Source of the DNA: a phage
DNA: 64,000 nucleotides
Reading direction: 5' to 3' (one strand)
NCBI GenBank assembly: GCA_012646185.1
Contig: GCA_012646185.1_4706.1
The notes below the pieces were generated by a model. The model had not been told where the DNA came from. It made no database searches and saw only the letters and a program-made list of their open reading frames with translations. Below, one piece after another: positions 1 to 64,000 of this stretch. The translations under genes and the position numbers were made by a program. Numbering within the stretch: position 1 is the first letter of the stretch; every line of letters begins with the position of its first letter.

Positions 1-102
1 TGTCGTGAGGAAGGTTGTGTAACATCTGGTTCATACGCTTTTCGAACAAGGGATAATCATCCCAGTAGCGTGATCCTGATACCCCTACACGATAGGGTTC
101 GC

Positions 103-423
103 TTATCTTCCACCGCGCAATGACTTTACGTTGCGTGCGATAAAGGGTGCAACGTAATCACGGAAATTATGGATCCATCCTTTAATGGGTTGGTTGTCGA
201 GTAAGCACTCACGTACCGAAAACGTACTTACTTCTAATACACCAAACTGTAGTCGCCAATAGCGATTGATTTCAGCTTGGGTATGTTCTAATGTCATGTA
301 CTCAGGAACACGAGCCAATAGGTCGTGTTTGAATTGCTCAGCAATCGCTGGTTGATGTGACGCAATTGTCTGCGTGATAACATCAATCAGTTCATGTGCA
401 TGCTTGATAGCAGGTGCGGTCAT
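103..423 (-). CDS. hypothetical protein (106 aa)
   Basis: ORF with ATG start directly downstream of the recombinase gene stop; no recognisable motifs. Confidence 0.45.
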   Translation of the reverse strand: MTAPAIKHAHELIDVITQTIASHQPAIAEQFKHDLLARVPEYMTLEHTQAEINRYWRLQFGVLEVSTFSVRECLLDNQPIKGWIHNFRDYVAPFIARNVKSLRGGR

Positions 424-435
424 TTATTTAGCCTT

Positions 436-1926
436 TTATTTTTTACTCGGACGATTCAATGCGGGTACCGGGTTCTTTGGTTGTTTTGTCTTTTCATCCA
501 TCCAGTACGGGAAGTACTCACCAGTACGCATACGCAATAAGTCCATTGTGGACAGGAACGGCAGCGGGTTAGGATCGTCCAAATACGTCCAGTAACCACG
601 CGTGTTTAACAATACATCCCAATCGAAACCTTTTGCTTTAAGATCGTCGTACAGTTCCTGTGGGGTGCAATACAGCTGTGGGTTTTCGTAAACCTCTTGA
701 CGCCAGAGATTATGCATCTGACACAGCTCCGACGTGATTTCCAGAGCGCGCTGTAAATACTCATCCTCTTCGCAAAGAGAACGAATGGTCGTACGCTGCA
801 ACGCAACATCCGGATAAATATCCAAATATACCGTTGAAGCACCATCAGCTGATTTACCACCTGACGCATGCATACCCCAACCACGCATCCAATCTTTATC
901 ACGCAGGTAGTGGTATTCTGTTAATGATGGTTTAACCCCTTCGCTCTGACTAACCACAATCGGGAACGGTAAGCCGGTGGGTCCGTTTTTAGCACGCATG
1001 TTGAAGACTTGAATCAACTGCAGATCGGTATCCCCGATAAGGTTGTCACCAGGCCCACGCGGATAAAGGACGCGTTTATCGGCGTTCTGAAGAATCGTCA
1101 GTTTATCGATTTTCCAGAGGTTATTCGTATAAAACGTGAAGCGTTCCGGGACGTTCTTAAACTTCTCATCGCCCTTAAACCCTTTCAGTTTTCGTACCGG
1201 CTGCTGTCCCGGCATACCACCGACGTTTACACCGTCACCAAGGTGGGCGGTCATGGTAATGTAGATACCCGCCGACGCTGTGAGTACTGGCATCTGTGAT
1301 AAAATCTGGCTTTTTGCTGCTGCTGAACGCATCGCTTCAGCATTCAGTTTTGCACCACCGGCGGTTTCTTTATCAAACAGTGCATCAACAGCATCGATTG
1401 GTAATCCAGAGAAACTGTCGATGAGTACAACGGTCGGCAACCACCAGGTATAGTTCTCACCATGTTTATTAATAAACGGAACGGCTTTGCGTTGAGATTT
1501 ATCTTTGACCTTGTCGTCACGGAATTTCTTAATCGCATCAAACCAAATGTTACCGCTCATCTGAACAGCATCGGTGATAAACACACGTTCTTCTTCGAAA
1601 AGATCGACACCTGCGATATTAGACATGTTCATCGCAAGCGTTAAGATACGTGTTGTCGTTAACGACATTTCTGTGTCGTAAACGCTACTATTGCTGTTTG
1701 CGTAACGATCGATAACGCGTAACAAGCGAAACATTATGAACGTGGTTTTGTTCATGTTGCCGCGAGCGCCTGCGCCCTCAACAAGCATCATGCCGCCGTT
1801 ACAAATGCTTTCACCGTGTTTACCGACATAGTACCGACCACCAGATGTGGGAATATCCATTAAGCAACCAATGTTGAGATTAAAACGCATCTCTTCACCA
1901 GGAGAAAGGTACTTATTAAGATTCAT
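436..1926 (-). CDS. UvsX/RecA-family recombinase-like ATPase (496 aa)
   Basis: RecA-fold motifs in UvsX-like order: GGMMLVEGAGARGNMNKTTF (P-loop with K-T but no G before K, as in T4 UvsX GPSKSFKS), YDTEMSL, Walker-B-like TVVLIDSFSGL; AAGGAG SD upstream of ATG; ~100-aa C-terminal extension of unknown function. Confidence 0.6.
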   Translation of the reverse strand: MNLNKYLSPGEEMRFNLNIGCLMDIPTSGGRYYVGKHGESICNGGMMLVEGAGARGNMNKTTFIMFRLLRVIDRYANSNSSVYDTEMSLTTTRILTLAMNMSNIAGVDLFEEERVFITDAVQMSGNIWFDAIKKFRDDKVKDKSQRKAVPFINKHGENYTWWLPTVVLIDSFSGLPIDAVDALFDKETAGGAKLNAEAMRSAAAKSQILSQMPVLTASAGIYITMTAHLGDGVNVGGMPGQQPVRKLKGFKGDEKFKNVPERFTFYTNNLWKIDKLTILQNADKRVLYPRGPGDNLIGDTDLQLIQVFNMRAKNGPTGLPFPIVVSQSEGVKPSLTEYHYLRDKDWMRGWGMHASGGKSADGASTVYLDIYPDVALQRTTIRSLCEEDEYLQRALEITSELCQMHNLWRQEVYENPQLYCTPQELYDDLKAKGFDWDVLLNTRGYWTYLDDPNPLPFLSTMDLLRMRTGEYFPYWMDEKTKQPKNPVPALNRPSKK

Positions 1927-2024
1927 TGGGTAAAGACTCCTTCGATTCTTCGACTAATTCTTAGTGTTCAGAGAATAACTATTTTTAGTTAAGACTGACA
2001 ACCGCTATTTCCACGAGGACAATC

Positions 2025-2867
2025 ATGCATAAATTTACCATTCCTGAAGACCCGATTACACTGCAGACCCTTTGGGATTCACATCGTGCTTTATCAATGG
2101 AAGGCTTTGCGCAAGACTTCGCTTCACTTACCGCAGTAACGAACCTTCGTAGTATGTTTACTAACGGTAAGAAGTTCGTTACCGATTGGCTTAAAAAACG
2201 TGATGAGACGGTTTATCCTAAAGTCTTCGATGACCTCGACACCATCTTTAGCAACAACGCTTACAGCGATCTCATTGGGTATCGCGCTTTTATTCCGAAT
2301 GGTTTAAATGCGCCGATGTCAGATTATGTTGTTGCTTTAACCCAGAGTCTGGATAGCGTAATTGGCACCATCCTACCTGATTTGGATAAGTTGACCGTAA
2401 CGTGCGCTAAAGCCGTCAACGACGTTAACTTCCGCCGTAGTAGTGGTATGGCTCAAACGCTACCTAAAAACGATCCAGAGAACGTTCTAGAGACGTTACG
2501 TGCGATGTTCAAACAAGGGACGGTAACACAGACCACTGTAGGCCGTGCATATAAGAACGAAGACGATATTCGTCAGATCGGAAAAGATCTGGATGCTTCC
2601 CGTATCCGTGCGCTTGACGTTAATCCTAAAGACGTGAAGAAGGCAATCGAACGTTTCATGGAGGTGGCTGACCGTTTAACCGAAATCCTGGTTCAAGACT
2701 ACAACGAAGGTGCGGTGAGCAACGCGATGATTCGCGATATTAGCGACGCTATCTACCAAACAGCCAAGCAGGCTGAACTGTACGCGTTTCTCGTGAACGC
2801 TTTGGCTGAGGCGATCATCGCATATAACGATACCTGGGACGCCGTTAAAAAGAACGCGAAAAAATAA
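2025..2867 (+). CDS. hypothetical protein (280 aa)
   Basis: ATG preceded by GAGGA SD; followed by a strong hairpin. Confidence 0.6.
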   Translation: MHKFTIPEDPITLQTLWDSHRALSMEGFAQDFASLTAVTNLRSMFTNGKKFVTDWLKKRDETVYPKVFDDLDTIFSNNAYSDLIGYRAFIPNGLNAPMSDYVVALTQSLDSVIGTILPDLDKLTVTCAKAVNDVNFRRSSGMAQTLPKNDPENVLETLRAMFKQGTVTQTTVGRAYKNEDDIRQIGKDLDASRIRALDVNPKDVKKAIERFMEVADRLTEILVQDYNEGAVSNAMIRDISDAIYQTAKQAELYAFLVNALAEAIIAYNDTWDAVKKNAKK

Positions 2868-2875
2868 CATAATAA

Positions 2876-2911
2876 CCCACCCTACTACCCCGTTAAGGGC
2901 GGTAGGGTGGG
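2876..2911. terminator. GC-rich hairpin between convergent genes (CCCACCCTAC...GTAGGGTGGG)
   Basis: 10-bp perfect stem read directly from sequence, lying between the stops of the 2025..2867 and 2919..3350 genes. Confidence 0.55.
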
Positions 2912-2918
2912 ATAAGGT

Positions 2919-3350
2919 TTATTTGCCGTATAGTTGTACCACTCGTTGTGTCGTAGGAACGCAGACTCTTACCAGAAGCTTTTTAATCTCCTGACGAATC
3001 GTTGCTTTATCGTCATAATAAAGCCATGGCGGAACGCGTTGCATTATGCACTGCACGGCTTCATCGTAGTTCGTCGTCCCATTAAGTAACGTCTCACTAT
3101 CCAGATCTTTCCACGCAGTAATACCAAGTCGCGCAGCAAACATCAACGCTGAAACCGACTCAGCTATCTCCAATCGCTCATTCATATCCGCAAGACCTTT
3201 TAGCATGATGTAATTATCATCATGCTGATGTAAGGTGCCATACAAACTTCCGAAGAGAAGTATACGTTTAGCTTTTGCGGTTAAGAGGAACGATAGGAGA
3301 GCGTGTTTCAACGGTTGTTTCTCACGTTCTACCTGTTCGACCATCACCAT
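2919..3350 (-). CDS. hypothetical protein (143 aa)
   Basis: ATG with GGAG SD; 4 nt downstream of the RNase H gene stop. Confidence 0.55.
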   Translation of the reverse strand: MVMVEQVEREKQPLKHALLSFLLTAKAKRILLFGSLYGTLHQHDDNYIMLKGLADMNERLEIAESVSALMFAARLGITAWKDLDSETLLNGTTNYDEAVQCIMQRVPPWLYYDDKATIRQEIKKLLVRVCVPTTQRVVQLYGK

Positions 3351-3353
3351 TGA

Positions 3354-4880
3354 TTACTCCAACACATAACGTGGGTTACTGTATATGTTAGCCCATATAC
3401 CAACGTCGGCACCTGACTCAATAATCACGGCGAAACGAAACGCAACATCAGACTCACGATAAGTTACCGCGTACGCTTTCGTTTCCGGTGATGCTAAATA
3501 GCTCAAGTTCAGACGTTGAGGCAGGTCTAACCCCAAGGACATGGTACAAGACGTAACGCCCTGCTTATCGGGGTTCAGTCTGTAATTCACGTCCACCTTC
3601 AAGCTTTTCGTAACCTGCGTAATCGCACTATGCACTTTGGTAACCGTTTTGCCTTTCTTATCCTTTTCTGTTTCGAAAAGAACGTCGGTAATTTCGGTTA
3701 CAACCAGACGCGGTGTGGATTCGCGGTTAGCGTCAAGCCATTCATCCAGTAACGTCTTTAAGAAGTTCAAGGAATCAATTGCACGCCAAGCAAGGTTAGG
3801 CGGGTTGCACGCTTCCATTAAAATGGCTGTGTTCGATCCACCTAGCGGAAGATGCACGCTCTTACCGAGGCCTGTCGGACGCATCGTAAGATCGCACTCA
3901 CCCTCAAGAATATCGCGATGATATTGACGATGATGAAGGTTATCCGTGTATGCGATATACACTGACTCCGTTGTCCCATGCTCTAATACCCGAGATGCAT
4001 GCGTACGCATAATCTCAACAGCATCATCCGGCTTGCTTAGATAGATAACACTGTACGCACTATCGCTAATCCTTTTCCCTAACTCAAGACGTCCCTTGTT
4101 GTCTTTATCAGTGTTACCACCGAAATAGATGTAGCGGCCATCTTTCGCACGCTCTTGCTGCTGGTTGGTGGTAAAGTAGCAGCGTGAGAACGTAAAGAAC
4201 GGGCTTATTTCCGGTTCGGGGCTCCAATACCCCTTAGCCGGAAGTTCGCGGCGTATTTGGGTTCTTACAGCCCAGTCCTGGTTTTGTGACAGATATGTTC
4301 CACGCGTTGCCAGCATATCCGCACGTTCGTTACCAACATTGCCCTCATGTCCAGGAACGTAGCGCAGCGAAATATCGATAGCGTCACGCTTCGCATCCCT
4401 TATCGCGCTATCGAGTTTCCGCCACCGTTCCGCATTCATTAACGGTTTATTGTCGGATTTAACCCAGTTGTTCTCTCGCCAGTTAGCAAGATGGTTGGTG
4501 GCACCTACAACAACATATTGGCTGTCCGACAACAGCTGGATCCGTTTTGCCCCCTTTGCTTTTCCAAGTTCAATCGCACGTATTGCAGCATCCAACTCAG
4601 CCTGATTGTTCGTTACGTTGAAACCCAAAGCCTCTAACTCATCCACGTATTCCTTGGGTTCGACCAGCACAGCGTCTTTAGGAAAGTCGAGTTTAGGGTC
4701 AACATAACCGTATTGCGTTGGTTTGGGCTTCCCGCTTTTTGAGGGTTCCAAGGTGCCTTTTATTTCTTTCACCATATCGTAGGTGTAGCCGTGCACGCCA
4801 TAGCCACCATACCCACTCGATGTTGGACGGGATCCTCCATCGCAGTAGAAAACGGCACCAAGCTCAGTATTTCCTGCCAT
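3354..4880 (-). CDS. rnh: RNase HI-domain protein with ~300-aa C-terminal extension (508 aa from second ATG)
   Basis: N-terminal RNase HI catalytic motifs in canonical order: FYCDGGS (Asp), NNQAEL (Glu), LSDSQYV (Asp), GHEGNVGNERADMLA (His/Asp), with an insertion after strand 1; second in-frame ATG (4880) has GAGGT SD whereas the first ATG (4892) has none. Confidence 0.8.
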   Translation of the reverse strand: MAGNTELGAVFYCDGGSRPTSSGYGGYGVHGYTYDMVKEIKGTLEPSKSGKPKPTQYGYVDPKLDFPKDAVLVEPKEYVDELEALGFNVTNNQAELDAAIRAIELGKAKGAKRIQLLSDSQYVVVGATNHLANWRENNWVKSDNKPLMNAERWRKLDSAIRDAKRDAIDISLRYVPGHEGNVGNERADMLATRGTYLSQNQDWAVRTQIRRELPAKGYWSPEPEISPFFTFSRCYFTTNQQQERAKDGRYIYFGGNTDKDNKGRLELGKRISDSAYSVIYLSKPDDAVEIMRTHASRVLEHGTTESVYIAYTDNLHHRQYHRDILEGECDLTMRPTGLGKSVHLPLGGSNTAILMEACNPPNLAWRAIDSLNFLKTLLDEWLDANRESTPRLVVTEITDVLFETEKDKKGKTVTKVHSAITQVTKSLKVDVNYRLNPDKQGVTSCTMSLGLDLPQRLNLSYLASPETKAYAVTYRESDVAFRFAVIIESGADVGIWANIYSNPRYVLE

Positions 4881-4930
4881 TGTAAACCTCATTAATCATT
4901 GTCCGTATGATAGCCCAAAGTTGTACGGTA

Positions 4931-5482
4931 TTACCGATTACCGTCGGTTGACGTCGGTTGATCGCGATTGACTTTCATTGACCGCAGTTTTCCACCGTTA
5001 ATTACGCATTGATTGCGTTGTTTGGCGGAGGTCAGACTATTGCAGACGTAATAGGTATCGATAAAACGTTCAACGCGTTCTTGAAACTCCCTCTCGTCAA
5101 CTTTATCTTTTTCAAAGGTTCGTAACGCTCGATCAACCTCACCCTGGAGAATCCGGTTCTGTTCAACCATACTGTCGATTAAACGGCCTCGTACTTCGTT
5201 CGATGTGTAAAGTTGACGAATCAGTTCTCGGTTGGTGTCTCGCGCATAACGCAATGTTGCATTTTCCTGACGTAAACTACTCACGTCAGCCATCAAGGTA
5301 ATGATTTTTTCGCCAGCGAATAACGTCACGATACCCAATACGATGAAAAAGCCCGTAATCAAGAATATCGAGGACTGTCGAGCTCCATCTCGACGATAGC
5401 GTGTGGGCGGTCGCTTACTTCGCCGAAACAACTCGCGAAGAAAAGGGAAAAGCCAGGGCAACGCCTTGAGTGTAGTAAACAT
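4931..5482 (-). CDS. membrane-anchored coiled-coil protein (183 aa)
   Basis: Internal ATG with AAGGA SD chosen over the unsupported upstream start; hydrophobic segment IFLITGFFIVLGIVTLFAG followed by heptad-rich charged region. Confidence 0.5.
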   Translation of the reverse strand: MFTTLKALPWLFPFLRELFRRSKRPPTRYRRDGARQSSIFLITGFFIVLGIVTLFAGEKIITLMADVSSLRQENATLRYARDTNRELIRQLYTSNEVRGRLIDSMVEQNRILQGEVDRALRTFEKDKVDEREFQERVERFIDTYYVCNSLTSAKQRNQCVINGGKLRSMKVNRDQPTSTDGNR

Positions 5483-5536
5483 GCGTGTGTCCTTGATAGT
5501 ATGAAATTTCCAATACAACTTAACCGAGGACGTCGA

Positions 5537-6877
5537 ATGATTAGTATTTTTGGTTTTTATACGTACAAAGGGTACGCTAATAACCACCCAAAAACCACGG
5601 CGAAATTCGGTGAGTTCAGTCAGCACAGTGCTACGTTCAGTCGCGAAATCGGCATCTATACCAACACGGCGTACGCACGTACGACCTTATTAGTGTTGAA
5701 TGCCGAAAACGAAGCTGGTGAAGCACAAACGCTGAATGACGACACCGCAGGCCGTATTCTTCAGGTTGGTCAATGGTTGCTGGAAAAAGCCGCATCGGGC
5801 GAAATCCAGGAAGACCGAGACCAGGTTATCAGTTACCTAAAAGACGACTTCACAACGTATCTGGATTCTATCGACATCCCAACACCCACCACCGATGGTA
5901 CAGTCTATCTACCGGCGTGGATCAGTTTCAAGATAACCGCCACCGGCGATGTCGTCAAGATTTGGTTGTCTGATAGCGTATTCCAAAGTCAATATCCAAA
6001 ATACGAATATGAAGTCGTTCCCCCTGTTCCTAAGGATCAGTTAGATACCTTCTTCGAAGATCTGGCAACATTGAAGAAACTGGTTGACAGTCGAAGCAGC
6101 GAGAAACTGACCGAAGAAATCAACGAGGTGCGCGACCAATTCCCAGACACACAATTGTGGACGAAAACCTATAAAGCGTACGATTACACCGACGATTCGA
6201 AATACATTAATACCGATTGGACGGTGATTATCTACGGTGCAGCAGGTAACAACATTGATAATATCAAGGAGTTCCTGCAAAACTGGATTCTTAGCAATAG
6301 TACGCATGGACGTCCAGACTGGGAAATCGTTCTGCCGGATCTTTTTATCCCGACAGAACACATCTTCATTCCAATCTGGAACCGCCACAGTGCGCCAGAA
6401 ATGACCAATCAGGCACGTATCTATAGTCCTATCTTCGATGATTCGTTGATGGATACCTACCTGAAAAACTTTGCTGATGGTTACGGCGAAACCGCCGAAG
6501 TCCGTAAATCGCTTCAAGCGGTGCCGACGTTGTGGCGCTCGATCGGTTTCTTAAGCGTTGGTAACTCACGTAACCGAGACGGTAAACTTAAGTTCTACGA
6601 TCGTTGGCCGCAATACGCGCTCATCAGCACAACCAGCATCGATATTAACCGTATCGATGATGCGACACGTGAATTCATCACGTTCACTTACGAAATGCTG
6701 AAACTGGCAGAATCGCTGACCGAAGACGACCCGGTACCGTTGGGTTATAGTCGTGTTACGCGTGGTAGCAATAGCTTCTTAGCGAAAAGCCACAACGATG
6801 TTCAGTATCTCTTCTTAACAAAAGAAGCGTTCCTGAAGAAAATGCCGGATGAAGCCGACACGCCTGTTGGAGGTTGA
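5537..6877 (+). CDS. hypothetical protein (446 aa)
   Basis: ATG at 5537 has GAGGA SD (the ATG at 5501 has none); stop lies 3 nt before the next gene start. Confidence 0.55.
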   Translation: MISIFGFYTYKGYANNHPKTTAKFGEFSQHSATFSREIGIYTNTAYARTTLLVLNAENEAGEAQTLNDDTAGRILQVGQWLLEKAASGEIQEDRDQVISYLKDDFTTYLDSIDIPTPTTDGTVYLPAWISFKITATGDVVKIWLSDSVFQSQYPKYEYEVVPPVPKDQLDTFFEDLATLKKLVDSRSSEKLTEEINEVRDQFPDTQLWTKTYKAYDYTDDSKYINTDWTVIIYGAAGNNIDNIKEFLQNWILSNSTHGRPDWEIVLPDLFIPTEHIFIPIWNRHSAPEMTNQARIYSPIFDDSLMDTYLKNFADGYGETAEVRKSLQAVPTLWRSIGFLSVGNSRNRDGKLKFYDRWPQYALISTTSIDINRIDDATREFITFTYEMLKLAESLTEDDPVPLGYSRVTRGSNSFLAKSHNDVQYLFLTKEAFLKKMPDEADTPVGG

Positions 6878-6879
6878 TT

Positions 6880-7506
6880 ATGGCTGTAACACGCATGACG
6901 CCAAGTCCCGGTGCGGTCGGGGTATTCACAGTATCAGCGCCGTTTACCGTTGGTGCGTCAACGCTATATACCGTTACAGCGTTGCGAAGATTCAGCGAAG
7001 TCATCGGTAGTGGAATCGATCTATTTGCGGAACTGTACGAACCGTTATCAATAGACAAATCCACATTCGAAGCGCATCTCGAAGCGAATGCTTATCTCGT
7101 CACGTTGCAACCGGATTACGGTGCACCCGTACTGGTACCTGATACGTATATCACGTCGTACCCAAAGAACGATTCCTTGCGGTATCGTCGCATTATTCTG
7201 GGTATCGATTTCGGGCCTCTTCCTCCCGGTCTTGACCTTTCGTATTTAACAACGATATTGAAAGGTAAGGCTAGTGATATTCTTGGTGTCGAACCTGAAG
7301 TTAAAACGATGGAAATCACTCTCGATGATACCGTTACTCAGGAACAACATCAGATAAACGAAGCCTGTCGTCAGGCTGCGATAAAAGAGCGGGATACCAT
7401 TTACGCACGCTGTGAAACGCAAGAGAAGCAGATAACGGCTTTACTTGCAACCCAAAAGCAACTTATTAAATTGCTTCAAGACGCCGGTATTAATCCGACA
7501 CCTTAA
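6880..7506 (+). CDS. hypothetical protein (208 aa)
   Basis: ATG with GGAGG SD embedded in the end of the upstream gene (the track start at 6874 is TTG). Confidence 0.55.
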   Translation: MAVTRMTPSPGAVGVFTVSAPFTVGASTLYTVTALRRFSEVIGSGIDLFAELYEPLSIDKSTFEAHLEANAYLVTLQPDYGAPVLVPDTYITSYPKNDSLRYRRIILGIDFGPLPPGLDLSYLTTILKGKASDILGVEPEVKTMEITLDDTVTQEQHQINEACRQAAIKERDTIYARCETQEKQITALLATQKQLIKLLQDAGINPTP

Positions 7507-7512
7507 CATATT

Positions 7513-7544
7513 CCCTCCTCCTTCCCTGTTGGGTTGGAGGAGGG
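7513..7544. terminator. conserved CT/GA hairpin (CCCTCCTCCTTCCC-TGTT-GGGTTGGAGGAGGG)
   Basis: Member of the intergenic hairpin family; lies between convergent genes. Confidence 0.6.
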
Positions 7545-7558
7545 TTATGCCGTCAAGC

Positions 7559-7602
7559 AAAAAAAAAAATGATAGTCACAGGCTCTCCAATGAAGGAGAG
7601 CC
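7559..7602 (-). terminator. hairpin GGCTCTCC-AATGA-GGAGAGCC plus T11 run on the minus strand
   Basis: Downstream of the 7615..8316 stop in minus orientation; the T-run starts ~11 nt after the stem, so this is a non-canonical intrinsic terminator at best. Confidence 0.4.
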
Positions 7603-7614
7603 GTGACCGTCAGT

Positions 7615-8316
7615 TTAAGATGCAGATAATCTCGCGTACTTCTGGCGAACATGGTTCTTACGGCGAACTTCGTCGTCCTCGTCACGCCATTCGAGGTAAG
7701 CAACGAATCGACGTAACTGCGCCGCCGTCATCGTTGACGAGTGGTCTTCTACGTCTAGAACAACGTAACGAACGTCACCAACACCATCACAATCAACGTA
7801 ACTGAATACCAAAAGACCATCACCGTATTCAACGATGGTAACTTCGAATCGTTTATCGAACAAATAAAACAGTTCCGATTCAATGATCATCGGAATGACG
7901 CACATATCAGCACGATTGAGGATTTCCATCATCACCCGTAACGCGCGAGGAGTATGGCGAGCGAACTGGTCGTTAAAACGTTGTTTCATCGCTTGTTCCA
8001 CGCCATCTGTTTTTGTTCCAAACCACGGACGTACTACAGATTTCGGTGGTGTAAGACGAAAGCGATATGCTTGTATAAACAACAGAATATCAGCGACGTT
8101 GGGAAATTCTTCCTGGTCTTCGTATATCTTGCGGATAATATCCGGAATCGTAACCATCAAGTATTTCTTATCGCCTCCCACTTTCTCGAGATTAGCAATA
8201 TGCCCTTCTACCACCGGCTGGTAAATGAAATTATACCAATGACGGTATCTTGCAGTACGTTGGTAGTTTGGGATAAAATTAAGAATAATACTCACTGCGC
8301 GTTTTAACGGGTTCAT
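7615..8316 (-). CDS. hypothetical protein (233 aa)
   Basis: ATG with AAGGA SD. Confidence 0.55.
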   Translation of the reverse strand: MNPLKRAVSIILNFIPNYQRTARYRHWYNFIYQPVVEGHIANLEKVGGDKKYLMVTIPDIIRKIYEDQEEFPNVADILLFIQAYRFRLTPPKSVVRPWFGTKTDGVEQAMKQRFNDQFARHTPRALRVMMEILNRADMCVIPMIIESELFYLFDKRFEVTIVEYGDGLLVFSYVDCDGVGDVRYVVLDVEDHSSTMTAAQLRRFVAYLEWRDEDDEVRRKNHVRQKYARLSAS

Positions 8317-8330
8317 CGAAAGGATCCTTC

Positions 8331-8744
8331 TTATGTTTTAATATGCACATCGTCAATCCCCTCGGTAATCCAGCCGATGGGAAGGACAACCGTTGTTATC
8401 CTGTTATGGGTGTAGTGGTTGAGAAAATGGAAATAGTAATTTTTGTTAGACTGTTCGATCCGTAGGTCGAGGTGCGCGTCTTCAGGTAACCGTAACCAAG
8501 CACCGTACAGCTCATTAAACTTACGCTGAATTTTACCGGGGTTCATTGGAACCCCACGACCACGACGATGTAGCTGACGTAATGATTCAATCAAACACTC
8601 AGAGATACCCGTTGTCGTTCCGTTATCGCTTGTATCAATAACGATGAACTCTCGTGACCCACGACCGAGATAAAACCCAGCGACAAAAGCTGCAGCAACA
8701 AAAATTATCGTACCGATACCAATATACCAATAGTAAGTATCCAT
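8331..8744 (-). CDS. membrane protein with N-terminal TM helix (137 aa)
   Basis: ATG at 8744 with GTGAGGT SD (track start 8765 is TTG); hydrophobic YIGIGTIIFVAAAFVAGFYL. Confidence 0.5.
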   Translation of the reverse strand: MDTYYWYIGIGTIIFVAAAFVAGFYLGRGSREFIVIDTSDNGTTTGISECLIESLRQLHRRGRGVPMNPGKIQRKFNELYGAWLRLPEDAHLDLRIEQSNKNYYFHFLNHYTHNRITTVVLPIGWITEGIDDVHIKT

Positions 8745-8755
8745 AACGACCTCAC

Positions 8756-9283
8756 TTATACCCAATAGTCGGCAAGCGGTTTTACCTTATTAATGGGCAA
8801 CTGTACTTTACCGATGTTCTCTACATCCGCATCAGCGTAGAGAACAATTTTATCATCGTCTCTTTCCCAACGAATAGTAAATCGACCAGGAAGAAGATTA
8901 CTCTGTTCAAGAGACGCAGTAACCTGCTGCGTCAAAACAGACAACCAAGCAGGCATCAATGTTGCAATATCTAAGTCATTTGACCACTCAGCACGTTGCT
9001 CCACTGGGCGTAACATACGTTCGACGGTGCGTTGAACCGTTGCGGTGATATAGCCTTTATCTTCGTCACTGATTGGATCAGGACGAGACACAAAACGTTC
9101 AGCAGGTTTACGGGAAATATGCTCATGCAAATCGATGAGTGGTGTTGTCATAGTACTCGCTCCATCAGAATGTAATTGGGTAACCCGTAGGGTTGTCTGC
9201 ATGCTATTCAGAAGCGCAAAAGCGCCATAAACAACAACGATACCAAGTATAGCCAAAACAGAAATCATTAACGTGTATTGCAT
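8756..9283 (-). CDS. membrane protein with N-terminal TM helix (175 aa)
   Basis: Second ATG has GGGGAG SD at proper spacing; hydrophobic LMISVLAILGIVVVYGAFALL. Confidence 0.5.
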   Translation of the reverse strand: MQYTLMISVLAILGIVVVYGAFALLNSMQTTLRVTQLHSDGASTMTTPLIDLHEHISRKPAERFVSRPDPISDEDKGYITATVQRTVERMLRPVEQRAEWSNDLDIATLMPAWLSVLTQQVTASLEQSNLLPGRFTIRWERDDDKIVLYADADVENIGKVQLPINKVKPLADYWV

Positions 9284-9319
9284 TGTCATCTCCCCCTACA
9301 TACGCATCTTGAAGATCGG

Positions 9320-9379
9320 TTAAAAACAACAAAAGAAAAAACGATATAAAGCAAGGTCCTCTGATATCAGAGGACCTTG
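9320..9379 (-). terminator. 13-bp perfect-stem hairpin (CAAGGTCCTCTGA-TA-TCAGAGGACCTTG) followed by T-rich tract on minus strand
   Basis: Immediately downstream of the 9386..10042 stop; canonical intrinsic-terminator architecture in minus orientation. Confidence 0.6.
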
Positions 9380-9385
9380 GATCAA

Positions 9386-10042
9386 TTAGCTTGCAGCTTC
9401 TTCATTTGTATCAGGTTTGCTTCCCCCTAACAAACCGTCAAACAGACCCGTATGTTTCAGGTAGAAGAGAGCGATAGCGCCCATTGCTGCTGCGCTCGTC
9501 GCCGTTAACGCAACCCCGGCACGATACTGCCATTTACGGTCAGGCTTTTGATCGAGAGCCATACGACGCATGTATTCAGCCTCTGCTTCATTCCGATGAA
9601 TTTCGGATTCAGCCAAGCGGGCTAAGGTATCGCGGTCAAGGTTATCATAACGTACGTTCATGGTGGTTTCCTCTTGTTTGGAAGTTGATTGCTTAGTGGA
9701 TTCTTGGTCAACAGTCGTTTCAGATGGTTCAAACGGCTGGTTGTTCATTTTCTGATCTTTATTGGTCATGATAGACTCCTTCAATTTTTGAGACGAAATT
9801 GATTTAAACCATCGTGGATGACGGTATTCAGTTTTACATGTGCAGTTAAGTTTCTCGTGCAGGAAAGCGTAAAAACGTTTTGCGCCTACACGTAAGGCTT
9901 TCAGCATTACCCATCCACGAGCACTCAAACGGTGTAGCTGTTGCGGTATGTCGAGTTTCCTAGCCAAGCGAAAGTATCTTTCAATCACTTCGATAGGAAA
10001 CCATTGTTGTTCCACATCGGTGAGACTGAAAGTCTTATCCAT
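9386..10042 (-). CDS. C-terminally membrane-anchored protein (218 aa)
   Basis: ATG start; C-terminal hydrophobic segment GVALTATSAAAMGAIALFYL; start codon ~24 nt from motif copy 1. Confidence 0.5.
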   Translation of the reverse strand: MDKTFSLTDVEQQWFPIEVIERYFRLARKLDIPQQLHRLSARGWVMLKALRVGAKRFYAFLHEKLNCTCKTEYRHPRWFKSISSQKLKESIMTNKDQKMNNQPFEPSETTVDQESTKQSTSKQEETTMNVRYDNLDRDTLARLAESEIHRNEAEAEYMRRMALDQKPDRKWQYRAGVALTATSAAAMGAIALFYLKHTGLFDGLLGGSKPDTNEEAAS

Positions 10043-10066
10043 GAATGAAATCTCGCTGGCTTACTT

Positions 10067-10093
10067 CACTTAAGTAATATAGCCGTGAAAAAT
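10067..10093 (-). promoter_or_regulatory. conserved 25-nt motif copy 1 (plus strand TCACTTAAGTAATATAGCCGTGAAA)
   Basis: One of four near-identical intergenic copies; minus-strand reading contains TATATTAC. Confidence 0.45.
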
Positions 10094-10192
10094 GTTGGAT
10101 TAAGTTAAATACCGCAACCGCAGCTAATTTTATAGGCTTTTAGCCTAAACCAATCATCTTCGGAATCATCATCTTTGAAACAGGAATCTATC

Positions 10193-11014
10193 ATGGAAAA
10201 AGTATTTGTTTGTAAGTTGTTTACTAACGGCAATAGCCAACCAATGTACCTGACCGATCCAGTTCTAGGTAATCGGAACAGCACCGTATTCAAAGAAGCT
10301 ATCGAATACGCTAAAAATAAAGCCGTGAGAACACTGACGTCCGATGACTGTATCAACGGTATCACGTGGGCAGAGTTATTCGGTGATGCTGTTAGACACT
10401 TCGTTCGGGACGCAAGAAAACGGGAAATCTGTCTCACGACTATCGTTGTGCGTGAAAATGCAGAAATTTTATCAAACGTTTTGGTTGATTTTAATGACGT
10501 TTGCGTGTTTAATCCAGAGAACACGTTTGAACAATACCTTACTGCCCTGAACAACCAGCTCGGTAAAGATATTCATCCCGAATTCGCCAAGTTAACATAT
10601 CAGTTACTTTTTGACGACGACGATCCAAATACGAATATCGATACCAGCTTATCGCCCCTGGTAAAGAAATACGGATCGGTTCTCGCTACGGCAACACCCA
10701 CCACCGATGGCGGTTATGATATCGAATTGGATGGTCCATTAAAAGAACAAGAGCCTACTGGGGTTAGGGCGGTACATCACAACCTCGTCGTTAAATCTGA
10801 TGGGTGCGATGAACATTACGCTATGATAAACGATGAAAACAATTACCGTTTAAGTCAAGCGATTGGTGTTCTACGCTATACCGAACCCACTGTTGTAGAC
10901 GATTATACATCGACAACAACGCACACCACGTGTTTCATTTTCATCTATCCCAATGAAAGTGTGTACATTACTGACTGCTACGGCAATACCGTAGATAGCT
11001 TACGTCGTTACTAA
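10193..11014 (+). CDS. hypothetical protein (273 aa)
   Basis: ATG at 10193 with AGGA SD (track start 10175 is TTG); followed by intrinsic terminator. Confidence 0.55.
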   Translation: MEKVFVCKLFTNGNSQPMYLTDPVLGNRNSTVFKEAIEYAKNKAVRTLTSDDCINGITWAELFGDAVRHFVRDARKREICLTTIVVRENAEILSNVLVDFNDVCVFNPENTFEQYLTALNNQLGKDIHPEFAKLTYQLLFDDDDPNTNIDTSLSPLVKKYGSVLATATPTTDGGYDIELDGPLKEQEPTGVRAVHHNLVVKSDGCDEHYAMINDENNYRLSQAIGVLRYTEPTVVDDYTSTTTHTTCFIFIYPNESVYITDCYGNTVDSLRRY

Positions 11015-11020
11015 TCGTCG

Positions 11021-11048
11021 AGCCTGTCCTTCGGGGCAGGCTTTTATG
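11021..11048 (+). terminator. intrinsic terminator (AGCCTGTCC-TTCG-GGGCAGGCT then TTTTAT)
   Basis: GC stem with TTCG tetraloop and 3' T-tract, 7 nt after the stop codon. Confidence 0.65.
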
Positions 11049-11116
11049 CTGTTAAATATCAGGAATAAGAATTAACAAAATAGGAAAATGGTGTGAATAT
11101 AACACAAAGGAGGGAG

Positions 11117-11239
11117 ATGATCATGTTACTCATTCTAATGGAGAGAGCATTGCTGGCGGGTATCTGCGCATTCTCTGTTAAACACGCTGTTGCTATCATG
11201 GCTGAAGAAAGGCGTAATACGCATAATGTATTACGCTGA
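11117..11239 (+). CDS. small hydrophobic peptide (40 aa; MIMLLILMERALLAGICAFSVKHAVAIMAEERRNTHNVLR)
   Basis: Unannotated short ORF with strong SD AAGGAGGGAG at ideal spacing; one predicted TM-like segment. Confidence 0.35.
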   Translation: MIMLLILMERALLAGICAFSVKHAVAIMAEERRNTHNVLR

Positions 11240-11349
11240 AAACACTGTGTGCATTAGTGTATGACGAGAAATCGTCGAGGCCCCCGTCTTCACGAGGGCC
11301 AACACCTATGCATGATTATTCATCGTCTGTTAAACAAAAGGTTATAAAC

Positions 11350-11658
11350 ATGAGCAATTTGAACGTTGAATTTACTTCAACAACGCCTGTCATGAATGGT
11401 GTTGGCACTGAAACCAAAATCGTATTAGAACCCATTCCAGGGTTACGCGATCTCGGTGATTTTTATCCACTGATGCCGCGTATACGGAAGGCCTTAAATA
11501 GTATCGATCTTGATTCCAATAAAGATTTCCAACACGATACAGAAAATACCGATCATGTATTGCTGCCATCGGGGATCGCAAAATTCACCTACACGCAAAC
11601 ATTGAAAGCCTCCGATGGTGAAATCCGTCGTTTTATCGTTGAAGTAGAAAGCGCATAA
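11350..11658 (+). CDS. hypothetical protein (102 aa)
   Basis: Internal ATG with AAGG SD preferred over the unsupported upstream start at 11257. Confidence 0.45.
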   Translation: MSNLNVEFTSTTPVMNGVGTETKIVLEPIPGLRDLGDFYPLMPRIRKALNSIDLDSNKDFQHDTENTDHVLLPSGIAKFTYTQTLKASDGEIRRFIVEVESA

Positions 11659-11662
11659 AAAC

Positions 11663-11694
11663 CATCCTCCCTTCCCTTACGGGTTGGGAGGATG
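11663..11694. terminator. conserved CT/GA hairpin (CATCCTCCCTTCCC-TTAC-GGGTTGGGAGGATG)
   Basis: Hairpin-family member between convergent gene ends. Confidence 0.6.
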
Positions 11695-11711
11695 AAATAT
11701 GCCGTTAAACG

Positions 11712-12341
11712 TTATTCAACAAACCCTGCATTCAACAGATTGTCGTAAACACGATTAGCGACATCAACAGGAGAATGTGTGTTACTGGTGTCTATACACA
11801 ACGTTTTCGCATCGCCGAGATAGTCCATAAAATCCATGTAACGATAACGTCGTTTATTGAATGTCGCTTCATCGATGTTATCAAACATCTGATGTTTAGC
11901 GTGACGAACACGGAACCGTCTTAAATACGTAGGATAGTCAATATCCAGATAAACATAGTAAGACGGCATGATAATCGACGGTAGGTTCGGCAACAACGCG
12001 TCAAACAACTTAACGTTAGCGTCATTAACCTGGTAAACATACGTCGAAGCAATCGAACGATCGCTAAGCACAGTCTTCCCTTCGTTAAGGGCTGGATGAA
12101 TCACCTTGTTGAAGAGATGATTACGTTGCGACATCATCGCCAATAGTTCAGTTTCTGGATCGAATCTGTTTGTTGGTGTTTGGTCTTCCAGGATAAGTTT
12201 ACGAATGGCTTCTCCGTAGAGAGTACCACCGGGTTCACGTACAACACAAACATTGTTTAAACGACTGTGTAAAGACGAGATAACCGAACTCTTTCCTGAA
12301 TAATCCAGACCTTCAATAACGATATATTTATTACGAGACAT
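11712..12341 (-). CDS. tmk: thymidylate kinase (209 aa)
   Basis: P-loop IVIEGLDYSGKSS, TREPGGT-like VREPGGT, DRS...STYVYQ motif; ATG at 12341 with GGAG SD (track start 12353 is TTG). Confidence 0.85.
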   Translation of the reverse strand: MSRNKYIVIEGLDYSGKSSVISSLHSRLNNVCVVREPGGTLYGEAIRKLILEDQTPTNRFDPETELLAMMSQRNHLFNKVIHPALNEGKTVLSDRSIASTYVYQVNDANVKLFDALLPNLPSIIMPSYYVYLDIDYPTYLRRFRVRHAKHQMFDNIDEATFNKRRYRYMDFMDYLGDAKTLCIDTSNTHSPVDVANRVYDNLLNAGFVE

Positions 12342-12357
12342 TCCCCGCTCCAATTAA

Positions 12358-13536
12358 CTACTTCGTTTTCGCCGTTATCGGCTGCGATACTGTAATCTCG
12401 ACCCGATCGACATCGGTACGTTTAACGATGATAAGGCTGCGTTCATCACCGAATGGTTCTGAGATCTTACAAGCCTCTTTAAGATTTTCGAGAATCGTGC
12501 CATGGGGTTCAAACACCGCAAAACCGGAACTAGCGTCGATTTTTACTAAATATACACGCACATTGTTTACGGTAATGGTGTCATCCGTCTTGAACCCACA
12601 GCAGGAGGGTAGACAGAACTGGCCGGGAATACCGGCTACGTATGCCTCACCACCGAACATTTCTATTAACGTCACCGGTTTAAATGTTTTCTCTGGGAAA
12701 GCATTATTAAGGATATCGTTTCCATTCACAAACCAGATCGTCACTTTATCTTCAGAATACGCTAGTCGGTATGGTTGAGTTGCGGACGCTTGCGCTTTAT
12801 GCTGGTTAAATAATTTTGATTTTGTCGCAATCACAGCACGGCCTTGGGCGTCAAAGTACAGAACTTCATACCCAACACATCCGATAAACACGCGACGGTT
12901 ATTAAGTTCCGGAATTCTGACTAATAATGCTTCACCGTTGTATCCAGTAGGAACAATACCACGTAGGATGATAGATTCGTTATTCAATACTGAGTTGTCC
13001 ACGACGATGCTTCGCATTACCGCTGGGGTTACTGTTTTATCTGCGGTAGGTTCAGGTTGCTCAGCAATACGGTCAAAAGGTTCGATGGATACCATGGGAA
13101 CGAAGTATTCAACTATATGCTTGTTTTCAGCACCAACGTCCATGACGGTGATCTGCAAACGCGTAGCATCCGAATTCAATGCTTGTTTCACACGTTCTGC
13201 ATTAGGAGTATCACGGTCAATATGAATCAAGGCTTTTACCACACCGTCGTCTTCCAACCATCCCGTTAAAACGCGACCGACGATATCATTCACATCACGA
13301 ATCGGGAAGCACAGTTCAGCACCATCGAGCACCGCTTCGATTTTACTGCTAATGACGGGCACCTTACCGTCGTTAAGATGCGCCAGCAGACCGGTTACTG
13401 CACCTTCACTAACCGGATGTTTTGTCGTCGTACTGACCAACGGTACGATAAAACGATCTTCGCTGTATTTCTCTGCACCACAGATAACCGGGACTTGAGG
13501 ACAATAATCAACCAGCCCCCATTCAACAGTATTCAT
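12358..13536 (-). CDS. hypothetical protein (392 aa)
   Basis: ATG with AAGGA SD; no recognisable motifs. Confidence 0.6.
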   Translation of the reverse strand: MNTVEWGLVDYCPQVPVICGAEKYSEDRFIVPLVSTTTKHPVSEGAVTGLLAHLNDGKVPVISSKIEAVLDGAELCFPIRDVNDIVGRVLTGWLEDDGVVKALIHIDRDTPNAERVKQALNSDATRLQITVMDVGAENKHIVEYFVPMVSIEPFDRIAEQPEPTADKTVTPAVMRSIVVDNSVLNNESIILRGIVPTGYNGEALLVRIPELNNRRVFIGCVGYEVLYFDAQGRAVIATKSKLFNQHKAQASATQPYRLAYSEDKVTIWFVNGNDILNNAFPEKTFKPVTLIEMFGGEAYVAGIPGQFCLPSCCGFKTDDTITVNNVRVYLVKIDASSGFAVFEPHGTILENLKEACKISEPFGDERSLIIVKRTDVDRVEITVSQPITAKTK

Positions 13537-13568
13537 AACGTTTTCCTTCTTGGGTTTTGTACGTGTTG

Positions 13569-14183
13569 CTAACGGCGTTTCGTACCGACCTTCCCATTTC
13601 GATGGTCATCAAGAATACGCCATTCTTCGAACAGGAGTTCAGCAGCGAAATAACCTACAGCGATGCTGTCTATCGCATGCTCATCAAGATTCGCTAACAC
13701 AACACCATTCCTGGGTGTGATGTTCATGAGGTTCAATACTTTCTGGCGAACATCGTCCTTACCAACACGGGACGTCATGATCCCAACGGCGCGTTTTGCG
13801 CTTCGGTTATCAACCCCTAAGAAAGACACCGTAGGGTCAAAATCGATAACCGTTGTCTGAATCGCTGAAAACAGCTCGCTGAGCGCCATACCGCTTTGCT
13901 TGAAACGACCGATGAATGGCGTCTCACAAGCGACCGCTTGCGGCTGGTACTCTTGCAATAACGTTGTCAGCGAACGACGGTGTTCTTGGATACGTGCGGC
14001 ACGATTACCGTATCCAAGCGCAATATCGCCATCGGGATCATATCGACGTGAAGCGTGCCATGTCCCTGCATACAGCAGTTCAATATCTTCGACACGCACG
14101 TCCAAACGTAGTAACGACGCACCGAGTGTATCGGTGCCAGGGTCGATTGCCAGAATATCGTAAGCGTATTCTGGTGGGATCAT
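13569..14183 (-). CDS. RuvC-like Holliday junction resolvase (204 aa)
   Basis: N-terminal ILAIDPGTDTLG and C-terminal DEHAIDSIAVG resemble RuvC catalytic acidic motifs; ATG overlaps upstream stop as ATGA. Confidence 0.7.
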   Translation of the reverse strand: MIPPEYAYDILAIDPGTDTLGASLLRLDVRVEDIELLYAGTWHASRRYDPDGDIALGYGNRAARIQEHRRSLTTLLQEYQPQAVACETPFIGRFKQSGMALSELFSAIQTTVIDFDPTVSFLGVDNRSAKRAVGIMTSRVGKDDVRQKVLNLMNITPRNGVVLANLDEHAIDSIAVGYFAAELLFEEWRILDDHRNGKVGTKRR

Positions 14184-14992
14184 GGTGTTACAACAGCCTC
14201 TACTGACCATGGGAAGGTTTTCGCAATAACACCTTCCAGGAAGCGTTCAACTTCCGATTGCTCATACACCGAAAGCTTTTCAAACGGCGTTTGGTCTTCG
14301 GTTAAACCTACCGCATGAATAGGACCCAGGTCTTTAACCAGGGTAACTTCGCCTTTAACGCCTTCGCGCTTAACGATGATCGCGTGGTCATTAACCTTAG
14401 GATCGTACAGCACGCGCATCATGGTTACGGCGTCATCCGGTTCATGACCGAAATCGATGGCAACACGAGCATTCGTCCCTTCATCATCCAGAAGCTTGCT
14501 CAGCGCTTTACAACGGTCTTCAATCCAATCCAACGCAACCACGGTTTCTTGGCGTAGCTGAACCTCAACTTCTTTTCCTTGTTCGTCGATACGTTTCACG
14601 GTAACAAAATCGTGTAATAGGCGGTCAGGAAGGAGGGAAGCAATAAGCTCAACGTCGGGTTCAGGTTTTTCGTTTTCCAGAATGATAGTCGCTTGTGCGT
14701 CCAGATGTTCTTTAAAACGGATGTAACGTGTTAATCGCAGAACTTCATCTTGGGATTTTGCGTCTTCGGGAATAATCTCCGTCATGACGTTATAAATCTT
14801 TTCAGCGAACGTCGGAATTACGGTGATTGTAATTCGTGCTGGTGTACCACGCTCCTGGTACTCATCGGCTAACTTCTTCGCCATCCCGTTAAAATAAGTC
14901 TGGAGAAACGGTTGCTGCGTTAAAAACATTTTCTCCAGATCGGAATAGCGATGCTTGCGTGCATGGCCTAGCTTCTTCATGGGCTTTTTCAT
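14180..14992 (-). CDS. hypothetical acidic protein (270 aa)
   Basis: ATG with AAGGA SD (track start 14995 is TTG); no phosphoesterase (Mre11/SbcD) motifs seen. Confidence 0.55.
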   Translation of the reverse strand: MKKPMKKLGHARKHRYSDLEKMFLTQQPFLQTYFNGMAKKLADEYQERGTPARITITVIPTFAEKIYNVMTEIIPEDAKSQDEVLRLTRYIRFKEHLDAQATIILENEKPEPDVELIASLLPDRLLHDFVTVKRIDEQGKEVEVQLRQETVVALDWIEDRCKALSKLLDDEGTNARVAIDFGHEPDDAVTMMRVLYDPKVNDHAIIVKREGVKGEVTLVKDLGPIHAVGLTEDQTPFEKLSVYEQSEVERFLEGVIAKTFPWSVEAVVTP

Positions 14993-15013
14993 CAACAGAA
15001 ATCCTTATTTGTC

Positions 15014-17470
15014 TTAAATAATCGTGACGTGTTCGTTATATGTTTCAGGGAGAATGATGTTCGTTTTATCAAGAACCATACACTCGGCTTTACGGAACGA
15101 CGCATGGTTGATAACATAGTGGCTGATGAACCACACCTGGCTTACGCGGTGACCATCAACCAAACGACGAACAAAATCCATGGCATTAGATTGGTGCTGT
15201 GGATCAAATGTTGATGCGAATTCGTCTAACATCAACGGATAATCCGTGAACCCTTTGTAATGCATCATCGCGATGATGAACGCGATATTGATAATTTCCT
15301 TTTGTCCCTTACTCCCATAAACAATATCTTTTCGCGGTGTCGGATACTTCTCAGTTAAAAGCGGAAAACGATAGTTCAATCCTTGCGCGTCGATAGCACA
15401 CGGGAGTATCTGAAGTTGGTATTCCCAAATACTTGCAATGATGCCGTTCATGTACTCAACGAACGCGTTGATGGGACCCGCGATTGTTTCGGCAATCAAT
15501 CCGTTAGATGGACTTAACTCATCCAGAACAAGTTGTGCGTAACTGAGCTGTTCTTCCACCTCTTTTTGTGTCGTTTCCAACTGAGCCAGAAGCTGCTGGT
15601 CGGTTTTAGCTTCCTGTAACTGCTGTTCGACATGACTTATTCGGCGAACCGTATCAGACATCGCAGCACGTAACGATTTCGTGTAGAGGTGTTGCAGATA
15701 CTCTAACCACAGTTGCGTTAACGCTTTATCGCTGTTATCAGAACGTACCTGATCTTCCATAATCGCCGTAATGGTTTCCAATCTACCTTCCGTGGCTGTG
15801 ATAGCTTGTGTTAACCGCTCAACGGTTGTTAACAACTCTGTCCTGTTCTTATAAAGCAATTCTCGACGTTGCTGTAACGGTTCAACATCAACCGCTTGTA
15901 CCCGTTCGAGCATACCTTGAAGATGCTTCCGTTCCTGTTCGGCTTGTGTGTAACGCGCGAGTTTCTCAAACGCAAGCAACCAGTCATTAATGATTCCAAT
16001 GCTGCGGAATCCTAAACCGTTTTTACGTCCTTCTTCCAGCAGATTGTCCCACATGGGTTTAATGGCGTAATAATCTTTCGTCCAACGTGTTAACTGACGA
16101 TGCTGTTCCATCCAGAGCGTATAGCGCTGAACCTTCTCACTAAGCTCGGTTAACGATTTCTCCTGTTCTTCAACCCAGGCACGGCCCTTCTGAATACGTT
16201 GTTCAATACCCGCTTTGCTGGTCTTTTCTGTCTCACCAACATGAAAGCGATAATTGCATTTTGGACAGCTGGTCTGGGGTTGATGATTCAGGTGGTCAAG
16301 ATGCGCTTCCAAATCGGCTAACGCATGTTTCGCGTTACGCAAACGCATTCTTGCCGCCTCTTCCTCCTTGATGTAAGCTTCAGCATCGTAAACATGATAG
16401 GTGTTGTCGGTATCAATCCATTCTTGCAGTAATTCCGTTAACGGAGCCTGAACTTGCGTGAGCTGTTGTAAACAAACCGCAGCGTCCAGATTCATTGTTA
16501 AAAGCTCACCTGGATGATCTTGCTGAAGTTGTTCGTCTAAACGTGCAATGCGGGCTTTAATTTGATCGATATCACCTTCGCCAGACTGTTTCAACTGGTC
16601 AAGGATATTATCGATACCCAACAGCTCGTCAACCTGACTTTCGAGTTTTGCATTCGCATTCGCGAGTTGCTCTCTTAGTTCAGCCAGATTCTGCTGTTCT
16701 TGTTGCGATGTTCCTCCTTGGTAACGAACAACCGCACGAAGAAGCTCACGATTAAAATGATGGGCGCGTTGTGCGGATTCCAGAAGCTGTCGTTGATCAA
16801 CATCGCTATCGAATAACGGCAATCCCATCATCGCTTCGAGCGCTGAGCGTTGCTGTTTTAACTCTGCTTCCAATCCCTGGTGGTCGGTGCCGGTGTATTT
16901 CGCTTCGATGCGCTGTGATGTTTCAACCAACTTATTCAGTGTATGCTCATTCACCGCTTTCAGTGAACGTACTTGTTGCTTAACCACCTGAAACAACTCG
17001 AGTGCGTAATCGACGTTAACCGGACATATCTGCGTTAATCGTTCGCGACGTTTCATCGGTCCCATTTCGGTGAACTGGTAAGCCGTTTCGTAACCTAACA
17101 ACAAACGAATAGTGTCATCATTAAGTTCGAAATGTTCTTCGATCAGTTTCCACTGAGCGGGTTGTGTGCCACCACCATTCAGGTTCTCGCTGTCGTTAAC
17201 GTAGAACTCATGCTTAAACCCTTTTTCTAAACGACTGATAAGACGGTATTGCTTATTACGGTGTTCGCAGCGGTACTCGTAATACCCGTCTTTATCAAAA
17301 TCGGCACGCTCAGGAACGGTCGGATACAGCAAAGGCAATAGACTACTCTTACCCGAACCGTTGCTGCCTAAAATGAGTTGTACGGGATTATCTGGCCGGA
17401 TGACCAGCTCCCGAATCATCCCGGTATCAAAACGATTGAATCCACGTAAGTGGAGATAGGTGCATCGCAT
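15014..17470 (-). CDS. SbcC/Rad50-like SMC-family ATPase (818 aa)
   Basis: Walker A GSNGSGKSS ~36 aa from the chosen ATG, long heptad-rich middle with CPKC zinc-hook-like motif, signature-like SKGQKE, Walker B LMLDEF, H-loop FISHY. Confidence 0.8.
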   Translation of the reverse strand: MRCTYLHLRGFNRFDTGMIRELVIRPDNPVQLILGSNGSGKSSLLPLLYPTVPERADFDKDGYYEYRCEHRNKQYRLISRLEKGFKHEFYVNDSENLNGGGTQPAQWKLIEEHFELNDDTIRLLLGYETAYQFTEMGPMKRRERLTQICPVNVDYALELFQVVKQQVRSLKAVNEHTLNKLVETSQRIEAKYTGTDHQGLEAELKQQRSALEAMMGLPLFDSDVDQRQLLESAQRAHHFNRELLRAVVRYQGGTSQQEQQNLAELREQLANANAKLESQVDELLGIDNILDQLKQSGEGDIDQIKARIARLDEQLQQDHPGELLTMNLDAAVCLQQLTQVQAPLTELLQEWIDTDNTYHVYDAEAYIKEEEAARMRLRNAKHALADLEAHLDHLNHQPQTSCPKCNYRFHVGETEKTSKAGIEQRIQKGRAWVEEQEKSLTELSEKVQRYTLWMEQHRQLTRWTKDYYAIKPMWDNLLEEGRKNGLGFRSIGIINDWLLAFEKLARYTQAEQERKHLQGMLERVQAVDVEPLQQRRELLYKNRTELLTTVERLTQAITATEGRLETITAIMEDQVRSDNSDKALTQLWLEYLQHLYTKSLRAAMSDTVRRISHVEQQLQEAKTDQQLLAQLETTQKEVEEQLSYAQLVLDELSPSNGLIAETIAGPINAFVEYMNGIIASIWEYQLQILPCAIDAQGLNYRFPLLTEKYPTPRKDIVYGSKGQKEIINIAFIIAMMHYKGFTDYPLMLDEFASTFDPQHQSNAMDFVRRLVDGHRVSQVWFISHYVINHASFRKAECMVLDKTNIILPETYNEHVTII

Positions 17471-17584
17471 GCTATGATAATCCTTCTTCGATACCTTCTG
17501 AACCACGGGTTCAGAATGCGAAGCTGAAGCCATACTTCAGCGTTATTTTCTATATCGTTATTTAAATCAGTAGGAGATTACAGC

Positions 17585-18673
17585 ATGAGCGACCTGGCAA
17601 CAGACAATCGCACAAAAGGGAGTCAGCTAGCTCCAGACAACAACGTAAGCGTTTTCCGTATCTATGCCTTGGGTACTGTTGCTGCCGACTTTTCCAATAA
17701 AAGTCTGGAGGAAGATCCTAACCAGGCGCTGGAGGTCTTTCTTGATGAGATGATGTCAGGCGCTGATGGGAAAGTTGAAGCGGCGGGAAGCGTGAAAGAA
17801 GTCAGTGCAACAGACGCTCAAGGGAACAGCTATACGGCGAAAGCGGCAACAACAACCAGCGTACAGTGTTATTGGTTACCTTTCGGTAGTAACCGGATGA
17901 CAGCACCTAACTTGAGGAAAGGTCAACGTGTGGTGGTCTGGCGTACCGCCGATGAAGAACAACTCTACTGGCAGCCCAAAGGAGGGGATAGTGAGCTGAT
18001 GACCATGGAATCGGTTATCCTCACCGTCAGCGCACGTCCTAGCGCTAAGAAGGACCGTAAATCGATTTCAACGGAAGACTGCTATTACCTAATGGTTGAT
18101 ACCTTCCTCAAGAAAGCGGTTATCGGTACAAGCGCACAGCTTGGTGAAGTTACCCAAGTCTACATGGAACTTAATCTGGACGAGGGTTACCTACAGGTTG
18201 CGGACAGCGTCCATCAAAATCTGTTGTTACTCCATTTTGTCGAGCATATGCTGCGTTATCAAAATCAGGATGACAGCATCATCGACGTGACAAAAAAGAA
18301 CATCACATTCCAATGCGAGGATACGCTCAAAGCAATCGCTAAGAACGATATCCGAATGAAAGCAAAAAATATTTATACCGAATGTGAGAACTTTGAACGT
18401 ACCAGCAAAACAGAAAGCGTTACGAGTCAGAATGTTTCTTTGAAGTGTGATCGTTACACCGCGCAAGTATCAGGACAGACCACGTTTAAATGTCCGAATA
18501 CGGTATTCACTGGAGCTGTAAGCTTCACAGGTGAAGACGGAAACACGATGACGTTGAATGGAAACTTCATACACATCGCAGGCTCTTGGCGTTCACCAAC
18601 CGGAACAAACGTATACACCCACGATCACGGCGGTGTAGATCGTGGTAGCGGTCGCACAGACCCGTTCCAATAA
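17585..18673 (+). CDS. hypothetical protein (362 aa)
   Basis: ATG with AGGAG SD; lone plus-strand gene inside a minus-strand block; followed by hairpin. Confidence 0.6.
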   Translation: MSDLATDNRTKGSQLAPDNNVSVFRIYALGTVAADFSNKSLEEDPNQALEVFLDEMMSGADGKVEAAGSVKEVSATDAQGNSYTAKAATTTSVQCYWLPFGSNRMTAPNLRKGQRVVVWRTADEEQLYWQPKGGDSELMTMESVILTVSARPSAKKDRKSISTEDCYYLMVDTFLKKAVIGTSAQLGEVTQVYMELNLDEGYLQVADSVHQNLLLLHFVEHMLRYQNQDDSIIDVTKKNITFQCEDTLKAIAKNDIRMKAKNIYTECENFERTSKTESVTSQNVSLKCDRYTAQVSGQTTFKCPNTVFTGAVSFTGEDGNTMTLNGNFIHIAGSWRSPTGTNVYTHDHGGVDRGSGRTDPFQ

Positions 18674-18699
18674 ACAAAAGAAAAAGAAATGCTATATAA

Positions 18700-18734
18700 C
18701 CTCCTTCCCTAGCCGTCAAGGCCGGGGAAGGAGG
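18700..18734. terminator. CT/GA hairpin variant (CCTCCTTCCC...GGGAAGGAGG)
   Basis: 10-bp stem; between convergent gene ends. Confidence 0.55.
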
Positions 18735-18749
18735 ATTATAGTTTATTTA

Positions 18750-19139
18750 TTAACGCGTTGCATTCTGGATGATTTCTTTTCCGATCTTAACCAAAGCGGG
18801 TATCTGTACAGCGGTTGCGCCTCGATGACGAAACGCGGTCGTTAACGCGGTATCGATACTCACCGCACGTCCGTGAAGACGATCGAAATAGACTTGAGTG
18901 ATTGCGGTAGCGTAATCCTTTCGCTGTTTCTTGGTTTGGCTCAACAGCACCGCACTATGACTAACGATGAAGTAAGCGATTAAGAAGAACGCTGCTGACC
19001 GCGAACCGGGTAGAAAACCTTGTCGCTTAGGGAGCATCTCACAATCGCGAACACTATTATCGTTCGCAAGATCTTCCATATCAACACAGCATAATTTTGC
19101 ATAGGTGTGGAGATAGTGGGTAAAAGTTGAATTTAACAT
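18750..19139 (-). CDS. hypothetical protein with one hydrophobic segment (129 aa)
   Basis: ATG with GAGGAAAG SD; last gene of an 8-gene minus-strand operon. Confidence 0.5.
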   Translation of the reverse strand: MLNSTFTHYLHTYAKLCCVDMEDLANDNSVRDCEMLPKRQGFLPGSRSAAFFLIAYFIVSHSAVLLSQTKKQRKDYATAITQVYFDRLHGRAVSIDTALTTAFRHRGATAVQIPALVKIGKEIIQNATR

Positions 19140-19244
19140 TTTCTTTCCTCGATTACAATGAGTTCAATGTATAGCTTAAACGTCACAGAACGACGTATAA
19201 CAGTTTGTTTTAATTTCTAAGGGGTTTCCCTATCTAAGATTGAT

Positions 19245-19607
19245 TTAAAGCGTTCTGAAGAGTTCTGTCGCGTTCTCGTCACGTAAACAGGCTTCGTTCA
19301 ACAATTCAGCTAACAGCTTCGACCGAACTTCAACAAATGTCCTGAGGCGATGCTCCCATTCTAAACGGATGGTGTACGTATTATCCAGGTTTTTGTAATC
19401 AACGACAGATGTAGAACAACGGGCTTCGCGTTTGTTCACGGCACCCCAAACATCACGGATAACCGTCACGCCTTTCTTGGTGCATGTAAACGTTAAAATA
19501 AAGCGATTATTCGCAGCTTCTTCACGGACGCCAACAAATTCACTTCGTAACGATGAGACTTTGATCAGTCGGTCAATAGCTAACGATAAACCGATACGTT
19601 GTTGCAT
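19245..19607 (-). CDS. hypothetical protein (120 aa)
   Basis: ATG with AGAGGGGA SD placed in the end of the upstream gene. Confidence 0.5.
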   Translation of the reverse strand: MQQRIGLSLAIDRLIKVSSLRSEFVGVREEAANNRFILTFTCTKKGVTVIRDVWGAVNKREARCSTSVVDYKNLDNTYTIRLEWEHRLRTFVEVRSKLLAELLNEACLRDENATELFRTL

Positions 19608-19608
19608 A

Positions 19609-20034
19609 TCAAATCCCCTCTTTCAGAATCTCATTAAGACCGTCAGTAATCCAGTCGAACTTCGTCTTAATCATGGCTGGGTTCAATCCATATACTTCCC
19701 ACACAAGCTGGGGTTTATGTGTTCCATCGTCCAAACAAAGCACATCGATTGAGAGTACCATACCACCCGTCAATTTCATGTTCTCGCAACTACGAAGATA
19801 TGCGGATTCTAGCAATACTTTCCCTAACGCAGTGCAAGCAAATGTTAACCGGGAAGAGTACAGGTACGATGACGTTTTACAGTAGGTTGCTGATATCGGT
19901 TGAATATGTTTGCGGAGTTTGGCGTCTTCACGTAAAAGCAATAACGTGTGATGTAACCGCGTATGCTCGGTAACCGATGAGCTATACTCACCGATACACT
20001 CTTCGGCGACTGATTTAGGCCATTTAATTTTCAT
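19609..20034 (-). CDS. hypothetical protein (141 aa)
   Basis: ATG with GAGGAA SD. Confidence 0.5.
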   Translation of the reverse strand: MKIKWPKSVAEECIGEYSSSVTEHTRLHHTLLLLREDAKLRKHIQPISATYCKTSSYLYSSRLTFACTALGKVLLESAYLRSCENMKLTGGMVLSIDVLCLDDGTHKPQLVWEVYGLNPAMIKTKFDWITDGLNEILKEGI

Positions 20035-20049
20035 GTTCGATTCCTCGTA

Positions 20050-20493
20050 TTAACACTGTGTTCCATTCGATAAGCGGGTGGTATCAAAACGATCCAGTTG
20101 GTGTACAATGCTATCAGCAACACGATGCAAATAGTGTATTTTGTCCATTCGTGAAATCGCAGAAATCGTCCAGCAAGCCTCTGACGTCCAATAGGTGCCG
20201 TCTTCACTAAGGCTAACGTTATAAACTAACTTCGTCATCACATTTCTCGCCTTATGCTCAGCAGACCAGAATATGTTTTCTAACACATCCTTCCCCGTTT
20301 GTGAAAACACGAACCCAAGCTTCACGTCGAAGTCGGATGCTTCAAGATTAACGCAGTGAAGATGATTCTCTAACGGCGCAAAAGAGGCTAAACGTTCCAG
20401 CGCATGTTGCAGTGTGGGATGATCGAGCTTTTCGAGATCGTCCACAGGTTGTTCAGGTACAATCGCGATCGATTTACAGAATTTAATTTCCAT
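20050..20493 (-). CDS. hypothetical protein (147 aa)
   Basis: ATG with AAGAGGAA SD; weak N-terminal resemblance to the 19609..20034 product. Confidence 0.5.
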   Translation of the reverse strand: MEIKFCKSIAIVPEQPVDDLEKLDHPTLQHALERLASFAPLENHLHCVNLEASDFDVKLGFVFSQTGKDVLENIFWSAEHKARNVMTKLVYNVSLSEDGTYWTSEACWTISAISRMDKIHYLHRVADSIVHQLDRFDTTRLSNGTQC

Positions 20494-20605
20494 GGTAGGT
20501 TCCTCTTGATAGTGGTTGATGATAGTAACGGGGACGGCGATGTCCCCTTGGTTTCTTATTGCCCCGCCCGAACCCGATGGGGTACAGGCGGGTGATGTTG
20601 ATGCG

Positions 20606-21013
20606 TTATAGCGGCATCAGACGTTCTTTAAGTTGGGTTAACTTATTTGCAACGATGTTCTCAACGTCGATCATCTTGTTCATGTTGTCGAGGGTATCCT
20701 GCCAGATGAAAATATCCACGGAACCGGTTCCGACTAACGCGTTCTCAGGACGATGGTCACGGGTCACGTAGCGTGGTCTCTGCGGGCAGGTTTGTAACTC
20801 GATCCAAAGCGCATCTAACGGACCGTGGTCCGTGACACCTAAGGCGAAGAATTCACCTCGTACGACCAGAACATCATCAGCCGTCCTGACACGGGTTGAT
20901 CCTTCGTACACCAATTCCATCTTTGCTCGACAGGCTGGGTTCTCGTTCCACGCCTGGACGGCATCGGCAAGGGCTATTGACGTTGCGGTGGTGTTCGTTT
21001 GATCATGTTGCAT
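20606..21013 (-). CDS. hypothetical protein (135 aa)
   Basis: ATG with GAGGAG SD. Confidence 0.5.
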   Translation of the reverse strand: MQHDQTNTTATSIALADAVQAWNENPACRAKMELVYEGSTRVRTADDVLVVRGEFFALGVTDHGPLDALWIELQTCPQRPRYVTRDHRPENALVGTGSVDIFIWQDTLDNMNKMIDVENIVANKLTQLKERLMPL

Positions 21014-21050
21014 TCTAAGCTCCTCAATCGTTCTACAACGAACTTTTAAT

Positions 21051-21073
21051 GGAAGGGAATATGTTTCCCTTCC
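21051..21073 (-). terminator. hairpin GGAAGGGAA...TTCCCTTCC (attenuator/terminator candidate)
   Basis: 9-bp stem between two operon genes; no T-tract, so possibly a processing or attenuation site. Confidence 0.35.
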
Positions 21074-21091
21074 TTGGGTTAGGTTATTGCG

Positions 21092-21367
21092 TTACACGGC
21101 TTTACAGCTTGCGTAAACCACAACTGTTCCGTTGTTGATTGCTTCAACCACATCCCGGGTTAACACAACGGCGTTATCGCTTCGAGACGACGGTGCGTAA
21201 TACCCTTCACCGTTCTCGGTAATCAGGCGATAACGGACTAAGCCTATGCTCGGTTCAACACGTAGCACCTTCTCAAGTTTGTATTTGATGATCTTCGTCA
21301 GGCTGACTGTGTCTGACGCGTAGATTGCTTTATAAACCTTGTTCTTTGCTGTCGGTTTCATCAACAT
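21092..21367 (-). CDS. hypothetical protein (91 aa)
   Basis: ATG start; weak SD. Confidence 0.45.
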   Translation of the reverse strand: MLMKPTAKNKVYKAIYASDTVSLTKIIKYKLEKVLRVEPSIGLVRYRLITENGEGYYAPSSRSDNAVVLTRDVVEAINNGTVVVYASCKAV

Positions 21368-21407
21368 GATTTCTGTTGTATTTTCCTTTTCGCTTGTTGG
21401 TGTTGGA

Positions 21408-21707
21408 TTAAGGTTTAGGTTCCGTTTTGTATTGTGCGAGTAATGTGTTGATCTGCTCCCGTTGTTCTTTTAAGTATGCGGGAAGCTGGTCTTCCCGTAC
21501 CGTTCCGATTTCCAACGTGATGTACCAGCGTTGTTCGGAAGCCTGCCATTGAAAACTGCTCTGTAGCCGTAGGATGCTAGGATCACGTACCTTGCTTGCA
21601 CTGTAGTGATCGAACCAATCCAGGTATTCTGCTTTCCCTTCCTCATCGGCAACGTAACGCTGCACGCTGTTCTTCCCTTTGTTTTCGTATCCCGTTGCAC
21701 GTATCAT
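21408..21707 (-). CDS. hypothetical protein (99 aa)
   Basis: ATG overlapping the upstream stop (ATGA) with AGGAGA SD; preferred over the 58-nt-overlapping upstream start. Confidence 0.45.
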   Translation of the reverse strand: MIRATGYENKGKNSVQRYVADEEGKAEYLDWFDHYSASKVRDPSILRLQSSFQWQASEQRWYITLEIGTVREDQLPAYLKEQREQINTLLAQYKTEPKP

Positions 21708-22486
21708 GCGAACGTTTCTCCTGTAATGTGTTGCGGATGGCGTAGCATGGTAGCATCCCATTGTACGATCCGGCTCCGGCTTACCAGCATCATGACGGAT
21801 TCATCGTCAAGCCCTGGCTGCGCAACCGGCAACCAACGTTCGTTAAGCACCTTCGCTTCAACACGTTTCTTGCGGGGATTGTAGCGCACTTCGCTAACCC
21901 AAGCGAATCCAAGTGGATGCACAACCCGTGGATAATACATGCGAAGCAATTGATGCATCCGATCCGTTGCCTCCAGATTGCAATCCACCATGTAAGGTTT
22001 CACCATGGTAAGCTTTTTGGTGTAATACGTTCCAACGGTATGGTTACGCCAACTTGGCAAGGCATGATCCCCTTCTCTCAGTTTGCTATCCGAGTTCATC
22101 GGCCAGACCTGCTGTTTACCGGCCAGCATCGCGTACTGCCGATCAACGCAACGAACCTGATCGGCGAACAATGGATCCAGAACATCATCCACCGCACCCT
22201 TATTGCGATAACCGTGATGTACCACCAACCTGCTTGCGCTCATCGATGCGGGATGCTGGCTCTTATGCGCATACAGCCCACCGTCACCGCGAGGGTCGTA
22301 AAGATAGCCGCATGCGCCACGCCATATCACCTTGCCTACGGTTCTCTCGTTTTCAAGCAGCATCGTCGGCCCATCAAGCAAATTGGTGAACCACTGCACC
22401 TTCACGCATTCCGCTTGGACATGCTCAGGTAATGCCTGATACTCTTTTTGGGTGTATAAGGTATCAAAAATGATTTCATCGTTCAT
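21704..22486 (-). CDS. hypothetical protein (260 aa)
   Basis: ATG with GAGGA SD; first gene downstream of motif copy 2. Confidence 0.55.
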   Translation of the reverse strand: MNDEIIFDTLYTQKEYQALPEHVQAECVKVQWFTNLLDGPTMLLENERTVGKVIWRGACGYLYDPRGDGGLYAHKSQHPASMSASRLVVHHGYRNKGAVDDVLDPLFADQVRCVDRQYAMLAGKQQVWPMNSDSKLREGDHALPSWRNHTVGTYYTKKLTMVKPYMVDCNLEATDRMHQLLRMYYPRVVHPLGFAWVSEVRYNPRKKRVEAKVLNERWLPVAQPGLDDESVMMLVSRSRIVQWDATMLRHPQHITGETFA

Positions 22487-22568
22487 TTAAAAAGTTCCTC
22501 TGTTTTTCACGTTAATTAAACAACGTATTGATTTCTATTTGACGCAATACGAACATTGTACGTATGCA

Positions 22569-22593
22569 TCACTAAGGTAATATAGTCGTGAAA
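22569..22593 (-). promoter_or_regulatory. conserved 25-nt motif copy 2 (plus strand TCACTAAGGTAATATAGTCGTGAAA)
   Basis: ~83 nt upstream (minus orientation) of the 21704..22486 start. Confidence 0.5.
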
Positions 22594-23286
22594 GGATTTG
22601 TGTTACAGAAAGGGTTTTGTTGTGTTTTAAGAAGGGATGGATTTAGAAGAGGTGTTTCATGGAAGGTAAACGAGGATAGGTATTTTGATTTAAGTAAGTA
22701 AGATGTTATCTGTATTCGTTAAAAGTGTATTGTTTATCTTAGGTTATGTCTTATTGTTTAATCGTTTAATATTTTTATCTAAGTAGGTTTAACTCTATCT
22801 TGTTTGTATATTTAAATTAAATCAATAAGCTTATCTTCAAAACAATGGATAACATGTGTTTACTACCTTAACGGTAACACATGTCATCTGTGCATTACAC
22901 TCCGTTATCACTTCGTTACATGCTTATAAGTTGGATAACTCAAAAAAACATTTGTGATACTCTTCTTCACGTTGTTCATCAGAGTATCTCGTCTATACTC
23001 ATTGCATTCGTATACGACATAACCGTTATACGCTAACGCTACGCTTATAGCTTGATAACTCTAAGGATAAAAACATAAACTCGCTTCGCTCGTTTAGTTT
23101 TTCTTTTTCTTAGAGTTATCCTGTTGCTCGTCTCTAAAGGACTTCGCTCCTCCCCCGTCCCCCGAAGGGGCCGGAGTCGTGGAAATTTTACTTTCCAAAT
23201 ACATTTACAACATCTGTAAACTTTTACTCCAGGTACTTAATCTTATCATTAGAAATTATAAAGAGAAGAATAAACACAAACATAAA

Positions 23287-23318
23287 CCTTCCTCCAACCC
23301 AACAGGGAAGGAGGAAGG
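23287..23318. terminator. conserved CT/GA hairpin (minus-strand reading CCTTCCTCCTTCCC-TGTT-GGGTTGGAGGAAGG)
   Basis: Directly downstream of the 23335..24228 stop. Confidence 0.6.
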
Positions 23319-23334
23319 GAGAGCTTGATTTTAA

Positions 23335-24228
23335 TTAATCGGCGGTGTTATAACCGAATACTGCTTTACCGTAGGTGTGAGTACCGTTAGCTAACGACAG
23401 CACCAGCACATGGTTGTACGTAGCGTTAACGCCCTTGTCAGTAGACTCGGTGGTAGCACCGTTATAGACAAAGGTAGCCGTTTGCAGATTGGCTTTCAGC
23501 TCGGTGATGATCTCATCACTGACACCTGTCTGCTCTTTGATCAGCGTAGTCAGGTTACCTGCCAGGCTTGCATCGATATTTACTTCGTTGCCAGTAATAG
23601 CTTGTAAACCTGCGGTGTAAGTACTGAAGTCTAACGGATAGGTTAACAGACGTGCTGACGTTTTGGTACCATCGCCATCATCAACGTAGGTTAAGTTACC
23701 CAGGTTGGTAACCTTGATGATGTTAGCCAGATCCAGCGTGGTGTTATAAACTTTAACTTGAACAGAGCCATACCACGCCAACGAATCTTCTTTGGCTTCC
23801 AGGGTGATCGTCTGGATACCATGCTGGTCGAAGGTAACCGGCGTAGCTAACGTTTCGGCTTTGATGTCTTTATCTTTATCCAGGAACTTCTCACCGGTCG
23901 GCGTGATCATACCGTAGCGTTGAGCTACAAGGTCAACCACATCACCGATGGTGGTGTCAGCAGTAACGTTAACACGTACAGCGATTTTCTGGAACCACTT
24001 AGCCAGATCCAGACGATGGTAGGTAACATCGCGGTTATTGAAGTAAGGTGTACCATCACCAGGGCTAAGCGTTAAAGTTGCTTCTGGAGCAGAAGCGCTT
24101 TTGGATTTAAGAACGTATTTAAGATCACTGTATTGGAAGCTGGCACCAGTGTCGGCGTTGAGCTGATTGATCTCATCAACGATAAGTTGCCAAGGTGTTT
24201 TTAAAGTAAGCGATACTTGAGTTGCCAT
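23335..24228 (-). CDS. virion-type protein, paralog-family member (297 aa)
   Basis: ATG with GAGGT SD; shares Y-x-R-N, YxRLDL and LAWxGSV motifs with the 35294, 37116 and 37978 products; strongly host-optimised codon usage. Confidence 0.6.
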   Translation of the reverse strand: MATQVSLTLKTPWQLIVDEINQLNADTGASFQYSDLKYVLKSKSASAPEATLTLSPGDGTPYFNNRDVTYHRLDLAKWFQKIAVRVNVTADTTIGDVVDLVAQRYGMITPTGEKFLDKDKDIKAETLATPVTFDQHGIQTITLEAKEDSLAWYGSVQVKVYNTTLDLANIIKVTNLGNLTYVDDGDGTKTSARLLTYPLDFSTYTAGLQAITGNEVNIDASLAGNLTTLIKEQTGVSDEIITELKANLQTATFVYNGATTESTDKGVNATYNHVLVLSLANGTHTYGKAVFGYNTAD

Positions 24229-24369
24229 TTTCTACCTCTATGGTTGTTACATCACTCTCAAAAGATGTAACTGTTTACAGAAATTAATATATTTTATATT
24301 AACGTAAATAATATGGAGAACGACTCCGAATCTCCTTTTCGACCATCAAAAATCAGAGGACACATTATC

Positions 24370-24912
24370 ATGGCCTTAGACTTTAACAAAGCAGCGAAAT
24401 CCCTTCTGCTTGATCTTATCAACACCAAAGCAACCCGCCCACTGACTGAAGAAGAACTGCAGTTCGGTACTCCGGGAGCATCTTCCGAACATGAAAAGAA
24501 CACCGTTATTCAGCTGGATGCTGCAGTTGGTGCAGAAAACCTGCAGGGTAGTCAGCAGTTCTACTACGATCGTCTGGCTCTGTCCGAAGTTTTCGCTGAA
24601 GTAACCGGCGATGTTACTTTCGAACTGCCGCACGGTACCGACAGCATCCAGGCTTCTGAACTGGTAAGCAAGCTGGTCACCAAATTCGGCCTGGCTTCCC
24701 TGACCGGTGAAATCAAAGAAGAAACCTTCCAGCTGTCTGCAGGTACTGTTGCTCAGGTAACTCTGAACGCGATCGAGAACGGTCTGGTATATACCGGCAC
24801 TCTGCAGGTTGCCCTGACCTATGCAGCAGCACCGAAAGACCAACTGGCAACCGTTCTGGCGGATAACGTAGCTGATGGCTTCGTGAAACCGACCGTTAGC
24901 GTTGTTGGCTAA
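24370..24912 (+). CDS. abundant small protein (180 aa)
   Basis: ATG at 24370 with GAGGA SD (ATG at 24313 lacks one); very strong codon bias (ctg/ggt/cgt/aac) suggests high expression. Confidence 0.6.
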   Translation: MALDFNKAAKSLLLDLINTKATRPLTEEELQFGTPGASSEHEKNTVIQLDAAVGAENLQGSQQFYYDRLALSEVFAEVTGDVTFELPHGTDSIQASELVSKLVTKFGLASLTGEIKEETFQLSAGTVAQVTLNAIENGLVYTGTLQVALTYAAAPKDQLATVLADNVADGFVKPTVSVVG

Positions 24913-25111
24913 TAAGCACATAGAGCAATAGTATGGGTTTTGTACAGCTCGGCTATTGCTCTTCTACAATTTGGTTGTAACAATCTGCGTGGTTGCACGC
25001 TTATCTTTCTCATTGAGCGCTTCGTATGAAGCGTGGTGTTGAAAGGGTTGTGGATCTCCTCAAGCGGCCAGGGACCCAGACCAACCTGAATAAACACGAA
25101 CACCTGTTAAG

Positions 25112-25143
25112 CCCCTCCTCATCCGTTATTGGGTGAGGAGGGG
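25112..25143. terminator. CT/GA hairpin variant (CCCCTCCTCA...TGAGGAGGGG)
   Basis: 10-bp perfect stem ~200 nt downstream of the 24370..24912 stop, between convergent genes. Confidence 0.55.
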
Positions 25144-25206
25144 TCTTATACGTCTTTATGCGTTCCGTTCGTTCTGGAGCGTTTTAGGACGGTTTACGGC
25201 AGGGTT

Positions 25207-25842
25207 TTATTCAACACTGAAACCGTTCAAACGAATAGCTTCATAACGCTTACGTTCACGTCGTTTACGCGCCTGCCAGCCGTAAATGAACTTCTCGTCT
25301 TTCTCACGACGTTCAGCTAATTCGATGTAATAGGTGCTCTGCATGTCCAGCATCGCGTCGATGAGATAATCCTTACCGGTTGCACCACGCTTAGAGATGT
25401 AAGCATCAAGAGCTGCCAGTGATTTGGGGCCCATTGCACCATCAGCATCAATATCTTTCCAGTAAGTTTGACGGTTATTCATGACGTTCAGATAACGCTG
25501 GAGGTTCTTAACCGCAACCGTTTTACCTGCATTGATACCCAGGTCAAAGAGACGGTCAGCTAAAAACACAGAACGTTTCATGACTTCGTCAAGTTTCATC
25601 TTATCCCAGAAGTGGGTCTTGTAGATAAAGAACGCCATTTCCGTGGTAAGGTTACGCATGTTACCGTCCCAGCCGAATTTCGTTTTCAGCGTGGTTTTGT
25701 ATTGATTGGCAAGCGCTTGCGTCACGCCGTGGTTCGTGATTCCGCCCGAGTCATCTGGATCGTCGACATAACCTGCCTCGATGCTGGTCTTGTCGCGAAT
25801 GATGAATTCGCAGGTGAAATCTTTTTCAGTAATCTTAGCCAT
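25207..25842 (-). CDS. endolysin, GH108-type muramidase with C-terminal peptidoglycan-binding region (211 aa)
   Basis: N-terminal EAGYVDDPDDSGGITNHGVT motif typical of GH108 lysozymes; GAGGAG SD. Confidence 0.8.
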   Translation of the reverse strand: MAKITEKDFTCEFIIRDKTSIEAGYVDDPDDSGGITNHGVTQALANQYKTTLKTKFGWDGNMRNLTTEMAFFIYKTHFWDKMKLDEVMKRSVFLADRLFDLGINAGKTVAVKNLQRYLNVMNNRQTYWKDIDADGAMGPKSLAALDAYISKRGATGKDYLIDAMLDMQSTYYIELAERREKDEKFIYGWQARKRRERKRYEAIRLNGFSVE

Positions 25843-25944
25843 TAGAACTCCTCGTTGGAATAACGATTTAGAGGAACAGGAAGGGTCTAGAACGCGATAA
25901 ACGATTTAATCCAAGCAAACCCCAGACTAAACTTTTCGAAGCGT

Positions 25945-25958
25945 TAGAACGCGTTCTA
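25945..25958. promoter_or_regulatory. 14-bp perfect palindrome TAGAACGCGTTCTA (operator candidate) with a TCTAGAACGCG half-site copy at ~25886
   Basis: Read directly; lies in the 126-bp gap upstream of the endolysin start. Confidence 0.4.
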
Positions 25959-25968
25959 GAGTGCAATA

Positions 25969-28017
25969 TCAAATACCCTTGGTTCCTTTCACGTGATGTG
26001 CGATTTCTTCAACCATTGCACGCAGAGCACGAAGCTGTTGGTCGTGTTCGTACCAACCACCTAACAGAACCCCGCTATACACCATGGTGTCAAGACTTAA
26101 CAGTCCTTTATCTGATACGTTGATCATTTCAGGGAACTGTTCTTGAACACGCTGTGCGATAACACCGATCTTCTCGACATCAGGATCGTAGTTGTGACGG
26201 AAACGGGCAAGCCCGCTGCGCGCCATTTCACGTAAACGTTCACTGAGAGATTCCGGATGATCTTTCAGATAACGGATGTCGTGTTTACTACGCTCATCCG
26301 AGCGAATGTAAGCGTTAGGAACATCGATATTGCTGTTGAAGTACAGCGCACTACCACCGCCTGCAGAGTTCCCCCAATAGAAGCGTGTGATCTCACCGCC
26401 GCCATTTTCCGTGATGATAACATGTTTACCTAAACGCGTACCACCATTACCATCAACGAAGACCAGTTTGTTTCCGCTGTAAGAACCCCAGAACAAGCGT
26501 GTATCGATGATGTGCGTCGCAGCGAGACGGGCGTTACGTGGTGTAGAATACACGGTGTTCACATCTTGCTGTGCATGCGCATCGGAAGCGATACCGTAGT
26601 TCTGTACGTTACCCAATCCTACCTGCGCTTTTGTAACAGCATGTGGGTTGTCTCGACGGTTAGCGTGAGCGTTAACCAGATCACCCGCTAATTTCTGAAT
26701 TGCCCAGTTGGTAGACTGTGGCGTCATGTAACGGTTCGTTGCAGAACCACCTTGCGCTTCAGCTTGGTTAGCGGTTGGATAGTTCTCAACACTTCCTAAC
26801 CCTACTTGTGCTTTAGACACTTGGTGTGGGTTATTCTTGTCAGCGATGTGTGCATTAAGCGGAACTAACGCAAAGGTCTCAATGGACGCTTTGGTTGTGT
26901 TCGGTGCCATTAATCGGTTAGCTGCAACACCGGCACGCGCTTCTTCTTCAGACGCCATTGGGTAGTCTTGCACATTCCCTAACCCAACCTGTGCTTTGGT
27001 CACCCTGTGTGGGTTGTTGTAATCGGCTTTATGCGCATTAAGTGGAATCAATGCGAACTGTTCGATCGCGGCAACGGTACGTAGCGGTGTCATGAAACGG
27101 TTGTTCGCTGTTCCGGCTTTCGCCTCATCATCCGAAGCGGTCGGGAAGTTATCAACGTTCCCAAGGTTAACCTGTGCTTTGGTGACGCTATGCGGGTTAT
27201 CCCGACGGTTAGCATGCGCGTCGACTAGATCGCCCGCCAGTTTAGCAATCGCCCATCCAACCGTTTGTGCGGTCATGTATCGGTCAGGTGCAGTACCGGC
27301 TTCTGCCTCCGCCTTGTTGGCGGTAGGATAGTTCTGTACGTTACCTAGTCCGACTTGGGCTTTTGTTACTTCGTGCGGGTTATCGGTACGGTTAGCATGC
27401 GCGTAATGCAGATCGGTCAGATCTTTATCCGCTGCTTGCATGTCTTTGCGTAGCTGATCGATTGCCGCCCAGAGACGGTTATCGGATGCGGCGTCACCGA
27501 TAAGTATTGCGGCTTTCAGTGAATAGATCGCTAAGCAAAGATGTTCGGTACCGTAGATAGCACTAACGTGGTGGATGTGTGGTTCAGGCGGATAGAGTTC
27601 CGGTTTGTTCTTGATGTCATCCCAGTTGATCGGACGATCGTCAAGTTTGAGTTCTTCGATAGCCTGATATAACGCGTCAATAAGACTTACGTAAACACCA
27701 CCGATGATACGATAGTCGTTAACTAATGTACCCTCGATATCATCGTTGATAATGGCGATGGCTGCACAGATTTCTTTACCCGCGTAAAGCGTTGCATCCT
27801 GATACAAGAAGATGGGTTTATAATCCACGCCTCGTACCAGTGTCTTACCGGTAAGCTTTTCAGTGATGACCAGACTTTCGGTGAAGAACGGTCCGCCATC
27901 GAGGGCGTAACATTTATTCTCGGTTCGTGGAACGGTATGCTCTTCACCAACGATGTGGTTGCTGGCGAGTGTACCGGTCCAGTCCTCGGGGTACTTCAGG
28001 GTAATTGGTGTCGACAT
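25969..28017 (-). CDS. tail fibre protein with phage fibre repeats and C-terminal S74-like intramolecular chaperone (682 aa)
   Basis: Five copies of NPHxVTKAQVGLGNVxNY repeat; C-terminal SDERSK motif resembling the autoproteolytic chaperone domain of endosialidase-type fibres. Confidence 0.85.
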   Translation of the reverse strand: MSTPITLKYPEDWTGTLASNHIVGEEHTVPRTENKCYALDGGPFFTESLVITEKLTGKTLVRGVDYKPIFLYQDATLYAGKEICAAIAIINDDIEGTLVNDYRIIGGVYVSLIDALYQAIEELKLDDRPINWDDIKNKPELYPPEPHIHHVSAIYGTEHLCLAIYSLKAAILIGDAASDNRLWAAIDQLRKDMQAADKDLTDLHYAHANRTDNPHEVTKAQVGLGNVQNYPTANKAEAEAGTAPDRYMTAQTVGWAIAKLAGDLVDAHANRRDNPHSVTKAQVNLGNVDNFPTASDDEAKAGTANNRFMTPLRTVAAIEQFALIPLNAHKADYNNPHRVTKAQVGLGNVQDYPMASEEEARAGVAANRLMAPNTTKASIETFALVPLNAHIADKNNPHQVSKAQVGLGSVENYPTANQAEAQGGSATNRYMTPQSTNWAIQKLAGDLVNAHANRRDNPHAVTKAQVGLGNVQNYGIASDAHAQQDVNTVYSTPRNARLAATHIIDTRLFWGSYSGNKLVFVDGNGGTRLGKHVIITENGGGEITRFYWGNSAGGGSALYFNSNIDVPNAYIRSDERSKHDIRYLKDHPESLSERLREMARSGLARFRHNYDPDVEKIGVIAQRVQEQFPEMINVSDKGLLSLDTMVYSGVLLGGWYEHDQQLRALRAMVEEIAHHVKGTKGI
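26520..27420. repeat. five tandem ~183-bp coding repeats (61-aa fibre repeat)
   Basis: GTGGGTT/GCGGGTT landmarks recur at ~183-bp spacing. Confidence 0.7.
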
Positions 28018-28030
28018 AACCTGGAGGTCC

Positions 28031-30634
28031 TTATAACGTGACTGTACCTAATTTGGTTGTCTTATTGAGATTAATGACAGAGATCTGGGTATCGCTGGTC
28101 GTGATGGTGCCAATATTAACGCGCTGTCCTTTATCATCTTCTTGCTTGTAGATGGTTAACTCCAGTTCTAACTGGTCGCCATTAGGAACAACGGAAACGT
28201 ACCATGTTTTATTACCTGGTGAACTATTATAGTCTTTTAGGTTATAATGACCTTTAGGTAAGGTCATGACCTTACCGGCAAACAAGCAAGTGATGTCTTC
28301 GTTGATGTAGATATCGTAACCGGAAGCAGCAACGACCGTAGAAACCATGTAACGGCTTTTAACAGCGAGAGCTTTATATTCCGCAACGGAATTACCGACA
28401 GCACTAAAGACCTGACCACCATTACCCATCACCGTAGAGACTGCGGTATCAACATAACCGATTCCCCACACTGGATGCACGTTCCAGCGCCAGCCGCTTG
28501 TCTGTAGGTAAGCATACATACCTTCAAATGCGATGGTTGTCCAGTTCCCATCGTTTTGTCGCCCAGCTCGGAACTGGTAGGTGTTCTGGTTCCCTGCAGC
28601 CTGCCGGGAATACGGAACATGTCCCGCAACAAGCCACCCATCACTCACCTTCTTGTAAGCTAATGCACCCCAGGCAGCATACTGACTACCGATAGTTGTT
28701 GTATCGGCTTCCTCGACATAACCCAGCAGTTTGGTTACACCCGTCACCGTAATAGCACCTTTACGTGCGGATACGGTAACTTCCGCAGCGATTCGTCCAT
28801 GTACGCGCGTGCTGTTATTACAGCCAGCAACAAACAGAATACAGGGTGCGTTTGTACCATCTGGAGGTACGGCTAACGCATGCTGCCACTGACTTACCCC
28901 TGATAACTTAGATCCTGTATATGCGTTCCACACGAGCTGTCCGCCTGCTTGCAGGTTGGCTGCGGTTATGCTGACGGCTTCACCGGAAGGTGCGAGTTTG
29001 GTGGCGTCATATCCGATATTACCGGATAAGTTTGAATCGGTTAAATAAGACCCGCTAACTACCGTATTGTCGTCACTTAAATGTACGGTTAGGAAAGGTC
29101 GCGACAACTGACCTGCGCTAACCACCACGTTGTTGGAAGGTGGAAAACCGTAAACGTCTATACCCTCACCTCGATAACGATAGCTAAGGTTCCAATCGTA
29201 GGTCACCAAACGGGCTTCGAAATTACCTTGCCCGCCAGCCGTACGCGAGTTAACGAAAACCTTGTTTTTAGCAAAGAAACCCAGGTAACCATGGGACGCA
29301 AGTGCACCGACGATACGATCGTCAACGCTTTTCCAGTTTGAGTCGTACTGTATTCCACCAGTAGGACCGAGTTTGGCAAGTTCGTCAAACACGTTTCCAG
29401 AGAAACCTCTGATAGTGTACGATCGTGCGTAGGGGGCGGATAAGTTGTCGTTTTGAATCACAGCGACTTGACCACGTTCATCGATTTCAATATTTCCCGT
29501 ACTGTTACCCGAACCCCACTGCCAGAAACCGTCATTATACCCGCTTGTCCCCGCCGTCGTGTTGGAAGGTCCTACCCAGTCTATTCCGCTATCGGTTGAC
29601 ACGTACGTGGATTGTCCAGCACCTGGGTTCATGCTGTAACTGTTGTTGGTGGTTTCAAAATCCAGATAGAACTGATGTACCCCGTTCTTTTGCTGATTTT
29701 TGCGGTTGTTTGTCCACCATGACGAAGCAATCAGAATACGTGCTTTCGTGCCTTTGGTTGCTGCATGCAGACGAATCTGAGCACGCCAGACGATTTGACC
29801 GATCCCGTCAGAAGGGAAATCATTCGTAGTTATGCGGTTGCAGACAATCATCTCGGCACTGTTGCTTATCGCCGTTCCTTCTATCGTTCTACCGCTAATA
29901 TTCGTAAGCTGCGTAGCCGCTACGCTGCCACCGCTGGGACCGATGGAAGATTTAGTTACGGTATAAACATTTAAGTAGAGTTTATAACTGTTAGTGCCAG
30001 CAATAGCGATGTAGATTTTACCGTTAATTTCCCAACAGCAGATATGCGGTGACGTATCAACAAAGTTGGCAAGACTACCATCGAGATACATGGCGACGTG
30101 TTTGGATGCATCAAACGTTCCGTCTGTCAATGCGATAAACATTTTAGGGCTGCTACCGTCTTCAAAAGCAGCTTGACCTAACATGATACCGTTCTGGTGA
30201 CAGTATATCACCGTAGGAATACGATCGAGCGTTGCGGGCTCATAGCGACGGCTGGTTGGAATAACTTCAGTGATCTGTCCGTTTTGATTTGTTTTACAGA
30301 TAACGTAGTAAACCCCTTTCTTTACGCTGTTCGTTGCCGAACGCAGTAACACGATAGTACCGTCGGATTCACGACATACGCCGTAACGACGATAGTCGAC
30401 GGTTAAGGCGATAGCACCATCAGCGGAGCCTTCGATTGCCAGAGGAAAATAACTTTGGTCCCCAACCTGTTCGATATCGGTTACGCCAATATCGATGTAT
30501 TTTTCCATCTCAGTGTTGAACTCAGCGGTACTGTAGGCACCGAGATCGCTCGCGTTTAGTCCCGTTGGATTGTTGCGACTGGCGATACGCGTAGTAACGC
30601 TATTCACCAGCTCGCTGAACTTTTTCATTGCCAT
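28031..30634 (-). CDS. tail fibre / receptor-binding protein (867 aa)
   Basis: N-terminal NNPTGLNASDLGA motif shared with neighbouring fibre genes; Gly/Ser/Thr/Asn-rich beta-type composition; position in fibre cluster. Confidence 0.6.
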   Translation of the reverse strand: MAMKKFSELVNSVTTRIASRNNPTGLNASDLGAYSTAEFNTEMEKYIDIGVTDIEQVGDQSYFPLAIEGSADGAIALTVDYRRYGVCRESDGTIVLLRSATNSVKKGVYYVICKTNQNGQITEVIPTSRRYEPATLDRIPTVIYCHQNGIMLGQAAFEDGSSPKMFIALTDGTFDASKHVAMYLDGSLANFVDTSPHICCWEINGKIYIAIAGTNSYKLYLNVYTVTKSSIGPSGGSVAATQLTNISGRTIEGTAISNSAEMIVCNRITTNDFPSDGIGQIVWRAQIRLHAATKGTKARILIASSWWTNNRKNQQKNGVHQFYLDFETTNNSYSMNPGAGQSTYVSTDSGIDWVGPSNTTAGTSGYNDGFWQWGSGNSTGNIEIDERGQVAVIQNDNLSAPYARSYTIRGFSGNVFDELAKLGPTGGIQYDSNWKSVDDRIVGALASHGYLGFFAKNKVFVNSRTAGGQGNFEARLVTYDWNLSYRYRGEGIDVYGFPPSNNVVVSAGQLSRPFLTVHLSDDNTVVSGSYLTDSNLSGNIGYDATKLAPSGEAVSITAANLQAGGQLVWNAYTGSKLSGVSQWQHALAVPPDGTNAPCILFVAGCNNSTRVHGRIAAEVTVSARKGAITVTGVTKLLGYVEEADTTTIGSQYAAWGALAYKKVSDGWLVAGHVPYSRQAAGNQNTYQFRAGRQNDGNWTTIAFEGMYAYLQTSGWRWNVHPVWGIGYVDTAVSTVMGNGGQVFSAVGNSVAEYKALAVKSRYMVSTVVAASGYDIYINEDITCLFAGKVMTLPKGHYNLKDYNSSPGNKTWYVSVVPNGDQLELELTIYKQEDDKGQRVNIGTITTSDTQISVINLNKTTKLGTVTL

Positions 30635-30646
30635 TATTCACCTCGA

Positions 30647-31132
30647 TTAAATAGGCGAGTCAGGAAGCTGTCCGTCGTCGATTTCAACGGTGCCGATCTT
30701 ACGTGTTGCCGCGAGGTGCACGGTACCCTGAATTTTGTTCCATGTCCCGATACGCATCACGTTTCTGTAATTACTGTTGCTATCTGTTAACGTGTAGGCG
30801 AAACCGCTATCGGTGACAGCAAGATAAACCCAGCCAACAGATTCACTTACACCAGACACATCCAACGTCGTTGCAGGAACAACACCCTCTTTGGTATTGT
30901 ATTCGGCAACACCTTCCGACAAACTTATTCTTCCGTTGTTGTAAGAACCAGACGGTACGATACGATCGCGACTGAAAAAAAGAAAGGGAAGGTAACGCTG
31001 GGTAACAAGCGGTGCAAGTTTAGGAGCCACTTCGGTCTTAACGTAGACATTTGTTTGTGCTGGCGTTACCTCGTGAGGGTTCTTTTGGGTGAGATACGCT
31101 CCCCATTCAGAAAGCAATGTTGATAGCTTCAT
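30647..31132 (-). CDS. tail-fibre-associated protein (161 aa)
   Basis: N-terminal KNPHEVTPAQ fibre-repeat-like motif; within fibre cluster. Confidence 0.5.
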   Translation of the reverse strand: MKLSTLLSEWGAYLTQKNPHEVTPAQTNVYVKTEVAPKLAPLVTQRYLPFLFFSRDRIVPSGSYNNGRISLSEGVAEYNTKEGVVPATTLDVSGVSESVGWVYLAVTDSGFAYTLTDSNSNYRNVMRIGTWNKIQGTVHLAATRKIGTVEIDDGQLPDSPI

Positions 31133-31136
31133 GCGG

Positions 31137-31646
31137 TTACCCCATGTAACGTTTTTGGCCGAGGATGAAGACTTTGTTAAATACCACCGAAGTGATTCCT
31201 GTTGCGTTACAGCTCACCTGCCCGACGCGAATTGCTGTTGACGTATCGACCCCAGCACTACTCTGCCAGATCCAATCGATCGATCCGTCTTTCTGACGAA
31301 TGAAAAGATAACCGGTTTTGTTCGCCCAGTCGGAAGTAAGTTTTTTGATGTCTAGCGTTCCTTTCGCCAGAATATAGTCGGTACCGGCGATCATGACGGG
31401 TATTTCAGGATACGAGATTACCGTACCGCTGGCGGTAACGTTGCTGATGCGATCACTACGAATATCGGTACAGTCACCGAAATACGCTACGGGGAGTATC
31501 CCCTTAGGGAGCTTTTTGCCGATTCTCGTATCGATCGTGTTTTTATCGGGTGCGTCGATTTGCGCTGCAGTGACTTGGTTAGGGTTATCCTTCCTTGCGT
31601 ACCATGCCGTCATGCGAGCACCCAATTCACTCATTTTTGTGCCCAT
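31137..31646 (-). CDS. tail-fibre-associated protein (169 aa)
   Basis: N-terminal KDNPNQVTAAQ motif; first ATG is residue 3 of the track ORF (track start is GTG). Confidence 0.5.
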   Translation of the reverse strand: MGTKMSELGARMTAWYARKDNPNQVTAAQIDAPDKNTIDTRIGKKLPKGILPVAYFGDCTDIRSDRISNVTASGTVISYPEIPVMIAGTDYILAKGTLDIKKLTSDWANKTGYLFIRQKDGSIDWIWQSSAGVDTSTAIRVGQVSCNATGITSVVFNKVFILGQKRYMG

Positions 31647-31655
31647 TTTCACATC

Positions 31656-31697
31656 CTATCGAAAAATAAAAAGAAGGAAAGGTGGGTAGAACCCACC
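31656..31697 (-). terminator. hairpin GGTGGGT-AGA-ACCCACC followed by T-rich tract on minus strand
   Basis: Immediately downstream of the 31704..33857 stop. Confidence 0.6.
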
Positions 31698-31703
31698 CAT
31701 CCG

Positions 31704-33857
31704 TTATAACGTTTCGAAGTCGGTTGCTTTGATAACCGCGTTGAAGTTGGCAAGGAATTCCTTAAGCAATGCTTGGAAGACATCACGAAACGCTGTGTTC
31801 GTCTGCAAGCTGGTTAAATAATCGTTCTTAAGGTAATCGCTCAGCTTACCGATCTTCTGCATCTTCTCGCCGTCTTGGTTCTCTCCAGGTTCTTGGCTGT
31901 TGATGTTAACCCATTTGATCCCTTCGAGATCGCCATCGGCAAGGAAGTTAGCGGGCGTCTCATCGTCGTTCAGGATTTTAATCGTGTCGCTGGATTCAAT
32001 ACCACCGTAAGCTTCCAGAAGCTGGTTGACTGTTAGCTTATTAGTGTTGATTGAACCATTGACACCATCGATACCGATGCCTGCACCTGTGATGGATGTC
32101 GCCGAAAGATCGATTGGTCCGGTTAACTTACCCCCGTTGATCGGTAACGCACCAACTTGCTCTGCGGTGTGTGTATGGTCAGCTAACGCCGCAAACGCCG
32201 TGATAGACTTATATGTCGAATACGGCGTCATATACGCTGATTGGTTGGTGTTGTCAGCCGCTTCAGTATCGGTAGCGACATTAAAGTTCTGCACGTTGCT
32301 GAGACCGACCTGCACCTTCGTTACTTCATGCGGGTTGTTCTTATTGACAACGTGTGCTGCAAAACCGTCACCGGCTAAAGCAGTGATTGCCGCTTTTGTC
32401 GCAGCCGGTGTCATATAGCGGTTGGTTGCTTCACCCGTTTGCGCCTCTTCGTCGGAAGCAACAGGATAGTTCTCAACGCTCCCCAACCCAACCTGAGATT
32501 TTGTTACTTGGTGTGGGTTTTCGGTATTCGCAATATGACTACTGAACCCTTGACCCGCCAGTTGCTCGATTGCGTAACGAACAAGTATTGGCGTCATGTA
32601 CTTGTTGTTAACCTGACCATCGATAGCTTCTTGGGTGGTGGCAACCCCGAAGTTTTGCACGCTCCCCAACCCAACTTGCGCTTTCGTAACAGCGTGAGGG
32701 TTATTGGTGTTACCGATGTGATCGGTAACCGTTGGGGTGATTAATCCTGCGATAGCGGCTGCCGTGGTCGCAGGGGTCATGTATTTATCGTTAGCAACAC
32801 CCGCAGCAGCTTCTACGTTAGATGCTACACCGTAGTTCAATACATTTCCTAACCCAACTTGAGCCTTGGTTACCCCGTGGGGGTTGTTCCTGTCTCCGGT
32901 ATGGGTTGTCAACGTAGCGTTGACATGATCGATACGCGTACTTAAGCCGTCGGTGATTGCTTTGATTGCGGCTCGTACACCCGCTGGTGTTGTGTACAGA
33001 TTGGTGGCCGTACCGGTAATGGTTGCATTACTATCGGCTGTACCGTAGTTCTCAACGTTTCCGAGTCCCACCTGGGCTTTCGTTACCTTGTGTGGGTTGT
33101 TATAGTTGCTGATGTGTGCAGCAGCACTATCACCACTCAGGTTAGCGATCATCTTACGCGTCATCGCCAACGTCATGTACAGATTTTCACCGATGGTTTC
33201 CAGATCGCTCTCGGTCGCCGTTGTGAAGTTCTGAACATTCCCCAAACCAACTTGTGCCTTGGTTACGCCATGTGGGTTATCGCGACGATTCTCGTGCTGC
33301 AGCAATGCGGTCATTGCTTTATTGAACCCTTCTTCAAGCGGTTCTTTCAATGATTCGATTGCAGCCACCACATCGTCCCACGTCATTGTGTCGGTTTCGA
33401 CATTATGTTGGTGGTTGATTGGCGGGAATACGGAAGGAACGTCAGCAACCTTTTCCCAGAACGTAACGCGGGGATCGTAAAGGTTGTTGGCTAAAACGTT
33501 AAGAATTTGTTGTTGATCAAGTGTAAACTCACCCCCCAGTGAATAGTAGTTCAGTTGCAACTGTCCACTGAATGCGGTGTCCAACAGCATGATGGAACCG
33601 TATAATTCCAGGCCGGTCAGCGCAGCCATGGCACGGAAGGGGTGAGTGCATAAAAAGTCAACGCCTTCTTCCAGATACGCGTTTGTTTCAGGGTTGTAGA
33701 TCTTTAACCCATTACGAAAATAGGGTGCGTATTTAGGAACGAGAAAGTTAAATCCGGTCCCCGTGGAAGGACGGACAGTGACGAGTTCTTCTGGAACCCA
33801 TGCGCCATCCAAATTCCCCTGCGGGTTATACGGAAGGCGTTTAATTTCATCTGTCAT
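31704..33857 (-). CDS. tail fibre protein with phage fibre repeats (717 aa)
   Basis: At least six copies of NPHxVTKAQVGLGNVxNF repeat. Confidence 0.85.
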   Translation of the reverse strand: MTDEIKRLPYNPQGNLDGAWVPEELVTVRPSTGTGFNFLVPKYAPYFRNGLKIYNPETNAYLEEGVDFLCTHPFRAMAALTGLELYGSIMLLDTAFSGQLQLNYYSLGGEFTLDQQQILNVLANNLYDPRVTFWEKVADVPSVFPPINHQHNVETDTMTWDDVVAAIESLKEPLEEGFNKAMTALLQHENRRDNPHGVTKAQVGLGNVQNFTTATESDLETIGENLYMTLAMTRKMIANLSGDSAAAHISNYNNPHKVTKAQVGLGNVENYGTADSNATITGTATNLYTTPAGVRAAIKAITDGLSTRIDHVNATLTTHTGDRNNPHGVTKAQVGLGNVLNYGVASNVEAAAGVANDKYMTPATTAAAIAGLITPTVTDHIGNTNNPHAVTKAQVGLGSVQNFGVATTQEAIDGQVNNKYMTPILVRYAIEQLAGQGFSSHIANTENPHQVTKSQVGLGSVENYPVASDEEAQTGEATNRYMTPAATKAAITALAGDGFAAHVVNKNNPHEVTKVQVGLSNVQNFNVATDTEAADNTNQSAYMTPYSTYKSITAFAALADHTHTAEQVGALPINGGKLTGPIDLSATSITGAGIGIDGVNGSINTNKLTVNQLLEAYGGIESSDTIKILNDDETPANFLADGDLEGIKWVNINSQEPGENQDGEKMQKIGKLSDYLKNDYLTSLQTNTAFRDVFQALLKEFLANFNAVIKATDFETL
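32180..33305. repeat. about six tandem ~183-bp coding repeats (fibre repeat)
   Basis: Periodic recurrence of the repeat at the DNA level, similar to 26520..27420. Confidence 0.7.
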
Positions 33858-33961
33858 GATGCGCCCTTTACAAGTTGTTAGTAAGTATGGGATACCCTGG
33901 GGTATCCTGTGTTAACAGCGGTAAAATATTACTGTAACTATAAAATAAGGGGGCCTCTCCC

Positions 33962-35242
33962 ATGTATACATTGGTAAAAACTTACGGGTTACCCGTAGGT
34001 TCTGGCACGGCCTGGACAGCGCTTGAGGCGGGTGAAAGTGTCCTGAGTACGTTGTTCTCAACGTATCAAAAACTCAAGATCCAGGTCCATGAAAGCTATG
34101 CTGACCAGCAACAAGTTATTGATCTGTACGCGTTCCAATCCGAGCTTCAAAACAGTAGAGATACGCTTAATGCGTGGCTGAAGGCGAAATCGGATGCGCA
34201 TACCAACCTTCGAGGACAGCCTGGTGAACTGTCGATTAAAACCCACAAGCTTTATTGTCATGACGTTGTTACTGTAGGCTTTCTCCCTAAAGTCGGTAAT
34301 AGCGGTTATCATCCGAGCAACGCGATCCCTGAGTCGGAACGCACCGATATCCTGTTGACGAAAGCGAATACGAATTACGAAAATATCGGCAAACACTGCC
34401 TGTTCACCGTAGGTGGTTATGTTCATCCTCACGTCTACGGTAAAGACGTTGGTGTCTATATCCAGGGCGGGTTCAAGACGGCACAGCGTAGCCAAGAAAA
34501 CGATATCGGCATGATTGATTTTAGCCGTATCGGGAGTTTGGAAATCCATGCTATCACAGAAGAGATGATTGCTGATTCCACGAAGCTCTTGCCGTATAAG
34601 GACGAGATGTACTTGCGGTTACCGCGCAAGGTCGCCGAAGATGAAACCGTCGCGCTGGTGTTCGGGGGATATTTACATCTTCTTGACGATTGTTACACGA
34701 TCGTTAGTGACACGACAGCGAAAATAAACTGCATTAACATGTTTCTTTATGAAAGATACTTCCGTTCCCGCAAATACCTTGATCTAACATCTCTTGGTAT
34801 TCTGTTGAACGAAGAAGACCCACAGTCTGACATTGTTGCCAATCGTTTATTGTCGGATAAAGCATTAAAAGCGTGGGTGACGCATCCTTGCAGTTTCTGG
34901 GTGTATATCAAAGCAACATCGATTCAGGTTACGCAAGAACCCTTACCACGAAGTGGTGTACCAGGACAATATTTCTTAGGTAAGAAACCGGAAGGATTGA
35001 TTCGAGCTGATCTCGGCGAGTTACCGGCTTACGTGCAGACCTATGAAAAACCGTTATGGGTACTTCACTCGCGCTGGGGACTTCGTAAGAATATGTTGTT
35101 TGAAAATACGTTGTACAAACATACCCGCGTTAAGCGACTTAACGATACGCCTTATCTTCACCAGGTTTGGTTGGAAACGCATGCAACGTTGCAGACAGTA
35201 CACAAGCTCGAATTGATCGATTCCAGTCAGAAAAACAAATAA
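33962..35242 (+). CDS. hypothetical protein (426 aa)
   Basis: ATG with AAGGGGG SD; followed by conserved hairpin. Confidence 0.6.
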   Translation: MYTLVKTYGLPVGSGTAWTALEAGESVLSTLFSTYQKLKIQVHESYADQQQVIDLYAFQSELQNSRDTLNAWLKAKSDAHTNLRGQPGELSIKTHKLYCHDVVTVGFLPKVGNSGYHPSNAIPESERTDILLTKANTNYENIGKHCLFTVGGYVHPHVYGKDVGVYIQGGFKTAQRSQENDIGMIDFSRIGSLEIHAITEEMIADSTKLLPYKDEMYLRLPRKVAEDETVALVFGGYLHLLDDCYTIVSDTTAKINCINMFLYERYFRSRKYLDLTSLGILLNEEDPQSDIVANRLLSDKALKAWVTHPCSFWVYIKATSIQVTQEPLPRSGVPGQYFLGKKPEGLIRADLGELPAYVQTYEKPLWVLHSRWGLRKNMLFENTLYKHTRVKRLNDTPYLHQVWLETHATLQTVHKLELIDSSQKNK

Positions 35243-35252
35243 CCAAACATAA

Positions 35253-35284
35253 CCCTCCTCCTTCCCTTACGGGTTGGAGGAGGG
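35253..35284. terminator. conserved CT/GA hairpin (CCCTCCTCCTTCCC-TTAC-GGGTTGGAGGAGGG)
   Basis: Archetype of the hairpin family; between convergent gene ends. Confidence 0.6.
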
Positions 35285-35293
35285 CATATGCTG

Positions 35294-36199
35294 TTATGCT
35301 ACATATAACGTTAGATAACCATCGATGAGCGTATTCATCACACTGAGTTGGAGTACGACAGCTTTACTAACATCCGTACGTACACCGAACGGTAGTGTTT
35401 TGAATTGCTCTGGATCGGCTATTACTCTCGCGTTCTGCAAGTTGAGTGGTCCAGGCATTGACGACAATACCCAGCGATCGTTGACCATAAGGCCGTCGAT
35501 CTCTTCAGAGAGACCCAATTGCAGTGTGTTCATTTCTGCGATTAGTGCCTCCGATTGCGTATCGCCTGAGGTTAATGTGTACCCATCGGTAAGTGATGCC
35601 AGAACACCAGCAGATACGAACCAGTTGTACGAAACAATAGCGCCTGGGAGTTTACTGCTATCTCGATCGATGATATAATTCAACCCAGCCAACATATTGT
35701 TGCGAACGAGGTTGTTGAGGTCGTTATGTCCTGAGGTTAACTCAACAAGTAACTGACCAACCCATACTTGGTTACCAGGTTTAGGTGTTATCACAACCTG
35801 TATCGGTGACTTGGACTTATCCAGATCCGCGTCGACAATCTCGGTTTTGTTGAGAAGGATACCGTACGTCGATGCTAAGACAGGTAGGATCTCAGAGACC
35901 TTGGTTAATGCATCTAAGGTTTCGATCTCGATGGGCCAGTGGTGCTGTCCGCCAGGCCAAGTACCCAGTTTACCAAGATCGATGCGGTTATAATAGATGT
36001 CGACAGAGTTCACCAGCCCTGAACCCGGTTGGGGATGCACGGTTAACTTGCTGTTACGCTTGTACCCTGTGCTTTCAGAAGCCTCACCGATAACCAGTTT
36101 ATCCAGCGTTACGCCTCGAGCATCGAAATCGCTATGCTTTCGAATCAGCCGAAAGAGGATTTCTTTCGATTCTAACCCCAGGATTTCACTGTACTCCAT
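35294..36199 (-). CDS. virion-type protein, paralog-family member (301 aa)
   Basis: AAGGGGTG SD; YKRN...YYNRIDLG...STYGILL motifs shared with paralogs. Confidence 0.6.
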   Translation of the reverse strand: MEYSEILGLESKEILFRLIRKHSDFDARGVTLDKLVIGEASESTGYKRNSKLTVHPQPGSGLVNSVDIYYNRIDLGKLGTWPGGQHHWPIEIETLDALTKVSEILPVLASTYGILLNKTEIVDADLDKSKSPIQVVITPKPGNQVWVGQLLVELTSGHNDLNNLVRNNMLAGLNYIIDRDSSKLPGAIVSYNWFVSAGVLASLTDGYTLTSGDTQSEALIAEMNTLQLGLSEEIDGLMVNDRWVLSSMPGPLNLQNARVIADPEQFKTLPFGVRTDVSKAVVLQLSVMNTLIDGYLTLYVA

Positions 36200-36214
36200 T
36201 TAACACCCCTTAGG

Positions 36215-37099
36215 TTACGGTAGGATTTCTGCGCCCGTCGGGCCTGCCTTACGAGCTTCCAACGCACCAAGGTCGTATTTCAGCGTCAGCGTATCGTTGG
36301 TGGTATAAAGGTTGTGGTAAGTCGAAATCAGATCGGTAACCTGCGCGCCGACGATTTCGTTCATGTCGAAGGCTGAACCTTGACCATCATCAGCACGAAC
36401 GATTTTATCGCCAGCAGAGACCATCCCAATTTCAGAAATAACCGCGTACTCTTCACCACCTTCGGTGAGTTTAGCTACATTGAGATATTCGTTAATATCC
36501 CACGGCGTCCAAACCAAAGAGACTTTACAGCTGTAGTCGTAGTACTCTCCGGTTGCTACCAGAATTCCGGTTGTTGGGATATCCGGTCGGGCAGGGTTGA
36601 GGTTCGCGTCGGTTGGGTGCCATTCGATGGTCTGAGCGACGCCGTCGACGTATTTGGTATAACGCATGGAGCGGACAACGTTATCGAAATCGATCCGGCG
36701 ACCGTAATAACAGATATACTTTTTACCGCTTTCCAGTGTCTCAATACGACGTAACCCAAATTTAGCGCGTTCGTCTGTGGTCAAATCGTTACCAACTTCA
36801 CGCATTACGAAAGGCTTGATTTTCCACGGTGAAAGATCGCTTGCTTCGTGAGCGATCGGCATCGAGGAAGGGATACCGTTAGCGTTGCGGATGAATTCAT
36901 GACCTTGGTTGCCGATACAGAAGTAACGTACAGCAGGATTACCCTCGGGGTAAACCTTTGATTGAATCTGAAGTTTTTCATTCAAGGTGCTGTGTTCTTC
37001 CCATGCATGAGGAAGACCGAGCGTAAGGTTAGTTTGTACTTGACCGCCGATAATCGTACGGACGATACGATCGGTAGCACGGATTTGTGTAGAAGCCAT
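36215..37099 (-). CDS. hypothetical structural-module protein (294 aa)
   Basis: ATG with AGGAAAAG SD; only weak similarity to the flanking paralogs. Confidence 0.6.
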   Translation of the reverse strand: MASTQIRATDRIVRTIIGGQVQTNLTLGLPHAWEEHSTLNEKLQIQSKVYPEGNPAVRYFCIGNQGHEFIRNANGIPSSMPIAHEASDLSPWKIKPFVMREVGNDLTTDERAKFGLRRIETLESGKKYICYYGRRIDFDNVVRSMRYTKYVDGVAQTIEWHPTDANLNPARPDIPTTGILVATGEYYDYSCKVSLVWTPWDINEYLNVAKLTEGGEEYAVISEIGMVSAGDKIVRADDGQGSAFDMNEIVGAQVTDLISTYHNLYTTNDTLTLKYDLGALEARKAGPTGAEILP

Positions 37100-37115
37100 G
37101 TCTTTTCCTATTTAA

Positions 37116-37967
37116 TCAGTTATATTGCATCAACAGGATACCGCCGTAGTTCGTGCAGTAATCTTGGCTAAGCGTAACGATAACAGCGTTAGCGAACGCA
37201 GGGTTAACCGGATAACCCTGTGCGATAAGTTCTGTTGTTTTACCGGTTGCAAGCACGGTGGCTCCGTAAAGGTTGTTTTCGTCTTCACGGCCGTTATAAA
37301 CCCATGGGGTTGGCGCAACGTTGTTGAATAAGCTAACCATTGCGCTTAAATTACCGCCAACTTTTAACCCGGCGAGATCGGAACGGATAGCCGTACAGTC
37401 TATAGCGTAACTGTAGACCAGTGCCTGGATACGATTTGCGGTGTAGTACGGGAAATTGAGGCCGGTCATCACCGTGGACTTCATCATCCCCGCAACATCG
37501 TGGGCACTATCGAGGAGATAGAACGTAACACTTCCCGTCCAAGCCAATCCGGTTGTTTTCAACTCTACGGTGTGAGGGAACGGATATTCATCACCTCGTA
37601 CAATCGGAGAATCGACGCAGCTATCCTGATCGATAACGATTCCGTACGTTGATTGAATCAGAGGGATAAGATCGTGCGTCGTTTTAACCCCAGCATCGAT
37701 AGCAAGCTTCGGTTCCATTCCCAAGAAGAAGTCTTGGATAGGGATACGATCGTACCACACGTAGCTGCTTTCACGGTATTGTGCTGGTGTTACTGTTGCC
37801 GAAGGTGATACCTTAGCGCGTGTGTTCCGTTTATACGCGTGGTTTCCGTTTTCAGCAACATCCGTGATATCAAGTGCATCGAAGTTAAAGTCGAAGTCAG
37901 GATTGGCTGCCTGAATAAGTTCAGCGACCAGTACTTTAGGACTTTTGTTTAACAATTTCTGACTCAT
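37116..37967 (-). CDS. virion-type protein, paralog-family member (283 aa)
   Basis: AAGGA SD; YKRN...WYDRIPI...STYGIVI...LAWTGSV motifs. Confidence 0.6.
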   Translation of the reverse strand: MSQKLLNKSPKVLVAELIQAANPDFDFNFDALDITDVAENGNHAYKRNTRAKVSPSATVTPAQYRESSYVWYDRIPIQDFFLGMEPKLAIDAGVKTTHDLIPLIQSTYGIVIDQDSCVDSPIVRGDEYPFPHTVELKTTGLAWTGSVTFYLLDSAHDVAGMMKSTVMTGLNFPYYTANRIQALVYSYAIDCTAIRSDLAGLKVGGNLSAMVSLFNNVAPTPWVYNGREDENNLYGATVLATGKTTELIAQGYPVNPAFANAVIVTLSQDYCTNYGGILLMQYN

Positions 37968-37977
37968 TGTTTATTCC

Positions 37978-38913
37978 TTAGCCTTGTTCTTCTGGAGAAC
38001 GACCCTGGAGGCTTGCGGTATGTCCGTCGACGTTGTAATAGAAAATCAATGGACCGCCGACGGCAGTACAGTAGTTTTCATCCAGACCGATCTCGATACC
38101 GTATTGGTAACCTGCTCGTGCTGGAATACGTCCGCCTAACTCGCCGTTGAAAGCCACTTTAGCGTTATACAGGTTATACGGTGCGATGTTGTCGTCTAAC
38201 ACCCAACGATCGGCGGTCATTTCAGCCAGAAGATCGGCGACCACCACATCGCTAATGACCGTACCTGTTACCAGCGAAGCTAGCAACTCACCGTAATCAG
38301 AAGTATCACGACTGTAACTGTAGATCTCACCGCTAGCGCGTACGCCCTGTCCGAAGAACTTAAGACCATCAAGCTCTTTGATCGCGATAATATCATCAAG
38401 ATTCGGTACACGCGACTTCATCAAGATACGAACACTTCCCGTCCAAGCCAGGCAGTTAGATGCGACACGAAGCAATTGTCCGTTAACGGTATCCCAGTTA
38501 AGTTCGTCGTTGACGATTTCCTCCGCGGTAAGGCCAAGACCGAAACGTTCTTTGATGATAGGCCAGATATCACGCATCTTGGTGGCGTCTGGCGCATCGA
38601 TAAGAATAGGCGCTACGTTACGCAGATACGCACCGATATTGATACGATCGTAATACAGCGTCGTCGAACCTTCGTAATCGTCTAACTCAGTAAGCTTAGC
38701 GGTTGCTGTCGCCGTAATCTGGGTGTCGCGCTCATAGGCGCTTTGGTTGGTGGTTGGTGTTCCTAAAACCAATAATTCAGGGGTTAGGATATGCTCTCCG
38801 TTCTGAGGTGGGTTATCGTGGTTGATAAGACCATACACGAGATCGGATGAGGGTAAAGAGACGTCGACCGGGTAAAGTTCGGTGTCGTCAATAGTTGTTA
38901 CCGTATCACTCAC
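37978..38913 (-). CDS. virion-type protein, paralog-family member (311 aa, GTG start)
   Basis: GTG preceded by strong GAGGAGG SD; YERD...YYDRINIG...ERFGLGL...LAWTGSV motifs. Confidence 0.6.
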   Translation of the reverse strand: MSDTVTTIDDTELYPVDVSLPSSDLVYGLINHDNPPQNGEHILTPELLVLGTPTTNQSAYERDTQITATATAKLTELDDYEGSTTLYYDRINIGAYLRNVAPILIDAPDATKMRDIWPIIKERFGLGLTAEEIVNDELNWDTVNGQLLRVASNCLAWTGSVRILMKSRVPNLDDIIAIKELDGLKFFGQGVRASGEIYSYSRDTSDYGELLASLVTGTVISDVVVADLLAEMTADRWVLDDNIAPYNLYNAKVAFNGELGGRIPARAGYQYGIEIGLDENYCTAVGGPLIFYYNVDGHTASLQGRSPEEQG

Positions 38914-38972
38914 GGTGACCTCCTCGCCGGGAATTAGATAAAAAAGACTTTACGATTTGCTGCGCTATCACG

Positions 38973-41384
38973 TTAAACGTCCTCGATAGGCAAAGGTTTA
39001 ACAATCAAACGATTGAGCGGATTCGATAGACGCATACTGATAGGCTTATACGCAGCATGATTCGTCTCACTTAGAGCCACTGATCTGAAACGACCGTTCA
39101 ACTGTTTGTAAATCGGTTCTATCCAGAGACCTCGAAGATCACGTTTACGGAAACGTTGTTCGAACGGTTTGATTGGGGTTACGGTTAACCCACGCAACGA
39201 CTCTGACGGCAGACGCTCACGAAGGTCGCGTGGTGCCCGACCTGGGAACGGTGCAAGCCACAACCCGTCAAGCGGATTTTTACGGAAACGTAACGAGACA
39301 GGATCACTAATGACTTGTGCCCAATATTGCGTACTGAATCGAACGGTTTGGGTATTCTCGTAACCGCTACAGTCACACCAGGTTGGTTTCGGAGGTGCTT
39401 CCAAACTTTCAACCGCTGATTCACGCCAGTTCGTCATCGGGTTGTTATCATGTACGAATTTGATAACTTCCGTAGCCTGGTTATCCGTATCATGAACGTT
39501 TGCCTGTGCCCAGTCTTCCCACAGTTCTTCACTACCACTTACTAAACTCGAACCAAGACGAACGGCGATTTTGTTTAGTGGTTTGATTGGATCACTGTTG
39601 ATTGTCTGGATAAAATGGATGGTGTAACTGCTCAATGTCTTAAGCAGCTGCAGCATTCCGTATTGAATATCCTTAAGACTGGTGACATCTTCCAAATCTT
39701 GACCGGTGGCCTTTGTGAAGATATCGAGAGCCAGAATTCCCGCCTCTTCTTGACTGATTGCGTCAAGCTCCCAATCCATCGCTAAGAACCATTCCTTGTA
39801 AAGCTGCCCAATACCGAAGTCGACACCAACATCCATGTAAAAGTTTTCAACGATTGCTTCAGCCATACCTCGAGCTTGATAATGCTCTTGGAGCTGGTAC
39901 ATGAACTGATGACGACGCCAGCCCTGGTAGATCTCGGTAACGGCGGTCAGAAACTCTTCAGTACTGACGACCGGACGCAATGTTACTTGCTTATCCAAAC
40001 ACCACCAGATCAGTTTATCGGGAATGATAGCAGGATCGGTAATGCTACGGAGATGGTCGAATGTCGGTAGCGTTAACACCCTGACGTGGTTAGCATGGAT
40101 CTTAGGTACTTCAATCAGCGTCATGCCCATCGAATAGTTCAGCAAATACAAGAACAGCTTGTAGGCATCTTTCATCGACATCGTCATGGTATCACCCGTC
40201 ACCGGGTTGGTTGTCGTTAACCGTGACTGATACATGCCTATCGCGCTAAGATGAATCCATTCGTTCAGCAGGAAATCATACTTAGGATACAGTTCACTGT
40301 CTGTAAGGTCTTCGGCTTCACTTTCCAACACCTTGGTCGTTAAGGTATTGTTGTCGTGCATCGACATCTTCTCTATCGTGCGGTTAAGCTCGGTATAATA
40401 CTCCGCTTCGTTATCCCGCGCTAGAGGGAACTGTTGTTGCATCACGGTAGTGACCTTACGTCTTACCGTGCCATTACCGACGATCTCTTGAAGGTTAAGC
40501 GGTTTACGCTCCATGTAAACAGCAGGTTTTAACGTCTGGGGTATCTCGGAAGCGTCTTGTTTGATCGAGAACGCACCGATTGGAATCCCACGATCGGTTA
40601 ATACCTTTTGAATGAGCTTATCGTAGTTTTCCGTTCTGCCCATGTTTCTTTCAACGTAAGCGATGTTACGATAGAACCAGAGCATTTGGGATTCGGTCAT
40701 GTATCGCTTGAATCGATCAAGACCTTGATGACTTGCCAGATAACTCCAGATATGGAAGCTATGGGCATAATGGGTATGACAGTTTTCCCAACGAATACCT
40801 TTTATCATCTCAGGTATTTGTGTGAATAGGATGGCGTATAGCGCAGGCCAATGAAGCATATCGACGCTCTCGTATGCCGGATGTTCCCAGCGTCTGAAGT
40901 AATCGTCGATTTCTTGCTGTAAACGTGGAATAAGATTGGCCTCGCGCGACTCAACCTCTTGTGTATCGTACCAGAGAATCTCATGATTGCGTGCCGCAAT
41001 TGCTTTCTCGATATCGATGGGGTTAAGGATACCCAAGATCAACATACGTTGTTCCGGGTACCGCGCAATTAAACGATTGAAATAATCTCCACCATACGCG
41101 TATTCCCTTGCCGTCATGCGATGCCGTAACATGTTTTCCTTAGTGAACTCGATCTCTTCGAGCGTATCCAGGGAATTTACGGTCATCATTGTCTGACAAG
41201 GATGATACTCGCCAGCGAGATTCATGTAGTATAACCACGTGCGTGGGTCGTCCCCGACGGCCATCTGGTAGACTTCGGAAACCTTGAGGTTTAACCGTTC
41301 TGCCGTGATGTCGCTTTTAATAATCAGGGTGTCCGTTAGACGCTGCACGCTTTCCGAATAAAGCTGATAGTCAGTGTTGGACAC
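38973..41384 (-). CDS. large hypothetical protein (about 803 aa; start uncertain)
   Basis: Long ORF; track start 41453 is TTG without SD, first in-frame ATG is at 41264; GTG at 41384 has a GGAGGA SD but that sequence would also be coding if translation begins upstream; C-terminal tandem RFRK-x-L-x-GLW motif. Confidence 0.45.
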   Translation of the reverse strand: MSNTDYQLYSESVQRLTDTLIIKSDITAERLNLKVSEVYQMAVGDDPRTWLYYMNLAGEYHPCQTMMTVNSLDTLEEIEFTKENMLRHRMTAREYAYGGDYFNRLIARYPEQRMLILGILNPIDIEKAIAARNHEILWYDTQEVESREANLIPRLQQEIDDYFRRWEHPAYESVDMLHWPALYAILFTQIPEMIKGIRWENCHTHYAHSFHIWSYLASHQGLDRFKRYMTESQMLWFYRNIAYVERNMGRTENYDKLIQKVLTDRGIPIGAFSIKQDASEIPQTLKPAVYMERKPLNLQEIVGNGTVRRKVTTVMQQQFPLARDNEAEYYTELNRTIEKMSMHDNNTLTTKVLESEAEDLTDSELYPKYDFLLNEWIHLSAIGMYQSRLTTTNPVTGDTMTMSMKDAYKLFLYLLNYSMGMTLIEVPKIHANHVRVLTLPTFDHLRSITDPAIIPDKLIWWCLDKQVTLRPVVSTEEFLTAVTEIYQGWRRHQFMYQLQEHYQARGMAEAIVENFYMDVGVDFGIGQLYKEWFLAMDWELDAISQEEAGILALDIFTKATGQDLEDVTSLKDIQYGMLQLLKTLSSYTIHFIQTINSDPIKPLNKIAVRLGSSLVSGSEELWEDWAQANVHDTDNQATEVIKFVHDNNPMTNWRESAVESLEAPPKPTWCDCSGYENTQTVRFSTQYWAQVISDPVSLRFRKNPLDGLWLAPFPGRAPRDLRERLPSESLRGLTVTPIKPFEQRFRKRDLRGLWIEPIYKQLNGRFRSVALSETNHAAYKPISMRLSNPLNRLIVKPLPIEDV

Positions 41385-41411
41385 GATCGGTCCTCCAAGG
41401 AGCCAGTGTAA

Positions 41412-44321
41412 ATGAACGATATAAATAAAGGGCGCGTCGCCCTCGAACGTCAAATGAGCAATAATGACGTTGCGAAGGCACTCATGAACAAATTTGTCGC
41501 TCCTGCTCCGCAGTCACGTCTTTATAATACACGTGATGCGGAAGGAGCGAACGGTCGTTTCGGGTTAGTTGTTCCCGACCAAATGACGATGAACACGGTT
41601 ACGCGTGCGACCGCGACAAACATCGAGGATAATAAAAACATCCTCGAGTTGTTCCCTGAACTTAAACGCGTGATGCAGATCTATGTTGCCGCGTTGACGA
41701 ACCCTAACGATCTTAAGACGGTCGAGATGTTTATCGACAGCGAAGATTTCCCCGGCAGAGTCGCAGAAATCGTTCAGCCGATGATCGATACCATCGACAC
41801 GCATTTTAAGAATATCTATAAAATAAAGACGCTTATCCCTCGTATCATCGAAGACGTCTTCTTTATCAAGGGCAGTTATAACTTCGTTGTTCTGCCAGAA
41901 AGCACGCTCGACCGCGCGATTAATGGTAACGGTCAACTGAAACTTGAAGAATACGGATTTAAAGACAACCATTTTGCAAGTTGGGGGCTTCTAGGTAACG
42001 ACAGTCGCAAACGCCACGAAAATCAATTACCCGCGACGGTTTCGATGGAAGATTATTTCTCGGGTGTTAATGAAACCATACCGTACGATCCTGTTGTTCG
42101 CATAGACAGCATTAAGTTTACCAATACCCTGCTTCGCGATAAGGACGGTAAATTCATTGAAGCGAAGATCGATATTCCGGATATGGTTACGGTTGTCGAT
42201 AACCCAGACATCCTCCGCATGCCCATTCTGCATCAACGTCGAGCAGCGACAGCAGTGCAGCGTGCGTTACGCGCAAACACGTTAGGAGGTAGTGGTTTGG
42301 TAACGCTGTCAGGCGATCCGACCCTAACCGCTAACCGACGCGAGCTAACGCAAGAACAGGTTAACGAGATCTGGAATAAGCTCAACATCCAACGTCACAC
42401 TAAGGTATCTCCCGTTTACGCGTTGGCGACTCCAGATACGCTTGATCGTCAAAGCGTCGGTCATCCTGGTGTGATGCACGTACCACCTGAGGCATTAGAA
42501 CCCGTACATGCGCCCGGTGATCCTGAGAACCATATCGGGTATTTGGTTCAGTTGGATGAGTTTGGTTATCCGGTGCGTTTGGTTGAAGATGCTGCATATT
42601 ACAAGCAGTTGGAAGGTCGGTTGTCGAAGATCACTGCAGATATCGCAGGCACGTCAAGCAACGGCATGGCGAGCGAGATGATTGGTGCGGCCAAGAACAT
42701 GATCCAAGGTACGTCATGTAATCAGGTAGACATGTCGGCCTTCGTATCGTCGTACGAATCGCTGATGCAACGTTACATCGTTGAACGTATTGTCAACGGT
42801 TATCTTGGCAGTGCGGTGGAGATCGGTGCGACATCATCGTTTTACCTATCGATGCTTGCCCGTAGCCTCGCTCACAAGCAGACCCGTGTTTTGTTTATTC
42901 CTCGAGAGATGGTGACTTACATCGCCTATGAATACAACAAATACGGTATCGGTCGTTCGCTGCTTGAAAGTACGAAGATGATCTCGTCGCAACGAGCCAT
43001 GCTCATGGTTCAAGAACTAATGGCGAAAATCAAAAGTTCGTTGAACTATACGACGTTAAGCGTAATGCTTGAAGACACCGACAGAAACCCGGTCGATACC
43101 GTCGAACAAGCACTGCATAGTTTCGCTCGTGTCTACCAGTCTGGTTTCCCGTTGGGTGAAACTAACCCGATGGATATCATCAACGCGTACGAACGAAGCT
43201 CGATTCGATTGAAGGTTGAGGGGAATAACCCACGCTTCCCGAAATTGAATACAGACGTCAGCGTTGAGCAGCGTAACTATCAGTCTCCTGATAATGAGCT
43301 GATGGATCGTTACCGTCGTGACCATTTCATGGGCTTGGGTGTGTCTCCGGAGATTATCGATACTTCCTACCAATCTGAATTCGCAGCTTCTGTGATTACA
43401 GCTAACGCGATGCAAGAGAAACAGTTCACGGTTTGTCGTGAGGTGATCACGAATGGATTATCGGACCACATCAAGAAATATACGGCATACAGTCCCGTGT
43501 TGTTGACGTCGTTACGAAACACGGTTCGTGCGAACATGTCTAAGCTCTCCCAGGCACAATTGAAGCAGCTTTTTGGTAGCGATTTCGAAAACGGTGTTAT
43601 CCGTAACGTTAACGCCTATCAGGAGATTGACGACCAATCAGCAACAATGGATCTGGATTACACTAAACCAGAAGTCCAGGAAGTTATTGCCGATGCTTAT
43701 GTGTCCATGTTCTTAAACAGCCTGCGTGTGCGTTTACCAGATAGCAATGCTCGTCGCCTTGAAGATCAGGTACGTGAATATAATCAGTACAAGGAAGCGA
43801 TTACTGCGCAACTTGATGATTATTTAACGCCTGATTACGTCATGGGTCTGGGTGGGGTTGATGAAACAACGCTGCAGATGATCCGCGCATGCATTATTGG
43901 TACCGCGATGCGTACGTGGGCAAAAGAGAACAACTTCAATCAGGAGCTGGCTGATCTCTTCAGTCTTGACGATAAGAAGAATGCCGTGCAAGATTGGAAA
44001 CGTATGTCCATGGAACATATTGAAGTCATGGGTAAATGCATGGGTGATTTTGCATTGTATATTCAGAATCTGACGAAGAAGATTGAAGAGAAGATGGGAG
44101 CTCAAGCACAGGACGGCAGCGTTTCATCTGACGGTTCGTGGTCATCCGATTCAAGTAGCGATACCGGTTCTTCTGATGACTTCGGTGGCGGTGACGATTT
44201 CGGAGATACTGATTTCGATACCGAAACGATGGAGGAAACCTCAACAGAAGAAACAACCACATCTGAGGATACGACGACCGACACAACGTCAGAAGACGAT
44301 ACTTCAGGTGGCGTTGTCTAA
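41412..44321 (+). CDS. large structural-module protein with acidic Ser/Thr/Asp-rich C-terminal tail (969 aa)
   Basis: ATG with AAGGAG SD; function not assignable (portal is one possibility, unsupported). Confidence 0.65.
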   Translation: MNDINKGRVALERQMSNNDVAKALMNKFVAPAPQSRLYNTRDAEGANGRFGLVVPDQMTMNTVTRATATNIEDNKNILELFPELKRVMQIYVAALTNPNDLKTVEMFIDSEDFPGRVAEIVQPMIDTIDTHFKNIYKIKTLIPRIIEDVFFIKGSYNFVVLPESTLDRAINGNGQLKLEEYGFKDNHFASWGLLGNDSRKRHENQLPATVSMEDYFSGVNETIPYDPVVRIDSIKFTNTLLRDKDGKFIEAKIDIPDMVTVVDNPDILRMPILHQRRAATAVQRALRANTLGGSGLVTLSGDPTLTANRRELTQEQVNEIWNKLNIQRHTKVSPVYALATPDTLDRQSVGHPGVMHVPPEALEPVHAPGDPENHIGYLVQLDEFGYPVRLVEDAAYYKQLEGRLSKITADIAGTSSNGMASEMIGAAKNMIQGTSCNQVDMSAFVSSYESLMQRYIVERIVNGYLGSAVEIGATSSFYLSMLARSLAHKQTRVLFIPREMVTYIAYEYNKYGIGRSLLESTKMISSQRAMLMVQELMAKIKSSLNYTTLSVMLEDTDRNPVDTVEQALHSFARVYQSGFPLGETNPMDIINAYERSSIRLKVEGNNPRFPKLNTDVSVEQRNYQSPDNELMDRYRRDHFMGLGVSPEIIDTSYQSEFAASVITANAMQEKQFTVCREVITNGLSDHIKKYTAYSPVLLTSLRNTVRANMSKLSQAQLKQLFGSDFENGVIRNVNAYQEIDDQSATMDLDYTKPEVQEVIADAYVSMFLNSLRVRLPDSNARRLEDQVREYNQYKEAITAQLDDYLTPDYVMGLGGVDETTLQMIRACIIGTAMRTWAKENNFNQELADLFSLDDKKNAVQDWKRMSMEHIEVMGKCMGDFALYIQNLTKKIEEKMGAQAQDGSVSSDGSWSSDSSSDTGSSDDFGGGDDFGDTDFDTETMEETSTEETTTSEDTTTDTTSEDDTSGGVV

Positions 44322-44355
44322 ACGGACGTAAAAAAAAAAAATAACACATAGTTAA

Positions 44356-44389
44356 CCTTCTCCCCTTCCCTTACGGGTTGGGGAGAAGG
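44356..44389. terminator. conserved CT/GA hairpin (CCTTCTCCCCTTCCC-TTAC-GGGTTGGGGAGAAGG)
   Basis: Between convergent gene ends; A12 run 15 nt upstream on the plus strand. Confidence 0.6.
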
Positions 44390-44406
44390 GCTATGCGCTA
44401 TTTAAC

Positions 44407-44682
44407 TTATCTCGAGGTTAACCACGATTCAATTGTGGTGAGGTTGCTTCGCAATACGCGCCAACTAGGGTGTGGTGGGATCACAGCACCTTGGTCGATT
44501 ACGGTTAGCTGAGCCTGGTACTTCTGTTTCATACGGGCTACCGTAGCGTTTACCGAAAGGAAAAGCTGGTAACGTTCGTACGCCGTCAGTACAGCATCCA
44601 TTTGGATTGCTTCGGTTGCTAAAACGATTTCGCGTAAGTCCTTTGCGTCCATCGGGACAGTAATGAGTTTATAATGACTCAT
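44407..44682 (-). CDS. hypothetical protein (91 aa)
   Basis: ATG with AAGGAAA SD. Confidence 0.55.
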   Translation of the reverse strand: MSHYKLITVPMDAKDLREIVLATEAIQMDAVLTAYERYQLFLSVNATVARMKQKYQAQLTVIDQGAVIPPHPSWRVLRSNLTTIESWLTSR

Positions 44683-44731
44683 AGGGTTTCCTTATCAACC
44701 AGGGTATCGCGTTAACAATACCCATCGTCAA

Positions 44732-47269
44732 TTACTGCTCTTCACGTTCCAGCAGATACTCGGAAGCGGTAATACCGTTTACCGTACGTACTGCTTTCAG
44801 ACGAGTATCATCGCTCAGAATTACAGTAACAGATTGCAGACCTTTTACTTTGGTTTCGAAGGTCTTGAACACCTGATCCAGCATACGAGCAATGCTTGGG
44901 TTGGTTGCAGCAGATGCGTGAGTGTAACCGCTCTGGTTCAGCTTCAGAATCTTGGCGTTGGTCGGTACGCGAACAACAACATGCGGACGCATCGCGAACA
45001 CGCTGTGATTGAACCAGTAAGCATCGTTGCTATCTTCGTCGGTAACGATGTCTGGATTAACACGCATATCCTCGATAGCCGCATCCGCCAAACGACGTTC
45101 GATTTCGTCAGCATCCAGAGAACCATCTTTCTCCAGTTCTGCACGATACTCACTCATGGCAACCAGATGACGTTCACGATTCGCTGCGGATTTTTCGTGA
45201 GCGGCTTTCAGGTAGTCATGCATGTTGTACAGTTCTGCCATGGAAAGACGAATGTTCCACTGACCTTCGCCGTCACGATTGCAGTAGAGACACTTCAGCA
45301 TGTTGACCCAGGTATAGTAGCAATTGGAGAATTCATCTTCAATGAACTTCTGGTCCATTTTAAGATCGTGAATCAGCCAACCGGACAGTTCTCCGATATC
45401 ATCAACGAAGCTAGAGATGGTGGTTTCAGAGAAGTTCTTCGGTACGATACGTTTGATCAGCTTGTTAACGTCTTTGGTCATGCTATCATTCAGGAAATGC
45501 CAGATACGCAGAGGAATGACATCTCGATACTGTTGCATGATCTGACGATAAGCTTTGATATCGTCGCTACGACCTTTATCAATAGACAACGCATCCAGGA
45601 ATTCATGGATTGCATCCAGCTCTTTGTCGGTATAGGTTCCCAGATAGGAATTGACGGTGGCCAGGAATGCTAATGCGTCGTTTTGGTTGACGTCGGTGTT
45701 GGTCTGCTGAATGATCGCTACTGAAGCTTTGGTTTCAGCATCCTCAACGCTTGACGCTGCGATCGCGTCGGTGACGGTAAACAGTTTCATTTCGCGCTGC
45801 TCACCGACAACGATTGGCTCACGCTGAACCGGCTTGTTAAGACTAACACGAACAACTTCTGCTTGCGCGATACGATCCAGTTTTGCCATTTCCTGCTCTG
45901 CCATACGACGAGCGGTTGGATCTGATTCAAGTTCGATGTATTCCACTTCTTCCTCCGTGAGGGATGTAATGTCAACAATGGTTTCATGAAGAATTCCGTT
46001 TTCGTCGATACGTGCTCGACGAGCGAAGTGCCTGAAGTCATACAACGTCGGCCAACGACTATTAGGTGCAAAGTCTTTGGCTTTCAGACGCATCTGCATA
46101 AATTCTTCATGTTGAACAACACGACCGTAACGCTTAGCATCTTCGGTCGCATCAATTGGATTAACGGTCTTTGTTGCCGTAGCGGAACGAGCCGTACGAA
46201 CCGGTTCAGGTTGAACGGGTTTCTGCTGCCCAGCCTTAACATGCCATTCTGGCTCTTCGTACTGCTCAGCAAATTGCTCAGCGGCTGCAAAGATATCGTT
46301 GATACCACCAATATCTCCTTCAGGATTTGTCGAGTAAATCCGTGGTTGTGGTGCCTCGTAACGCGGCGCTGTAGCAGCAGGTGCGTCATCAACGATAGGA
46401 TCGTCATCACCAACATCATACAAACGGTTGAACGCACAATCCTTCGAATCAATGTACGATGGCGTTTGTGGTTGGACAACCGTCGGCCGAGGTTGTGTGC
46501 CGTATCCTGGTGTTGTTGGAGCCATACCACGCATAACTGCTGGGTTAGGTTGGTATTGTGGTTGCGGGTAGGTTCCACCATACATGGCGTACGCAGGCTG
46601 TTGCGGTTGACCATACCCGTTGCTAACCATCGCACTTGCTTGCGGACCACGATAAGTCATCCCCATCTGCATCACCTGCTGCTTCAAACCACGTGACTTC
46701 TGAGCGATTTGCGCTAGGCTTCCGCTTTTATTCAGCTGCGTGTACTTGTTCGCGGCTTCCGGGTTAATGCGTGATAATTCAATCGCGCGATAATATTCCG
46801 GGTACTGATTCGGTTCAAAGAGCCACGTTACAAGATGATACAGCGCAACTGTGCTCACAGCAGCAGAGACGATCTGGTCGTCGGACGCGTTCTGTGGCAT
46901 CGGGTTGATGTAAGAGAACACGTTCCAACAACAGTCTTCAACAAGCGATTCCATCATCATATCGTTATTGGTATAACGTGCGACGAACTCGGTTTGTATT
47001 TTGTCTTGCTGAGCGAAGTCTTTCAGGACATTAAAGATGGCTTGACGGATTTTGACGATCGTCGCTTCTTGGGTGATGAAGTTATAGTTCTGCTGATATG
47101 AGGGTTGTTGGTATTGTGGTGGTTGATAGGCGTTATTCGGGTATGCGCCGTACGGCGATTGCTGATACTGTTGCTGACGAACCCGTTCAGCCGCATAATT
47201 AACCGTGCTCGTATAGGGGTTTTCGCTATAGCCCATTTGTTGATACATGTTGTTACTGCCATTATACAT
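44732..47269 (-). CDS. large protein with Q/Y/P-rich low-complexity regions (845 aa)
   Basis: ATG with AAGGA SD; N-terminal and central Gln/Tyr/Pro-rich low-complexity segments. Confidence 0.65.
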   Translation of the reverse strand: MYNGSNNMYQQMGYSENPYTSTVNYAAERVRQQQYQQSPYGAYPNNAYQPPQYQQPSYQQNYNFITQEATIVKIRQAIFNVLKDFAQQDKIQTEFVARYTNNDMMMESLVEDCCWNVFSYINPMPQNASDDQIVSAAVSTVALYHLVTWLFEPNQYPEYYRAIELSRINPEAANKYTQLNKSGSLAQIAQKSRGLKQQVMQMGMTYRGPQASAMVSNGYGQPQQPAYAMYGGTYPQPQYQPNPAVMRGMAPTTPGYGTQPRPTVVQPQTPSYIDSKDCAFNRLYDVGDDDPIVDDAPAATAPRYEAPQPRIYSTNPEGDIGGINDIFAAAEQFAEQYEEPEWHVKAGQQKPVQPEPVRTARSATATKTVNPIDATEDAKRYGRVVQHEEFMQMRLKAKDFAPNSRWPTLYDFRHFARRARIDENGILHETIVDITSLTEEEVEYIELESDPTARRMAEQEMAKLDRIAQAEVVRVSLNKPVQREPIVVGEQREMKLFTVTDAIAASSVEDAETKASVAIIQQTNTDVNQNDALAFLATVNSYLGTYTDKELDAIHEFLDALSIDKGRSDDIKAYRQIMQQYRDVIPLRIWHFLNDSMTKDVNKLIKRIVPKNFSETTISSFVDDIGELSGWLIHDLKMDQKFIEDEFSNCYYTWVNMLKCLYCNRDGEGQWNIRLSMAELYNMHDYLKAAHEKSAANRERHLVAMSEYRAELEKDGSLDADEIERRLADAAIEDMRVNPDIVTDEDSNDAYWFNHSVFAMRPHVVVRVPTNAKILKLNQSGYTHASAATNPSIARMLDQVFKTFETKVKGLQSVTVILSDDTRLKAVRTVNGITASEYLLEREEQ

Positions 47270-47303
47270 TTCTTACGATCCTTTTTATTTATTCGGTTAT
47301 GTG

Positions 47304-49100
47304 TCAATCGATTATGTCGTGATCGTTAATTTCTACAATTTCTTCATCGAATCGACCGACGTCTTTCTTCAAGCCTGCATTGGTTGCTGCAACGTCATTT
47401 GCAATTTGTGGGGTAATGATTAACCGACCGCGCTCATCGATAGGTGCGTACATACTGAACTTCTGACGTCCGGTTGGTTCGGAGTGTGGAAGATTCAGAT
47501 AGCTTGCACAGAACGGGATGGAACCACTAACCAAACGACTCTCGTCAGCCAATGCAGCACCGCCTGCGTTTTGGCTCTGGAGAACAACATGCGTGCTCAC
47601 TTTGAACAGCATGCAATCACCAGGTGACTGAATCGATGTTGCCACTTTCTCACGTTTATCACGATTGCTCTGGATATTGAGAATCGCTTCCGTTGCAACT
47701 TGATTTCGCAACGCCTTCTGTACATCGCGATTGGTCATCTCTTTACGGTTGTTCTGTCGTTTACCACGTTCTGTGGTTTTAAGATGGAACCCCAGTTTAA
47801 AGATGCTCTTACGCACATCCTCCATGACATATTCCAACACCATCAATTCCTTACCGAACATCGTCGTGGTGTCAACACGACTCATTTCGATAGTGACATT
47901 GTCAATCAGATACGCCATAAATTCATAGAAGTCGTCGCAAGGAATATTTTCCTGTTTGAACTTCTTCTGCTGAATTTCGTCAACGTAAAGATCGAGACTG
48001 TCGATGTGGTGGTTTACATCACGCAACAAACGCGCATCCGCATTGTTGTTATTAAAGATAATCAAACCGAGTAATGTACGCCAATGGTCTGGCGCATTCG
48101 CGAACTCTTCAACCGGATAGTCTTCCGGAAAACGATCGTAATAACGGTCGATGAGATACAAGAATGCACCGACAAGGCCAAGAACAATACGTTCCGTGCC
48201 TCCACGTCTTACAGCAATTTGAATATCAGGATGTTTGTAACGTACAGCGCTAGCGCTACGGCTTTTACCGCTTTTGCTGATACTAAAGCCTTTAGGAATA
48301 ACCCCCATGGTGCGATAGATTACCCATTGGTCACGCGGAAAATCACGTTCAGCAAGGTTCCGTCCGGTTACGGCTTCGACACCTGCAAAACGTCGGAAAC
48401 ACTCACCCACCCCGTACTTCGCAAAGAGATAGTGACCCAGTGTGGTTACGCTGGTGTGGTTGATGTTGTCACCGTTCACTTTACTTTGTTTAGTAAGATG
48501 ATAGATTTGCGACCAGGGTAATGACAGGTAATGACGATAATCGATACCGGTCGGTGTATCGTTGCTCAGGAACTGATACGGTGTACGTTTAACCGTGATT
48601 TTGTCACGCGGAAGCATGATGAACGCCATGTCTTTCGTGTAACTGATTACGGGGTCAGCGAGTACCGCACTGAGAATGAAGTTCGCACCACGTAGACGCA
48701 TTTTACCACCCTGACCTACCGCGGGTAATAGGAGAGGATGTCGGATAATGCAGTAGTCCTTTCCGGGTTCACGACGGTCACCTGATTCCATCGCGCCGTA
48801 CCAGCGGAATTCTAGCATCACCATAAACACATCGGAAGGCGCAAGGTCGAAGGTCAGCTTACCGCTATCCTTCCCTTTGGTTTTCTTTCCTCCGCTTAAG
48901 TAGTGGAACTGTTCGCGGGCCATACAGCGACGCAGGCCATGATACACCAGATCCTTAGGTAAACTATCTTTGCTGTTCCGCCAAAGACGATCAACATAGG
49001 ACTCAACATCTTGCATCTTATCGACGACGATGTTGCGTGCTATCTTCTCGTTCATCTTCGGTGCAAGCTCAGCGACAGCTTTGCAGAATCTAGGATCCAT
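47304..49100 (-). CDS. hypothetical protein (598 aa)
   Basis: ATG with AAGGAG SD (track start 49103 is GTG). Confidence 0.6.
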   Translation of the reverse strand: MDPRFCKAVAELAPKMNEKIARNIVVDKMQDVESYVDRLWRNSKDSLPKDLVYHGLRRCMAREQFHYLSGGKKTKGKDSGKLTFDLAPSDVFMVMLEFRWYGAMESGDRREPGKDYCIIRHPLLLPAVGQGGKMRLRGANFILSAVLADPVISYTKDMAFIMLPRDKITVKRTPYQFLSNDTPTGIDYRHYLSLPWSQIYHLTKQSKVNGDNINHTSVTTLGHYLFAKYGVGECFRRFAGVEAVTGRNLAERDFPRDQWVIYRTMGVIPKGFSISKSGKSRSASAVRYKHPDIQIAVRRGGTERIVLGLVGAFLYLIDRYYDRFPEDYPVEEFANAPDHWRTLLGLIIFNNNNADARLLRDVNHHIDSLDLYVDEIQQKKFKQENIPCDDFYEFMAYLIDNVTIEMSRVDTTTMFGKELMVLEYVMEDVRKSIFKLGFHLKTTERGKRQNNRKEMTNRDVQKALRNQVATEAILNIQSNRDKREKVATSIQSPGDCMLFKVSTHVVLQSQNAGGAALADESRLVSGSIPFCASYLNLPHSEPTGRQKFSMYAPIDERGRLIITPQIANDVAATNAGLKKDVGRFDEEIVEINDHDIID

Positions 49101-49139
49101 CACACACTCCTTTCAGAAAGTTGCTTAAGCAGATTAAAG

Positions 49140-50576
49140 TTACTTTTTCGATGACGCCTTTTCAAGAATCTTGAAAAAGGTCATACCTATACCGACAACG
49201 GCCGCGGTTATGCTCGCAGCGGCTTTCCAAACATCGACGTTACGTTGACGTCGCGCTTCTTCCGCTTCACGTTGTCTTTTTGCCTCTTCATCACGTCGAC
49301 GTATCTCAGCAGCAAACTCGTCGTGCTTACGTTTGGCTTCTTCGTCTCGACGACGAAGTTCAGCGACGAATTCTTCATGTTTGCGTTTAGCCTCGTCATC
49401 ACGACGTTTTAAATCAGCTTGATAATCTTCGTGTATTTGTTTACGTAGATCATCTTGACGCTTCATTTCGGCTTGGTGTTGTTCCATCCTACGTTTTTGT
49501 TCGTCTTTAAGCTGATCGAGTTCGGCTTTATGTTGTTCATCGCGCAGCTTTGCGTCGGCGCGATGCGCCTCATGCATCTGTGCGATAACTGCCTTGTGTT
49601 CATCCGCCATACGCCGCATTTCAGCCATCACCCCTTTAAGGGTTTCTTCTGATGCCTTACGTTCGTAGCTACGCTGGTCGAAATCATTTTTGTAGGCTTC
49701 TTTTTGGATGGGGTCGCGCCAATGCAATGCCGATTCACGTGTCGGAAAAACATTGTACTTCCACATCTCTTTTTCCAAATCTTCGACCGGTACGAAGATG
49801 GAGTCATTATTCCCGAAGGTAACCAACATACCTGGCGCGCCTGCTCCATTCGTTGGTTTTATTTCGAACGCTTTCCCCAGCACGTTAACCCATAAGCTAT
49901 ACGGATTATGAAAGTCGGGTGGCGTCCAATGGATAGTGAGTTGCGTTCCGAGAATCCGGAAACCCTCTGTTTTTCCCGTCAAGCTCCGCGCGCACGTTGC
50001 GATGTAGGGGTGATCAATCCCTTTCGTAACGTGGTCTGCGCTTTTGTATTCTCCTTTAACTTTTACGATTGCCACGTTGATTTGCGCGACATAAGCAGGT
50101 TGATTAAAGTTCAGCGTGTTGAGGTCAATTTGACATATTTCATCCAGCGTATCGTACCAGTCTTGCTGGTCTAATAGACGCGGCATTTTCTCAGCGTTAA
50201 CAATACGACGGATATGCGGTTTCCTTATCGCGTAACCTGTGCCGTTTTTAACACGGAGTATATCCCGACGTCTACCCGCGTAGACGAAGTTTCTGAATGC
50301 ACCATTCGCATTAGATACGTCATGGCTGTCAACTATTACAGGACTACGAAATTTTGAACGTCGTACGATCCTGAATGTATTGCCGTCCTCAACCCTACCA
50401 GGAATGTACTGGAACATATTGTCGGAGGTGATAACCAACACGGTATGGCCAGATTCATTAATACATGCCCATCCTAATTCCAGGTCATATAACGGTTCAG
50501 CATAACCGTCAATGCGATAAGCGTGCGTACCATCCCACGGTTCGAACGCGGTATCACATATTGGCATGGAGGGCAT
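49140..50576 (-). CDS. protein with charged coiled-coil repeats and C-terminal TM anchor (478 aa)
   Basis: ATG at 50576 with GGAGG SD (track start 50582 is TTG); tandem RRDEEAKRKH-EF-AE-RR repeats then hydrophobic AAASITAAVVGIGMTFF. Confidence 0.6.
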   Translation of the reverse strand: MPSMPICDTAFEPWDGTHAYRIDGYAEPLYDLELGWACINESGHTVLVITSDNMFQYIPGRVEDGNTFRIVRRSKFRSPVIVDSHDVSNANGAFRNFVYAGRRRDILRVKNGTGYAIRKPHIRRIVNAEKMPRLLDQQDWYDTLDEICQIDLNTLNFNQPAYVAQINVAIVKVKGEYKSADHVTKGIDHPYIATCARSLTGKTEGFRILGTQLTIHWTPPDFHNPYSLWVNVLGKAFEIKPTNGAGAPGMLVTFGNNDSIFVPVEDLEKEMWKYNVFPTRESALHWRDPIQKEAYKNDFDQRSYERKASEETLKGVMAEMRRMADEHKAVIAQMHEAHRADAKLRDEQHKAELDQLKDEQKRRMEQHQAEMKRQDDLRKQIHEDYQADLKRRDDEAKRKHEEFVAELRRRDEEAKRKHDEFAAEIRRRDEEAKRQREAEEARRQRNVDVWKAAASITAAVVGIGMTFFKILEKASSKK

Positions 50577-50725
50577 CGTCAACCTCCATCTGATTGAAAA
50601 CTATCACGCATAATGCATTTCCCTTTTCTTGTTCTTATCGAGCCGACAGCCGACGGTTTCAGCATCGTTCCTAGCGCGAGAACGACCTTACGTGTTGTCT
50701 ATGCCTTATTCATCGCAGGCGTCTG

Positions 50726-50750
50726 TCACCTAGGTAATGTAAGCGTCAAA
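50726..50750 (-). promoter_or_regulatory. conserved 25-nt motif copy 3 (plus strand TCACCTAGGTAATGTAAGCGTCAAA)
   Basis: Between the family hairpin and the 49140..50576 start (minus orientation). Confidence 0.5.
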
Positions 50751-50784
50751 TTTTTTCTATTCGCAACAATAAACGGCATAGAAA

Positions 50785-50814
50785 CCTCCCCCAACCCTTA
50801 CGGGCTGAGGGAGG
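50785..50814. terminator. conserved CT/GA hairpin (CCTCCC-CCAACCC-TTAC-GGGCTGA-GGGAGG)
   Basis: Downstream of the major structural gene stop in minus orientation. Confidence 0.6.
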
Positions 50815-50913
50815 CTGACTTATGTATCACGGTGCCGGATGAATGTCCGGTGCAATGAAACCATCCGCAACGTTGTCGTCAAGAATATCGTCCAACGAAG
50901 CAGCTACGGTAGT

Positions 50914-53136
50914 TCAGTTAGTCTGAACCGGCAGCTTGATGTTTTCAGTGTAGACCTTACGCAGGTTCACAACGTTAATCAGACCCAGCAGCGGGCAGTT
51001 GTTAACGAAGCGGCAGCGCGGCTGAACCATGGTTTCTTTAGAAACCTGACCGTTACGGGTAACCTGAGCAACAGATACCAGTTCCGGTACATACAGGAAC
51101 ATACCGAAGGTCAGCGGATCCGGAGAACCCTGGATACCACGAGACAGGGTCACGAAGATCTTATCGCGCAGCATGACGTTCGGGTTATCTACAACCACGA
51201 AGTTGAAGCTTACACCAACGGTACGGAAATCGCCATCGGTCTGCAGGAACTGCGGGATGTAGTTGTCAGTTGCTACTACGCAACGCGGTTTCTCATCAGC
51301 GTTGGAAGACAGCAGCTGCAGAGCTGGCTGATAACCAGACTCGGAGTACATGCGGTATGCCATCTCACGAATCACGTTCATGATCGCAGCAGACACTTCA
51401 GCACGACGTTCTGCAGTGGTGGTACCCTGAACAGATTTCTCCAGGTCCAGATTGATTTCTTCGAACCACGGACGGATCAGGTAACGACCGAAACCTTCGA
51501 TCTGGATGTCGCCGAACTGACGGAAGCGAGAGGTCGCAACCGCTTTCAGTGCGTCTTTGTAGCTGAACAGTTTCTCAACCATCAGGTTGTCGAAACGTGC
51601 GTTAGCAGCTTGGATCAGAACGTCCAGGTCAGCAGCGTTTTCTTCCCAATCCAGCGGACGAGGAATGGAGAACGGAGCCAGCAGGCCGATTGCGTAACGT
51701 TCTTGCTTCATGTTGAAGTCAAGGTGCTTACCGCGCTCACGACGGTTGCTGTTGTTACGGCGGATACGCAGTTCGTAACCAACCAGTTTGAAGCTCAGGT
51801 CTTCAGCCAGCTGTTTGAACTCTTCGCCCTTACGCGGTTGTTCGATGTTGTCACGATCGACCAGACGATACAGTTCAGCGTTAGCGCCGTTAACACGCAG
51901 ACCGGCTTTCTCTACGTTGGAAGAACCGTAAACTTCGATTGCCAGCTGAGCAGCGGATTTCGAATCGATGATGTCCTGCAGCGCTTCAGCTCGTGCACCT
52001 TTAACGTCAACGGTGTTCTCATCAACGAAGATGGAGTGGGTGTCGAACGCCAGGGTCATTTTGCGGAAGTCGCCTTCCAGGGATTTCTGGAAACCGTTGG
52101 TGATCAGACCAGATACGTCGAACGGTACGTAAGAGGTTTTGCTGTGCTTGGTAGATTTGATTTCCACCAGGATTTTGGTCAGCGTGATCTGGGCGTCCAG
52201 CGCGTCGGTGTTGTCGCTGTAACCGTTAGCCAGGATGCTATCGTCTTCAGCGATACCGATCATGTCGATCAGTTTATCAACAGCCAGGTAAGACGTTTTA
52301 TAAGTTACGCCTTTAATTTCGATGTCGCGCGGAGCAACGATAGCTTTGTCAACGAAGTACTGTGCGTTAGCATCGTCAGCACGATAGATCGGATGCAGAT
52401 CGGTCACGTCGTTGGACAGAACGTCGTTGTACATGAACGCATCCAGCAGCGGACGACGTACCCAATCAGCCGGAGTACCGTCAGCGTTACGACGCAGGTG
52501 GTTGAACACCAGCGGACGACGGAAAGATACGTCGTAACCGATCTGGTTCGGAGCCAGAACGATGGTGTTGTACAGTTCGTTACCCATGCGGCTCAGACGA
52601 GAAGCCTTCACGTTGAACACAACGGAGTACGGCATCATGTCACGCAGTTCTTTCTGGTCGTAGGACAGCTGAACCAGTTCTTCAGATTCGCAACCGCAGG
52701 AATCAGCAGCCATCATGACGAAGTTAGAGCTGTCAACTTCACGGCCAGACGGAGTGGTGCTGATGTTCATGGAACGTGCTTGTTTAGCATATTCCACCGG
52801 GTTACCATGAGCCAGCATGATCAGTGCTGCTGCACGAGCCTGCTGTGCGTTCATGGTGAACAGCTGTTCTTCAATACGCTGCTTCTCTTCCGGAGTGGTG
52901 GTTTCGAAGCCCAGCATGGACAGAACCGGTTCTTCGGCTTTACGGATGTCGCTGCTGAAGCTCTTAACATCCATTTCGTTAACCAGTTTGTCCATGGATT
53001 TGAAATCAACCTTAGAAGCAGATTCCATAGACAGGAAGGTGTTCTCCAGACCTTTGTCTGCTGGTTTGCTACCATTAGCGGTCAGGAACTGGCGAGTGGC
53101 CGCGACCTGTTGGCTAAGAAGGGTTTTATCATTCAT
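50914..53136 (-). CDS. major virion structural protein (major capsid or tail sheath candidate, 740 aa)
   Basis: Strongest codon-usage bias in the window; ATG with AAGGA SD; length matches phiKZ-type major capsid proteins but also sheath proteins; no motif-level assignment possible. Confidence 0.55.
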   Translation of the reverse strand: MNDKTLLSQQVAATRQFLTANGSKPADKGLENTFLSMESASKVDFKSMDKLVNEMDVKSFSSDIRKAEEPVLSMLGFETTTPEEKQRIEEQLFTMNAQQARAAALIMLAHGNPVEYAKQARSMNISTTPSGREVDSSNFVMMAADSCGCESEELVQLSYDQKELRDMMPYSVVFNVKASRLSRMGNELYNTIVLAPNQIGYDVSFRRPLVFNHLRRNADGTPADWVRRPLLDAFMYNDVLSNDVTDLHPIYRADDANAQYFVDKAIVAPRDIEIKGVTYKTSYLAVDKLIDMIGIAEDDSILANGYSDNTDALDAQITLTKILVEIKSTKHSKTSYVPFDVSGLITNGFQKSLEGDFRKMTLAFDTHSIFVDENTVDVKGARAEALQDIIDSKSAAQLAIEVYGSSNVEKAGLRVNGANAELYRLVDRDNIEQPRKGEEFKQLAEDLSFKLVGYELRIRRNNSNRRERGKHLDFNMKQERYAIGLLAPFSIPRPLDWEENAADLDVLIQAANARFDNLMVEKLFSYKDALKAVATSRFRQFGDIQIEGFGRYLIRPWFEEINLDLEKSVQGTTTAERRAEVSAAIMNVIREMAYRMYSESGYQPALQLLSSNADEKPRCVVATDNYIPQFLQTDGDFRTVGVSFNFVVVDNPNVMLRDKIFVTLSRGIQGSPDPLTFGMFLYVPELVSVAQVTRNGQVSKETMVQPRCRFVNNCPLLGLINVVNLRKVYTENIKLPVQTN

Positions 53137-53285
53137 TGAAAGTATCCTTTACAGAATTAACTTATATAAGTCGGTCGATAGACCATAGCGTACACGCGTG
53201 CATGCGCCACTATAGTATCAGTAAACACTTACCGTTATTGAGGTCGTGATACAACACTAAAAATGCCGCATAACTTTTCCCTACG

Positions 53286-53906
53286 TCACAAACGACGCAG
53301 GCGATAATGGATGGAACGATTGGTGCAATATGAACGGAACAGCGGCAATTGCGCAACTTCCGCAAGACTCATATTAATTCGCAGGTGTTCAATAACGGCG
53401 CTGTAGTTATCAGCAATACGATCGCTCAATAACTCTTCTGCCAATAAAGGAAGACAATCGACAACAATCGCGATCACATCCTCATTAACATAACGCACCC
53501 GAACACTCAGCGGACGTTTGTCTGGGCTGTAAGTTGGATCCGCCAAACGACGTTCAATATCACGCGGATAGCTCGTCAGTAAATGGTAATAACCATTGTC
53601 ATAACGATTGATGTACTCACACAGCACATCAACATTCTTCTCTGGCGGCAAACCTGTTTCGTCATAGTGATACGCAAACATACCACCAAGCAGGTTGTTA
53701 AGATGAACCGCAGGGTTCGCTTGTTCGTGTTCTTTCGTGATGAAGAAAGGCACGTTCTGGGCTGCGAAATAAAAACCTACATCATTGGGCGATAGTATGC
53801 CGAAAAGACTTTTAGGGTCTAATAACACCTGTAAGTCATCACGCGCATTTCGAATAATCGCGTGTTCTACCCAATTCGGAACGACGAGATATCGGAGTTC
53901 CTTCAT
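53286..53906 (-). CDS. hypothetical protein (206 aa)
   Basis: ATG with AGAGGT SD; divergent from the 53946 gene. Confidence 0.55.
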   Translation of the reverse strand: MKELRYLVVPNWVEHAIIRNARDDLQVLLDPKSLFGILSPNDVGFYFAAQNVPFFITKEHEQANPAVHLNNLLGGMFAYHYDETGLPPEKNVDVLCEYINRYDNGYYHLLTSYPRDIERRLADPTYSPDKRPLSVRVRYVNEDVIAIVVDCLPLLAEELLSDRIADNYSAVIEHLRINMSLAEVAQLPLFRSYCTNRSIHYRLRRL

Positions 53907-53945
53907 TATGATTACCTCTTTGCAAGTATCGAAAGGATTGAGTCG

Positions 53946-55556
53946 ATGGACCCAAAACAGATAGCCATTAAGATTATTACGTTACTGTTTCGTAATGCAC
54001 AATTGAACCATCCCGATCCCAGTACGATCGAACATGTTAAATCCGTCTTAGATAAAGTCGAACCCCCGAAAAACCATCTCGCTACAGACGTAGATAGAGA
54101 GGTTTTCAACAACCTGATGAATACCATTCATTGGATGTTGGAACAACCATTATCGGAACCTTTCGATAAACAACAGTTGTTACAAAGGATACGTTTGGAT
54201 TGCCTTGAACAAAGCAATCTTTACGAGATTCTTGCCGACGGACTGTACGATATCGAAGACGACGCTCATATCAGTAAGGTCTGTTCGCTCTATTACAATG
54301 AATTACGTAATCTGATTACCCGGCGTCGTGTTTTCGAAACCTTTAAAAACACGTACATGGATATCAGTAACGGGCGACTTGGGGATAAAGAATTTTTCGA
54401 TGCGATGGCGAATCTGAAATTATCGCTAGACAGTATCGAAATGGATACCGAAAATCCCGAAGAGATGTCGTGTATGATTGACGGCTTTATCGCTGACAGC
54501 GAAGACGATATCGAGAAAGTTGAACGTATGTTCGTCAAAGCGATGGAACGTAACAGTCCTGAAGGTGGATTTGTAACCGGCTGGCAAGGCTTTAATAAAA
54601 TGTTGGGGTCGGTCGGCGTTTTACGTCGCGGTACCTTAGGACTGATTGGTGCAATGCAGCACCGGAACAAGTCAGGCGTGTTGTTAAAACTGTTCACACA
54701 TCTGGCATTGTACAACAAACCCCATTTCTTTTTCCCAGAGCGAGCAAAGAAAGCATTACTGATTCATTTGTCGACAGAAAACGAAGTGGAAGAAAACACG
54801 CTTCAGATATACAAGAACATGCGAGAACAGGAAACGGGCGAATATGTCGATATTCGTAAGATTGACCCTCGCGAGGCATCACGTTATGTGTTGAAGGTGT
54901 TCAACGATGCGGGTTTCTCTGTTTGTATGCGTCGTGTTGATGGGATGAGTTATAAACAACTCGCTAATCTCATCGACCATTTCGAACGCATGGGTTATGA
55001 AGTCATGGCGTTGTTCATTGACTATCTGAAAATGTTCTCATCGGAAGGGTTGGATAGAAATGGACCGACCGGCGCATGGCTCCAAGAACTCTTCAACAAA
55101 GTCCGTAACCTCTGCAGCGTTAAACGTATTTTAGGTATGACGGTACACCAGCTGTCATCCGATGCGAAGATGCGTGCGCGTGATGGTAACGATGAAGAGT
55201 TTGTTGACCAGGTCGCAGGTTTAAGTTACTGGGATGGTTGTAAAGGGATCGACCGTGAGATTGACCTTGAGGTGATTGTTGATATCGTTAAGGAGCCGGG
55301 CAAACGTCAAAGTTGGCAGGTCTTTGCGTTAGGGAAAGACCGTCAACCGGATAACGGTTCAACGAAACCTGAAGACAAACATTTCGCGATGCCATTCCAA
55401 ACCATCGGGATGCTTCCTGATGATTACGGTAAGAAAGCAGTATACTGCCGCAAGGTTGGCGGACAACCTGTCTCCGAGGGAGGTAAAGGTCCGTGGAACA
55501 AGTTCGATGAAAACGCAGCACCGAGTAATGAATTACAATTTGATTTAGAATTTTAA
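53946..55556 (+). CDS. hypothetical protein (536 aa)
   Basis: First ATG (53946) has AAAGGA SD; track start 53862 is GTG and would overlap the divergent gene. Confidence 0.55.
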   Translation: MDPKQIAIKIITLLFRNAQLNHPDPSTIEHVKSVLDKVEPPKNHLATDVDREVFNNLMNTIHWMLEQPLSEPFDKQQLLQRIRLDCLEQSNLYEILADGLYDIEDDAHISKVCSLYYNELRNLITRRRVFETFKNTYMDISNGRLGDKEFFDAMANLKLSLDSIEMDTENPEEMSCMIDGFIADSEDDIEKVERMFVKAMERNSPEGGFVTGWQGFNKMLGSVGVLRRGTLGLIGAMQHRNKSGVLLKLFTHLALYNKPHFFFPERAKKALLIHLSTENEVEENTLQIYKNMREQETGEYVDIRKIDPREASRYVLKVFNDAGFSVCMRRVDGMSYKQLANLIDHFERMGYEVMALFIDYLKMFSSEGLDRNGPTGAWLQELFNKVRNLCSVKRILGMTVHQLSSDAKMRARDGNDEEFVDQVAGLSYWDGCKGIDREIDLEVIVDIVKEPGKRQSWQVFALGKDRQPDNGSTKPEDKHFAMPFQTIGMLPDDYGKKAVYCRKVGGQPVSEGGKGPWNKFDENAAPSNELQFDLEF

Positions 55557-55582
55557 ACGCAAAAAAAAAAGATTGTGCGGTT

Positions 55583-55615
55583 CCCTCCTCCAACCCGTAA
55601 GGGAAGGAGGAGGGG
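55583..55615. terminator. conserved CT/GA hairpin, inverted orientation (CCCTCCTCCAACCC-GTAA-GGGAAGGAGGAGGGG)
   Basis: Exact reverse complement of the 35253 copy; between convergent gene ends; A10 run upstream. Confidence 0.6.
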
Positions 55616-55630
55616 TTATGACCGCTTTGA

Positions 55631-55957
55631 TTAACTTATTGTCATGAATTCATTAGGTGAAAATTTCCAGCCGTTCTCAGTGAGAAGCGTGTTGAGTTTC
55701 GCTGCAACGATAAGCCATGCATGCATGGCTGTTACATCGTATTGGCGATTCACTCGACGTTGGTTTTCGATATTGATTTGCTCCTGTTCAGTGATGTTTG
55801 GATAAAGTGCGATAGCGCTAGGTTTACCCAGCGCGCTAGTCATCACCGCCGTACATTCACTGATAATGTTGTTTAAGTGGTAGTTATACACCGTTCCACG
55901 CATGACGCGATGACGGCATTCGATAATAGCGTCGTAAATGATTTCTCGAGTAATCAT
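55631..55957 (-). CDS. hypothetical protein (108 aa)
   Basis: ATG start, weak SD. Confidence 0.5.
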   Translation of the reverse strand: MITREIIYDAIIECRHRVMRGTVYNYHLNNIISECTAVMTSALGKPSAIALYPNITEQEQINIENQRRVNRQYDVTAMHAWLIVAAKLNTLLTENGWKFSPNEFMTIS

Positions 55958-55963
55958 GATAAT

Positions 55964-56365
55964 TTAAAACATACGGTCGTTTTTAGCACGGGCGTCCATT
56001 ACCAGATCGTAGATGCCTGCGGTTCGTAAGCACTCTTCGTAGTAACGATGTGTGCCTTCCTCAGCCATCCACGATAACCCACGGCTATCCGCAACAATAA
56101 CCAGTTTGTTATTGTTGAACGCACACACCACACGGTAGGTCGCGTTGTTATTCGGATCGCGAGTGATAAGTTCGTAAACGCCGTTAACAGGTTTACTGAA
56201 TTCACCGTTTAACGGAACGAGTTCGGTAGTACCTTCAGCAAACGTTACGTTGATCGGTGATGGGTCTTTAGCGATAACAGTATATTCCACATTGTGTTCT
56301 TTACTGGTCATAATACCGAAGTAAGAACTCACAGGGGAACGTGGTACACTAAGAATATTAAACAT
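55964..56365 (-). CDS. hypothetical protein (133 aa)
   Basis: ATG with AAGAGGA SD. Confidence 0.55.
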   Translation of the reverse strand: MFNILSVPRSPVSSYFGIMTSKEHNVEYTVIAKDPSPINVTFAEGTTELVPLNGEFSKPVNGVYELITRDPNNNATYRVVCAFNNNKLVIVADSRGLSWMAEEGTHRYYEECLRTAGIYDLVMDARAKNDRMF

Positions 56366-56435
56366 AGATGTTGTCCTCTTAATTGGATTTAGATTGTTGG
56401 GTGTGTTATTGGGAAATGAAAACGTTGTTTCGGTT

Positions 56436-57005
56436 TTAGACGATGAGTGACCAGGTGGTAAGCACCCCGCTTGCGAATTCGAGCTTAAGACGTTTACCGA
56501 TAAGTTGTTGTTGGATCATCTTCTCGGTGATACGTCGATCATGCTGAACCGCTTTATCAAACGCTTCTTTCGCTTCAGCTTGGTAGAAGTTCGTTTCTTC
56601 GTTTTCGTCGATCTCTTCGAGAGCATCGTCGTCGATGTCAGCAAGTTTCACTCGACCGTTTTCATCAGGTTGTTCTGCAGGTTCATTGTCATACGGCGTG
56701 TCTTTTGTTGGTGCGACACGATGTTGCAACTCGACCTGCGTTAACATGATCTCCATCTCACCATCGATAGGAATGATTTCATCGGCGCTGCCGTTTTCGG
56801 TCAGCTCTCGACTTTCCAGTAATGTCGTCGTAACAGAGAACACCTCTTCAACAGGAACCTCATCATCGTCGATGGTGTTAACCGTATTGCTGGTAACTTC
56901 GGCAACAACCATCAAATCAAATGCGTGAGGGTCACCTGGCATTTTGATTCCTGGAAGTTTGTTGAGGTACCAAGGATCAAGAATCATGATTTCTGGATTA
57001 AACAT
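56436..57005 (-). CDS. highly acidic protein (189 aa)
   Basis: ATG with AAGGT SD; Asp/Glu-rich (DDDEVPVEE, DIDDDALEEIDENEE); ~200 nt downstream of motif copy 4. Confidence 0.55.
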   Translation of the reverse strand: MFNPEIMILDPWYLNKLPGIKMPGDPHAFDLMVVAEVTSNTVNTIDDDEVPVEEVFSVTTTLLESRELTENGSADEIIPIDGEMEIMLTQVELQHRVAPTKDTPYDNEPAEQPDENGRVKLADIDDDALEEIDENEETNFYQAEAKEAFDKAVQHDRRITEKMIQQQLIGKRLKLEFASGVLTTWSLIV

Positions 57006-57207
57006 CGTATTTTACCTTTCTATGTTAGGTGGATTGCGGATAGAAGAATCAATGCATAGATTGATAGTTCTTTGTTAGAAATTATTGCCGAACCGGTTAT
57101 GGTTATAACGCGTGTTTTCGTATTCTGACGGGTCGCGTATTAATAAGGCCATGACTGTATCCTCGATTATTAAGAGAAATTTACAACGATAACAGTAACC
57201 GCTGTTA

Positions 57208-57232
57208 TCACCTAGGTAATGTAGTCGCGAAA
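57208..57232 (-). promoter_or_regulatory. conserved 25-nt motif copy 4 (plus strand TCACCTAGGTAATGTAGTCGCGAAA)
   Basis: 35 nt from the family hairpin at 57268; same arrangement as copy 3. Confidence 0.5.
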
Positions 57233-57267
57233 TAAACTGGAGTAATGCGAAATAAGACAGCATAGAA

Positions 57268-57299
57268 CCCTCTCCCAACCCATCAGGGAAGGGAGAGGG
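57268..57299. terminator. conserved CT/GA hairpin (CCCTCTCCCAACCC-ATCA-GGGAAGGGAGAGGG)
   Basis: Directly downstream of the 57304..58671 stop. Confidence 0.6.
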
Positions 57300-57303
57300 A
57301 ATA

Positions 57304-58671
57304 TTAAACGGTTGGGCGAACGGTGTTGTCTTTTTCTGGTGCAAGCCATAACGTGACCGTACCATGGCATGTCCACTGTGGTTCACGTACAGAAGAACCT
57401 GCCATCGTAACAGCACAATCGGTACGCATGATAACCCCGTATGCTTCGCAGAGATTGTTATCCTGCATCCACACAACTTTAGCAGGCATGCCAGGATACA
57501 ACAAATCCATGTTTGCGTATTCCCACACCAACTGCATTGTTCTGCCGCGTAATCCAGCAGTATTACTTAATTCACGCCATCGGTTATCGGTTACGCGCCC
57601 CATCCCTTTCGCCACCTTCACGTTATCGCTACGTTCTTCAGTTACGTACTCGCTAACGTTTACGGTACGACTGATTATCGTATCACCCCCTTTTGATAAT
57701 GTCATTCCCTGACTCATCTGACTTGCCGAAACAAAACGCCCGCCCGCATTACCTAACAACGAAGCCGCGTTATTGATGTCGCTTACCGACGCCCCTCTCG
57801 TACATGCAATTTCCACGTATTTGTCACGATTGATCCAGGTCTTGTCCATGCCCGGAAACATATCGGCAGGATAGTTGTAAAAGATAGCCGTACGGCGGCC
57901 ATCAGAGAAACGGGTTTCGTCATAGAGAGGATAAATATACAGATACGGGGATTGATAATAACAACCGACATCCGCTGAATAAATACCGACCTGGTTCTGG
58001 ATTTTGTCTACGAGATCCATTGCGTTGGTACCGTGTGGAAGAATAAGCAACTTGAACAGGTTGTCGTTATTCGGTGCAACAATATCCACACCCTGCATTT
58101 TGAACCCGGTATCGGCTTCAACCGCAGAAAGTATCTTGCTGAATTCGAGCCGTAACACATCCAGCACTTTCGACCCGGTATAGTTTTCACCGGTTTCTGA
58201 TTGCATGAAGCTTTCAAGAACAGGATCGAACAGTTGAAATTGAAGATCGACCATTTGTTCGTAGTCTTTCTTCGAAGAATCGGTTGCGGTACGTTCGTCG
58301 TTAGCAGACATACGACTGTCTACGGTTGTTAAACAAACCGCCCGGTAGACGTAAGCTTGCGCAGCATCGTCTACGGTTTGGCGTTGTCCGCGCATCAGGC
58401 TGTACGCCTGCACGATGATGCGCATTTTAAGTTGTTGTTGGTATGGTAGAATGTATTTTCCGTAACTGCCCGGTGGGAACTTTACAGAAATATAAAGTTC
58501 ATCCCCTGCGTTACGTTCATAGTCTCGATACGTGTGGACTTGAGTCACTAAAGGAACAGACACCGTCATTGACGGCGTGATTAATTCCGCGGTGACTTTA
58601 TACGCAACAGCAACTGCTTCCTGCGCAAATGTACCGATATACCGTCCTAACGGCGTCTGTTTGTAATCCAT
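57304..58671 (-). CDS. hypothetical structural-module protein (455 aa)
   Basis: ATG start; tightly packed with neighbours. Confidence 0.6.
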   Translation of the reverse strand: MDYKQTPLGRYIGTFAQEAVAVAYKVTAELITPSMTVSVPLVTQVHTYRDYERNAGDELYISVKFPPGSYGKYILPYQQQLKMRIIVQAYSLMRGQRQTVDDAAQAYVYRAVCLTTVDSRMSANDERTATDSSKKDYEQMVDLQFQLFDPVLESFMQSETGENYTGSKVLDVLRLEFSKILSAVEADTGFKMQGVDIVAPNNDNLFKLLILPHGTNAMDLVDKIQNQVGIYSADVGCYYQSPYLYIYPLYDETRFSDGRRTAIFYNYPADMFPGMDKTWINRDKYVEIACTRGASVSDINNAASLLGNAGGRFVSASQMSQGMTLSKGGDTIISRTVNVSEYVTEERSDNVKVAKGMGRVTDNRWRELSNTAGLRGRTMQLVWEYANMDLLYPGMPAKVVWMQDNNLCEAYGVIMRTDCAVTMAGSSVREPQWTCHGTVTLWLAPEKDNTVRPTV

Positions 58672-58673
58672 GT

Positions 58674-59279
58674 TTAACGACCCCGTTGCTGTTGTTGAAT
58701 GATGAATTCTTCGATCTTCGTACCACGGAATTCGCTGTGACGAACCGCTTGCAGTTGCTCTTCAACGGTTGGGCCTGCGTTGAGACCGCCACGACGTGCG
58801 CGGTTGATGCCGATTTTACGACGCTGACCGATTTCACGTAAACGTGAAGATAATCCGCTCATTTCGGTTGGGTCTTTAATACGACCGCGTGCAACGTTCC
58901 ACAGACCACCCATGAACTCTTCGAGGATACGGCTGGCTTCGAGAGACGGTACGCGTGCGTTGGGATCGTTTTCGAGATTGTATTTAACGTATTCCGTGTG
59001 TTCCAGAAGAAGCATGAACATCTTCATGGCGTTCACGTCAGGATTTGCAATACGCATAGGGACACCACGAGAATGTTTTTCAGCAGCCTGCGGTACAGTG
59101 AGCTGTGCGGGCACCTCTTCGTTCATGGCCATATCGTCGATTTCTGCAACCCCTGAAGAGTAGACACCGCTGACTTCGTTGGTGTAGTTATCCACCATGA
59201 ATTTACGGGGAATCCAGAATTCGAATTTACGTTCAAATAGACGTTTGGTTGGGGTATCTTTAACGTGTTGTAGACTCAT
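58674..59279 (-). CDS. hypothetical protein (201 aa)
   Basis: ATG overlapping the upstream stop (ATGA). Confidence 0.6.
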   Translation of the reverse strand: MSLQHVKDTPTKRLFERKFEFWIPRKFMVDNYTNEVSGVYSSGVAEIDDMAMNEEVPAQLTVPQAAEKHSRGVPMRIANPDVNAMKMFMLLLEHTEYVKYNLENDPNARVPSLEASRILEEFMGGLWNVARGRIKDPTEMSGLSSRLREIGQRRKIGINRARRGGLNAGPTVEEQLQAVRHSEFRGTKIEEFIIQQQQRGR

Positions 59280-60592
59280 GGTTCAATAGCTCCTGCTCGT
59301 AACAGCATAATAACGAACGGTGTGAAATAATAACGATCTAGCGGAGAAAGCAACGGTATTGCGTCAACCATCTGTTTCAGTGCCGGATGGCTGATCGCTT
59401 TCTCATCGACCATATCACGTACCATACTCTCAATAATCGTCATTGGGGCTTGATTGCGGTAGAAAGCCTCTGTGAAAACATAGTACGGATCGTCCGCTAC
59501 CGATGGAAACAACGGAACGCCGTCATACTCCATCGATGTAAGGTTGGTCACCAACGGATTTGTCGGTGGTGTGTTTTCAGGTACAGCCAACTCTTTACCT
59601 ACGTCTTCACCGAGCGACGTGGTCGCAGGCCACATACAGAACCGCGCACCACTAAAACGAATCCCACCTGCAGCCGGGTACTGATAGAAACGCTTTGTTG
59701 ACAACAGTGTGAATTTCACCGTCAACCGTGCTTCGTCTTCCCGACGTCCGTCCATGACCCATTCAAAGACAGAAATCGCGTTCGCTTCCTGGCTGTCGTC
59801 TACGTTAAGGCGTCCGAAGTTCCATGAAGGTTTTCCTTCAAGCGACGACCATAATTTCGTAAACGCGTTAACGCACCAGGGATCGTAGGTTGCAGCATCT
59901 TGACCAGGAACAAGCAATGTGTTTAATTCACGGCTGTAGAATTCATGGTAGTACGCGTGACAAAGTCCCAGTGCACGACGGAGATAATCGTACTTACGAT
60001 TGTATTTCTCCGTTGCCATTACGGGATGTTTTCCGTGCTTTAACTGGTCTTGGTCGTACAGCGTATCCTCAACGATTTTCGCTTCCAGTTCGATAAGCTG
60101 TTTTTCGTCAAGAATACGTTGGAAGGAAATATCACATTCGTAAGCCGGTGCTAAGCTGATGTTCTTCGGCGTGATTCGGGTGATCGTGTACACCGCGATA
60201 CGATGATCGAGACCGGAGATTAACAGCATGTTACCTAAAAGAGGAACCGATACCGCCGGAAGTATACACGTACCCTCGGATTGAAAACGTGCGGTCCCGT
60301 TGTCGTACGACGGCGTCAATGACGACATTAACTTGATAGGGTAATGTCTGATGCGACGGTACTGCTGCTCGGCAATATCACGGTTAGCTTGAAAACTGCT
60401 TTGTTCATCATCACGACCGAGAATCTGTTCGTAATAATCACATTCTACGGAATAACCGGATGCGTAATTCACTAACCCGATTTGACTATTGTATTGCTCA
60501 TCCACCACTGCAGAACGATAAACATCGTCGCGAGCCTTCGCGGGTTGTTGGGGGTTGATGATGGGTTTCGCGGGCTTCTTAGCGAGCGCCAT
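59276..60592 (-). CDS. hypothetical protein (438 aa)
   Basis: ATG with AGGAGTG SD; 14-nt overlap with upstream gene. Confidence 0.6.
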   Translation of the reverse strand: MALAKKPAKPIINPQQPAKARDDVYRSAVVDEQYNSQIGLVNYASGYSVECDYYEQILGRDDEQSSFQANRDIAEQQYRRIRHYPIKLMSSLTPSYDNGTARFQSEGTCILPAVSVPLLGNMLLISGLDHRIAVYTITRITPKNISLAPAYECDISFQRILDEKQLIELEAKIVEDTLYDQDQLKHGKHPVMATEKYNRKYDYLRRALGLCHAYYHEFYSRELNTLLVPGQDAATYDPWCVNAFTKLWSSLEGKPSWNFGRLNVDDSQEANAISVFEWVMDGRREDEARLTVKFTLLSTKRFYQYPAAGGIRFSGARFCMWPATTSLGEDVGKELAVPENTPPTNPLVTNLTSMEYDGVPLFPSVADDPYYVFTEAFYRNQAPMTIIESMVRDMVDEKAISHPALKQMVDAIPLLSPLDRYYFTPFVIMLLRAGAIEP

Positions 60593-62144
60593 AGCGTTTC
60601 ACTCCTACGATGGTACCGACAAGAATTCTCGGTACGAATAAACTACGATGTTTGAACCATGAAGCGGTTGTTGGGATACGTTTGATGGCTTCGATAAGCC
60701 CGATTAGCGTATAGCATCCCCGACTGTTCTTCCTAGGCCAGTACTTTTTATCTAGACCTAATACTGCAAACAGTTCATCCACCAGATTGGGATAACAACA
60801 CAACGCTTCAAGTGTTTCAACCTGTAACTGACTTAAATCTAACAGTATCGCTAGACGAACGTGGTAATCACTCCGTAAGTCTAACGGATCTTTCGCTTCA
60901 AGATCACCAACGTCGGTTAATGTCCACGCGTCTCTTGCGTAGCGGTATTTGCCCTTCCAAACCTCAAGGAAAAAAGGAGATTGGTAGTGGCATTTTGACC
61001 ATTCTGGGTACTCACGGAACCACCGAACAAGATCGGGATGGAATTCACCTTCTTCGGCTAACGAGTCCAACGTCACCAATAGGTTAGGTTGTTCAGGATC
61101 GATGGCAAGCAGCGCGGTGAAAAGCGTGCTTGATGGAAGTTCGGTTTCCACGCTCGATGGCGGTAGCCATTCATCCAAATCAGGATACCGATACGCTTGA
61201 ATCGATGCGCCCTGTTCAGGCAAGAACGAATCACGAAGAATGTCCTGATACTGCACCACCATACCACCACGACGCGCACGGGATTTATCACGCACCGAAA
61301 GGCTCGGTTTGTAAAGGTACTCTTCGGGGAGTATCTGTTGGTGTACTTGAACCGGATACCGTGCTACGATGTGTGTTGGCGTGTCGTACGTGTAACGGTA
61401 AGAGAAGGTTGCGTTGTACGAAGAACTGTTCTCATTCTTCTCGGGTTTCGGAGCGTCGGTGAAATCAAATTGACCAGAGATCTCTTCTTGCATTTCCCTG
61501 ATAACCAATTTAACGCTCTTACCGTCACCGGCAACTGTCGTCATGGTGGTTGCACGGTTGTCGAACCCATCCCTAAGGTATTCGCTGAACTTATCCCCGT
61601 AACCCGCTATTGCTTCTCGGTGTGTATGAATAACTTTTAACAACATGAGAAACTGTGTTGGGATCGCATAGCTGTATTCGGCGCTAAGAAAGGCGGCAAC
61701 ATGCTGACTTGTGAGCAACCGTTTCATGTCGTACCACCAACGTTCGGCAGTGACCTGATCTTCGAACCGTTTGGTGATCTGCATGGTTGCAACCATCGTA
61801 CTGTAAACAGGTACCAGCGATACACCAAGGTTACGGTCTTCAAATACGGGAAGACTGTTTCGTTTGTAAACAGTATCGTACATAGAGGCCTGTTCTTCAG
61901 GGACAATGTTAAGCTCAATTTGGATAAACCCGTCAGCAGGCCCCTTTACATCCTGATCAACAACTTGCGGCGGTTGCTCGTTCGCAGCACTCATTTTAGC
62001 GTGAAGCGCTTCCCCTCGAAAAAGAATGTTCTCCCGACTATAATCCCACCCGCAAAGCTCGCTGATCTGCCGTAACACCGCGATTGCAACCGGACGTGTT
62101 ACCGTCGCGTATACGTCATTGATTTTTCGATCAAGTTTAGGCAT
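60579..62144 (-). CDS. hypothetical protein (521 aa)
   Basis: ATG at 62144 with GAGGA SD (track start 62171 is GTG with no usable SD). Confidence 0.55.
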   Translation of the reverse strand: MPKLDRKINDVYATVTRPVAIAVLRQISELCGWDYSRENILFRGEALHAKMSAANEQPPQVVDQDVKGPADGFIQIELNIVPEEQASMYDTVYKRNSLPVFEDRNLGVSLVPVYSTMVATMQITKRFEDQVTAERWWYDMKRLLTSQHVAAFLSAEYSYAIPTQFLMLLKVIHTHREAIAGYGDKFSEYLRDGFDNRATTMTTVAGDGKSVKLVIREMQEEISGQFDFTDAPKPEKNENSSSYNATFSYRYTYDTPTHIVARYPVQVHQQILPEEYLYKPSLSVRDKSRARRGGMVVQYQDILRDSFLPEQGASIQAYRYPDLDEWLPPSSVETELPSSTLFTALLAIDPEQPNLLVTLDSLAEEGEFHPDLVRWFREYPEWSKCHYQSPFFLEVWKGKYRYARDAWTLTDVGDLEAKDPLDLRSDYHVRLAILLDLSQLQVETLEALCCYPNLVDELFAVLGLDKKYWPRKNSRGCYTLIGLIEAIKRIPTTASWFKHRSLFVPRILVGTIVGVKRYGAR

Positions 62145-62520
62145 CGATGTCGTCCTCGCTAATTTCCTCACCTCCTTGTTGTCGATATCCGGTATAATGA
62201 ATCAGACTGCTCTGTAGAAGCTCTTTAACGAGCCCTAGACGCGTTTTATCTGTTTCATTGGACGTTTCCATTAATGTTTCTATTTCGTTGTTTAAAACAG
62301 CGTATAGCGCTTCTAACGGCAATCCTTGGATGATTGGTTTGATGGTACCTTCCGGTAGTGCCGCAACAGGAATCTGCACGACGGTTTCATGTGAGGTATG
62401 TGGGTTAATACGGCAAATATACATACCGGGTACTGAATGTCGCGGGCACGCCGCTACCAAGCATGTCTGTTGCTGCGCACCGTTAAGTGCGAGTGAGAGA
62501 AATTTTGCTTCACGTGTCAT
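62137..62520 (-). CDS. hypothetical protein (127 aa)
   Basis: ATG with AGGA SD. Confidence 0.5.
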   Translation of the reverse strand: MTREAKFLSLALNGAQQQTCLVAACPRHSVPGMYICRINPHTSHETVVQIPVAALPEGTIKPIIQGLPLEALYAVLNNEIETLMETSNETDKTRLGLVKELLQSSLIHYTGYRQQGGEEISEDDIDA

Positions 62521-62608
62521 CGCAGATTCCTGTTTGAAAGATAAGATATCACATGATGGTCGACAGCATAAAGCCCACCCCGAAGGGCGGGCTGTTTATG
62601 CGTACGGA

Positions 62609-64000
62609 TTACTTGTAGGCACCGCAATGGGCTTTGATGAGGAAAAGCACCGCTTGCATCGGTTTATTGAACTGTTGCCATAACGTCAATGCCGGATGGA
62701 ACAACCAATCTTCCAGACCAAGAACGATACCGTAGTTAACGACATTATTAACATCGTTCTCAACGTTGAGTTCGCTATCCAGGAATTTATCGATTGAACG
62801 CAGGGTCTGCATGGCGTTGTCAGCAATAAGCCAAGCTTCATGTGCTTCACGAGCCGCACGCAGCACTGCCTCCAGTTCGCTGATAGTAGCTACCGGTAAT
62901 TCCTCACTGGTGAGGTCGTCAGAAACCGTAAACTGGCGATTGATACCGGTGTAGATCCACTGCATCAGTTTCGCTGCTTCCTCGTTCGGGTTGTTACGCG
63001 TTGTCGCATAAGTCGCGCTCACCTTCACGATATGCGTTTCACCAAGATACGCTTTGGAACCAACACCTTTACGATCGCTGTCTTTCCACGGTTGTACGGT
63101 AGCGACCATGAGCTTATCCCATTTCTGAATAGGAATACGCTTCAGACCAACAACCGATCCAGCGGATGTTTCGGACTGGTTGCTCTTCCGCACGTCGCTG
63201 AGCTCACGATCGATAGCAACGATTAATTCACGCGTCATGTTACCAAGCATTTTGATTTCACCCAACGCAGCGATGAGCTTCTTCACGTCAGTAACAGGTT
63301 CACCACCGATGGTAAGATGACGGATGAAACGTTTCAGAATAATCCGTTCTGCTGCTGGGTTACCACGACGCGCTTTAGCCAACGCTTGCTGTGTTTCGGC
63401 GAACAGCTTATCCCATGGAGCCGTAGCGGCGGTATAGTAACGATGGTTGGTTTCGATCCAGTTACCGATACGGTTGACCGCGCTCTTAACGGTATCCATG
63501 AATCCTTCCATCGCAATTTCGGTAGCTTCGACGTTACCCTGGAAGTTATCAGGACCGATTTCGCGTGCCGCTACCAGAATACCTTCCACCGCACTCACCG
63601 CATGACGACCGATAGCCAGATTTCGCTGTGCTTCTTCAGCACGCTCAACGAATTCCACTACCGCAGGATCGTCAACGATTTCCGCCTCGGCAACAGCACG
63701 CGTACCCGCATCACCTTCCAGCGTTTCGATAGTGACAACCGGATCGTTTTCACCGGCAACATCCTGATACTCTTCCTGTTTGAGATCGCCGTTATCAGCC
63801 GCTGCGACAGCGGTGAGTATACGGACGGTAACATCACCGAGTTCTTTTGCAGCGAATCCGTAAACGGTGCATGCTGTTTTTGCAAAGTTCATTAGAATGC
63901 GTGTACGTTTAACGATGTAACCAACGCCGTAGTCACTACCGCTATTATCGATGTCACGGATTAACTGCTCAGCCGTTTCTTGAAGGATAGATACTGACTT
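62609..64000 (-). CDS. hypothetical protein, probably 5'-truncated by the window edge (427 aa or more)
   Basis: The ATG at 63892 has no SD and the reading frame stays open to the window end, so the true start is probably beyond 64000. Confidence 0.45.
   Translation of the reverse strand, partial: KSVSILQETAEQLIRDIDNSGSDYGVGYIVKRTRILMNFAKTACTVYGFAAKELGDVTVRILTAVAAADNGDLKQEEYQDVAGENDPVVTIETLEGDAGTRAVAEAEIVDDPAVVEFVERAEEAQRNLAIGRHAVSAVEGILVAAREIGPDNFQGNVEATEIAMEGFMDTVKSAVNRIGNWIETNHRYYTAATAPWDKLFAETQQALAKARRGNPAAERIILKRFIRHLTIGGEPVTDVKKLIAALGEIKMLGNMTRELIVAIDRELSDVRKSNQSETSAGSVVGLKRIPIQKWDKLMVATVQPWKDSDRKGVGSKAYLGETHIVKVSATYATTRNNPNEEAAKLMQWIYTGINRQFTVSDDLTSEELPVATISELEAVLRAAREAHEAWLIADNAMQTLRSIDKFLDSELNVENDVNNVVNYGIVLGLEDWLFHPALTLWQQFNKPMQAVLFLIKAHCGAYK

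Follow-up and report, generated by a model that had tools for sequence, protein, structure and literature searches.

The stretch of DNA analysed here (64,000 nt, referred to below as the window) has a 97% relative in Escherichia phage vB_EcoM_Goslar, an E. coli jumbo phage of the nucleus-forming family Chimalliviridae. Goslar coordinates are converted to window coordinates by adding about 7514. The Goslar record begins at window position 7515, which is intergenic between convergent genes, and the window is continuous across that point. Hence, the Goslar record starts where a permuted or circular map was cut arbitrarily.

The locus of interest comprises the orthologs of Goslar gp005 and gp007, a small open reading frame (ORF) between them, and several structured elements (Table 1). 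The neighbours of the small ORF are thus two virion proteins, together with a thymidylate kinase. According to LC-MS/MS of Goslar virions, gp005 is present in ~8 copies and gp007 in ~250 copies per virion (bioRxiv 10.64898/2026.04.21.720040, Table S4). Among the relatives described below, the dN/dS ratio is about 0.15 for gp005 and about 0.07 for gp007. The sequence-only reading of this DNA had placed the ORF in a gap of about 240 bp past an intrinsic terminator, and this description is accurate. The gap measures 242 bp to the next mechanically called ORF and 335 bp to the real start of gp007, and the hairpin and T-run downstream of gp005 are genuine: the hairpin folds with -18.1 kcal/mol (z -3.4), the terminator is also annotated in Goslar, and the hairpin is kept in all relatives.

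Table 1. Features of the gp005-gp007 region, in window coordinates.
Feature	Position	Strand	Remarks
Upstream gene, Goslar gp005 ortholog (low-copy virion-associated protein)	10193..11014	+	96% amino acid identity
Intrinsic terminator of gp005	11020..11047	+	10-bp stem, UUCG loop, UUUUAU tail
Shine-Dalgarno sequence AAGGAGG	11107..11113	+	3 nt before ATG 11117, 9 nt before ATG 11123
Small gene, Goslar gp006 ortholog	11123..11239	+	38 codons + stop; 40 codons from the alternative ATG 11117
Hairpin H1	11211..11237	+	11-bp stem, 5-nt loop, within the last 9 codons; -12.7 kcal/mol, z -5.5
Y-shaped element	11249..11313	+	65 nt; -29.8 kcal/mol, z -4.65, MFE equals centroid
TATG, candidate phiKZ-type late (nvRNAP) promoter core	11307..11310	+	G 11310, putative gp007 start site
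Downstream gene, Goslar gp007 ortholog (abundant virion protein)	11350..11658	+	99% amino acid identity

The order of gp005 with its terminator, the small ORF and gp007 is the same wherever the contigs of the relatives are long enough. In one of them, L017 (ENA ERZ28649724, VATA22-2 scaffold_1, about 1133-1500), gp005 is mostly deleted or not callable and only fragments of it align; the counterparts of window 10825-10968 and of everything upstream of 10746 are absent, and the small ORF, the hairpins and gp007 are intact.

Other reading frames in the gap were also considered. The gp007 frame is open upstream to ATG 11308 (116 aa) and to GTG 11257 (133 aa) in the window, and the 116-aa form is reported by some gene callers and by a protein-database representative. 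Both extensions were rejected, since single-nucleotide indels in Goslar and other relatives break the frame, and ATG 11350 is thus the real start of gp007. A 28-aa ORF at 11261-11347 has no Shine-Dalgarno (SD) sequence. An antisense 46-aa ORF at 11059-11199 has none either, and its start codon is lost in three relatives.

The small ORF itself was described correctly by the sequence-only reading: AAGGAGGGAG is followed by ATG 11117, an ATC codon and a second ATG at 11123, the frame closes with TGA at 11237-11239, and the 40 codons of 11117-11239 translate to MIMLLILMERALLAGICAFSVKHAVAIMAEERRNTHNVLR. The ORF is, however, unannotated only in the length-limited ORF track that was available to that reading. 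Its translation from position 11123 is identical to Goslar_00006 / HOV27_gp006 (Goslar 3610-3726), a hypothetical protein of 38 aa. An exact-sequence look-up of the 38-aa peptide returned QBO63799.1 / YP_009820691.1 and found it on 433 public contigs, and its protein cluster contains 36 variants. The ORF is already annotated in GenBank and RefSeq and is not new. Across the ORF region, the window and Goslar differ by one base, which lies in the codon between the two ATGs (ATC/ATT).

The Goslar annotation begins gp006 at the second ATG, whereas some gene callers give a product of 40 aa. The near-ideal ribosome-binding site that had been assigned to ATG 11117 does exist, but its spacing suits the other start: AAGGAGG is 9 nt away from ATG 11123 and only 3 nt away from ATG 11117. 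In 11 annotated Goslar genes around the locus, an SD-like core is found 5-9 nt before the start. As ATG 11123 falls within this usual range, it appears to be the likelier start, and the product is more likely to be 38 aa long; a start at ATG 11117 is probably two codons too early. The same 'AGGAGATGACAATG' arrangement is found in gp003, the annotated start of which is also the second ATG. The duplex of AAGGAGG with the anti-SD sequence has an energy of -12.1 kcal/mol. The GAGG core is retained in all relatives, and so are both ATGs, with one exception: one lineage has GTG in place of the second. The intervening codon encodes Ile, Asn or Thr, and never a charged residue.

The combination of an SD sequence, an ATG and 38 codons is not by itself beyond chance. 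In 64-kb sequences simulated with a Markov-1 model using the dinucleotide statistics of the window, AGGAGG followed after 3-11 nt by an ATG and at least 38 codons occurred in 30% of cases, with a mean of 0.35 per simulated window versus the one observed. It is the conservation in relatives that lifts the ORF above chance.

For this comparison, 22 distinct versions of the locus were assembled from the protein database, IMG/VR and metagenome contigs found via gp007. Eight of them were retrieved through gp007, so that their recovery did not depend on whether the small ORF had been called. The relatives diverge by up to 13-16%, and all are at least 84% identical. The sequence-only reading had suggested conservation of the ORF with synonymous variation in related phages as a check, and this is borne out: all 22 distinct sequences carry the ORF intact, with no indel, stop or frame disruption, and its variation is biased towards synonymous changes. 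The flanking spacers of the same relatives do carry single-base indels. Intactness as such is nevertheless weak evidence because the fraction of random substitutions that create a stop is just 1-3% and the relatives are at least 84% identical.

The main rival explanation is that the ORF is fortuitous and that the region is a non-coding control region, namely 5'/3' untranslated RNA and promoter of gp007, conserved for its structure or its protein-binding sites. A more careful look at the variants argues against it. The 32 variant alleles in the ORF comprise 14 synonymous and 18 nonsynonymous changes and no stop, and in none of the other five frames is the synonymous share as high. Compared with a neutral expectation of 23-31% synonymous changes, 14/32 gives P=0.008 at kappa 1 and P=0.09 at kappa 6.8, which is the observed transition bias. 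With 32 variants and P=0.09 under this realistic bias, the selection signal for coding is modest, and this counts in favour of the non-coding explanation, as does the appearance of the SD and ORF pattern in nearly a third of the simulations. The variants common to at least two sequences comprise 9 synonymous and 6 nonsynonymous changes (P=0.019), a proportion equal to that of gp005 (116:84), whose product has been confirmed by mass spectrometry (MS). Within residues 1-22, none of the shared variants changes the amino acid, and differences among the common public protein alleles are limited to residues 24-31. Nonsynonymous changes prevail among the singletons (12:5). The dN/dS ratio of the ORF is 0.11-0.14 in comparison with the most diverged relatives; in relative L003, the ORF carries six nonsynonymous changes and one synonymous change.

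Codon usage and diversity can be set beside these counts. The codon-usage log-odds of the ORF is 0.13, the best of the six frames; it falls inside the range of real genes (13th percentile) and exceeds that of 97% of off-frame segments. Nucleotide diversity is 0.03-0.06 in the ORF, like that of its coding neighbours, and 0.08-0.13 in true spacers. The genome is tightly packed, and an empty gap of 335 bp would be unusual. The presence of a full AAGGAGG at a phage-typical distance from an ATG likewise speaks against a fortuitous ORF.

The non-coding explanation draws support from the 3' end of the ORF and the sequence past its stop codon. As RNA, the region as a whole has strong structure (z -3.3 to -5.5), and its best-conserved stretches are constrained at the nucleotide level. 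Hairpin H1 is made up of the NTHNVLR codons and the stop codon and is nearly invariant, including its synonymous sites, which are unchanged in the relatives. Only two substitutions have occurred in its stem, at the base (C-G to U-G and G-U to A-U), and both keep the pair while altering the amino acid (Arg to Cys and Arg to Lys). The Y-shaped element beyond the stop codon consists of two closing stems around the hairpins GACGA-GAAA-UCGUC and GGCCC.CGU-CUUC-ACG.GGGCC. In an alignment of 20 sequences, one of them the 13%-diverged L027, just two changes were seen over 62 columns, both of them singletons; this degree of conservation matches the best-conserved coding segments nearby. As the sequence hardly varies, covariation cannot test the structure of this element. 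It has no Rfam match (E<=1) and is neither a tRNA nor a tmRNA, and its covariance model found no second copy in the window. Constraint at the nucleotide level on the best-conserved parts could explain part of the conservation. On the other hand, none of the RNA pairs predicted within the ORF is supported by compensatory changes, and several are broken. With all the evidence combined, we consider it likely, judging from the comparison of sequences, that the ORF is a translated gene, and we regard a purely non-coding region as doubtful.

The conserved block that contains the Y-shaped element ends sharply right after CCTATGC. In phage phiKZ, the non-virion RNA polymerase recognises late promoters with the consensus 5'-TATG-3' and starts transcription at the G (PMC4666361), and 5' untranslated regions (5'UTRs) are typically 31-40 nt long (PMC8244752). 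Here, the distance from G 11310 to the ATG of gp007 is 40 nt. Because TATG lies at the edge of the block, the resulting 5'UTR would be 40 nt long as in phiKZ, and gp007 is an abundant virion protein, we infer by analogy with this distant relative that the conserved block holds the late promoter of gp007. By the same kind of analogy, H1 and the Y-shaped element would be where the gp006 transcript ends, or would stabilise it. Scans for sigma-70-type promoters are irrelevant here because the phage uses its own RNA polymerases. It should be kept in mind that TATG is frequent by chance and that TATGCAT is not enriched in the window (6 observed versus 7.8 expected).

TATGCAT occurs six times in the window, three times in intergenic DNA. 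One other copy, at 57052-57058 on the minus strand, precedes the start of the gp046 ortholog (56436-57005, minus strand) by ~47 nt, and its geometry matches that of the TATGCAT of gp007. No further copy of the conserved blocks upstream (GTGTGAATATAACAC) and downstream (TTAGTGTATGACGAG) was found, and a k-mer comparison with all other intergenic regions gave scattered matches only. An apparent motif of AATCGTCGAG plus a hairpin, shared by the gp005 terminator and position 11270, was dismissed as a coincidence: there are only two exact copies, the first of which is not conserved.

Two further places in the window are worth recording. Close to the gp046 ortholog, the start of the gp047 ortholog (57075-57263, minus strand, 62 aa) is situated inside the stem of the upstream terminator hairpin, and an internal ATG at 57152 with a GAGGA SD sequence would give only 25 aa; on sequence grounds, the annotated start of gp047 looks doubtful. 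The other is an 848-bp gene-free stretch at 22487-23334 between two minus-strand virion-protein genes, which is unannotated in Goslar too (14972-15825). Inverted repeats built on GATAACTC occur in it, and Rfam gave no match; it might serve as an origin or a packaging site, or encode non-coding RNA.

A bolder interpretation of the gp006 locus takes the ORF, which would be strongly translated, H1, the Y-shaped element and TATG as one undescribed module that controls the timing of gp007, or takes the peptide to be membrane-active. The module as a whole would then be a terminator for the phage polymerase, a processing site or a promoter-licensing switch, and the peptide could target the inner membrane or the early-infection vesicle of the Chimalliviridae. 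We consider this improbable.

The possibility that the ORF is a regulatory upstream ORF or leader peptide, which the sequence-only reading had listed, was examined against the same data. In this view, a ribosome translating the ORF would rearrange both H1 and the Y-shaped structure, with the effect of tuning read-through into gp007 or gp007 translation. Several features are compatible with such a role: the stop codon is in or at the foot of H1, which a terminating ribosome must melt; stable structures occupy the 110 nt between the ORF and gp007; the SD sequence is unusually strong for the phage; and when one sequence is folded alone, positions 11310-11328, immediately before the gp007 ribosome-binding site, pair with the SD/start region. 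This long-range pairing is, however, absent from the 20-sequence consensus and shows no covariation. The hairpins of H1 and the Y-shaped element are not followed by a U-tract before gp007, so that there is no terminator of this type between the ORF and gp007. Residues 1-22 are constrained as an amino acid sequence, and leader peptides, apart from arrest peptides, do not usually have a conserved amino acid sequence. Furthermore, transcription from TATG would start the gp007 mRNA past all the structures and would place the ORF on a different transcript. These points weaken the leader-peptide proposal, and we hold it to be distinctly improbable.

The description of the product as a hydrophobic peptide with a basic tail remains plausible, given its hydropathy, a predicted single helix and gene-like codon usage. 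The N-terminal 19 residues have a mean Kyte-Doolittle value of 2.13, and AlphaFold2, run with a 10-sequence alignment, predicts one helix over residues 2-39 (pLDDT 84). The tail is basic, with a net charge of +2 plus two His residues, and the peptide contains two invariant charged pairs, E7-R8 and K20-H21. A Hessa-type position-independent sum is estimated at about +1 kcal/mol. The predicted transmembrane propensity is borderline because of the invariant Glu-Arg pair in the middle of the segment.

We also attempted to find homologs of the peptide outside the close relatives. It has no family match in Pfam, PHROG or NCBIfam (E<=1-10) or in PADLOC, and no paralog within the window. A word-indexed search of 5.8 billion proteins returned only nine 38-aa clusters of 84-97% identity. 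A profile search of 1.84 billion representatives returned its own cluster and one 492-aa protein, which we took to be a spurious match in view of its weak, low score. More diverged syntenic relatives were sought via gp005 and gp007. No gp007 homolog outside the Goslar-like clade was found in IMG/VR, in GenBank phages (by tblastn), in JGI metagenomes or in the protein database. The only distant homolog of gp005 is in Erwinia phage pEa_SNUABM_9 (27% identity), where the neighbours are different and there is no comparable small ORF. Judged by these searches, gp006 is an ORFan confined to a narrow group of Goslar-like phages.

The peptide is absent from the LC-MS/MS table of Goslar virion proteins (bioRxiv 10.64898/2026.04.21.720040, Table S4). 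Four tryptic peptides of 7-12 residues are expected from it: MLLILMER, ALLAGICAFSVK, HAVAIMAEER and NTHNVLR. Its omission from the table indicates that it is not a detectable component of the virion, and also counts in favour of the non-coding explanation.

Taken together, these findings lead us to conclude, with moderate confidence, that this small ORF, orthologous to gp006, is a real protein-coding gene, which would encode a helical peptide of 38 residues that is likely associated with a membrane. It would be translated most likely from ATG 11123 behind a very strong SD sequence and fold into one continuous alpha-helix, as predicted. This helix would consist of a hydrophobic N-terminal part of 19-22 residues with the invariant Glu-Arg, a variable part (residues 24-31) and the basic C-terminal tail. 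In the infected cell, the peptide may exist as a small membrane-associated helix, either single-pass or oligomerising, probably with its N-terminus outside and its basic tail in the cytoplasm, and it would act on a membrane or a membrane protein and would not itself be part of the virion. H1 and the 65-nt element ending in TATG most likely represent the 3' end of the gp006 transcript together with the gp007 late promoter.

A more specific role as a lysis-timing or membrane-depolarising factor, i.e. a holin/antiholin-like or type I toxin-like pore former, in line with the small membrane toxins and holin/antiholin-like modulators named by the sequence-only reading, appears very improbable: the peptide is small and hydrophobic with a basic tail, its Met-X-Met double start recalls lambda S107/S105, and E7-R8 and K20-H21 could form charge zippers as in TisB, but residue 2 is I, N or T and never charged, the endolysin is about 14 kb away and the locus sits between virion-protein genes and not in a lysis cassette, the peptide belongs to no Pfam, PHROG, NCBIfam or PADLOC family, and there is no conserved antisense ORF, the antisense start codon being lost in L003, L027 and L019. 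To our knowledge, 38 aa is shorter than any known holin.

As a discovery, the ORF is of small value: it is an annotated hypothetical protein of one narrow phage genus with no inferable function. It does provide a worked case in which a 38-codon ORF below the usual length cut-off is supported by population-level variation. The adjacent, nearly invariant structured element with its TATG is a more curious feature than the ORF. The locus thus combines a small peptide, a structured element and a candidate late promoter before the gene of gp007, one of the most abundant uncharacterised virion proteins, and it is compact and testable in Goslar, a model nucleus-forming phage.

Comparison with known systems helps to put these features in perspective. 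Holins are about 60-150 aa long, and in lambda the Met-Lys-Met extension adds a positive charge. The gp006 peptide resembles lambda S105/S107 in its two in-frame starts one codon apart, its hydrophobic helix and its basic C-terminus; it differs in being 38 aa long, in having at most one marginal transmembrane domain, and in that residue 2 is uncharged and variable. The Goslar endolysin gp024 (17700-18335, corresponding to about 25.2-25.8 kb in the window) is not linked to the small ORF. With small membrane proteins and type I toxins (TisB, Hok, Ibs/Ldr and ShoB; the regulators AcrZ and MgrB), the peptide shares a length below 50 aa, a single predicted helix, a hydrophobic N-terminal part and a charged tail. 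It has no sequence or HMM relationship to them, and its borderline hydrophobicity and internal Glu-Arg pair set it apart. A type I toxin-like action can be proposed only by analogy. The likeness of the gp007 upstream region to phiKZ late promoters lies in a TATG that precedes the start codon of a virion-protein gene by 40 nt, whereas the ~60 nt of nearly invariant, strongly self-complementary sequence upstream of it are undescribed for phiKZ. With Goslar gp006, finally, the likeness extends to the sequence, the position, the SD sequence, the terminator and the downstream hairpins, all of which are the same as in the window, and nothing of substance differs.

Follow-up and report, generated by a model that had tools for sequence, protein, structure and literature searches.

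The SbcC/Rad50-like ATPase encoded in the 64-kb stretch of phage DNA analysed here (the window) very probably does not lack its Mre11/SbcD partner: the nuclease is encoded at a distant, conserved locus beyond the window, and the 270-aa protein encoded next to the ATPase is lineage-specific and no substitute nuclease. The window comes from a close relative of Escherichia phage Goslar (96–98% nucleotide identity), a nucleus-forming jumbo phage of the Chimalliviridae. Positions 1–7569 map onto Goslar 229,734–237,302 at 98.4% nucleotide identity, and positions 12300–18700, which include the locus discussed here, are 96.3% identical to Goslar. The genes of interest are listed in Table 1; those from SbcC to thymidylate kinase (Tmk) form a co-directional cluster that ends with Tmk.

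Table 1. Genes of the SbcC–RuvC locus and related features, in window coordinates
Feature	Position	Strand	Remarks
SbcC/Rad50-like ABC ATPase, 818 aa	15014..17470	(-)	Goslar gp012 orthologue
270-aa protein, Goslar gp011	14180..14992	(-)	Goslar-like clade only
RuvC-like Holliday-junction resolvase, 204 aa, Goslar gp010	13569..14183	(-)	Pfam RuvC, phrog_159
392-aa protein, Goslar gp009	12358..13536	(-)	between RuvC and thymidylate kinase
Thymidylate kinase, Goslar gp008	11712..12341	(-)	Pfam Thymidylate_kin 9.6e-28; phrog_761 2.1e-36
Baseplate assembly protein, PhiKZ gp164-like	17585..18673	(+)	phrog_3216 1.9e-61
phrog_3315 orthologue, Goslar gp032, virion-protein family	36215..37099	(-)	tblastn

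The 818-aa ATPase

The 818-aa protein is an ordinary core SbcC/Rad50-type DNA-repair ATPase of a Goslar-like chimallivirus, and as such it is already known biology. Its start was set at the methionine of MRCTY, as in its homologues; the longer, 839-aa open reading frame extends to 17533. A preliminary description of this DNA had credited the protein with Walker A, zinc-hook-like, signature-like, Walker B and H-loop motifs, and all of them are present; the genes too lie at the coordinates that it gave. The ABC motifs are divided between an N-terminal lobe (Walker A GSNGSGKS at residue 35 and Q-loop Q106) and a C-terminal lobe (signature-like SKGQKE at 720, Walker B LMLDE at 746 and H-loop ISH at 782), while the zinc-hook-like CPKC occupies residues 402–405, the midpoint of the protein. 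Walker A, Q106, C402/C405, S720-Q723-E725, D749-E750 and H784 are invariant in six chimallivirus homologues; because these homologues share just 23–50% identity, the motifs are not chance matches.

In profile searches the protein matched phrog_77 (‘SbcC-like subunit’, 2e-74), Pfam SMC_N came out slightly below its cut-off (39.6 bits against 40), and NCBIfam yielded sub-threshold ABC and RecF matches only. The single sequence found no match in the PDB. When a profile of the family was used, the best PDB match was P. furiosus Rad50 (1.5e-7), and residues 369–466 aligned to the human RAD50 hook structure 5gox (E 0.007). A single-sequence AF2 model was poor (pLDDT just 42) and was used for its secondary-structure pattern alone, which consists of helices at 118–396 and 419–687 with a break at CPKC. 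The sequence fits the long antiparallel coiled coil of Rad50/SbcC with a CxxC hook at its apex, where zinc binding is predicted.

The ATPase is 99% identical to Goslar gp012, and its orthologues PhiKZ gp165, PhiPA3 gp190 and 201phi2-1 gp250 are 23–27% identical to it over the full length. All four resemble it in motifs, CxxC hook and pairing with a divergent baseplate gene. This gp164-like gene, which diverges from SbcC, is a conserved synteny anchor of chimalliviruses, and the divergent pair also occurs in PhiPA3, 201phi2-1, PhiEaH1, L007 and L008. Outside the family, ABC halves, a long helical insert and a central CxxC hook are found likewise in bacterial SbcCD, archaeal and eukaryotic Mre11-Rad50 and T4 gp46/gp47; the signature motif differs, being SxGQxE in the phage ATPase and LSGG(E/Q) in classical Rad50/SbcC.

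The probable SbcD/Mre11 partner

Within the window, tblastn with Goslar gp178 and RP12 ORF282 found no SbcD/Mre11 gene (best E 0.24), and no window ORF of at least 80 aa contains the phosphoesterase pattern GN[HC][DE], which is too strict for the GT(N/P)xHD of chimallivirus SbcD. The preliminary description had left two possibilities, a nuclease encoded elsewhere or a non-canonical partner in the 270-aa protein, and the Goslar reference bears out the first. Its SbcD-like gene, gp178, lies at 162.6–163.8 kb, ~66 kb from the left edge of the window when circular permutation is allowed for, and is annotated merely as hypothetical. RP12 ‘SbcD’ ORF282 matches Goslar 162,633–163,742 at 2e-49, and gp178 itself matches phrog_100 (‘SbcD-like’) at 1.8e-40 and, weakly, Pfam Metallophos (E 0.04). 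It retains the motifs DIH, GDVFD, GTNLHD, MHG and GHIH. Of these, motif III is non-canonical, with GTNLHD in place of GNHD/E, and chimallivirus SbcD-like proteins in general have GT(N/P)xHD at this point where the canonical form is GNHD/E. A profile built from gp178, RP12 ORF282 and PhiKZ gp065 and searched against the PDB returned Mre11/SbcD chains as all of its top 11 matches. In PhiKZ the orthologue of gp178 is gp065, and the gp178 gene belongs to the conserved block that includes chimallin, ChmC and PicA. The gene was observed in Goslar, the 96–98% identical reference, as the window stops short of that locus; gp178 and the co-occurrence described below together point to a predicted SbcD/Mre11 partner in the same genome.

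Homologues of the SbcC-like ATPase are present in 289 phage records and SbcD-like genes in 313, with co-occurrence in ~290–310 genomes. Counted by host genus, SbcC-like and SbcD-like records are almost equal in number, with 81/81 for Pseudomonas, 62/62 for Erwinia, 24/24 for Salmonella and 21/21 for Serratia. SbcC and SbcD of jumbo phages have been described as ‘practically universally conserved’ (PMC7824862). PhiKZ 065 and 165 belong to the core genes, and knocking them down gives phenotypes (PMC12571901), and transposon insertions in PhiKZ orf165 are not tolerated (bioRxiv 10.1101/2025.11.23.690004).

The distance between the two genes is the rule in this family. All chimalliviruses checked have unlinked SbcC and SbcD genes (PhiKZ gp165/gp065, PhiPA3 gp190/gp059 and RP12 ORF69/ORF282), and in PhiKZ, PhiPA3, 201phi2-1 and Goslar alike the SbcD-like partner is encoded far from SbcC; the RP12 pair, ORF282 and ORF69, is from PMC5468394. 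Bacterial SbcCD, Mre11-Rad50 and T4 gp46/gp47 also include a metallophosphoesterase of the Mre11/SbcD family, as does the same genome type here. In bacteria and T4, however, the nuclease and ATPase genes form an operon, whereas in Goslar they are >60 kb apart.

The 270-aa protein and the RuvC-like resolvase

The 270-aa protein had been described as lacking calcineurin-like phosphoesterase motifs, which is correct: motifs I–VI (D.H, GDxxD, GNH[DE], H, GH and GxH) were sought and are absent, and Pfam, PHROG and NCBIfam gave no family above noise and no Metallophos match at E up to 0.1. By motif and family it does not belong with the Mre11/SbcD phosphoesterases. Structure prediction, which the preliminary description had proposed as a check on a nuclease partner, gave no nuclease fold at moderate confidence (pLDDT 71.6, from a six-sequence alignment, with which a diverged known fold could escape), and the model appears to be devoid of the four-layer alpha/beta/beta/alpha phosphoesterase architecture. 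Its structural matches are weak and are to generic alpha+beta modules (FlaG, the FliM middle domain/CheC and NTF2-like proteins). BFVD contributed the hit A0A7D7F5P9. Neither the sequence nor the predicted fold of the protein suggests a catalytic role.

Unlike the SbcC-like ATPase, which occurs throughout the family, the 270-aa protein is restricted to the Goslar-like clade. An exhaustive search with HMMER, covering 1.84 billion representatives, recovered the same clade only, plus one fragment and one weak match to a repeat protein, and a literature search on Goslar gp011 (YP_009820696) found nothing. Across three lineages the protein is 44–46% identical, compared with 50% for SbcC and 39–44% for Tmk, and its basic N-terminal segment, which is strongly conserved, gives way to an acidic body. 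Judged by its conserved sequence and position, it is a real, constrained gene, and one of the Goslar-like clade only.

Several possible relatives were rejected. The protein is not a diverged phrog_3315 member (a ~290-aa virion protein), as hhalign puts the probability at 0.2% and an orthologue of that family is encoded elsewhere in the window; it is unrelated to the genes downstream of SbcC in PhiPA3, 201phi2-1 and PhiEaH1 and to the 163-aa gene of L008 (22 of 22 hhalign comparisons at or below 1%); the genes that precede RuvC in RP12 and LPKP23 showed no relationship to it; and there is no similarity to the neighbouring 392-aa protein that would make the two paralogues.

The gene begins 21 nt past the ATPase stop codon, behind an AAGGA ribosome-binding-like site, and keeps this position in three Goslar-like lineages. 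This placement, directly downstream of the ATPase, is what could suggest a non-canonical nuclease or a head-binding partner that stands in for SbcD/Mre11. Such a role is extremely unlikely, and we regard it as close to refuted: this type of genome has a bona fide SbcD-like gene, every other chimallivirus bearing the same ATPase lacks the 270-aa family, and neither phosphoesterase motifs nor those of other nucleases occur in the protein. Downstream of SbcC, other chimalliviruses have small genes unrelated to it; in the Pseudomonas chimalliviruses these are unrelated small ORFs, whereas in the Goslar-like clade the 270-aa gene follows and then RuvC.

The 204-aa product of that next gene was correctly described as RuvC-like. 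It scores 26.0 bits against Pfam RuvC (PF02075; gathering cut-off 22.2) and matches phrog_159 at 1.6e-21, and L007 and L008 share its carboxylate motifs AIDPGTD, ACETPF and LDEHAIDS. By family it is a RuvC resolvase, for which cleavage activity is predicted. With bacterial RuvC and the stand-alone RuvC of the poxvirus type it shares the RNase-H-fold family and the catalytic carboxylates; it differs from them in its length of 204 aa, its C-terminal basic tail and its overlap with the preceding orphan gene. Neither RuvA nor RuvB was seen among its neighbours, and jumbo-phage RuvC in general is likewise without them (Iyer et al., PMC7824862).

The preliminary description had suggested that these genes form a functional unit that processes breaks and resolves junctions. 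The link between the 270-aa and RuvC genes stood up: the RuvC ATG overlaps the 270-aa stop codon (ATGA), as read from the sequence, and in three lineages this stop either overlaps the start codon of RuvC or lies right beside it (as ATGA, GTGA and a 50-nt overlap). The larger unit is weakened because the adjacency of SbcC and RuvC is clade-specific, RuvC lying 12–17 kb from SbcC in other chimalliviruses.

The conserved overlap bears on whether the 270-aa protein could be a clade-specific accessory of RuvC (a targeting factor, a regulator or an import adaptor), made in fixed ratio to it by translational coupling. That the overlap persists among lineages only ~45% identical argues for such a role, as does the retention of the gene even though the slot at the far end of RuvC varies, and the conserved basic segment and acidic body are consistent with it. 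All of this evidence is nevertheless positional. Stop/start overlaps are common between adjacent phage genes, including unrelated ones, and are no proof of shared function; moreover, the 213 other phage records with a RuvC homologue have no detectable 270-aa homologue, and the gene upstream of RuvC there encodes an unrelated virion protein. We consider the accessory role rather unlikely.

Gene order offers another explanation, namely that the protein acts outside recombination, for example in host interaction or structure, and came to lie at the junction when a RuvC-Tmk block moved beside SbcC in the Goslar lineage. In other chimalliviruses RuvC is located directly behind the phrog_3315 virion-protein gene and before thymidylate kinase, and the order RuvC then Tmk is kept in PhiEaH1, Eowyn and LPKP23. 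In the window, five tblastn queries, all of them phrog_3315 members (RP12 ORF087, Eowyn gp151, SPN3US gp182, LucasX_302 and PhiEaH1 gp205), matched the orthologue listed in Table 1 with E values of 1e-34 to 1e-56, and this gene is 22 kb away; the locus is a rearrangement junction. Neighbouring slots hold orphan genes too: the slot between RuvC and Tmk is filled by the 392-aa gene in the window and by the 163-aa gene in L008 but is empty in L007, and the 392-aa protein found no family in Pfam, PHROG or NCBIfam and no match but Goslar in the phage collection. The weak, generic structural matches would also fit a role of this kind. On the other hand, the 270-aa protein is as conserved in position and sequence across the clade as the neighbouring enzymes, and evidence for an alternative role was not found. 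We give a function outside recombination somewhat less than an even chance. A scan of the cluster for sigma-70 promoters and terminators gave no excess over the shuffled expectation; chimalliviruses use their own RNA polymerases.

A possible role in recombination and its significance

By analogy with the paradigm of Rad50/SbcC and T4 gp46/gp47, the two ATPase half-sites, split by the antiparallel coiled coil, would dimerise upon ATP binding, the apical CxxC hook would link two ATPase molecules through zinc, and the head would be bound by a dimer of the Mre11/SbcD-family nuclease, here of the gp178 type. Such an SbcCD-type complex may trim DNA ends and hairpins in support of recombination-dependent replication within the nucleus of the phage, and the RuvC-like enzyme may then cut the resulting branched DNA ahead of packaging. 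The 270-aa protein would be co-translated with RuvC. Our best guess, drawn from gene position alone, is that it is an accessory or adaptor of the recombination genes, tied to RuvC more likely than to SbcC. A distinctly improbable extension is that it represents a new fold and family coupling RuvC or the SbcCD-type complex to a need of the Goslar clade, such as nucleus import or retention or the control of junction cleavage.

The apparent orphan Rad50-like ATPase is a well-known core gene of chimalliviruses, and its significance goes little beyond annotation: Goslar gp178 and its counterpart in the present phage should be annotated as SbcD/Mre11-like and not as hypothetical. The conserved 270-aa orphan, which sits between SbcC and RuvC in the Goslar-like clade and overlaps the latter, is a cheap candidate for knock-down and localisation in a phage for which CRISPRi-ART is already working. 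If it did couple RuvC or the SbcCD-type complex to such a clade-specific need, its product would add a new accessory subunit to the recombination machinery of a virus.

A Goslar-like genome and its SbcC-like ATPase

The cluster belongs to a close match of Escherichia phage vB_EcoM_Goslar (NC_048170, 237 kb), a nucleus-forming jumbo phage of the Chimalliviridae. Window 12300-18700 corresponds to Goslar 4,786-11,186 (96.3% identity) and window 1-7569 to Goslar 229,734-237,302 (98.4%). Since the first interval matches the start of the deposited linear record and the second its far end, the window spans the record's ends, and the genome is therefore circularly permuted or the record start arbitrary. 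Aligned in this way, the window takes in approximately Goslar 229.7 kb to the end of the record and continues from its start to 56.5 kb. The ATPase, the 270-aa protein and RuvC are Goslar gp012 (putative SbcC-like protein), gp011 (hypothetical) and gp010 (RuvC).

Coordinates of the features discussed (window positions unless another record is named)
Feature	Coordinates	Strand	Basis or remark
SbcC-like ATPase, 818 aa	15014..17470	-	motifs; phrog_77
270-aa protein	14180..14992	-	family-less ORF (Pfam, PHROG, NCBIfam)
RuvC	13569..14183	-	Pfam gathering score passed; phrog_159
392-aa ORF between RuvC and thymidylate kinase	12358-13536	-	without family match
phrog_3315 orthologue of the window	36215..37099	-	virion-protein family
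Goslar gp178, 380 aa, SbcD/Mre11-like	NC_048170 162,609-163,751 (Goslar locus L006 12610-13752)		outside the window; phrog_100

The ATPase anatomy claimed in the preliminary description was borne out in full: Walker A GSNGSGKS (residue 35), CPKC (402-405, the exact middle of the protein), SKGQKE (720), Walker B LMLDE (746) and the H-loop ISH (782) are all present, as is a Q-loop (Q106). None of these motifs, the CxxC included, varies when the protein is aligned with PhiPA3 gp190, 201phi2-1 gp250, PhiEaH1 SbcC and two Goslar-like homologues from metagenomes, at only 23-50% identity. The protein matches phrog_77 at 2e-74. Its Pfam SMC_N score falls 0.4 bit below the curated cut-off and a single-sequence PDB search gave no match, so we regard it as a divergent family member. 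A family profile searched against the PDB retrieved P. furiosus Rad50 best (1.5e-7), followed by SMC heads, and aligned the human RAD50 hook fragment to residues 369-466. Helical arms were predicted in a low-confidence model, of which we used the pattern alone. Assignment of the ATPase as a genuine Rad50/SbcC is supported by its motifs, by the invariant CxxC at its centre and by these predicted arms.

Moving the start 21 codons upstream, to an ATG at 17533, would lengthen the ORF to 839 aa (window 17471-17533, minus strand); the start at 17470 is favoured, as all homologues begin at the MRCTY/MKCTY methionine and the Goslar annotation agrees. Between SbcC and the baseplate gene lies a plus-strand hairpin followed by a T-run (17523-17541), annotated as a terminator in Goslar. 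The ATPase gene is present in 289 phage records. PhiKZ orf165 received zero transposon insertions (bioRxiv 10.1101/2025.11.23.690004), and the listed PhiKZ core genes that show a knock-down phenotype include both 065 and 165 (PMC12571901).

The SbcD/Mre11 partner

According to the literature, practically all jumbo phages have SbcC and SbcD (PMC7824862), and in Ralstonia phage RP12, a PhiKZ relative, they are widely separated (ORF69 and ORF282; PMC5468394). RP12 ORF282, which scores above the Pfam Metallophos cut-off, matched 313 phage records when used as a tblastn query, among them Goslar 162,633-163,742 (E 2e-49), where the gene (gp178) is annotated 'hypothetical protein'. gp178 almost escapes strict motif scans and Pfam Metallophos (E 0.04); it keeps the motifs DIH, GDVFD, GTNLHD, MHG and GHIH; motif III, canonically GNH[DE], reads GTNLHD here and GTPSHD in RP12 and PhiKZ. 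With a profile of gp178, RP12 ORF282 and PhiKZ gp065, the top 11 PDB matches were all Mre11/SbcD chains (gp178-family profile: 4hd0 7e-4, 2q8u 1.4e-3, E. coli SbcD 4lty 0.24). Judged by these comparisons, gp178 is clearly SbcD/Mre11-like. It lies in a conserved block near chimallin, and the equivalent PhiKZ block holds gp065 (gp054 ... gp065-066-067(ChmC)-068-069(PicA)).

SbcC-like and SbcD-like counts are almost the same by host genus (Pseudomonas 81/81, Erwinia 62/62, Salmonella 24/24, Serratia 21/21, Aeromonas 19/19), and PhiPA3 carries SbcD gp059 at 45.8 kb and SbcC gp190 at 176 kb. This co-occurrence and the pairs of RP12, PhiPA3, PhiKZ and Goslar indicate that unlinked SbcC and SbcD are the normal, already annotated state of the Chimalliviridae. 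The preliminary description had seen no recognisable SbcD/Mre11 beside the ATPase, and tblastn found none in the entire 64-kb window (best E 0.24). It had offered two alternatives, a nuclease partner encoded elsewhere or the 270-aa protein as a non-canonical partner, and had proposed a genome-wide Mre11/SbcD search. In the reference Goslar, the tblastn hit is gp178 (phrog_100 'SbcD-like subunit', 1.8e-40), which by the Goslar map would lie ~66 kb left of the window or ~106 kb right. The first alternative is thus upheld: as judged from reference Goslar, the partner is not missing and is encoded elsewhere, as known for this virus family.

The 270-aa protein and its neighbours

The 270-aa ORF starts 21 nt past the ATPase stop, preceded by AAGGA, and closes with ...CCATGATCC, its TGA overlapping the ATG of RuvC. 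The ATGA overlap noted earlier can thus be read directly in the sequence, and an overlap is kept in two Goslar-like lineages, as GTGA in L008 and over 50 nt in L007. Calcineurin-like phosphoesterase motifs, reported as lacking, were likewise not found, and Pfam, PHROG and NCBIfam gave no match. Of 50,697 phage records, only Goslar has the protein. When 5.8 billion proteins were searched by a word index, and again with a profile, five clusters emerged (98%, 92%, 45%, 44% and 44% identical); an exhaustive HMMER search through 1.84 billion representatives contributed nothing more than a fragment and a single marginal repeat protein. The divergent homologues lie on jumbo-phage contigs of up to 255 kb in the same order as in the window: baseplate gene (opposite strand), SbcC-like gene, 270-aa homologue, RuvC, variable slot, thymidylate kinase (Tmk). 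Identity across lineages is 44-46% for the 270-aa protein, 50% for SbcC and 39-44% for Tmk; this similar divergence argues that the gene is constrained. Conservation is highest in the first 95 residues. The N-terminus is strongly basic (MKKPMKKLGHARKHRYSDLEK, net +6 in 30 residues) and the rest acidic (whole pI 5.2); the basic segment could be a docking or nucleic-acid-binding segment.

The structure prediction suggested earlier, an AlphaFold2 model built from a six-sequence alignment, has pLDDT 71.6 (~90 for residues 20-130) and the topology alpha-beta3-alpha-beta2-alpha-beta3-alpha. Foldseek found no PDB match (best E 0.01, TM 0.2). The sole significant BFVD neighbour was A0A7D7F5P9, an unnamed 414-aa viral protein (E 2.7e-5, prob 1.0, TM 0.35), with weaker matches to uncharacterised proteins of the chimalliviruses Psa21, RSF1 and Miami. 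As motif, family, Foldseek PDB and BFVD searches revealed no resemblance to a metallophosphoesterase or other nuclease, and Goslar encodes gp178, a substitute nuclease partner for the ATPase is highly improbable, and the second alternative is not supported.

RuvC passes its Pfam threshold (26.0 vs 22.2), matches phrog_159 at 1.6e-21 and is common to 213 phage records. The idea of a functional unit is weakened: adjacency and overlap are real in the Goslar-like clade, but in other chimalliviruses RuvC lies 12-17 kb from SbcC, with other neighbours. A phrog_3315 gene (~290-aa virion protein) directly precedes RuvC in RP12, Eowyn, SPN3US and LucasX, Tmk follows it in PhiEaH1, Eowyn and LPKP23, and small ORFs unrelated to the 270-aa gene follow SbcC in PhiPA3, 201phi2-1 and PhiEaH1. 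By gene order, conservation of SbcC, the 270-aa gene and RuvC as a unit is confined to the Goslar-like clade. An accessory factor linked to RuvC is an unlikely reading of the 270-aa protein; an unrelated role is a serious contender. We commit only to a non-catalytic, clade-specific protein co-expressed with the SbcC-like and RuvC genes.

The block phrog_3315-RuvC-Tmk is conserved in other chimallivirus loci (L012-L016). In the Goslar lineage phrog_3315 remains with virion genes (in Goslar, another virion gene and a terminator follow), and RuvC-Tmk lies 22 kb away, beside SbcC. We considered the 270-aa protein as a diverged phrog_3315 and rejected this (hhalign probability 0.2%; the window has its own orthologue). 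The simplest history would be a relocation of the RuvC-Tmk block to the side of SbcC in the Goslar-like ancestor, with the 270-aa gene at the junction. The RuvC-Tmk slot holds the 392-aa orphan in the window (Goslar only among phage records; no family match); in L008 it is occupied by a 163-aa gene, unrelated to the orphan, and in L007 it is empty. It looks like a place within the cluster where insertions vary.

Proposed role and meaning

The Goslar-like genome type has a hooked Rad50/SbcC-type ATPase and an Mre11/SbcD-type protein, which occur together across the family, as well as a RuvC whose catalytic motifs are intact. By analogy with SbcCD, Mre11-Rad50 and T4 gp46/gp47, the SbcC-like and SbcD-like proteins would assemble into an ATP-driven complex for the processing of ends and hairpins, which may feed recombination-dependent replication; chimalliviruses also encode UvsX/RecA-like proteins. 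RuvC would clear junctions before packaging. The anatomy is real, but the puzzle of an orphan ATPase dissolves: the partner is elsewhere, and Goslar already has annotations for the genes. The unlinked pair is nothing new for the Chimalliviridae, and the sole unexplained item is a small lineage-specific orphan, the 270-aa protein.

Follow-up and report, generated by a model that had tools for sequence, protein, structure and literature searches.

An early-transcribed cassette of eight small genes in a Goslar-like jumbo phage and its possible role at the phage-host interface

In the hyperplastic regions of T4-like phages, as in the anti-defence islands of smaller phages, small ORFs driven by early promoters lie at a fixed position between conserved genes, and their number and identity vary among close relatives. 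The early promoters recognised by jumbo-phage virion RNA polymerases share an AT-rich core around -10 that is conserved (PMC7598289). Most of the small genes of PhiKZ are dispensable, and its contiguous non-essential regions have tentatively been called 'anti-defense loci' (10.1101/2025.11.23.690004). The window analysed here, a 64,000-nt stretch of phage DNA (GenBank assembly GCA_012646185.1, contig GCA_012646185.1_4706.1), comes from a close relative of the nucleus-forming jumbo phage Escherichia phage Goslar. A first-pass annotation, made from the sequence alone, had described eight tightly packed minus-strand ORFs (91–260 aa) as an operon driven by a conserved motif and as a candidate host-takeover or anti-defence cassette. 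All eight were recovered and correspond one for one to Goslar gp021 to gp014, which are all annotated as hypothetical; the cassette region shares 95.5% nucleotide identity with Goslar (Table 1).

The cassette resembles the virion RNA polymerase early operons of PhiKZ-like phages (Chimalliviridae) in having an AT-rich promoter core in front of a same-strand cluster of small hypothetical genes, in being transcribed without the nucleus or the non-virion polymerase, and in ending at a hairpin terminator of conserved sequence. It differs from them in that its promoter motif, TTTCRCGNCTAYATTACYT, is specific to the Goslar group, in that its transcription start site is predicted from the motif, and in that neither PhiKZ nor 201phi2-1 has sequence homologues of its proteins. 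Like the PhiKZ 'anti-defense loci' (10.1101/2025.11.23.690004), it is a run of small genes in a nucleus-forming phage for which dispensability in the laboratory, with a benefit under certain conditions, is plausible, but none of its products is homologous to the PhiKZ proteins that have been studied, i.e. the ribosome-binding gp14, the degradosome inhibitor Dip, Tad1 and the Juk activator gp241. It shares with the T4-like regions and the islands of smaller phages a fixed position, an early promoter and changes in the number and identity of ORFs between close relatives; in contrast to these, it relies for transcription on a multisubunit polymerase encoded by the phage and working within a membrane vesicle, and it consists largely of a few paralogue families (the gp021, gp015-017 and gp018 types) rather than of unrelated genes. 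It also contains no marker gene of known anti-defence function by which the assignment could be anchored. We consider it probable, at about 0.6, that the cassette is an early accessory island of a Goslar-like chimallivirus acting at the phage-host interface; this figure applies to the explanation as a whole, including the reading of the region as one polycistronic early transcription unit extending from the promoter motif to the terminator.

Table 1. Features of the cassette and its borders, listed from the promoter motif to the terminator (positions in the window)
Feature	Position	Strand	Remarks
Early-promoter motif, copy 2 (TTTCACGACTATATTACCTTAGTGA)	22569..22594	-	Conserved motif; predicted virion RNA polymerase binding site
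Predicted 5' untranslated leader, ~80 nt	22487..22568	-	Ends in SD sequence GAGGA; near-invariant among relatives
Gene 1, gp021 family, 260 aa	21704..22486	-	Variable N-terminal half (~aa 10–145) and conserved C-terminal domain
Gene 2, gp020 orthologue, 99 aa	21408..21707	-	Hydrophilic; start overlaps stop of gene 1 (ATGA)
Gene 3, gp019 orthologue, 91 aa	21092..21367	-	Basic; SD poorly spaced
Intergenic RNA hairpin GGAAGGGAA-ACAUA-UUCCCUUCC	21051..21073	-	Intergenic region folds with z = -3.5
Gene 4, gp018 orthologue, 135 aa	20606..21013	-	Acidic; peptides found for Goslar orthologue
Two intergenic RNA hairpins, 20563-20592 and 20530-20547	20530..20592	-	Latter GGGGAC..GUCCCC; z = -3.1
Gene 5, gp017 orthologue, 147 aa	20050..20493	-	Acidic; member of gp015/016/017 family
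Gene 6, gp016 orthologue, 141 aa	19609..20034	-	Paralogue of gene 5
Gene 7, gp015 orthologue, 120 aa	19245..19607	-	Probable shorter paralogue of genes 5 and 6
Non-coding spacer, 105 nt	19140..19244	-	91–98% identity in all relatives; better conserved than adjacent genes
Gene 8, gp014 orthologue, 129 aa	18750..19139	-	pI 9.5; most conserved cassette gene
Terminator hairpin closing the operon	18700..18734	.	Fold and U-rich tract; common to convergent tail-spike gene gp013

The first ATG of the cassette lies 83 nt downstream of the motif. The window contains four copies of the motif, each of them on the minus strand, compared with a chance expectation of 0.37, and four were reached in 1 of 100 shuffles. 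Upstream of the first cassette gene the motif is conserved in all 7 phages compared and agrees with the published description of early promoters (PMC7598289) in its AT-rich core near -10. In Goslar, the motif is also found ahead of the early gene chmA, inside the 91 nt displayed before the ATG for its RNA-seq-mapped start site, and the predicted leader of the cassette is similar in length to this stretch; the exact start site of the cassette is predicted from the motif.

Published RNA-seq data are available for the Goslar orthologues, i.e. for another phage than that of the window, at 30 min after infection with ChmA knockdown versus control. When infection was arrested before nucleus formation by this knockdown, gp014-021 changed by log2FC +0.8 to +1.4, compared with -3 to -7 for the flanking genes gp005-013 and gp022-036, so that the Goslar orthologues belong to the early class, apart from the nucleus-dependent structural genes. 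In Goslar, copies of the motif head gp004-001, gp021-014, gp040-037 and gp046-044, and these are exactly the blocks among gp001-050 (the first ~52 kb) that are still transcribed under knockdown. Since gp014-021 is exactly one of these four motif-headed persistent blocks, there is good support for early transcription of the cassette by the virion RNA polymerase. The proposal that motif copy 2 drives one early operon is thus supported by both the position of the motif and the RNA-seq class of the orthologues.

The locus has the anatomy of an operon. The genes are closely spaced, with an ATGA overlap of 4 nt between genes 1 and 2, and are closed by a strong terminator (dG -30 kcal/mol, z = -5.3, followed by a U-rich tract), which is kept in relatives and also annotated in Goslar. 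Each gene had been credited with its own Shine-Dalgarno (SD) sequence; this holds for 7 of the 8 (GAGG, AGGA or GGAG, 6–10 nt before the ATG) and fails for the 91-aa gene, which has only AAGGA about 16 nt upstream. Also in line with a single unit, read density per nt in Goslar under knockdown, as calculated from the published data, declines smoothly from ~1.1 at gp021 to ~0.6 at gp014. The internal hairpins noticed in the first-pass annotation do exist (Table 1), but attenuation at these sites, which it had suggested, can at most be mild, as read density stays within about two-fold along the cassette. The hairpins hold the same positions in most relatives: the one between genes 3 and 4 is kept in two of them (L005 and L011), imperfect in a third (L009) and degenerate in a fourth (L012), and a GGGGAC-type hairpin occurs between genes 4 and 5 in 4 of 4 relatives checked, with compensatory changes. 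In 3 of these 4, a hairpin of the latter type is also found elsewhere, either separating gp021-family genes or ahead of the first extra paralogue.

Searches of Pfam, PHROGs, PADLOC and NCBIfam with the eight proteins yielded no match above threshold, in agreement with the earlier observation that they contain no recognisable catalytic motif, and PDB sequence searches returned nothing at E < 0.1. In searches of 5.8 billion proteins, and exhaustively of 1.84 billion representatives, homologues of the families used as queries were found only in Goslar-like phages, and by these searches the families are restricted to this lineage. No sequence or profile similarity to characterised anti-defence or host-shutoff families (Acr, Ocr/Ard, Tad, Gad, Dip and others) was detected in Pfam, PHROGs, PADLOC, NCBIfam or PDB. 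This lack of resemblance to any known anti-defence or host-shutoff factor counts against the explanation favoured here.

The locus is always bordered by gp013, the tail-spike gene, and gp022, a DUF7941 gene, and relatives hold 8, 9, 10 or 11 genes between them; a fixed position between conserved genes combined with variable gene content in close relatives is characteristic of an accessory or hyperplastic region. The 'arms-race-like' character attributed to the locus is likewise borne out by the expansion of paralogues and by the exchange of alleles between phages whose flanks are 94–98% identical in nucleotides. Deeply diverged alleles, with saturated dS of 1.4–3.5 compared with 0.01–0.1 for conserved alleles of the same genes, are shuffled independently of the genome backbone. 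For example, the backbone of L009 is only ~84% identical to the window, yet its gp017 and the N-terminal half of its gp021 are 98% and 94.5% identical, respectively. The 105-nt spacer is 91% identical in L009. All eight genes are under purifying selection, with dN/dS of ~0 to 0.7 against relatives and no higher than 0.5 in well-diverged comparisons. The mosaic variability of the locus comes from the recombining of old alleles, with dN/dS values under 1, and not from demonstrable positive selection, which counts against the explanation favoured here. The exchange, duplication and loss of these small orphan genes between near-identical phages fit host-interaction or anti-defence genes.

The gp021 family is seen only in Goslar-like phages and is represented by 1–2 additional paralogues in relatives. 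Identity of gene 1 to Goslar gp021 is 60.5% overall, rising from ~35% over the N-terminal half to ~96% over the C-terminal one, the C-terminal domain being marked by the motifs HPLG(F/Y)A, WLP and WD; its AlphaFold model is poor (pLDDT 56). A diversity-generating retroelement was considered as the source of the variable half and rejected, since substitutions affect all bases rather than adenine specifically and are accompanied by indels, and since dS is saturated. The recurrence of the same alleles in other phages points instead to recombination. For gene 2, whose longest reading extends to 21761 (117 aa), the ATG at 21707 was preferred on the basis of the Goslar annotation and the ATGA overlap, a feature shared by 5 of 7 phages; Goslar is its sole tblastn match among phage genomes. 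Some relatives have a diverged 156-aa allele of gp018 and an extra 145-aa gene, which may be a gp018 paralogue (hhalign E 0.019 over 107 columns).

Genes 5 and 6 had been suspected of being weakly paralogous. Plain BLASTP gave no signal between them, but profile-profile comparison with hhalign (probability 93.5%, E 2e-7, ~131 columns) and an HMM search (E 7e-6) bear out the relationship, which extends more weakly to gene 7 (hhalign E 3e-4 and 3e-3; HMM search E 8e-4), so that gp015 is probably a shorter paralogue of gp016 and gp017. This family provides the only confident folded model in the cassette, with a generic fold and a weak structural resemblance to PhiKZ/201phi2-1 proteins.

In the favoured explanation, the injected virion RNA polymerase would transcribe the cassette from a genome enclosed in the early infection vesicle, at a stage when no phage nucleus has formed, and the mRNA would then be translated in the host cytoplasm, where the products presumably act. 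These would be eight small proteins of lineage-restricted families, of a binding rather than an enzymatic type: the two-domain gp021, translationally coupled to gp020, followed by gp019, gp018, the paralogues gp017, gp016 and gp015, and gp014. As the locus would be an accessory recombination hot spot at which related phages swap alleles and copy numbers, the most likely targets of the proteins are components of the host or of competitors, bound in the vulnerable period that precedes the nucleus. Such a function at the host interface may consist of i) host takeover, ii) neutralising or evading immunity that acts on phage RNA or protein, or iii) tuning of host range.

The last gene of the cassette bears on two other readings. 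The gp014 protein is basic and has one strongly hydrophobic segment of 19 residues (aa 49–67, Kyte-Doolittle mean 1.97), by which it is probably anchored in the membrane; it is seen only in Goslar-like contigs and is 85–98% identical in relatives. In its hydrophobic segment and basic charge it recalls small early membrane proteins such as Imm and Sp of T4. Early proteins including a putatively membrane-anchored gp014 might thus block a second, related phage, with the alleles tracking the competitors to be excluded, and early expression of the genes agrees with such superinfection exclusion, as does the exchange of alleles among co-circulating relatives, which fits phage-phage as well as phage-host conflict. 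We regard this as unlikely, since no homology to known exclusion proteins was found in Pfam, PHROGs, PADLOC or NCBIfam and since variation within the cassette is lowest in gp014, whereas specificity determinants are expected to vary.

The strong conservation of gp014 and of the spacer preceding it within the group counts against the favoured explanation, as it is more easily reconciled with a housekeeping role than with an arms race. The cassette, which has the expression class and promoter type of chmA and in which gp020 is also well conserved within the group, could encode lineage-specific helpers of the core infection programme, involved in maturation of the early vesicle, where a membrane-anchored gp014 could act, in mRNA export or in delivery of the genome to the nucleus as it forms, with no role in host interaction. 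However, the families are absent outside Goslar-like phages, whereas the vesicle and the nucleus are common to the whole family, and differences in gene number and alleles between phages 94–98% identical would be unusual for core machinery. We find this reading improbable.

Mass spectrometry of a purified Goslar virion preparation found peptides of gp016, gp017 and gp018 among the proteins listed, which demonstrates that these three proteins are translated. Their occurrence in virion preparations counts against the early-island explanation, and the first-pass annotation had named detection in virions as evidence against its own proposal. The estimated copies per virion (gp017 ~12–29, gp018 ~3–6, gp016 <1) could indicate that some products, gp017 above all, are packaged, injected with the DNA and active in the next infection cycle. 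This has little to recommend it: none of the three proteins, among those listed, rises above the contaminant background of the preparation, in which the non-virion proteins PhuZ (~114–268), chimallin (~84–198) and ChmC (~52–122) are far more abundant and which, according to the Goslar authors, carried over intracellular assemblies, and the genes are of the early class, unlike the nucleus-dependent structural genes. That the ORFs have little present function and are simply carried in a recombination hot spot would agree with the lack of recognisable domains, the narrow distribution of the families and the gain and loss of genes between relatives, but is very improbable, being largely refuted by the dN/dS values, which stay below 1 in all eight genes, comparisons of deeply diverged alleles included, and opposed by the conserved SD sites and translational coupling, the detected peptides and the confident model of the gp015-017 family.

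Within the preferred reading of the cassette as an early accessory island, a more specific proposal is doubtful but can be put in definite terms. In this proposal, gp021 would be a modular early effector in which a conserved C-terminal domain is combined with an exchangeable N-terminal specificity domain, and which, together with gp020 and gp015-017, would neutralise strain-specific immune sensors that target nucleus-forming phages before the nucleus is formed. If this were true, no anti-defence island of an enterobacterial chimallivirus would have been defined before this one, and all of its protein families would be new.

Megablast of window positions 18000-23500 matched only Escherichia phage vB_EcoM_Goslar, a nucleus-forming jumbo phage of the Chimalliviridae (237 kb), at 95.5% identity. 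Run SRR10990315 yields a Logan contig that matches window positions 18703-23313 at 100% identity, indicating that the same exact phage had been sequenced earlier. The eight minus-strand ORFs of the cassette, whose coordinates in the first-pass annotation proved correct, have one-to-one counterparts of the same length in Goslar (gp021, gp020, gp019, gp018, gp017, gp016, gp015 and gp014), all annotated as 'hypothetical protein'. The longest possible ORF of the second gene (gp020) starts at 21761; the ATG at 21707 gives a protein of 99 aa, produces the ATGA overlap with the stop codon of the first gene that had been proposed, and agrees with the Goslar annotation. Each gene had been credited with its own Shine-Dalgarno sequence, and a well-spaced one precedes seven of them but not the 91-aa gene.

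As also proposed, the cassette lies directly downstream of motif copy 2 (TATATTAC), one of four copies in the window, every one on the minus strand, of the early-promoter motif TTTCRCGNCTAYATTACYT(ARGTGA). Copy 2 is kept in seven of seven related phages, as is the nearly invariant leader. Goslar chmA, the archetype of an early gene, has the same motif (TTTCAGGGTTATATTACCTAGGTGA) 73-97 nt before its ATG; it falls inside the sequence, beginning 91 nt upstream of the ATG, in which Armbruster et al. (cited below) display the RNA-seq-mapped start site. This placement agrees with the general description of jumbo-phage early promoters, in which a phage-specific conserved AT-rich core near -10 lies upstream of early operons (PMC7598289; PMC11512511). 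Scans for sigma-70 promoters and simple terminators gave chance-level results and are irrelevant, since the phage uses its own polymerases; a degenerate early motif in the 105-nt spacer before gp014 was rejected, having by eye only CTATA in common with the motif.

In two relatives (contigs L007 and L009), a 43-nt insertion within the motif, aligned to window ~22575-22580, duplicates its TTACCT core (in L007 the longer stretch TTACCTTCATGATG) and introduces a short palindrome, resulting in a TATATTACC core upstream of a second, partial motif copy. Motif copy 4 (Goslar 49723-49741) lies within Goslar gp047 as annotated (62 aa, 49584-49772), the gene with the lowest read counts of its block; this ORF may be mis-annotated, as its start codon would lie upstream of the transcript if transcription begins at the motif. 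The non-coding region upstream of the cassette promoter is unusually long (~740 nt), with an AT-rich tract, several inverted repeats, no Rfam match and no ORF longer than 51 aa; the distance from gp022 to the first cassette gene (800-950 nt) is maintained in relatives.

Coordinates of the cassette and of associated features (window positions unless marked Goslar)
Feature	Position	Strand	Remark
Gene 1 (gp021)	21704-22486	minus	
Gene 2 (gp020)	21408-21707	minus	
Gene 3 (gp019)	21092-21367	minus	
Gene 4 (gp018)	20606-21013	minus	
Gene 5 (gp017)	20050-20493	minus	
Gene 6 (gp016)	19609-20034	minus	
Gene 7 (gp015)	19245-19607	minus	
Gene 8 (gp014)	18750-19139	minus	
Motif copy 1	10066-10091	minus	
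Motif copy 2	22569-22594	minus	83 nt upstream of first cassette ATG
Motif copy 3	50726-50751	minus	
Motif copy 4	57208-57233	minus	
Goslar motif copy	Goslar 2558		heads gp004-001
Goslar motif copy	Goslar 15058		heads gp021-014
Goslar motif copy	Goslar 43257		heads gp040-037
Goslar motif copy	Goslar 49723		heads gp046-044
Terminator hairpin	18700-18734		-30 kcal/mol, then U-rich tract; closes operon
Intergenic fold	20494-20605		z = -3.1 vs shuffles
Intergenic fold	21014-21091		z = -3.5 vs shuffles
gp015/gp014 spacer	19140-19244		105 nt
Upstream non-coding region	22595-23334		
Inverted repeat, 20-nt arms	23054-23073/23101-23120		
Inverted repeat, 13-nt arms	22848-22860/22876-22888		
GC-rich palindromes	7513-7544, 23287-23318, 25113-25144, 35253-35284, 50784-50815, 55583-55614; also 11660-11702, 44354-44396		
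183-nt tandem repeats	26558-27438		in ORF 25969-28017 (minus)
183-nt tandem repeats	32267-33281		in ORF 31704-33857 (minus)

Armbruster et al. (bioRxiv 10.1101/2023.09.20.558163) reported that knockdown of chimallin (ChmA) arrests Goslar at the early-infection-vesicle stage, the remaining transcriptome being early-infection-like and made by the injected virion RNA polymerase. In their RNA-seq data (Supplementary Table 2), gp014-021 show log2 fold changes of +0.8 to +1.4 under the knockdown, and gp005-013 and gp022-036 lose 3 to 7 log2 units. Within gp001-050, just three further blocks escape the effect, gp001-004, gp037-040 and gp044-047, which makes four persisting blocks, as many as there are motif copies. 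The early timing suspected for the cassette is therefore seen in its Goslar orthologues. Control read densities (published Goslar counts divided by gene length, our own arithmetic) are 1.2, 1.15, 1.07, 1.64, 1.08, 0.99, 0.79 and 0.87 per nt from gp021 to gp014, and those under knockdown fall from ~1.1 to ~0.6 across the cassette, a profile consistent with a single transcript that decays mildly from 5' to 3' and meets no strong internal termination. The region is an operon that the virion RNA polymerase transcribes early in infection, its anatomy and timing being established to a good standard.

Internal hairpins had been taken to suggest attenuation or processing. The hairpins are real, with significant folds in both intergenic regions, and the GGGGAC..GUCCCC hairpin is present, with compensatory stem changes, in four of four relatives checked; in three of these, further hairpins of this type lie between gp021-family genes or ahead of the first additional paralogue. 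From the read density, any attenuation at the internal hairpins would be mild at most. Reads are somewhat more abundant over gp018, the segment that the two hairpin regions bound, which would suit a stability or processing role for the flanking hairpins. Both gp014 and the spacer preceding it are conserved throughout the relatives; the spacer is 91-98% identical in all of them, more conserved than the adjoining coding sequence even in the most distant phage, and carries a small conserved hairpin (ACGUC-N7-GACGU). No Rfam match was found anywhere in 18500-23500. GC-rich palindromes of one family (CCCTCCTCC...GGAGGAGGG) are found repeatedly at the ends of genes along the window; they look like sequence-conserved terminators of the kind described in PhiKZ and 201phi2-1. 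Breaks in the Logan contig L016 fall near two hairpin terminators, the 23287-23318 palindrome and the hairpin closing the operon.

None of the eight proteins was recognised above threshold by Pfam, PHROGs, NCBIfam or PADLOC, in keeping with the lack of recognisable catalytic motifs noted on first inspection, and a PDB sequence search gave no match; hits to DUF3701 (E 0.024), a PHROG (E 0.044) and a tautomerase model (E 0.074) were disregarded as sub-threshold noise. A gp021-family profile retrieved 36 proteins among 5.8 billion, and an exhaustive HMMER scan of 1.84 billion representatives only 6, all of this one family; the single new match whose locus was fetched is located in this cassette. 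The gp021-family proteins with a long contig recorded belong to Goslar-like phage genomes (~200-250 kb), and wherever a source is named it is an E. coli, Shigella or Salmonella assembly. Equally narrow distributions were obtained with the gp015/016/017 (28 proteins) and gp014 (5 proteins) profiles, and Goslar was the sole match of gp018, gp019, gp020 and gp021 by tblastn against 50,697 phage genomes. The gp014 protein is basic, with one hydrophobic segment of membrane-spanning length.

Direct BLASTP of the eight proteins against one another gave nothing significant, paralogy being visible only through profiles built from relatives. With these, the weak paralogy suspected for genes 5 and 6 was supported, gp017 and gp016 being full-length paralogues (hhalign probability 93.5%, E 2e-7; gp016 HMM against gp017, E 7e-6). 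Judged from the same kind of profile, gp015 is probably a shorter member of this family (hhalign E 3e-4, HMM E 8e-4), and a 145-aa gene that some relatives carry in addition may share ancestry with the gp018 family (E 0.019, 107 columns). Paralogues of gp021 in relatives have 277-300 aa (hhalign E 3e-14). For gp017, AlphaFold run with the family alignment gave a good model (pLDDT 84, pTM 0.80), a beta-alpha-beta-beta-alpha-beta-beta-alpha sandwich. In a viral structure library this model best matches (E 2e-5 to 1e-3, TM 0.35-0.56) uncharacterised proteins 130-165 aa long, most of which come from other jumbo phages (PhiPA3, 201phi2-1, PA7 and Erwinia phages Simmy50, Kwan and Stratton), hinting at a wider fold family. 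The gp021 model (AlphaFold, 33 homologues) is too poor for use (pLDDT 56), and its Foldseek search of the PDB, which gave no match at E < 0.1, is not interpreted. The locus is an early accessory cassette of a jumbo phage, encoding small orphan proteins without a recognisable enzymatic domain.

In five further Goslar-like genomes the cassette is fixed in position, flanked on one side by the tail-spike gene (gp013) and on the other by the DUF7941 gene (gp022), with 8, 9, 10 or 11 genes; the genomes differ by additional genes (one or two gp021 paralogues, or a gp018-like gene) or by the lack of gp017. Between the window and Goslar, gp021 is 60.5% identical overall, with ~35% identity at residues ~10-145 and ~96% at residues 146-260, and the Shine-Dalgarno sequence and the genes downstream of gp021 are 95-100% identical. 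Diverged alleles have saturated dS values (1.4-3.5) and flanks of 94-98% nucleotide identity, the conserved alleles of the same genes having dS values of 0.01-0.1. Saturated dS beside near-identical flanks indicates old alleles moved by recombination rather than fast local mutation. Mosaicism goes in both directions: three relatives (L005, L011 and L012) have flanks 94-98% identical to the window and unalignable gp016/017/018 and gp021 N-terminal halves, and L009 has a backbone only ~84% identical to the window, yet its gp017 is 98% and its gp021 N-terminal half 94.5% identical. The locus is a recombination hot spot in which alleles are exchanged independently of the genome backbone. Neither the substitution pattern nor the presence of the alleles in other phages fits a diversity-generating retroelement as the source of gp021 variability, and this reading was rejected.

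In L009, a Shigella sonnei-derived phage, the gp022-orthologue DUF7941 gene (6120-7019) is split into ORFs of 78 and 202 aa by either a frameshift or an assembly error. The genomes represented by L009, L011, L012 and proteins P0009-P0012 and P0034 are complete or nearly complete and Goslar-like (235-250 kb contigs) and lie within isolate assemblies labelled Shigella sonnei, Shigella flexneri, Salmonella enterica and E. coli, which suggests carrier-state infection or culture contamination. A 249-aa gp021 allele occurs in two Salmonella-labelled assemblies and in metagenome-derived contigs, too few cases for a host association. Elsewhere in the window, two large minus-strand ORFs, the first the counterpart of Goslar gp025 (Peptidase_S74, tail fibre-like), contain diverged 183-nt (61-codon) tandem repeats, which look like repeated structural domains common to two tail-fibre-type proteins.

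Expression before the nucleus forms, lineage restriction, paralogue expansion and backbone-independent allele exchange are expected of genes at the phage-host or phage-phage interface. We therefore favour, with a probability of about 0.6, the view that the cassette products are host-interface factors for anti-defence, host takeover or host-range tuning. The first-pass annotation had proposed a host-takeover or anti-defence cassette; its observations are confirmed and this interpretation is supported in part, by the early operon and accessory hot spot, but no product belongs to a recognised family, and a specific anti-defence activity is hypothetical. Superinfection exclusion seems unlikely as the role of the cassette. 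Slightly less likely still, the proteins would be lineage-specific helpers of vesicle and nucleus biogenesis; their transcripts are present at the vesicle stage, but the gene content of the locus varies among relatives. That the products are packaged is improbable. Mass spectrometry detected peptides of gp016-018, among the matches listed, with estimated copies per Goslar virion of ~12-29 for gp017, ~3-6 for gp018 and <1 for gp016, but PhuZ, chimallin and ChmC reached ~50-270 apparent copies in the same preparation, and the authors describe intracellular assemblies carried over into it (bioRxiv 10.64898/2026.04.21.720040). With levels below those of carried-over proteins, the detections prove that gp016, gp017 and gp018 are translated and are poor evidence of packaging. 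All eight genes are under purifying selection (dN/dS ~0 to 0.7 against relatives, <=0.5 in well-diverged comparisons), and filler ORFs are the least credible reading.

Nucleus-forming phages shield their DNA from restriction enzymes and CRISPR, and their exposed point is the first minutes, when early mRNAs and proteins are alone in the cytoplasm. Defences active at this point are beginning to be discovered, among them Avs5, whose trigger is an early protein sensed at the infection vesicle (10.1101/2025.07.08.663546). The features of the cassette parallel those of clusters of dispensable small genes in PhiKZ, tentatively termed 'anti-defence loci' (10.1101/2025.11.23.690004). A compact, early and highly variable cassette in an E. 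coli-infecting phage is a natural place to search for counter-measures, and since Goslar knockdown tools work, the question is directly testable. The comparative picture, with three paralogue families, backbone-independent allele swapping and a two-domain lead gene with an exchangeable half, guides the choice of genes. The value of the cassette is mainly that of a well-defined, experimentally tractable candidate locus; should no host-dependent phenotype emerge, its value would lie in the record of a recombination hot spot and of the early promoter of the Goslar group.

Follow-up and report, generated by a model that had tools for sequence, protein, structure and literature searches.

The DNA analysed here (64,000 nucleotides, referred to as the window) comes from a close relative of Goslar, an E. 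coli jumbo phage of the Chimalliviridae. Work on nucleus-forming jumbo phages in E. coli uses Goslar as its main model. An 848-bp gap at 22487–23334 separates two minus-strand genes, the first gene of an early operon (ORF 21704–22486) and the gp22 fibre gene (ORF 23335–24228). The gap is genuine: the sole ORF of at least 50 aa inside it (22881–23036, plus strand) is broken by indels in relatives. With this ORF discounted, it is the longest gene-free stretch of the window, located between the start of the small-ORF operon and the end of a structural gene as a first-pass annotation had described it, and all motifs listed there were found. The homologous gap in Goslar, at about 15 kb (MK327938 14,972–15,825), measures 854 bp and is the largest intergenic gap of the 237-kb genome. 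It is unannotated and, to our knowledge, published Goslar transcriptome analyses counted annotated genes only. The most AT-rich 300-nt segments of the Goslar genome (71.7% AT) lie within it.

The gap is composite. Read on the minus strand, it consists of the gp22 terminator, a T-rich spacer, a structured core with a T-run, an optional hairpin, an AGATAA array, a CU-rich block, an early-promoter motif and the 5'UTR of the early operon. The terminator hairpin of gp22 (a DUF7941 fibre), followed by UUUAUGUUU, is at 23287–23318 (minus strand); it is kept in all relatives and belongs to a six-copy hairpin family located at gene ends. The T-rich spacer (23247–23286, minus strand) varies among relatives in both sequence and length. 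Downstream of the core, the ACATGTGTT inverted repeat of the first-pass annotation was located as a 13-bp hairpin (22848–22888, minus strand; arms 22848–22860 and 22876–22888), which is deleted in relatives L005, L008 and L009. A clustering of contig ends at the gap, which would have suggested a genome terminus, was considered and rejected: the breaks are located at repeated terminator hairpins and at the 183-nt tail-fibre repeats. An odd bacterial gene downstream in L046 was traced to a chimeric scaffold.

An AT-rich array of direct AGATAA(A/C) repeats, all in the same orientation, follows at 22700–22845 (minus strand). On the plus strand, TTATCT occurs at 22706, 22734, 22775 and 22831 and AGATAG at 22795–22800. 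Clustering of TTATCT was confirmed, with four copies within 200 nt (22 in 64 kb) in one orientation, the densest cluster of the hexamer both in the window and in Goslar. Among relatives the number of AGATAA copies ranges from 0 to 7 at variable spacing, the array being absent in L009. The portion of the gap that holds the TTATC array, the AT-rich stretch and the ACATGTGTT hairpin is the one that varies among relatives or is deleted in them.

The G-poor, CU-rich block (22594–22699, minus strand) is directly upstream of the promoter and contains the repeats CCCUUCUUAAAACACAA and CCCUUUCUGUAACACAA, 22 nt apart. It is kept in all relatives, including the minimal version of L009, and looks like a set of operator sites. 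The promoter motif TTTCACGACTATATTACCT (22575–22593, minus strand) is of the virion RNA polymerase type and forms the core of a 25-nt motif (22569–22594), of which the gap holds one copy, as previously noted. The motif TTTCACGRCTAYATTACCT occurs four times in the window (0.07 expected), in every case upstream of minus-strand genes, and among upstream words in Goslar CTATATTAC shows the strongest enrichment. AT-rich motifs with their centre near -10 characterise the early promoters of chimalliviruses (PMC7598289), and the motif found here is AT-rich, repeated upstream of early operons and oriented toward them. The 5'UTR of the first early-operon gene, with the ribosome-binding site CAGAGGAA, occupies 22487–22574 (minus strand; ATG at 22486) and is conserved among relatives. 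The proposed multi-promoter control region is partly borne out: a single early-promoter motif, with its conserved CU-rich block upstream, drives the small-ORF operon. The other three early promoters are located 25–45 nt past a terminator, from which it follows that about 730 nt have been inserted at the gap. The core is upstream of the promoter and is therefore not its leader.

At the heart of the gap is a hairpin-rich segment of about 300 bases, most likely an undescribed non-coding RNA; the dispensable AT-rich repeats and the early promoter come after it, and outside the core the gap holds ordinary or dispensable parts. This ultra-conserved core (22942–23246, minus strand; MK327938 15,428–15,743 in Goslar) ends in a run of six to nine U (22942–22948), and conservation stops right after the run. 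Among 17 sequences of the Goslar clade, polymorphism affects 14 of 270 columns of the core, as against 231 of 301 third-codon positions in the adjacent gp22 gene; the corresponding pairwise identities are 96–99% and 56–90%. Loops and linkers are no less invariant than stems. Because this 300-nt element has evolved more than 10 times more slowly than neighbouring synonymous sites, it is almost certainly functional. Two haplotype groups recombine within the core (L028, L035), so that the selection is of the old purifying kind and no recent sweep. L009, the minimal natural version, retains the core, the CU-rich block and the promoter.

The core folds into about 9–13 hairpins. The RNAalifold consensus contains 86 pairs with 99.7% of cells paired, as compared with 39–52% when the partners were slid. 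None of 500 shuffles reached the observed pairing or the observed covariation score, a control that can be exceeded through relatedness alone. Single-sequence folding gave z-scores of -4.3 to -5.9, and for the 343 nt of the gap outside the core the score was at chance level (z = -1.3). A strand assignment from folding z-scores alone was discarded as uninformative, since both strands beat shuffles (-4.3 for minus, -5.3 for plus; -4.6 for single-stranded DNA). The substitutions do distinguish the strands: read on the minus strand, the pairs include 130 G.U cells and five mismatches, compared with 133 mismatches on the plus strand. The alifold energy is -79.6 for the minus and -62.3 for the plus strand, and all single-side changes in well-supported hairpins are wobble-compatible on the minus strand only.

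The individual hairpins, all read on the minus strand, are as follows. In H4 (GUUUACA-GAUGU-UGUAAAU, 23203–23221), a U-A pair is changed to U.G in L028, L033 and L041. H5 (UGGAAA-GUAAAA-UUUCCA, 23180–23197) is invariant in every sequence. H6 (23153–23176), with a UUCG loop, is the GC-rich hairpin which had been placed near 23140–23175. Its pairs 80:101 and 81:100 alternate between C-G, U.G and U-A; in L009 a G.A mismatch is turned into U-A and the loop is inverted to CGAA. The 24-bp hairpin H8/H9 (23055–23119) has the tip GC-GAA-GC (23083–23089) and is invariant in 19 of 19 sequences. The region H10–H12 (22991–23051), of uncertain exact fold, carries a hypervariable 9-nt tip (23000–23008) and the double-compensatory pairs 248:254 and 249:253 (AU..AU, AC..GU, GC..GU, GC..GC), which change on both sides from A-U/U-A to G-C/C-G via G.U and C-G intermediates. 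H13 (22956–22988) is composed of GAUACUCU, an invariant 17-nt loop and AGAGUAUC; after it come CACAAAUG and then the U-run. Both-side changes affect four pairs (19 cells) among few, closely related and recombining sequences, and L041 breaks one pair. All known copies being close relatives, the support from covariation is thin.

The core is single-copy in Goslar, where a search for antisense targets or paralogues gave a best match of only 16 nt, in direct orientation (E = 0.06). DNA similarity searches of cultured phages, PLSDB plasmids, complete E. coli genomes and GTDB species representatives returned Goslar alone; no cultured phage beyond it matched the core sequence. Exact-word scans of IMG/VR with two core words found three Goslar-type contigs and nothing else genuine; the other matches to GATGAACAACGTGAAGAAG were rejected as chance coding matches (DEQREE). 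At the syntenic position in the sister clade there is neither a core-type element nor comparable non-coding DNA, and the hypervariable early operon that adjoins the core is likewise absent there. The whole window gave no Rfam match at gathering score. With E up to 10 over 22400–23400, one spurious match to the TrxA thermometer was obtained (18 bits, 58 required), located in the 5'UTR and outside the core. Scans for tRNA and tmRNA genes detected none.

We conclude with moderate confidence that the core is a new structured non-coding RNA gene, restricted among nucleus-forming jumbo phages to the Goslar clade. Chimalliviruses make non-coding RNAs (PMC11512511; PMC13282480), and an untranslated RNA is the best-fitting of the options raised by the first-pass annotation, the strongly selected part of the gap being a 300-nt structured core. 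As to transcription, transcript ends and mode of action, we infer the following. The RNA would be transcribed independently, in the sense of both flanking genes, from the short spacer past the gp22 terminator, and would end at the U-run beyond the last hairpin, giving a length of roughly 300–350 nt. It is predicted to fold into about nine hairpins connected by invariant single-stranded linkers, and may act in trans as a protein-binding scaffold or decoy, not as an antisense regulator. The core, located immediately upstream of the hypervariable early operon and, like it, missing from the sister clade, may belong to an accessory module for early functions or host interaction.

Several observations count against the RNA gene. 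No phage promoter was recognised upstream of the core, and the TATG past the terminator is not conserved in three relatives (L026, L028, L033). Word enrichment in 145 Goslar upstream regions yielded the early motif, terminator words, TTTATGC(C/T)G and ribosome-binding sites, with nothing shared with the spacer; scans for sigma-70 promoters and simple terminators gave sites no commoner than in shuffles. Any promoter the RNA may have must be located within the spacer or the initial ~25 nt of the core. At its 3' end an AU-rich stem with a 17-nt loop is followed by an 8-nt spacer and the U-run, which does not amount to a canonical intrinsic terminator. The covariation comes from four pairs in closely related, recombining sequences, and both RNA strands as well as single-stranded DNA fold better than shuffles. 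The fold of columns 204–264 is ambiguous: an alternative exists, and L041 turns one predicted A-U pair into G.G. Finally, the invariance of loops and linkers exceeds the needs of structure alone and would also fit a protein-bound DNA element.

Such a cis-acting DNA element, an origin or packaging site working through single-stranded or cruciform hairpins and protein-binding repeats, is in our view unlikely. It would suit the position in the largest gap of Goslar beside the most AT-rich DNA of the genome, the invariant loops, the ability of the core to fold as DNA, and the one-orientation AGATAA array of four to seven copies, where the word is clustered more densely than anywhere else in the genome. 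Mini-hairpins of the GCGAAGC type recur, and two lineages have mutated toward such a sequence; mini-hairpins of the GC-GNA-GC kind are known chiefly from DNA, where they are very stable. As iterons, the AGATAA units have one orientation but irregular spacing and copy numbers down to 0. The replication origin proposed by the first-pass annotation found no support. Cumulative GC skew shows no inflection at 22–23 kb of the window or at the Goslar locus; Goslar has its minimum near 214 kb, and between 0 and 100 kb, where the locus lies, its curve stays flat. The AT-rich stretch itself was confirmed but is not kept in all relatives, as an unwinding element would be: it varies by indels and is deleted in L009. 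Further, replication genes are not adjacent, the sister clade lacks comparable non-coding DNA at the site, and a double-stranded protein-binding site would not require that pairing be preserved on one strand only.

Rather less probable is a purely regulatory spacer of the early operon with no stand-alone RNA function, in which the hairpins would be a read-through barrier or insulator shielding the early operon from the very highly expressed gp22 gene, and the CU-rich block and AGATAA repeats operators for a phage regulator. The location between the late gp22 gene, encoding an abundant virion protein (~580 copies per virion), and an early promoter speaks for it, as do the orientation of every hairpin in the sense of transcription and the CU-rich block with its 22-nt-spaced repeats, which is unique here and absent at the other three early promoters. 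A barrier, however, requires stems and not 300 nt of invariant loops and linkers, and the other three early promoters manage with a single terminator. The distance from core to promoter, moreover, is freely variable between 120 and 350 nt.

More speculative and improbable is that the core is a pre-primer or organiser of a transcription-primed origin in the phage nucleus, or represents a trans-acting structured RNA of a new class, one that would manipulate machinery of the host or of the nuclear shell. The former is a version of the cis-acting element in which a structured pre-primer RNA enters the AT-rich stretch and is processed by the phage RNase H-clamp. The minus-strand transcript would fold into the hairpin array and invade the adjacent AT-rich DNA, and Rhc (the phage RNase H-clamp) would cut it to prime the split phage DNA polymerase. 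Goslar replication is reported to require the RNase H activity of Rhc (PMC13648698). No promoter was found upstream of the array. If true, this reading would give the chimalliviruses their first mapped origin.

Conservation without function, in a segment that spread recently or was gene-converted or in the remnant of a mobile element, is quite improbable. The genomes are mosaic and contain other 100%-identical stretches, and the module is clade-specific. The two haplotypes are old, however: they diverge at either edge of the core, by 30% over columns 1–27 and in 6 of 9 positions at the tip, share a centre 98–99% identical and recombine within it. Changes in the core preserve structure, and a search for terminal repeats or paralogous copies found none.

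A small protein gene is very improbable. A 36-aa ORF (23094–23204, minus strand) is intact in all relatives, and a mini-ORF of 3–9 codons at the 3' end of the core (AUG-UUU-UUU-stop) follows AACGUGAAGAAGAG, a sequence similar to the ribosome-binding region of gp21. The 36-aa ORF, though, has no Shine-Dalgarno sequence, its few substitutions are equally often non-synonymous and synonymous and coincide with stem compensation, and conservation reaches well past it on both sides. The mini-ORF varies in length and stop codon. None of the ORFs in the core has a ribosome-binding site, PHROG gave no match, and the core carries two separate 1-nt indels; a 51-aa plus-strand ORF is frameshifted in Goslar.

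An origin fired by host DnaA is hardly credible. The three GGATAACTC-type repeats on which the suggestion had been based are present, at 22933 (plus), 23053 (plus, as TGATAACTC) and 23113 (minus), but are not enriched: GGATAACTC with at most one mismatch occurs 15 times in the window (10.8 expected), not above chance, and two of the three copies are the arms of H8/H9. Likeness to the DnaA box failed as well, with 57 matches to TTATNCACA at no more than one mismatch in the window compared with 62.4 expected and a sole match inside the gap (TAATGCACA, 22889–22897). What remains is that GAGTTATCC shares TTATCC with the DnaA-box consensus and has AT-rich DNA close by, against which stand the missing GC-skew inflection and the replication of chimalliviruses within a protein shell that excludes most host proteins.

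Should the core prove to be an RNA, no larger conserved structured non-coding RNA would have been proposed for any chimallivirus, and it would open a way into the RNA biology of a phage whose transcription and translation take place apart. As a DNA element, it would be a candidate origin or packaging signal. Knock-down by dCas13d and by antisense oligomers has already been applied to nucleus-forming phages.

Among known systems, bacterial oriC shares with the gap AT-rich DNA beside repeated short motifs. In the gap, however, DnaA boxes are not enriched and the repeats are either arms of hairpins or AGATAA units unrelated to TTATNCACA. In ColE1 RNA II, T4 oriF/oriG and the T7 primary origin a structured transcript or promoter is followed by an AT-rich, easily melted stretch, an arrangement that the gap would share. 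The gap differs from these transcription-primed origins in that no promoter was recognised, L009 does without the AT-rich part, a skew signal is absent and the sister clade has no homologue at the syntenic position. 6S RNA and the phi29 prohead RNA are stand-alone, abundant, structured RNAs of 170–200 nt that bind a protein machine, and the latter is phage-encoded and adjoins early promoters. We infer from them an analogy in mode of action only: the core does not resemble either in structure, neither a long bubble-containing helix nor a three-way junction of the pRNA type was recognised in it, and Rfam is negative. GOLLD, ROOL and similar orphan RNAs of Rfam are phage-borne, multi-hairpin and, like the core, recognised by conservation plus covariation. 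The core is smaller, has no adjacent tRNAs, no Rfam match at E up to 10 and little covariation. The known chimallivirus non-coding RNAs are shorter than 250 nt, as compared with ~300 nt for the core, and mostly 5'UTR fragments with mapped start and stop sites. They are conserved by position across genera, whereas the core is restricted to the Goslar clade. Those of phiKZ and 201phi2-1, among them sRNA005 of 201phi2-1 and the gp182-leader sRNA of phiKZ, are likewise non-coding, structured and located in intergenic regions or 5'UTRs, and they are conserved among related nucleus-forming jumbo phages, as the core is (PMC11512511).

A similarity search among cultured phages with the 848 bp at 22487–23334 retrieved a single match, Escherichia phage vB_EcoM_Goslar (91.3% identity over the full length), in which the matching sequence carries no annotated feature. 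The whole window is ~93–97% identical to Goslar and thus derives from a Goslar-like nucleus-forming jumbo phage (Chimalliviridae). The gap is flanked by homologues of Goslar gp22, a DUF7941 fibre protein with ~580 copies per virion (23335–24228, minus strand), and gp21, the first of eight small ORFs (21704–22486, minus strand). As both genes lie on the minus strand, the gap is read on that strand: gp22 stop, 848 nt, gp21 start. As the first-pass annotation had noted, it is the longest gene-free stretch of the window, provided that a non-conserved 51-aa ORF is discounted, and the sequence features described there were all recovered about where they had been placed.

In the 237-kb Goslar genome, the homologous gap is the largest and contains the most AT-rich 300-nt windows (71.7% AT versus a mean of ~53%). 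The second-largest gap (MK327938, 82470–83288; L037, 32470–33288) adjoins a NUMOD1/HNH endonuclease gene, downstream of a gene with a DNA-polymerase exonuclease domain, and with such neighbours probably represents an intron or exon region missing from the annotation. Identity to Goslar is 44–69% in the 5' half of the gp21 homologue (21990–22486, minus strand) and 93–100% in the DNA on both sides; the encoded protein is 60.5% identical overall. This first gene of the early operon is hypervariable, a pattern that would be expected if it served in host interaction or anti-defence.

Homologous intergenic regions were gathered with gp22 as anchor from IMG/VR, from JGI and ENA metagenomes, and from contigs with gp22 homologues in a large protein collection. 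The sample comprises 19 distinct copies and two later variants (gp22 75–94% identical at the amino acid level), and two members of a sister clade, L024 and L032 (gp22 ~52% identity). All Goslar-clade genomes examined keep a gap of 600–950 nt at this locus. One scaffold (L046, ENA ERZ16268183 scaffold_1860) is chimeric: the 1,425 nt after gp22 are identical to those of another relative, L045, and inside the gp21 homologue the sequence gives way to that of a bacterial SBP_bac_6 gene. Some metagenome contigs end in or near two tail-fibre-like genes which have 183-nt tandem repeat units in common (26558–27438 and 32267–33281), so that these repeats may break assemblies there.

A hairpin-rich segment of ~300 nt within the gap (23246–22949, minus strand), which we refer to as the core, is nearly invariant. 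Among 17 sequences with complete gp22, 14 of 270 core columns are polymorphic, compared with 231 of 301 third-codon positions of gp22; the most distant relatives are 56–63% identical to the window at these third positions and 99% identical in the core. The variation is concentrated at the 5' edge (alignment columns 1–27) and in one 9-nt tip (columns 247–255). Two haplotype groups differ at the variable spots and have recombined within the core (L028, L035), so that the invariant centre reflects long-term purifying selection and not a recent sweep. Goslar carries one copy of the core.

The core folds far more stably than its dinucleotide-shuffled versions (z = −5.9 for 435 nt, −4.3 for 316 nt); the other 343 nt of the gap fold no better than theirs (z = −1.3). 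RNAalifold predicted 86 pairs in 13 helices from the alignment of 19 sequences. Standard pairs make up 99.7% of the cells of this consensus, compared with 39–52% when the partners are slid by 1–3 columns, and in this set of close relatives none of 500 shuffles came up to the observed score for pairing or for covariation. Both partners change in pairs 248:254 and 249:253 (A-U/U-A, A-U/C-G, G·U/C-G, G-C/C-G), C-G, U·G and U-A alternate at pairs 80:101 and 81:100 of a GC hairpin (23153–23176), and U-A becomes U·G among relatives in two further predicted hairpins, H4 and H12. A G·A mismatch of the GC hairpin has become U-A in the relative L009. One predicted A-U pair is G·G in L041, and an alternative fold exists for columns 204–264.

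Read on the minus strand, the predicted pairs include 130 G·U cells and five mismatches, while the plus-strand reading of the same positions gives 133 mismatches; the corresponding alifold energies are −79.6 and −62.3 kcal/mol. Shuffles are beaten by both strands of the core and by the core as single-stranded DNA. As pairing is kept on the minus-strand reading only, the strand that functions in single-stranded form is the one in sense with the flanking genes.

The loop of the GC hairpin is inverted in L009 (3864–3883), from UUCG to CGAA with the stem kept, which looks like a template switch or a flip at an inverted repeat. Mini-hairpins of the form GC-GNA-GC recur in the core, for example at 23083–23089. 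Two lineages have mutated independently towards GCGAAGC, from AUGCAAU at the hypervariable tip (L009-type sequences) and from GCGUAGC in L025. As DNA, the GCGAAGC heptamer is known to form a hairpin of unusual stability.

On the minus strand, the gap opens with a terminator hairpin after gp22 (23318–23287). Near-identical hairpins, CCCTCCTCC...GGAGGAGGG, are found at gene ends at 7513, 23287, 25113, 35253, 50784 and 55583, usually with TT(C)TATG(C/T) next; TTTATGC(C/T)G ranks among the words most enriched in the upstream regions of Goslar, and could also serve as a late start signal of the TATG type. A variable T-rich spacer leads to the core, which ends in a run of 6–9 U (22948–22942). At its 3' end lies a mini-ORF, AUG-UUU-UUU-UGA (22940–22975, minus strand; in relatives MVF* or a longer peptide). 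Before it stands AACGUGAAGAAGAG, which repeats, in direct orientation, the ribosome-binding region of gp21, AACGUGAAAAACAGAGG. The mini-ORF may encode a tiny leader peptide, or be left over from the duplication of a translation start. Next come a stretch of variable sequence in which a 13-bp hairpin is optional (22888–22848; deleted in L005, L008 and L009), an AT-rich array of direct AGATAA(A/C) repeats, a conserved CU-rich, G-poor block with 22-nt-spaced repeats (22699–22594), the early-promoter motif TTTCACGACTATATTACCT (22593–22575) and an 88-nt 5'UTR. The motif occurs four times in the window, versus 0.07 expected; the early promoters of chimalliviruses have been described as AT-rich motifs near −10 (PMC7598289).

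The AGATAA repeats share a single orientation and form the densest cluster of this word in the window and in Goslar. Relatives carry zero to seven irregularly spaced copies. L009 lacks the array and is a natural minimal version, consisting of terminator, core, CU block and promoter. The region picked out by the first-pass annotation is real and unusual, but for another reason than the one proposed: the key object is the core, and the AT-rich, TTATC-rich part which had drawn attention is the dispensable one.

The two sister-clade members have no such gap; the early-promoter motif and small ORFs directly follow the gp22 terminator. In L024 (Logan SRR33371455) and L032, one or two small ORFs are succeeded by Tmk/RuvC/SbcC, inverted in orientation relative to Goslar, and neither the non-coding module nor the eight-ORF operon is present at this position. 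The remaining three early motifs of the window lie just 25–45 nt past a terminator. Together with the sister-clade arrangement, this indicates that ~730 nt are an insertion peculiar to this locus and clade. Similar DNA was found in no other cultured phage, plasmid, complete E. coli genome or GTDB species representative.

We see about an even chance that the core is a stand-alone structured ncRNA of ~300–350 nt on the minus strand. Transcription would begin within the spacer that follows the gp22 terminator, or just past it, and stop at the U-run, and the RNA would act as a protein-binding scaffold or decoy. Conservation, fold, strand bias and the lack of coding potential are observed, whereas transcription, the ends of the transcript and the way it acts are inferred. 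Antisense regulation is less favoured because loops and linkers vary as little as stems do, because the core has no antisense target of at least 14 nt in Goslar, and because the element goes along with an early operon that is hypervariable and that the sister clade lacks. A word-enrichment search of the upstream regions of Goslar recovered nothing in common with the spacer, and no promoter was found; a phiKZ-type late signal, TATG, follows the gp22 terminator and is not conserved in three relatives. The window gave no Rfam match at gathering score and no tRNA or tmRNA, and the literature yielded no published RNA or origin at the Goslar locus, where RNA-seq was analysed per annotated gene only.

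That the element acts in cis as DNA, as an origin or packaging site, is rather doubtful. The unique AT richness, the one-way repeat array and the recurrent mini-hairpins speak for it, but the array is dispensable and the element is absent from the sister clade at the syntenic position. Moreover, cumulative GC skew, the check suggested in the first-pass annotation, has no inflection at the gap in the window or in Goslar (flat over 0–100 kb, minimum near 214 kb). A pure insulator and operator, that is, a regulatory spacer, would account for the CU block and the position; it leaves 300 nt of invariant sequence unexplained and seems distinctly doubtful. Hitch-hiking without function is unlikely. 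A small protein gene is unlikely as well: the core contains two separate 1-nt indels and has no PHROG matches, a frameshift disrupts the 51-aa plus-strand ORF in Goslar, and a 36-aa ORF on the minus strand has no ribosome-binding site and changes in step with stem compensation. The supposed DnaA boxes dissolve on counting, which makes a DnaA-type origin unlikely: TTATNCACA with at most one mismatch occurs 57 times in the window (62 expected) and once in the region, and GGATAACTC 15 times (10.8 expected), two of its three local copies being both arms of one long hairpin.

The 300-nt core is a candidate for a new family of phage ncRNAs, in a phage that is an important model, and can be tested at once using existing data. 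If it acted as DNA instead, one possible version would be a transcription-primed origin like those of ColE1, T4 or T7, which would fit the need of Goslar replication for RNase H activity reported in one study (PMC13648698).
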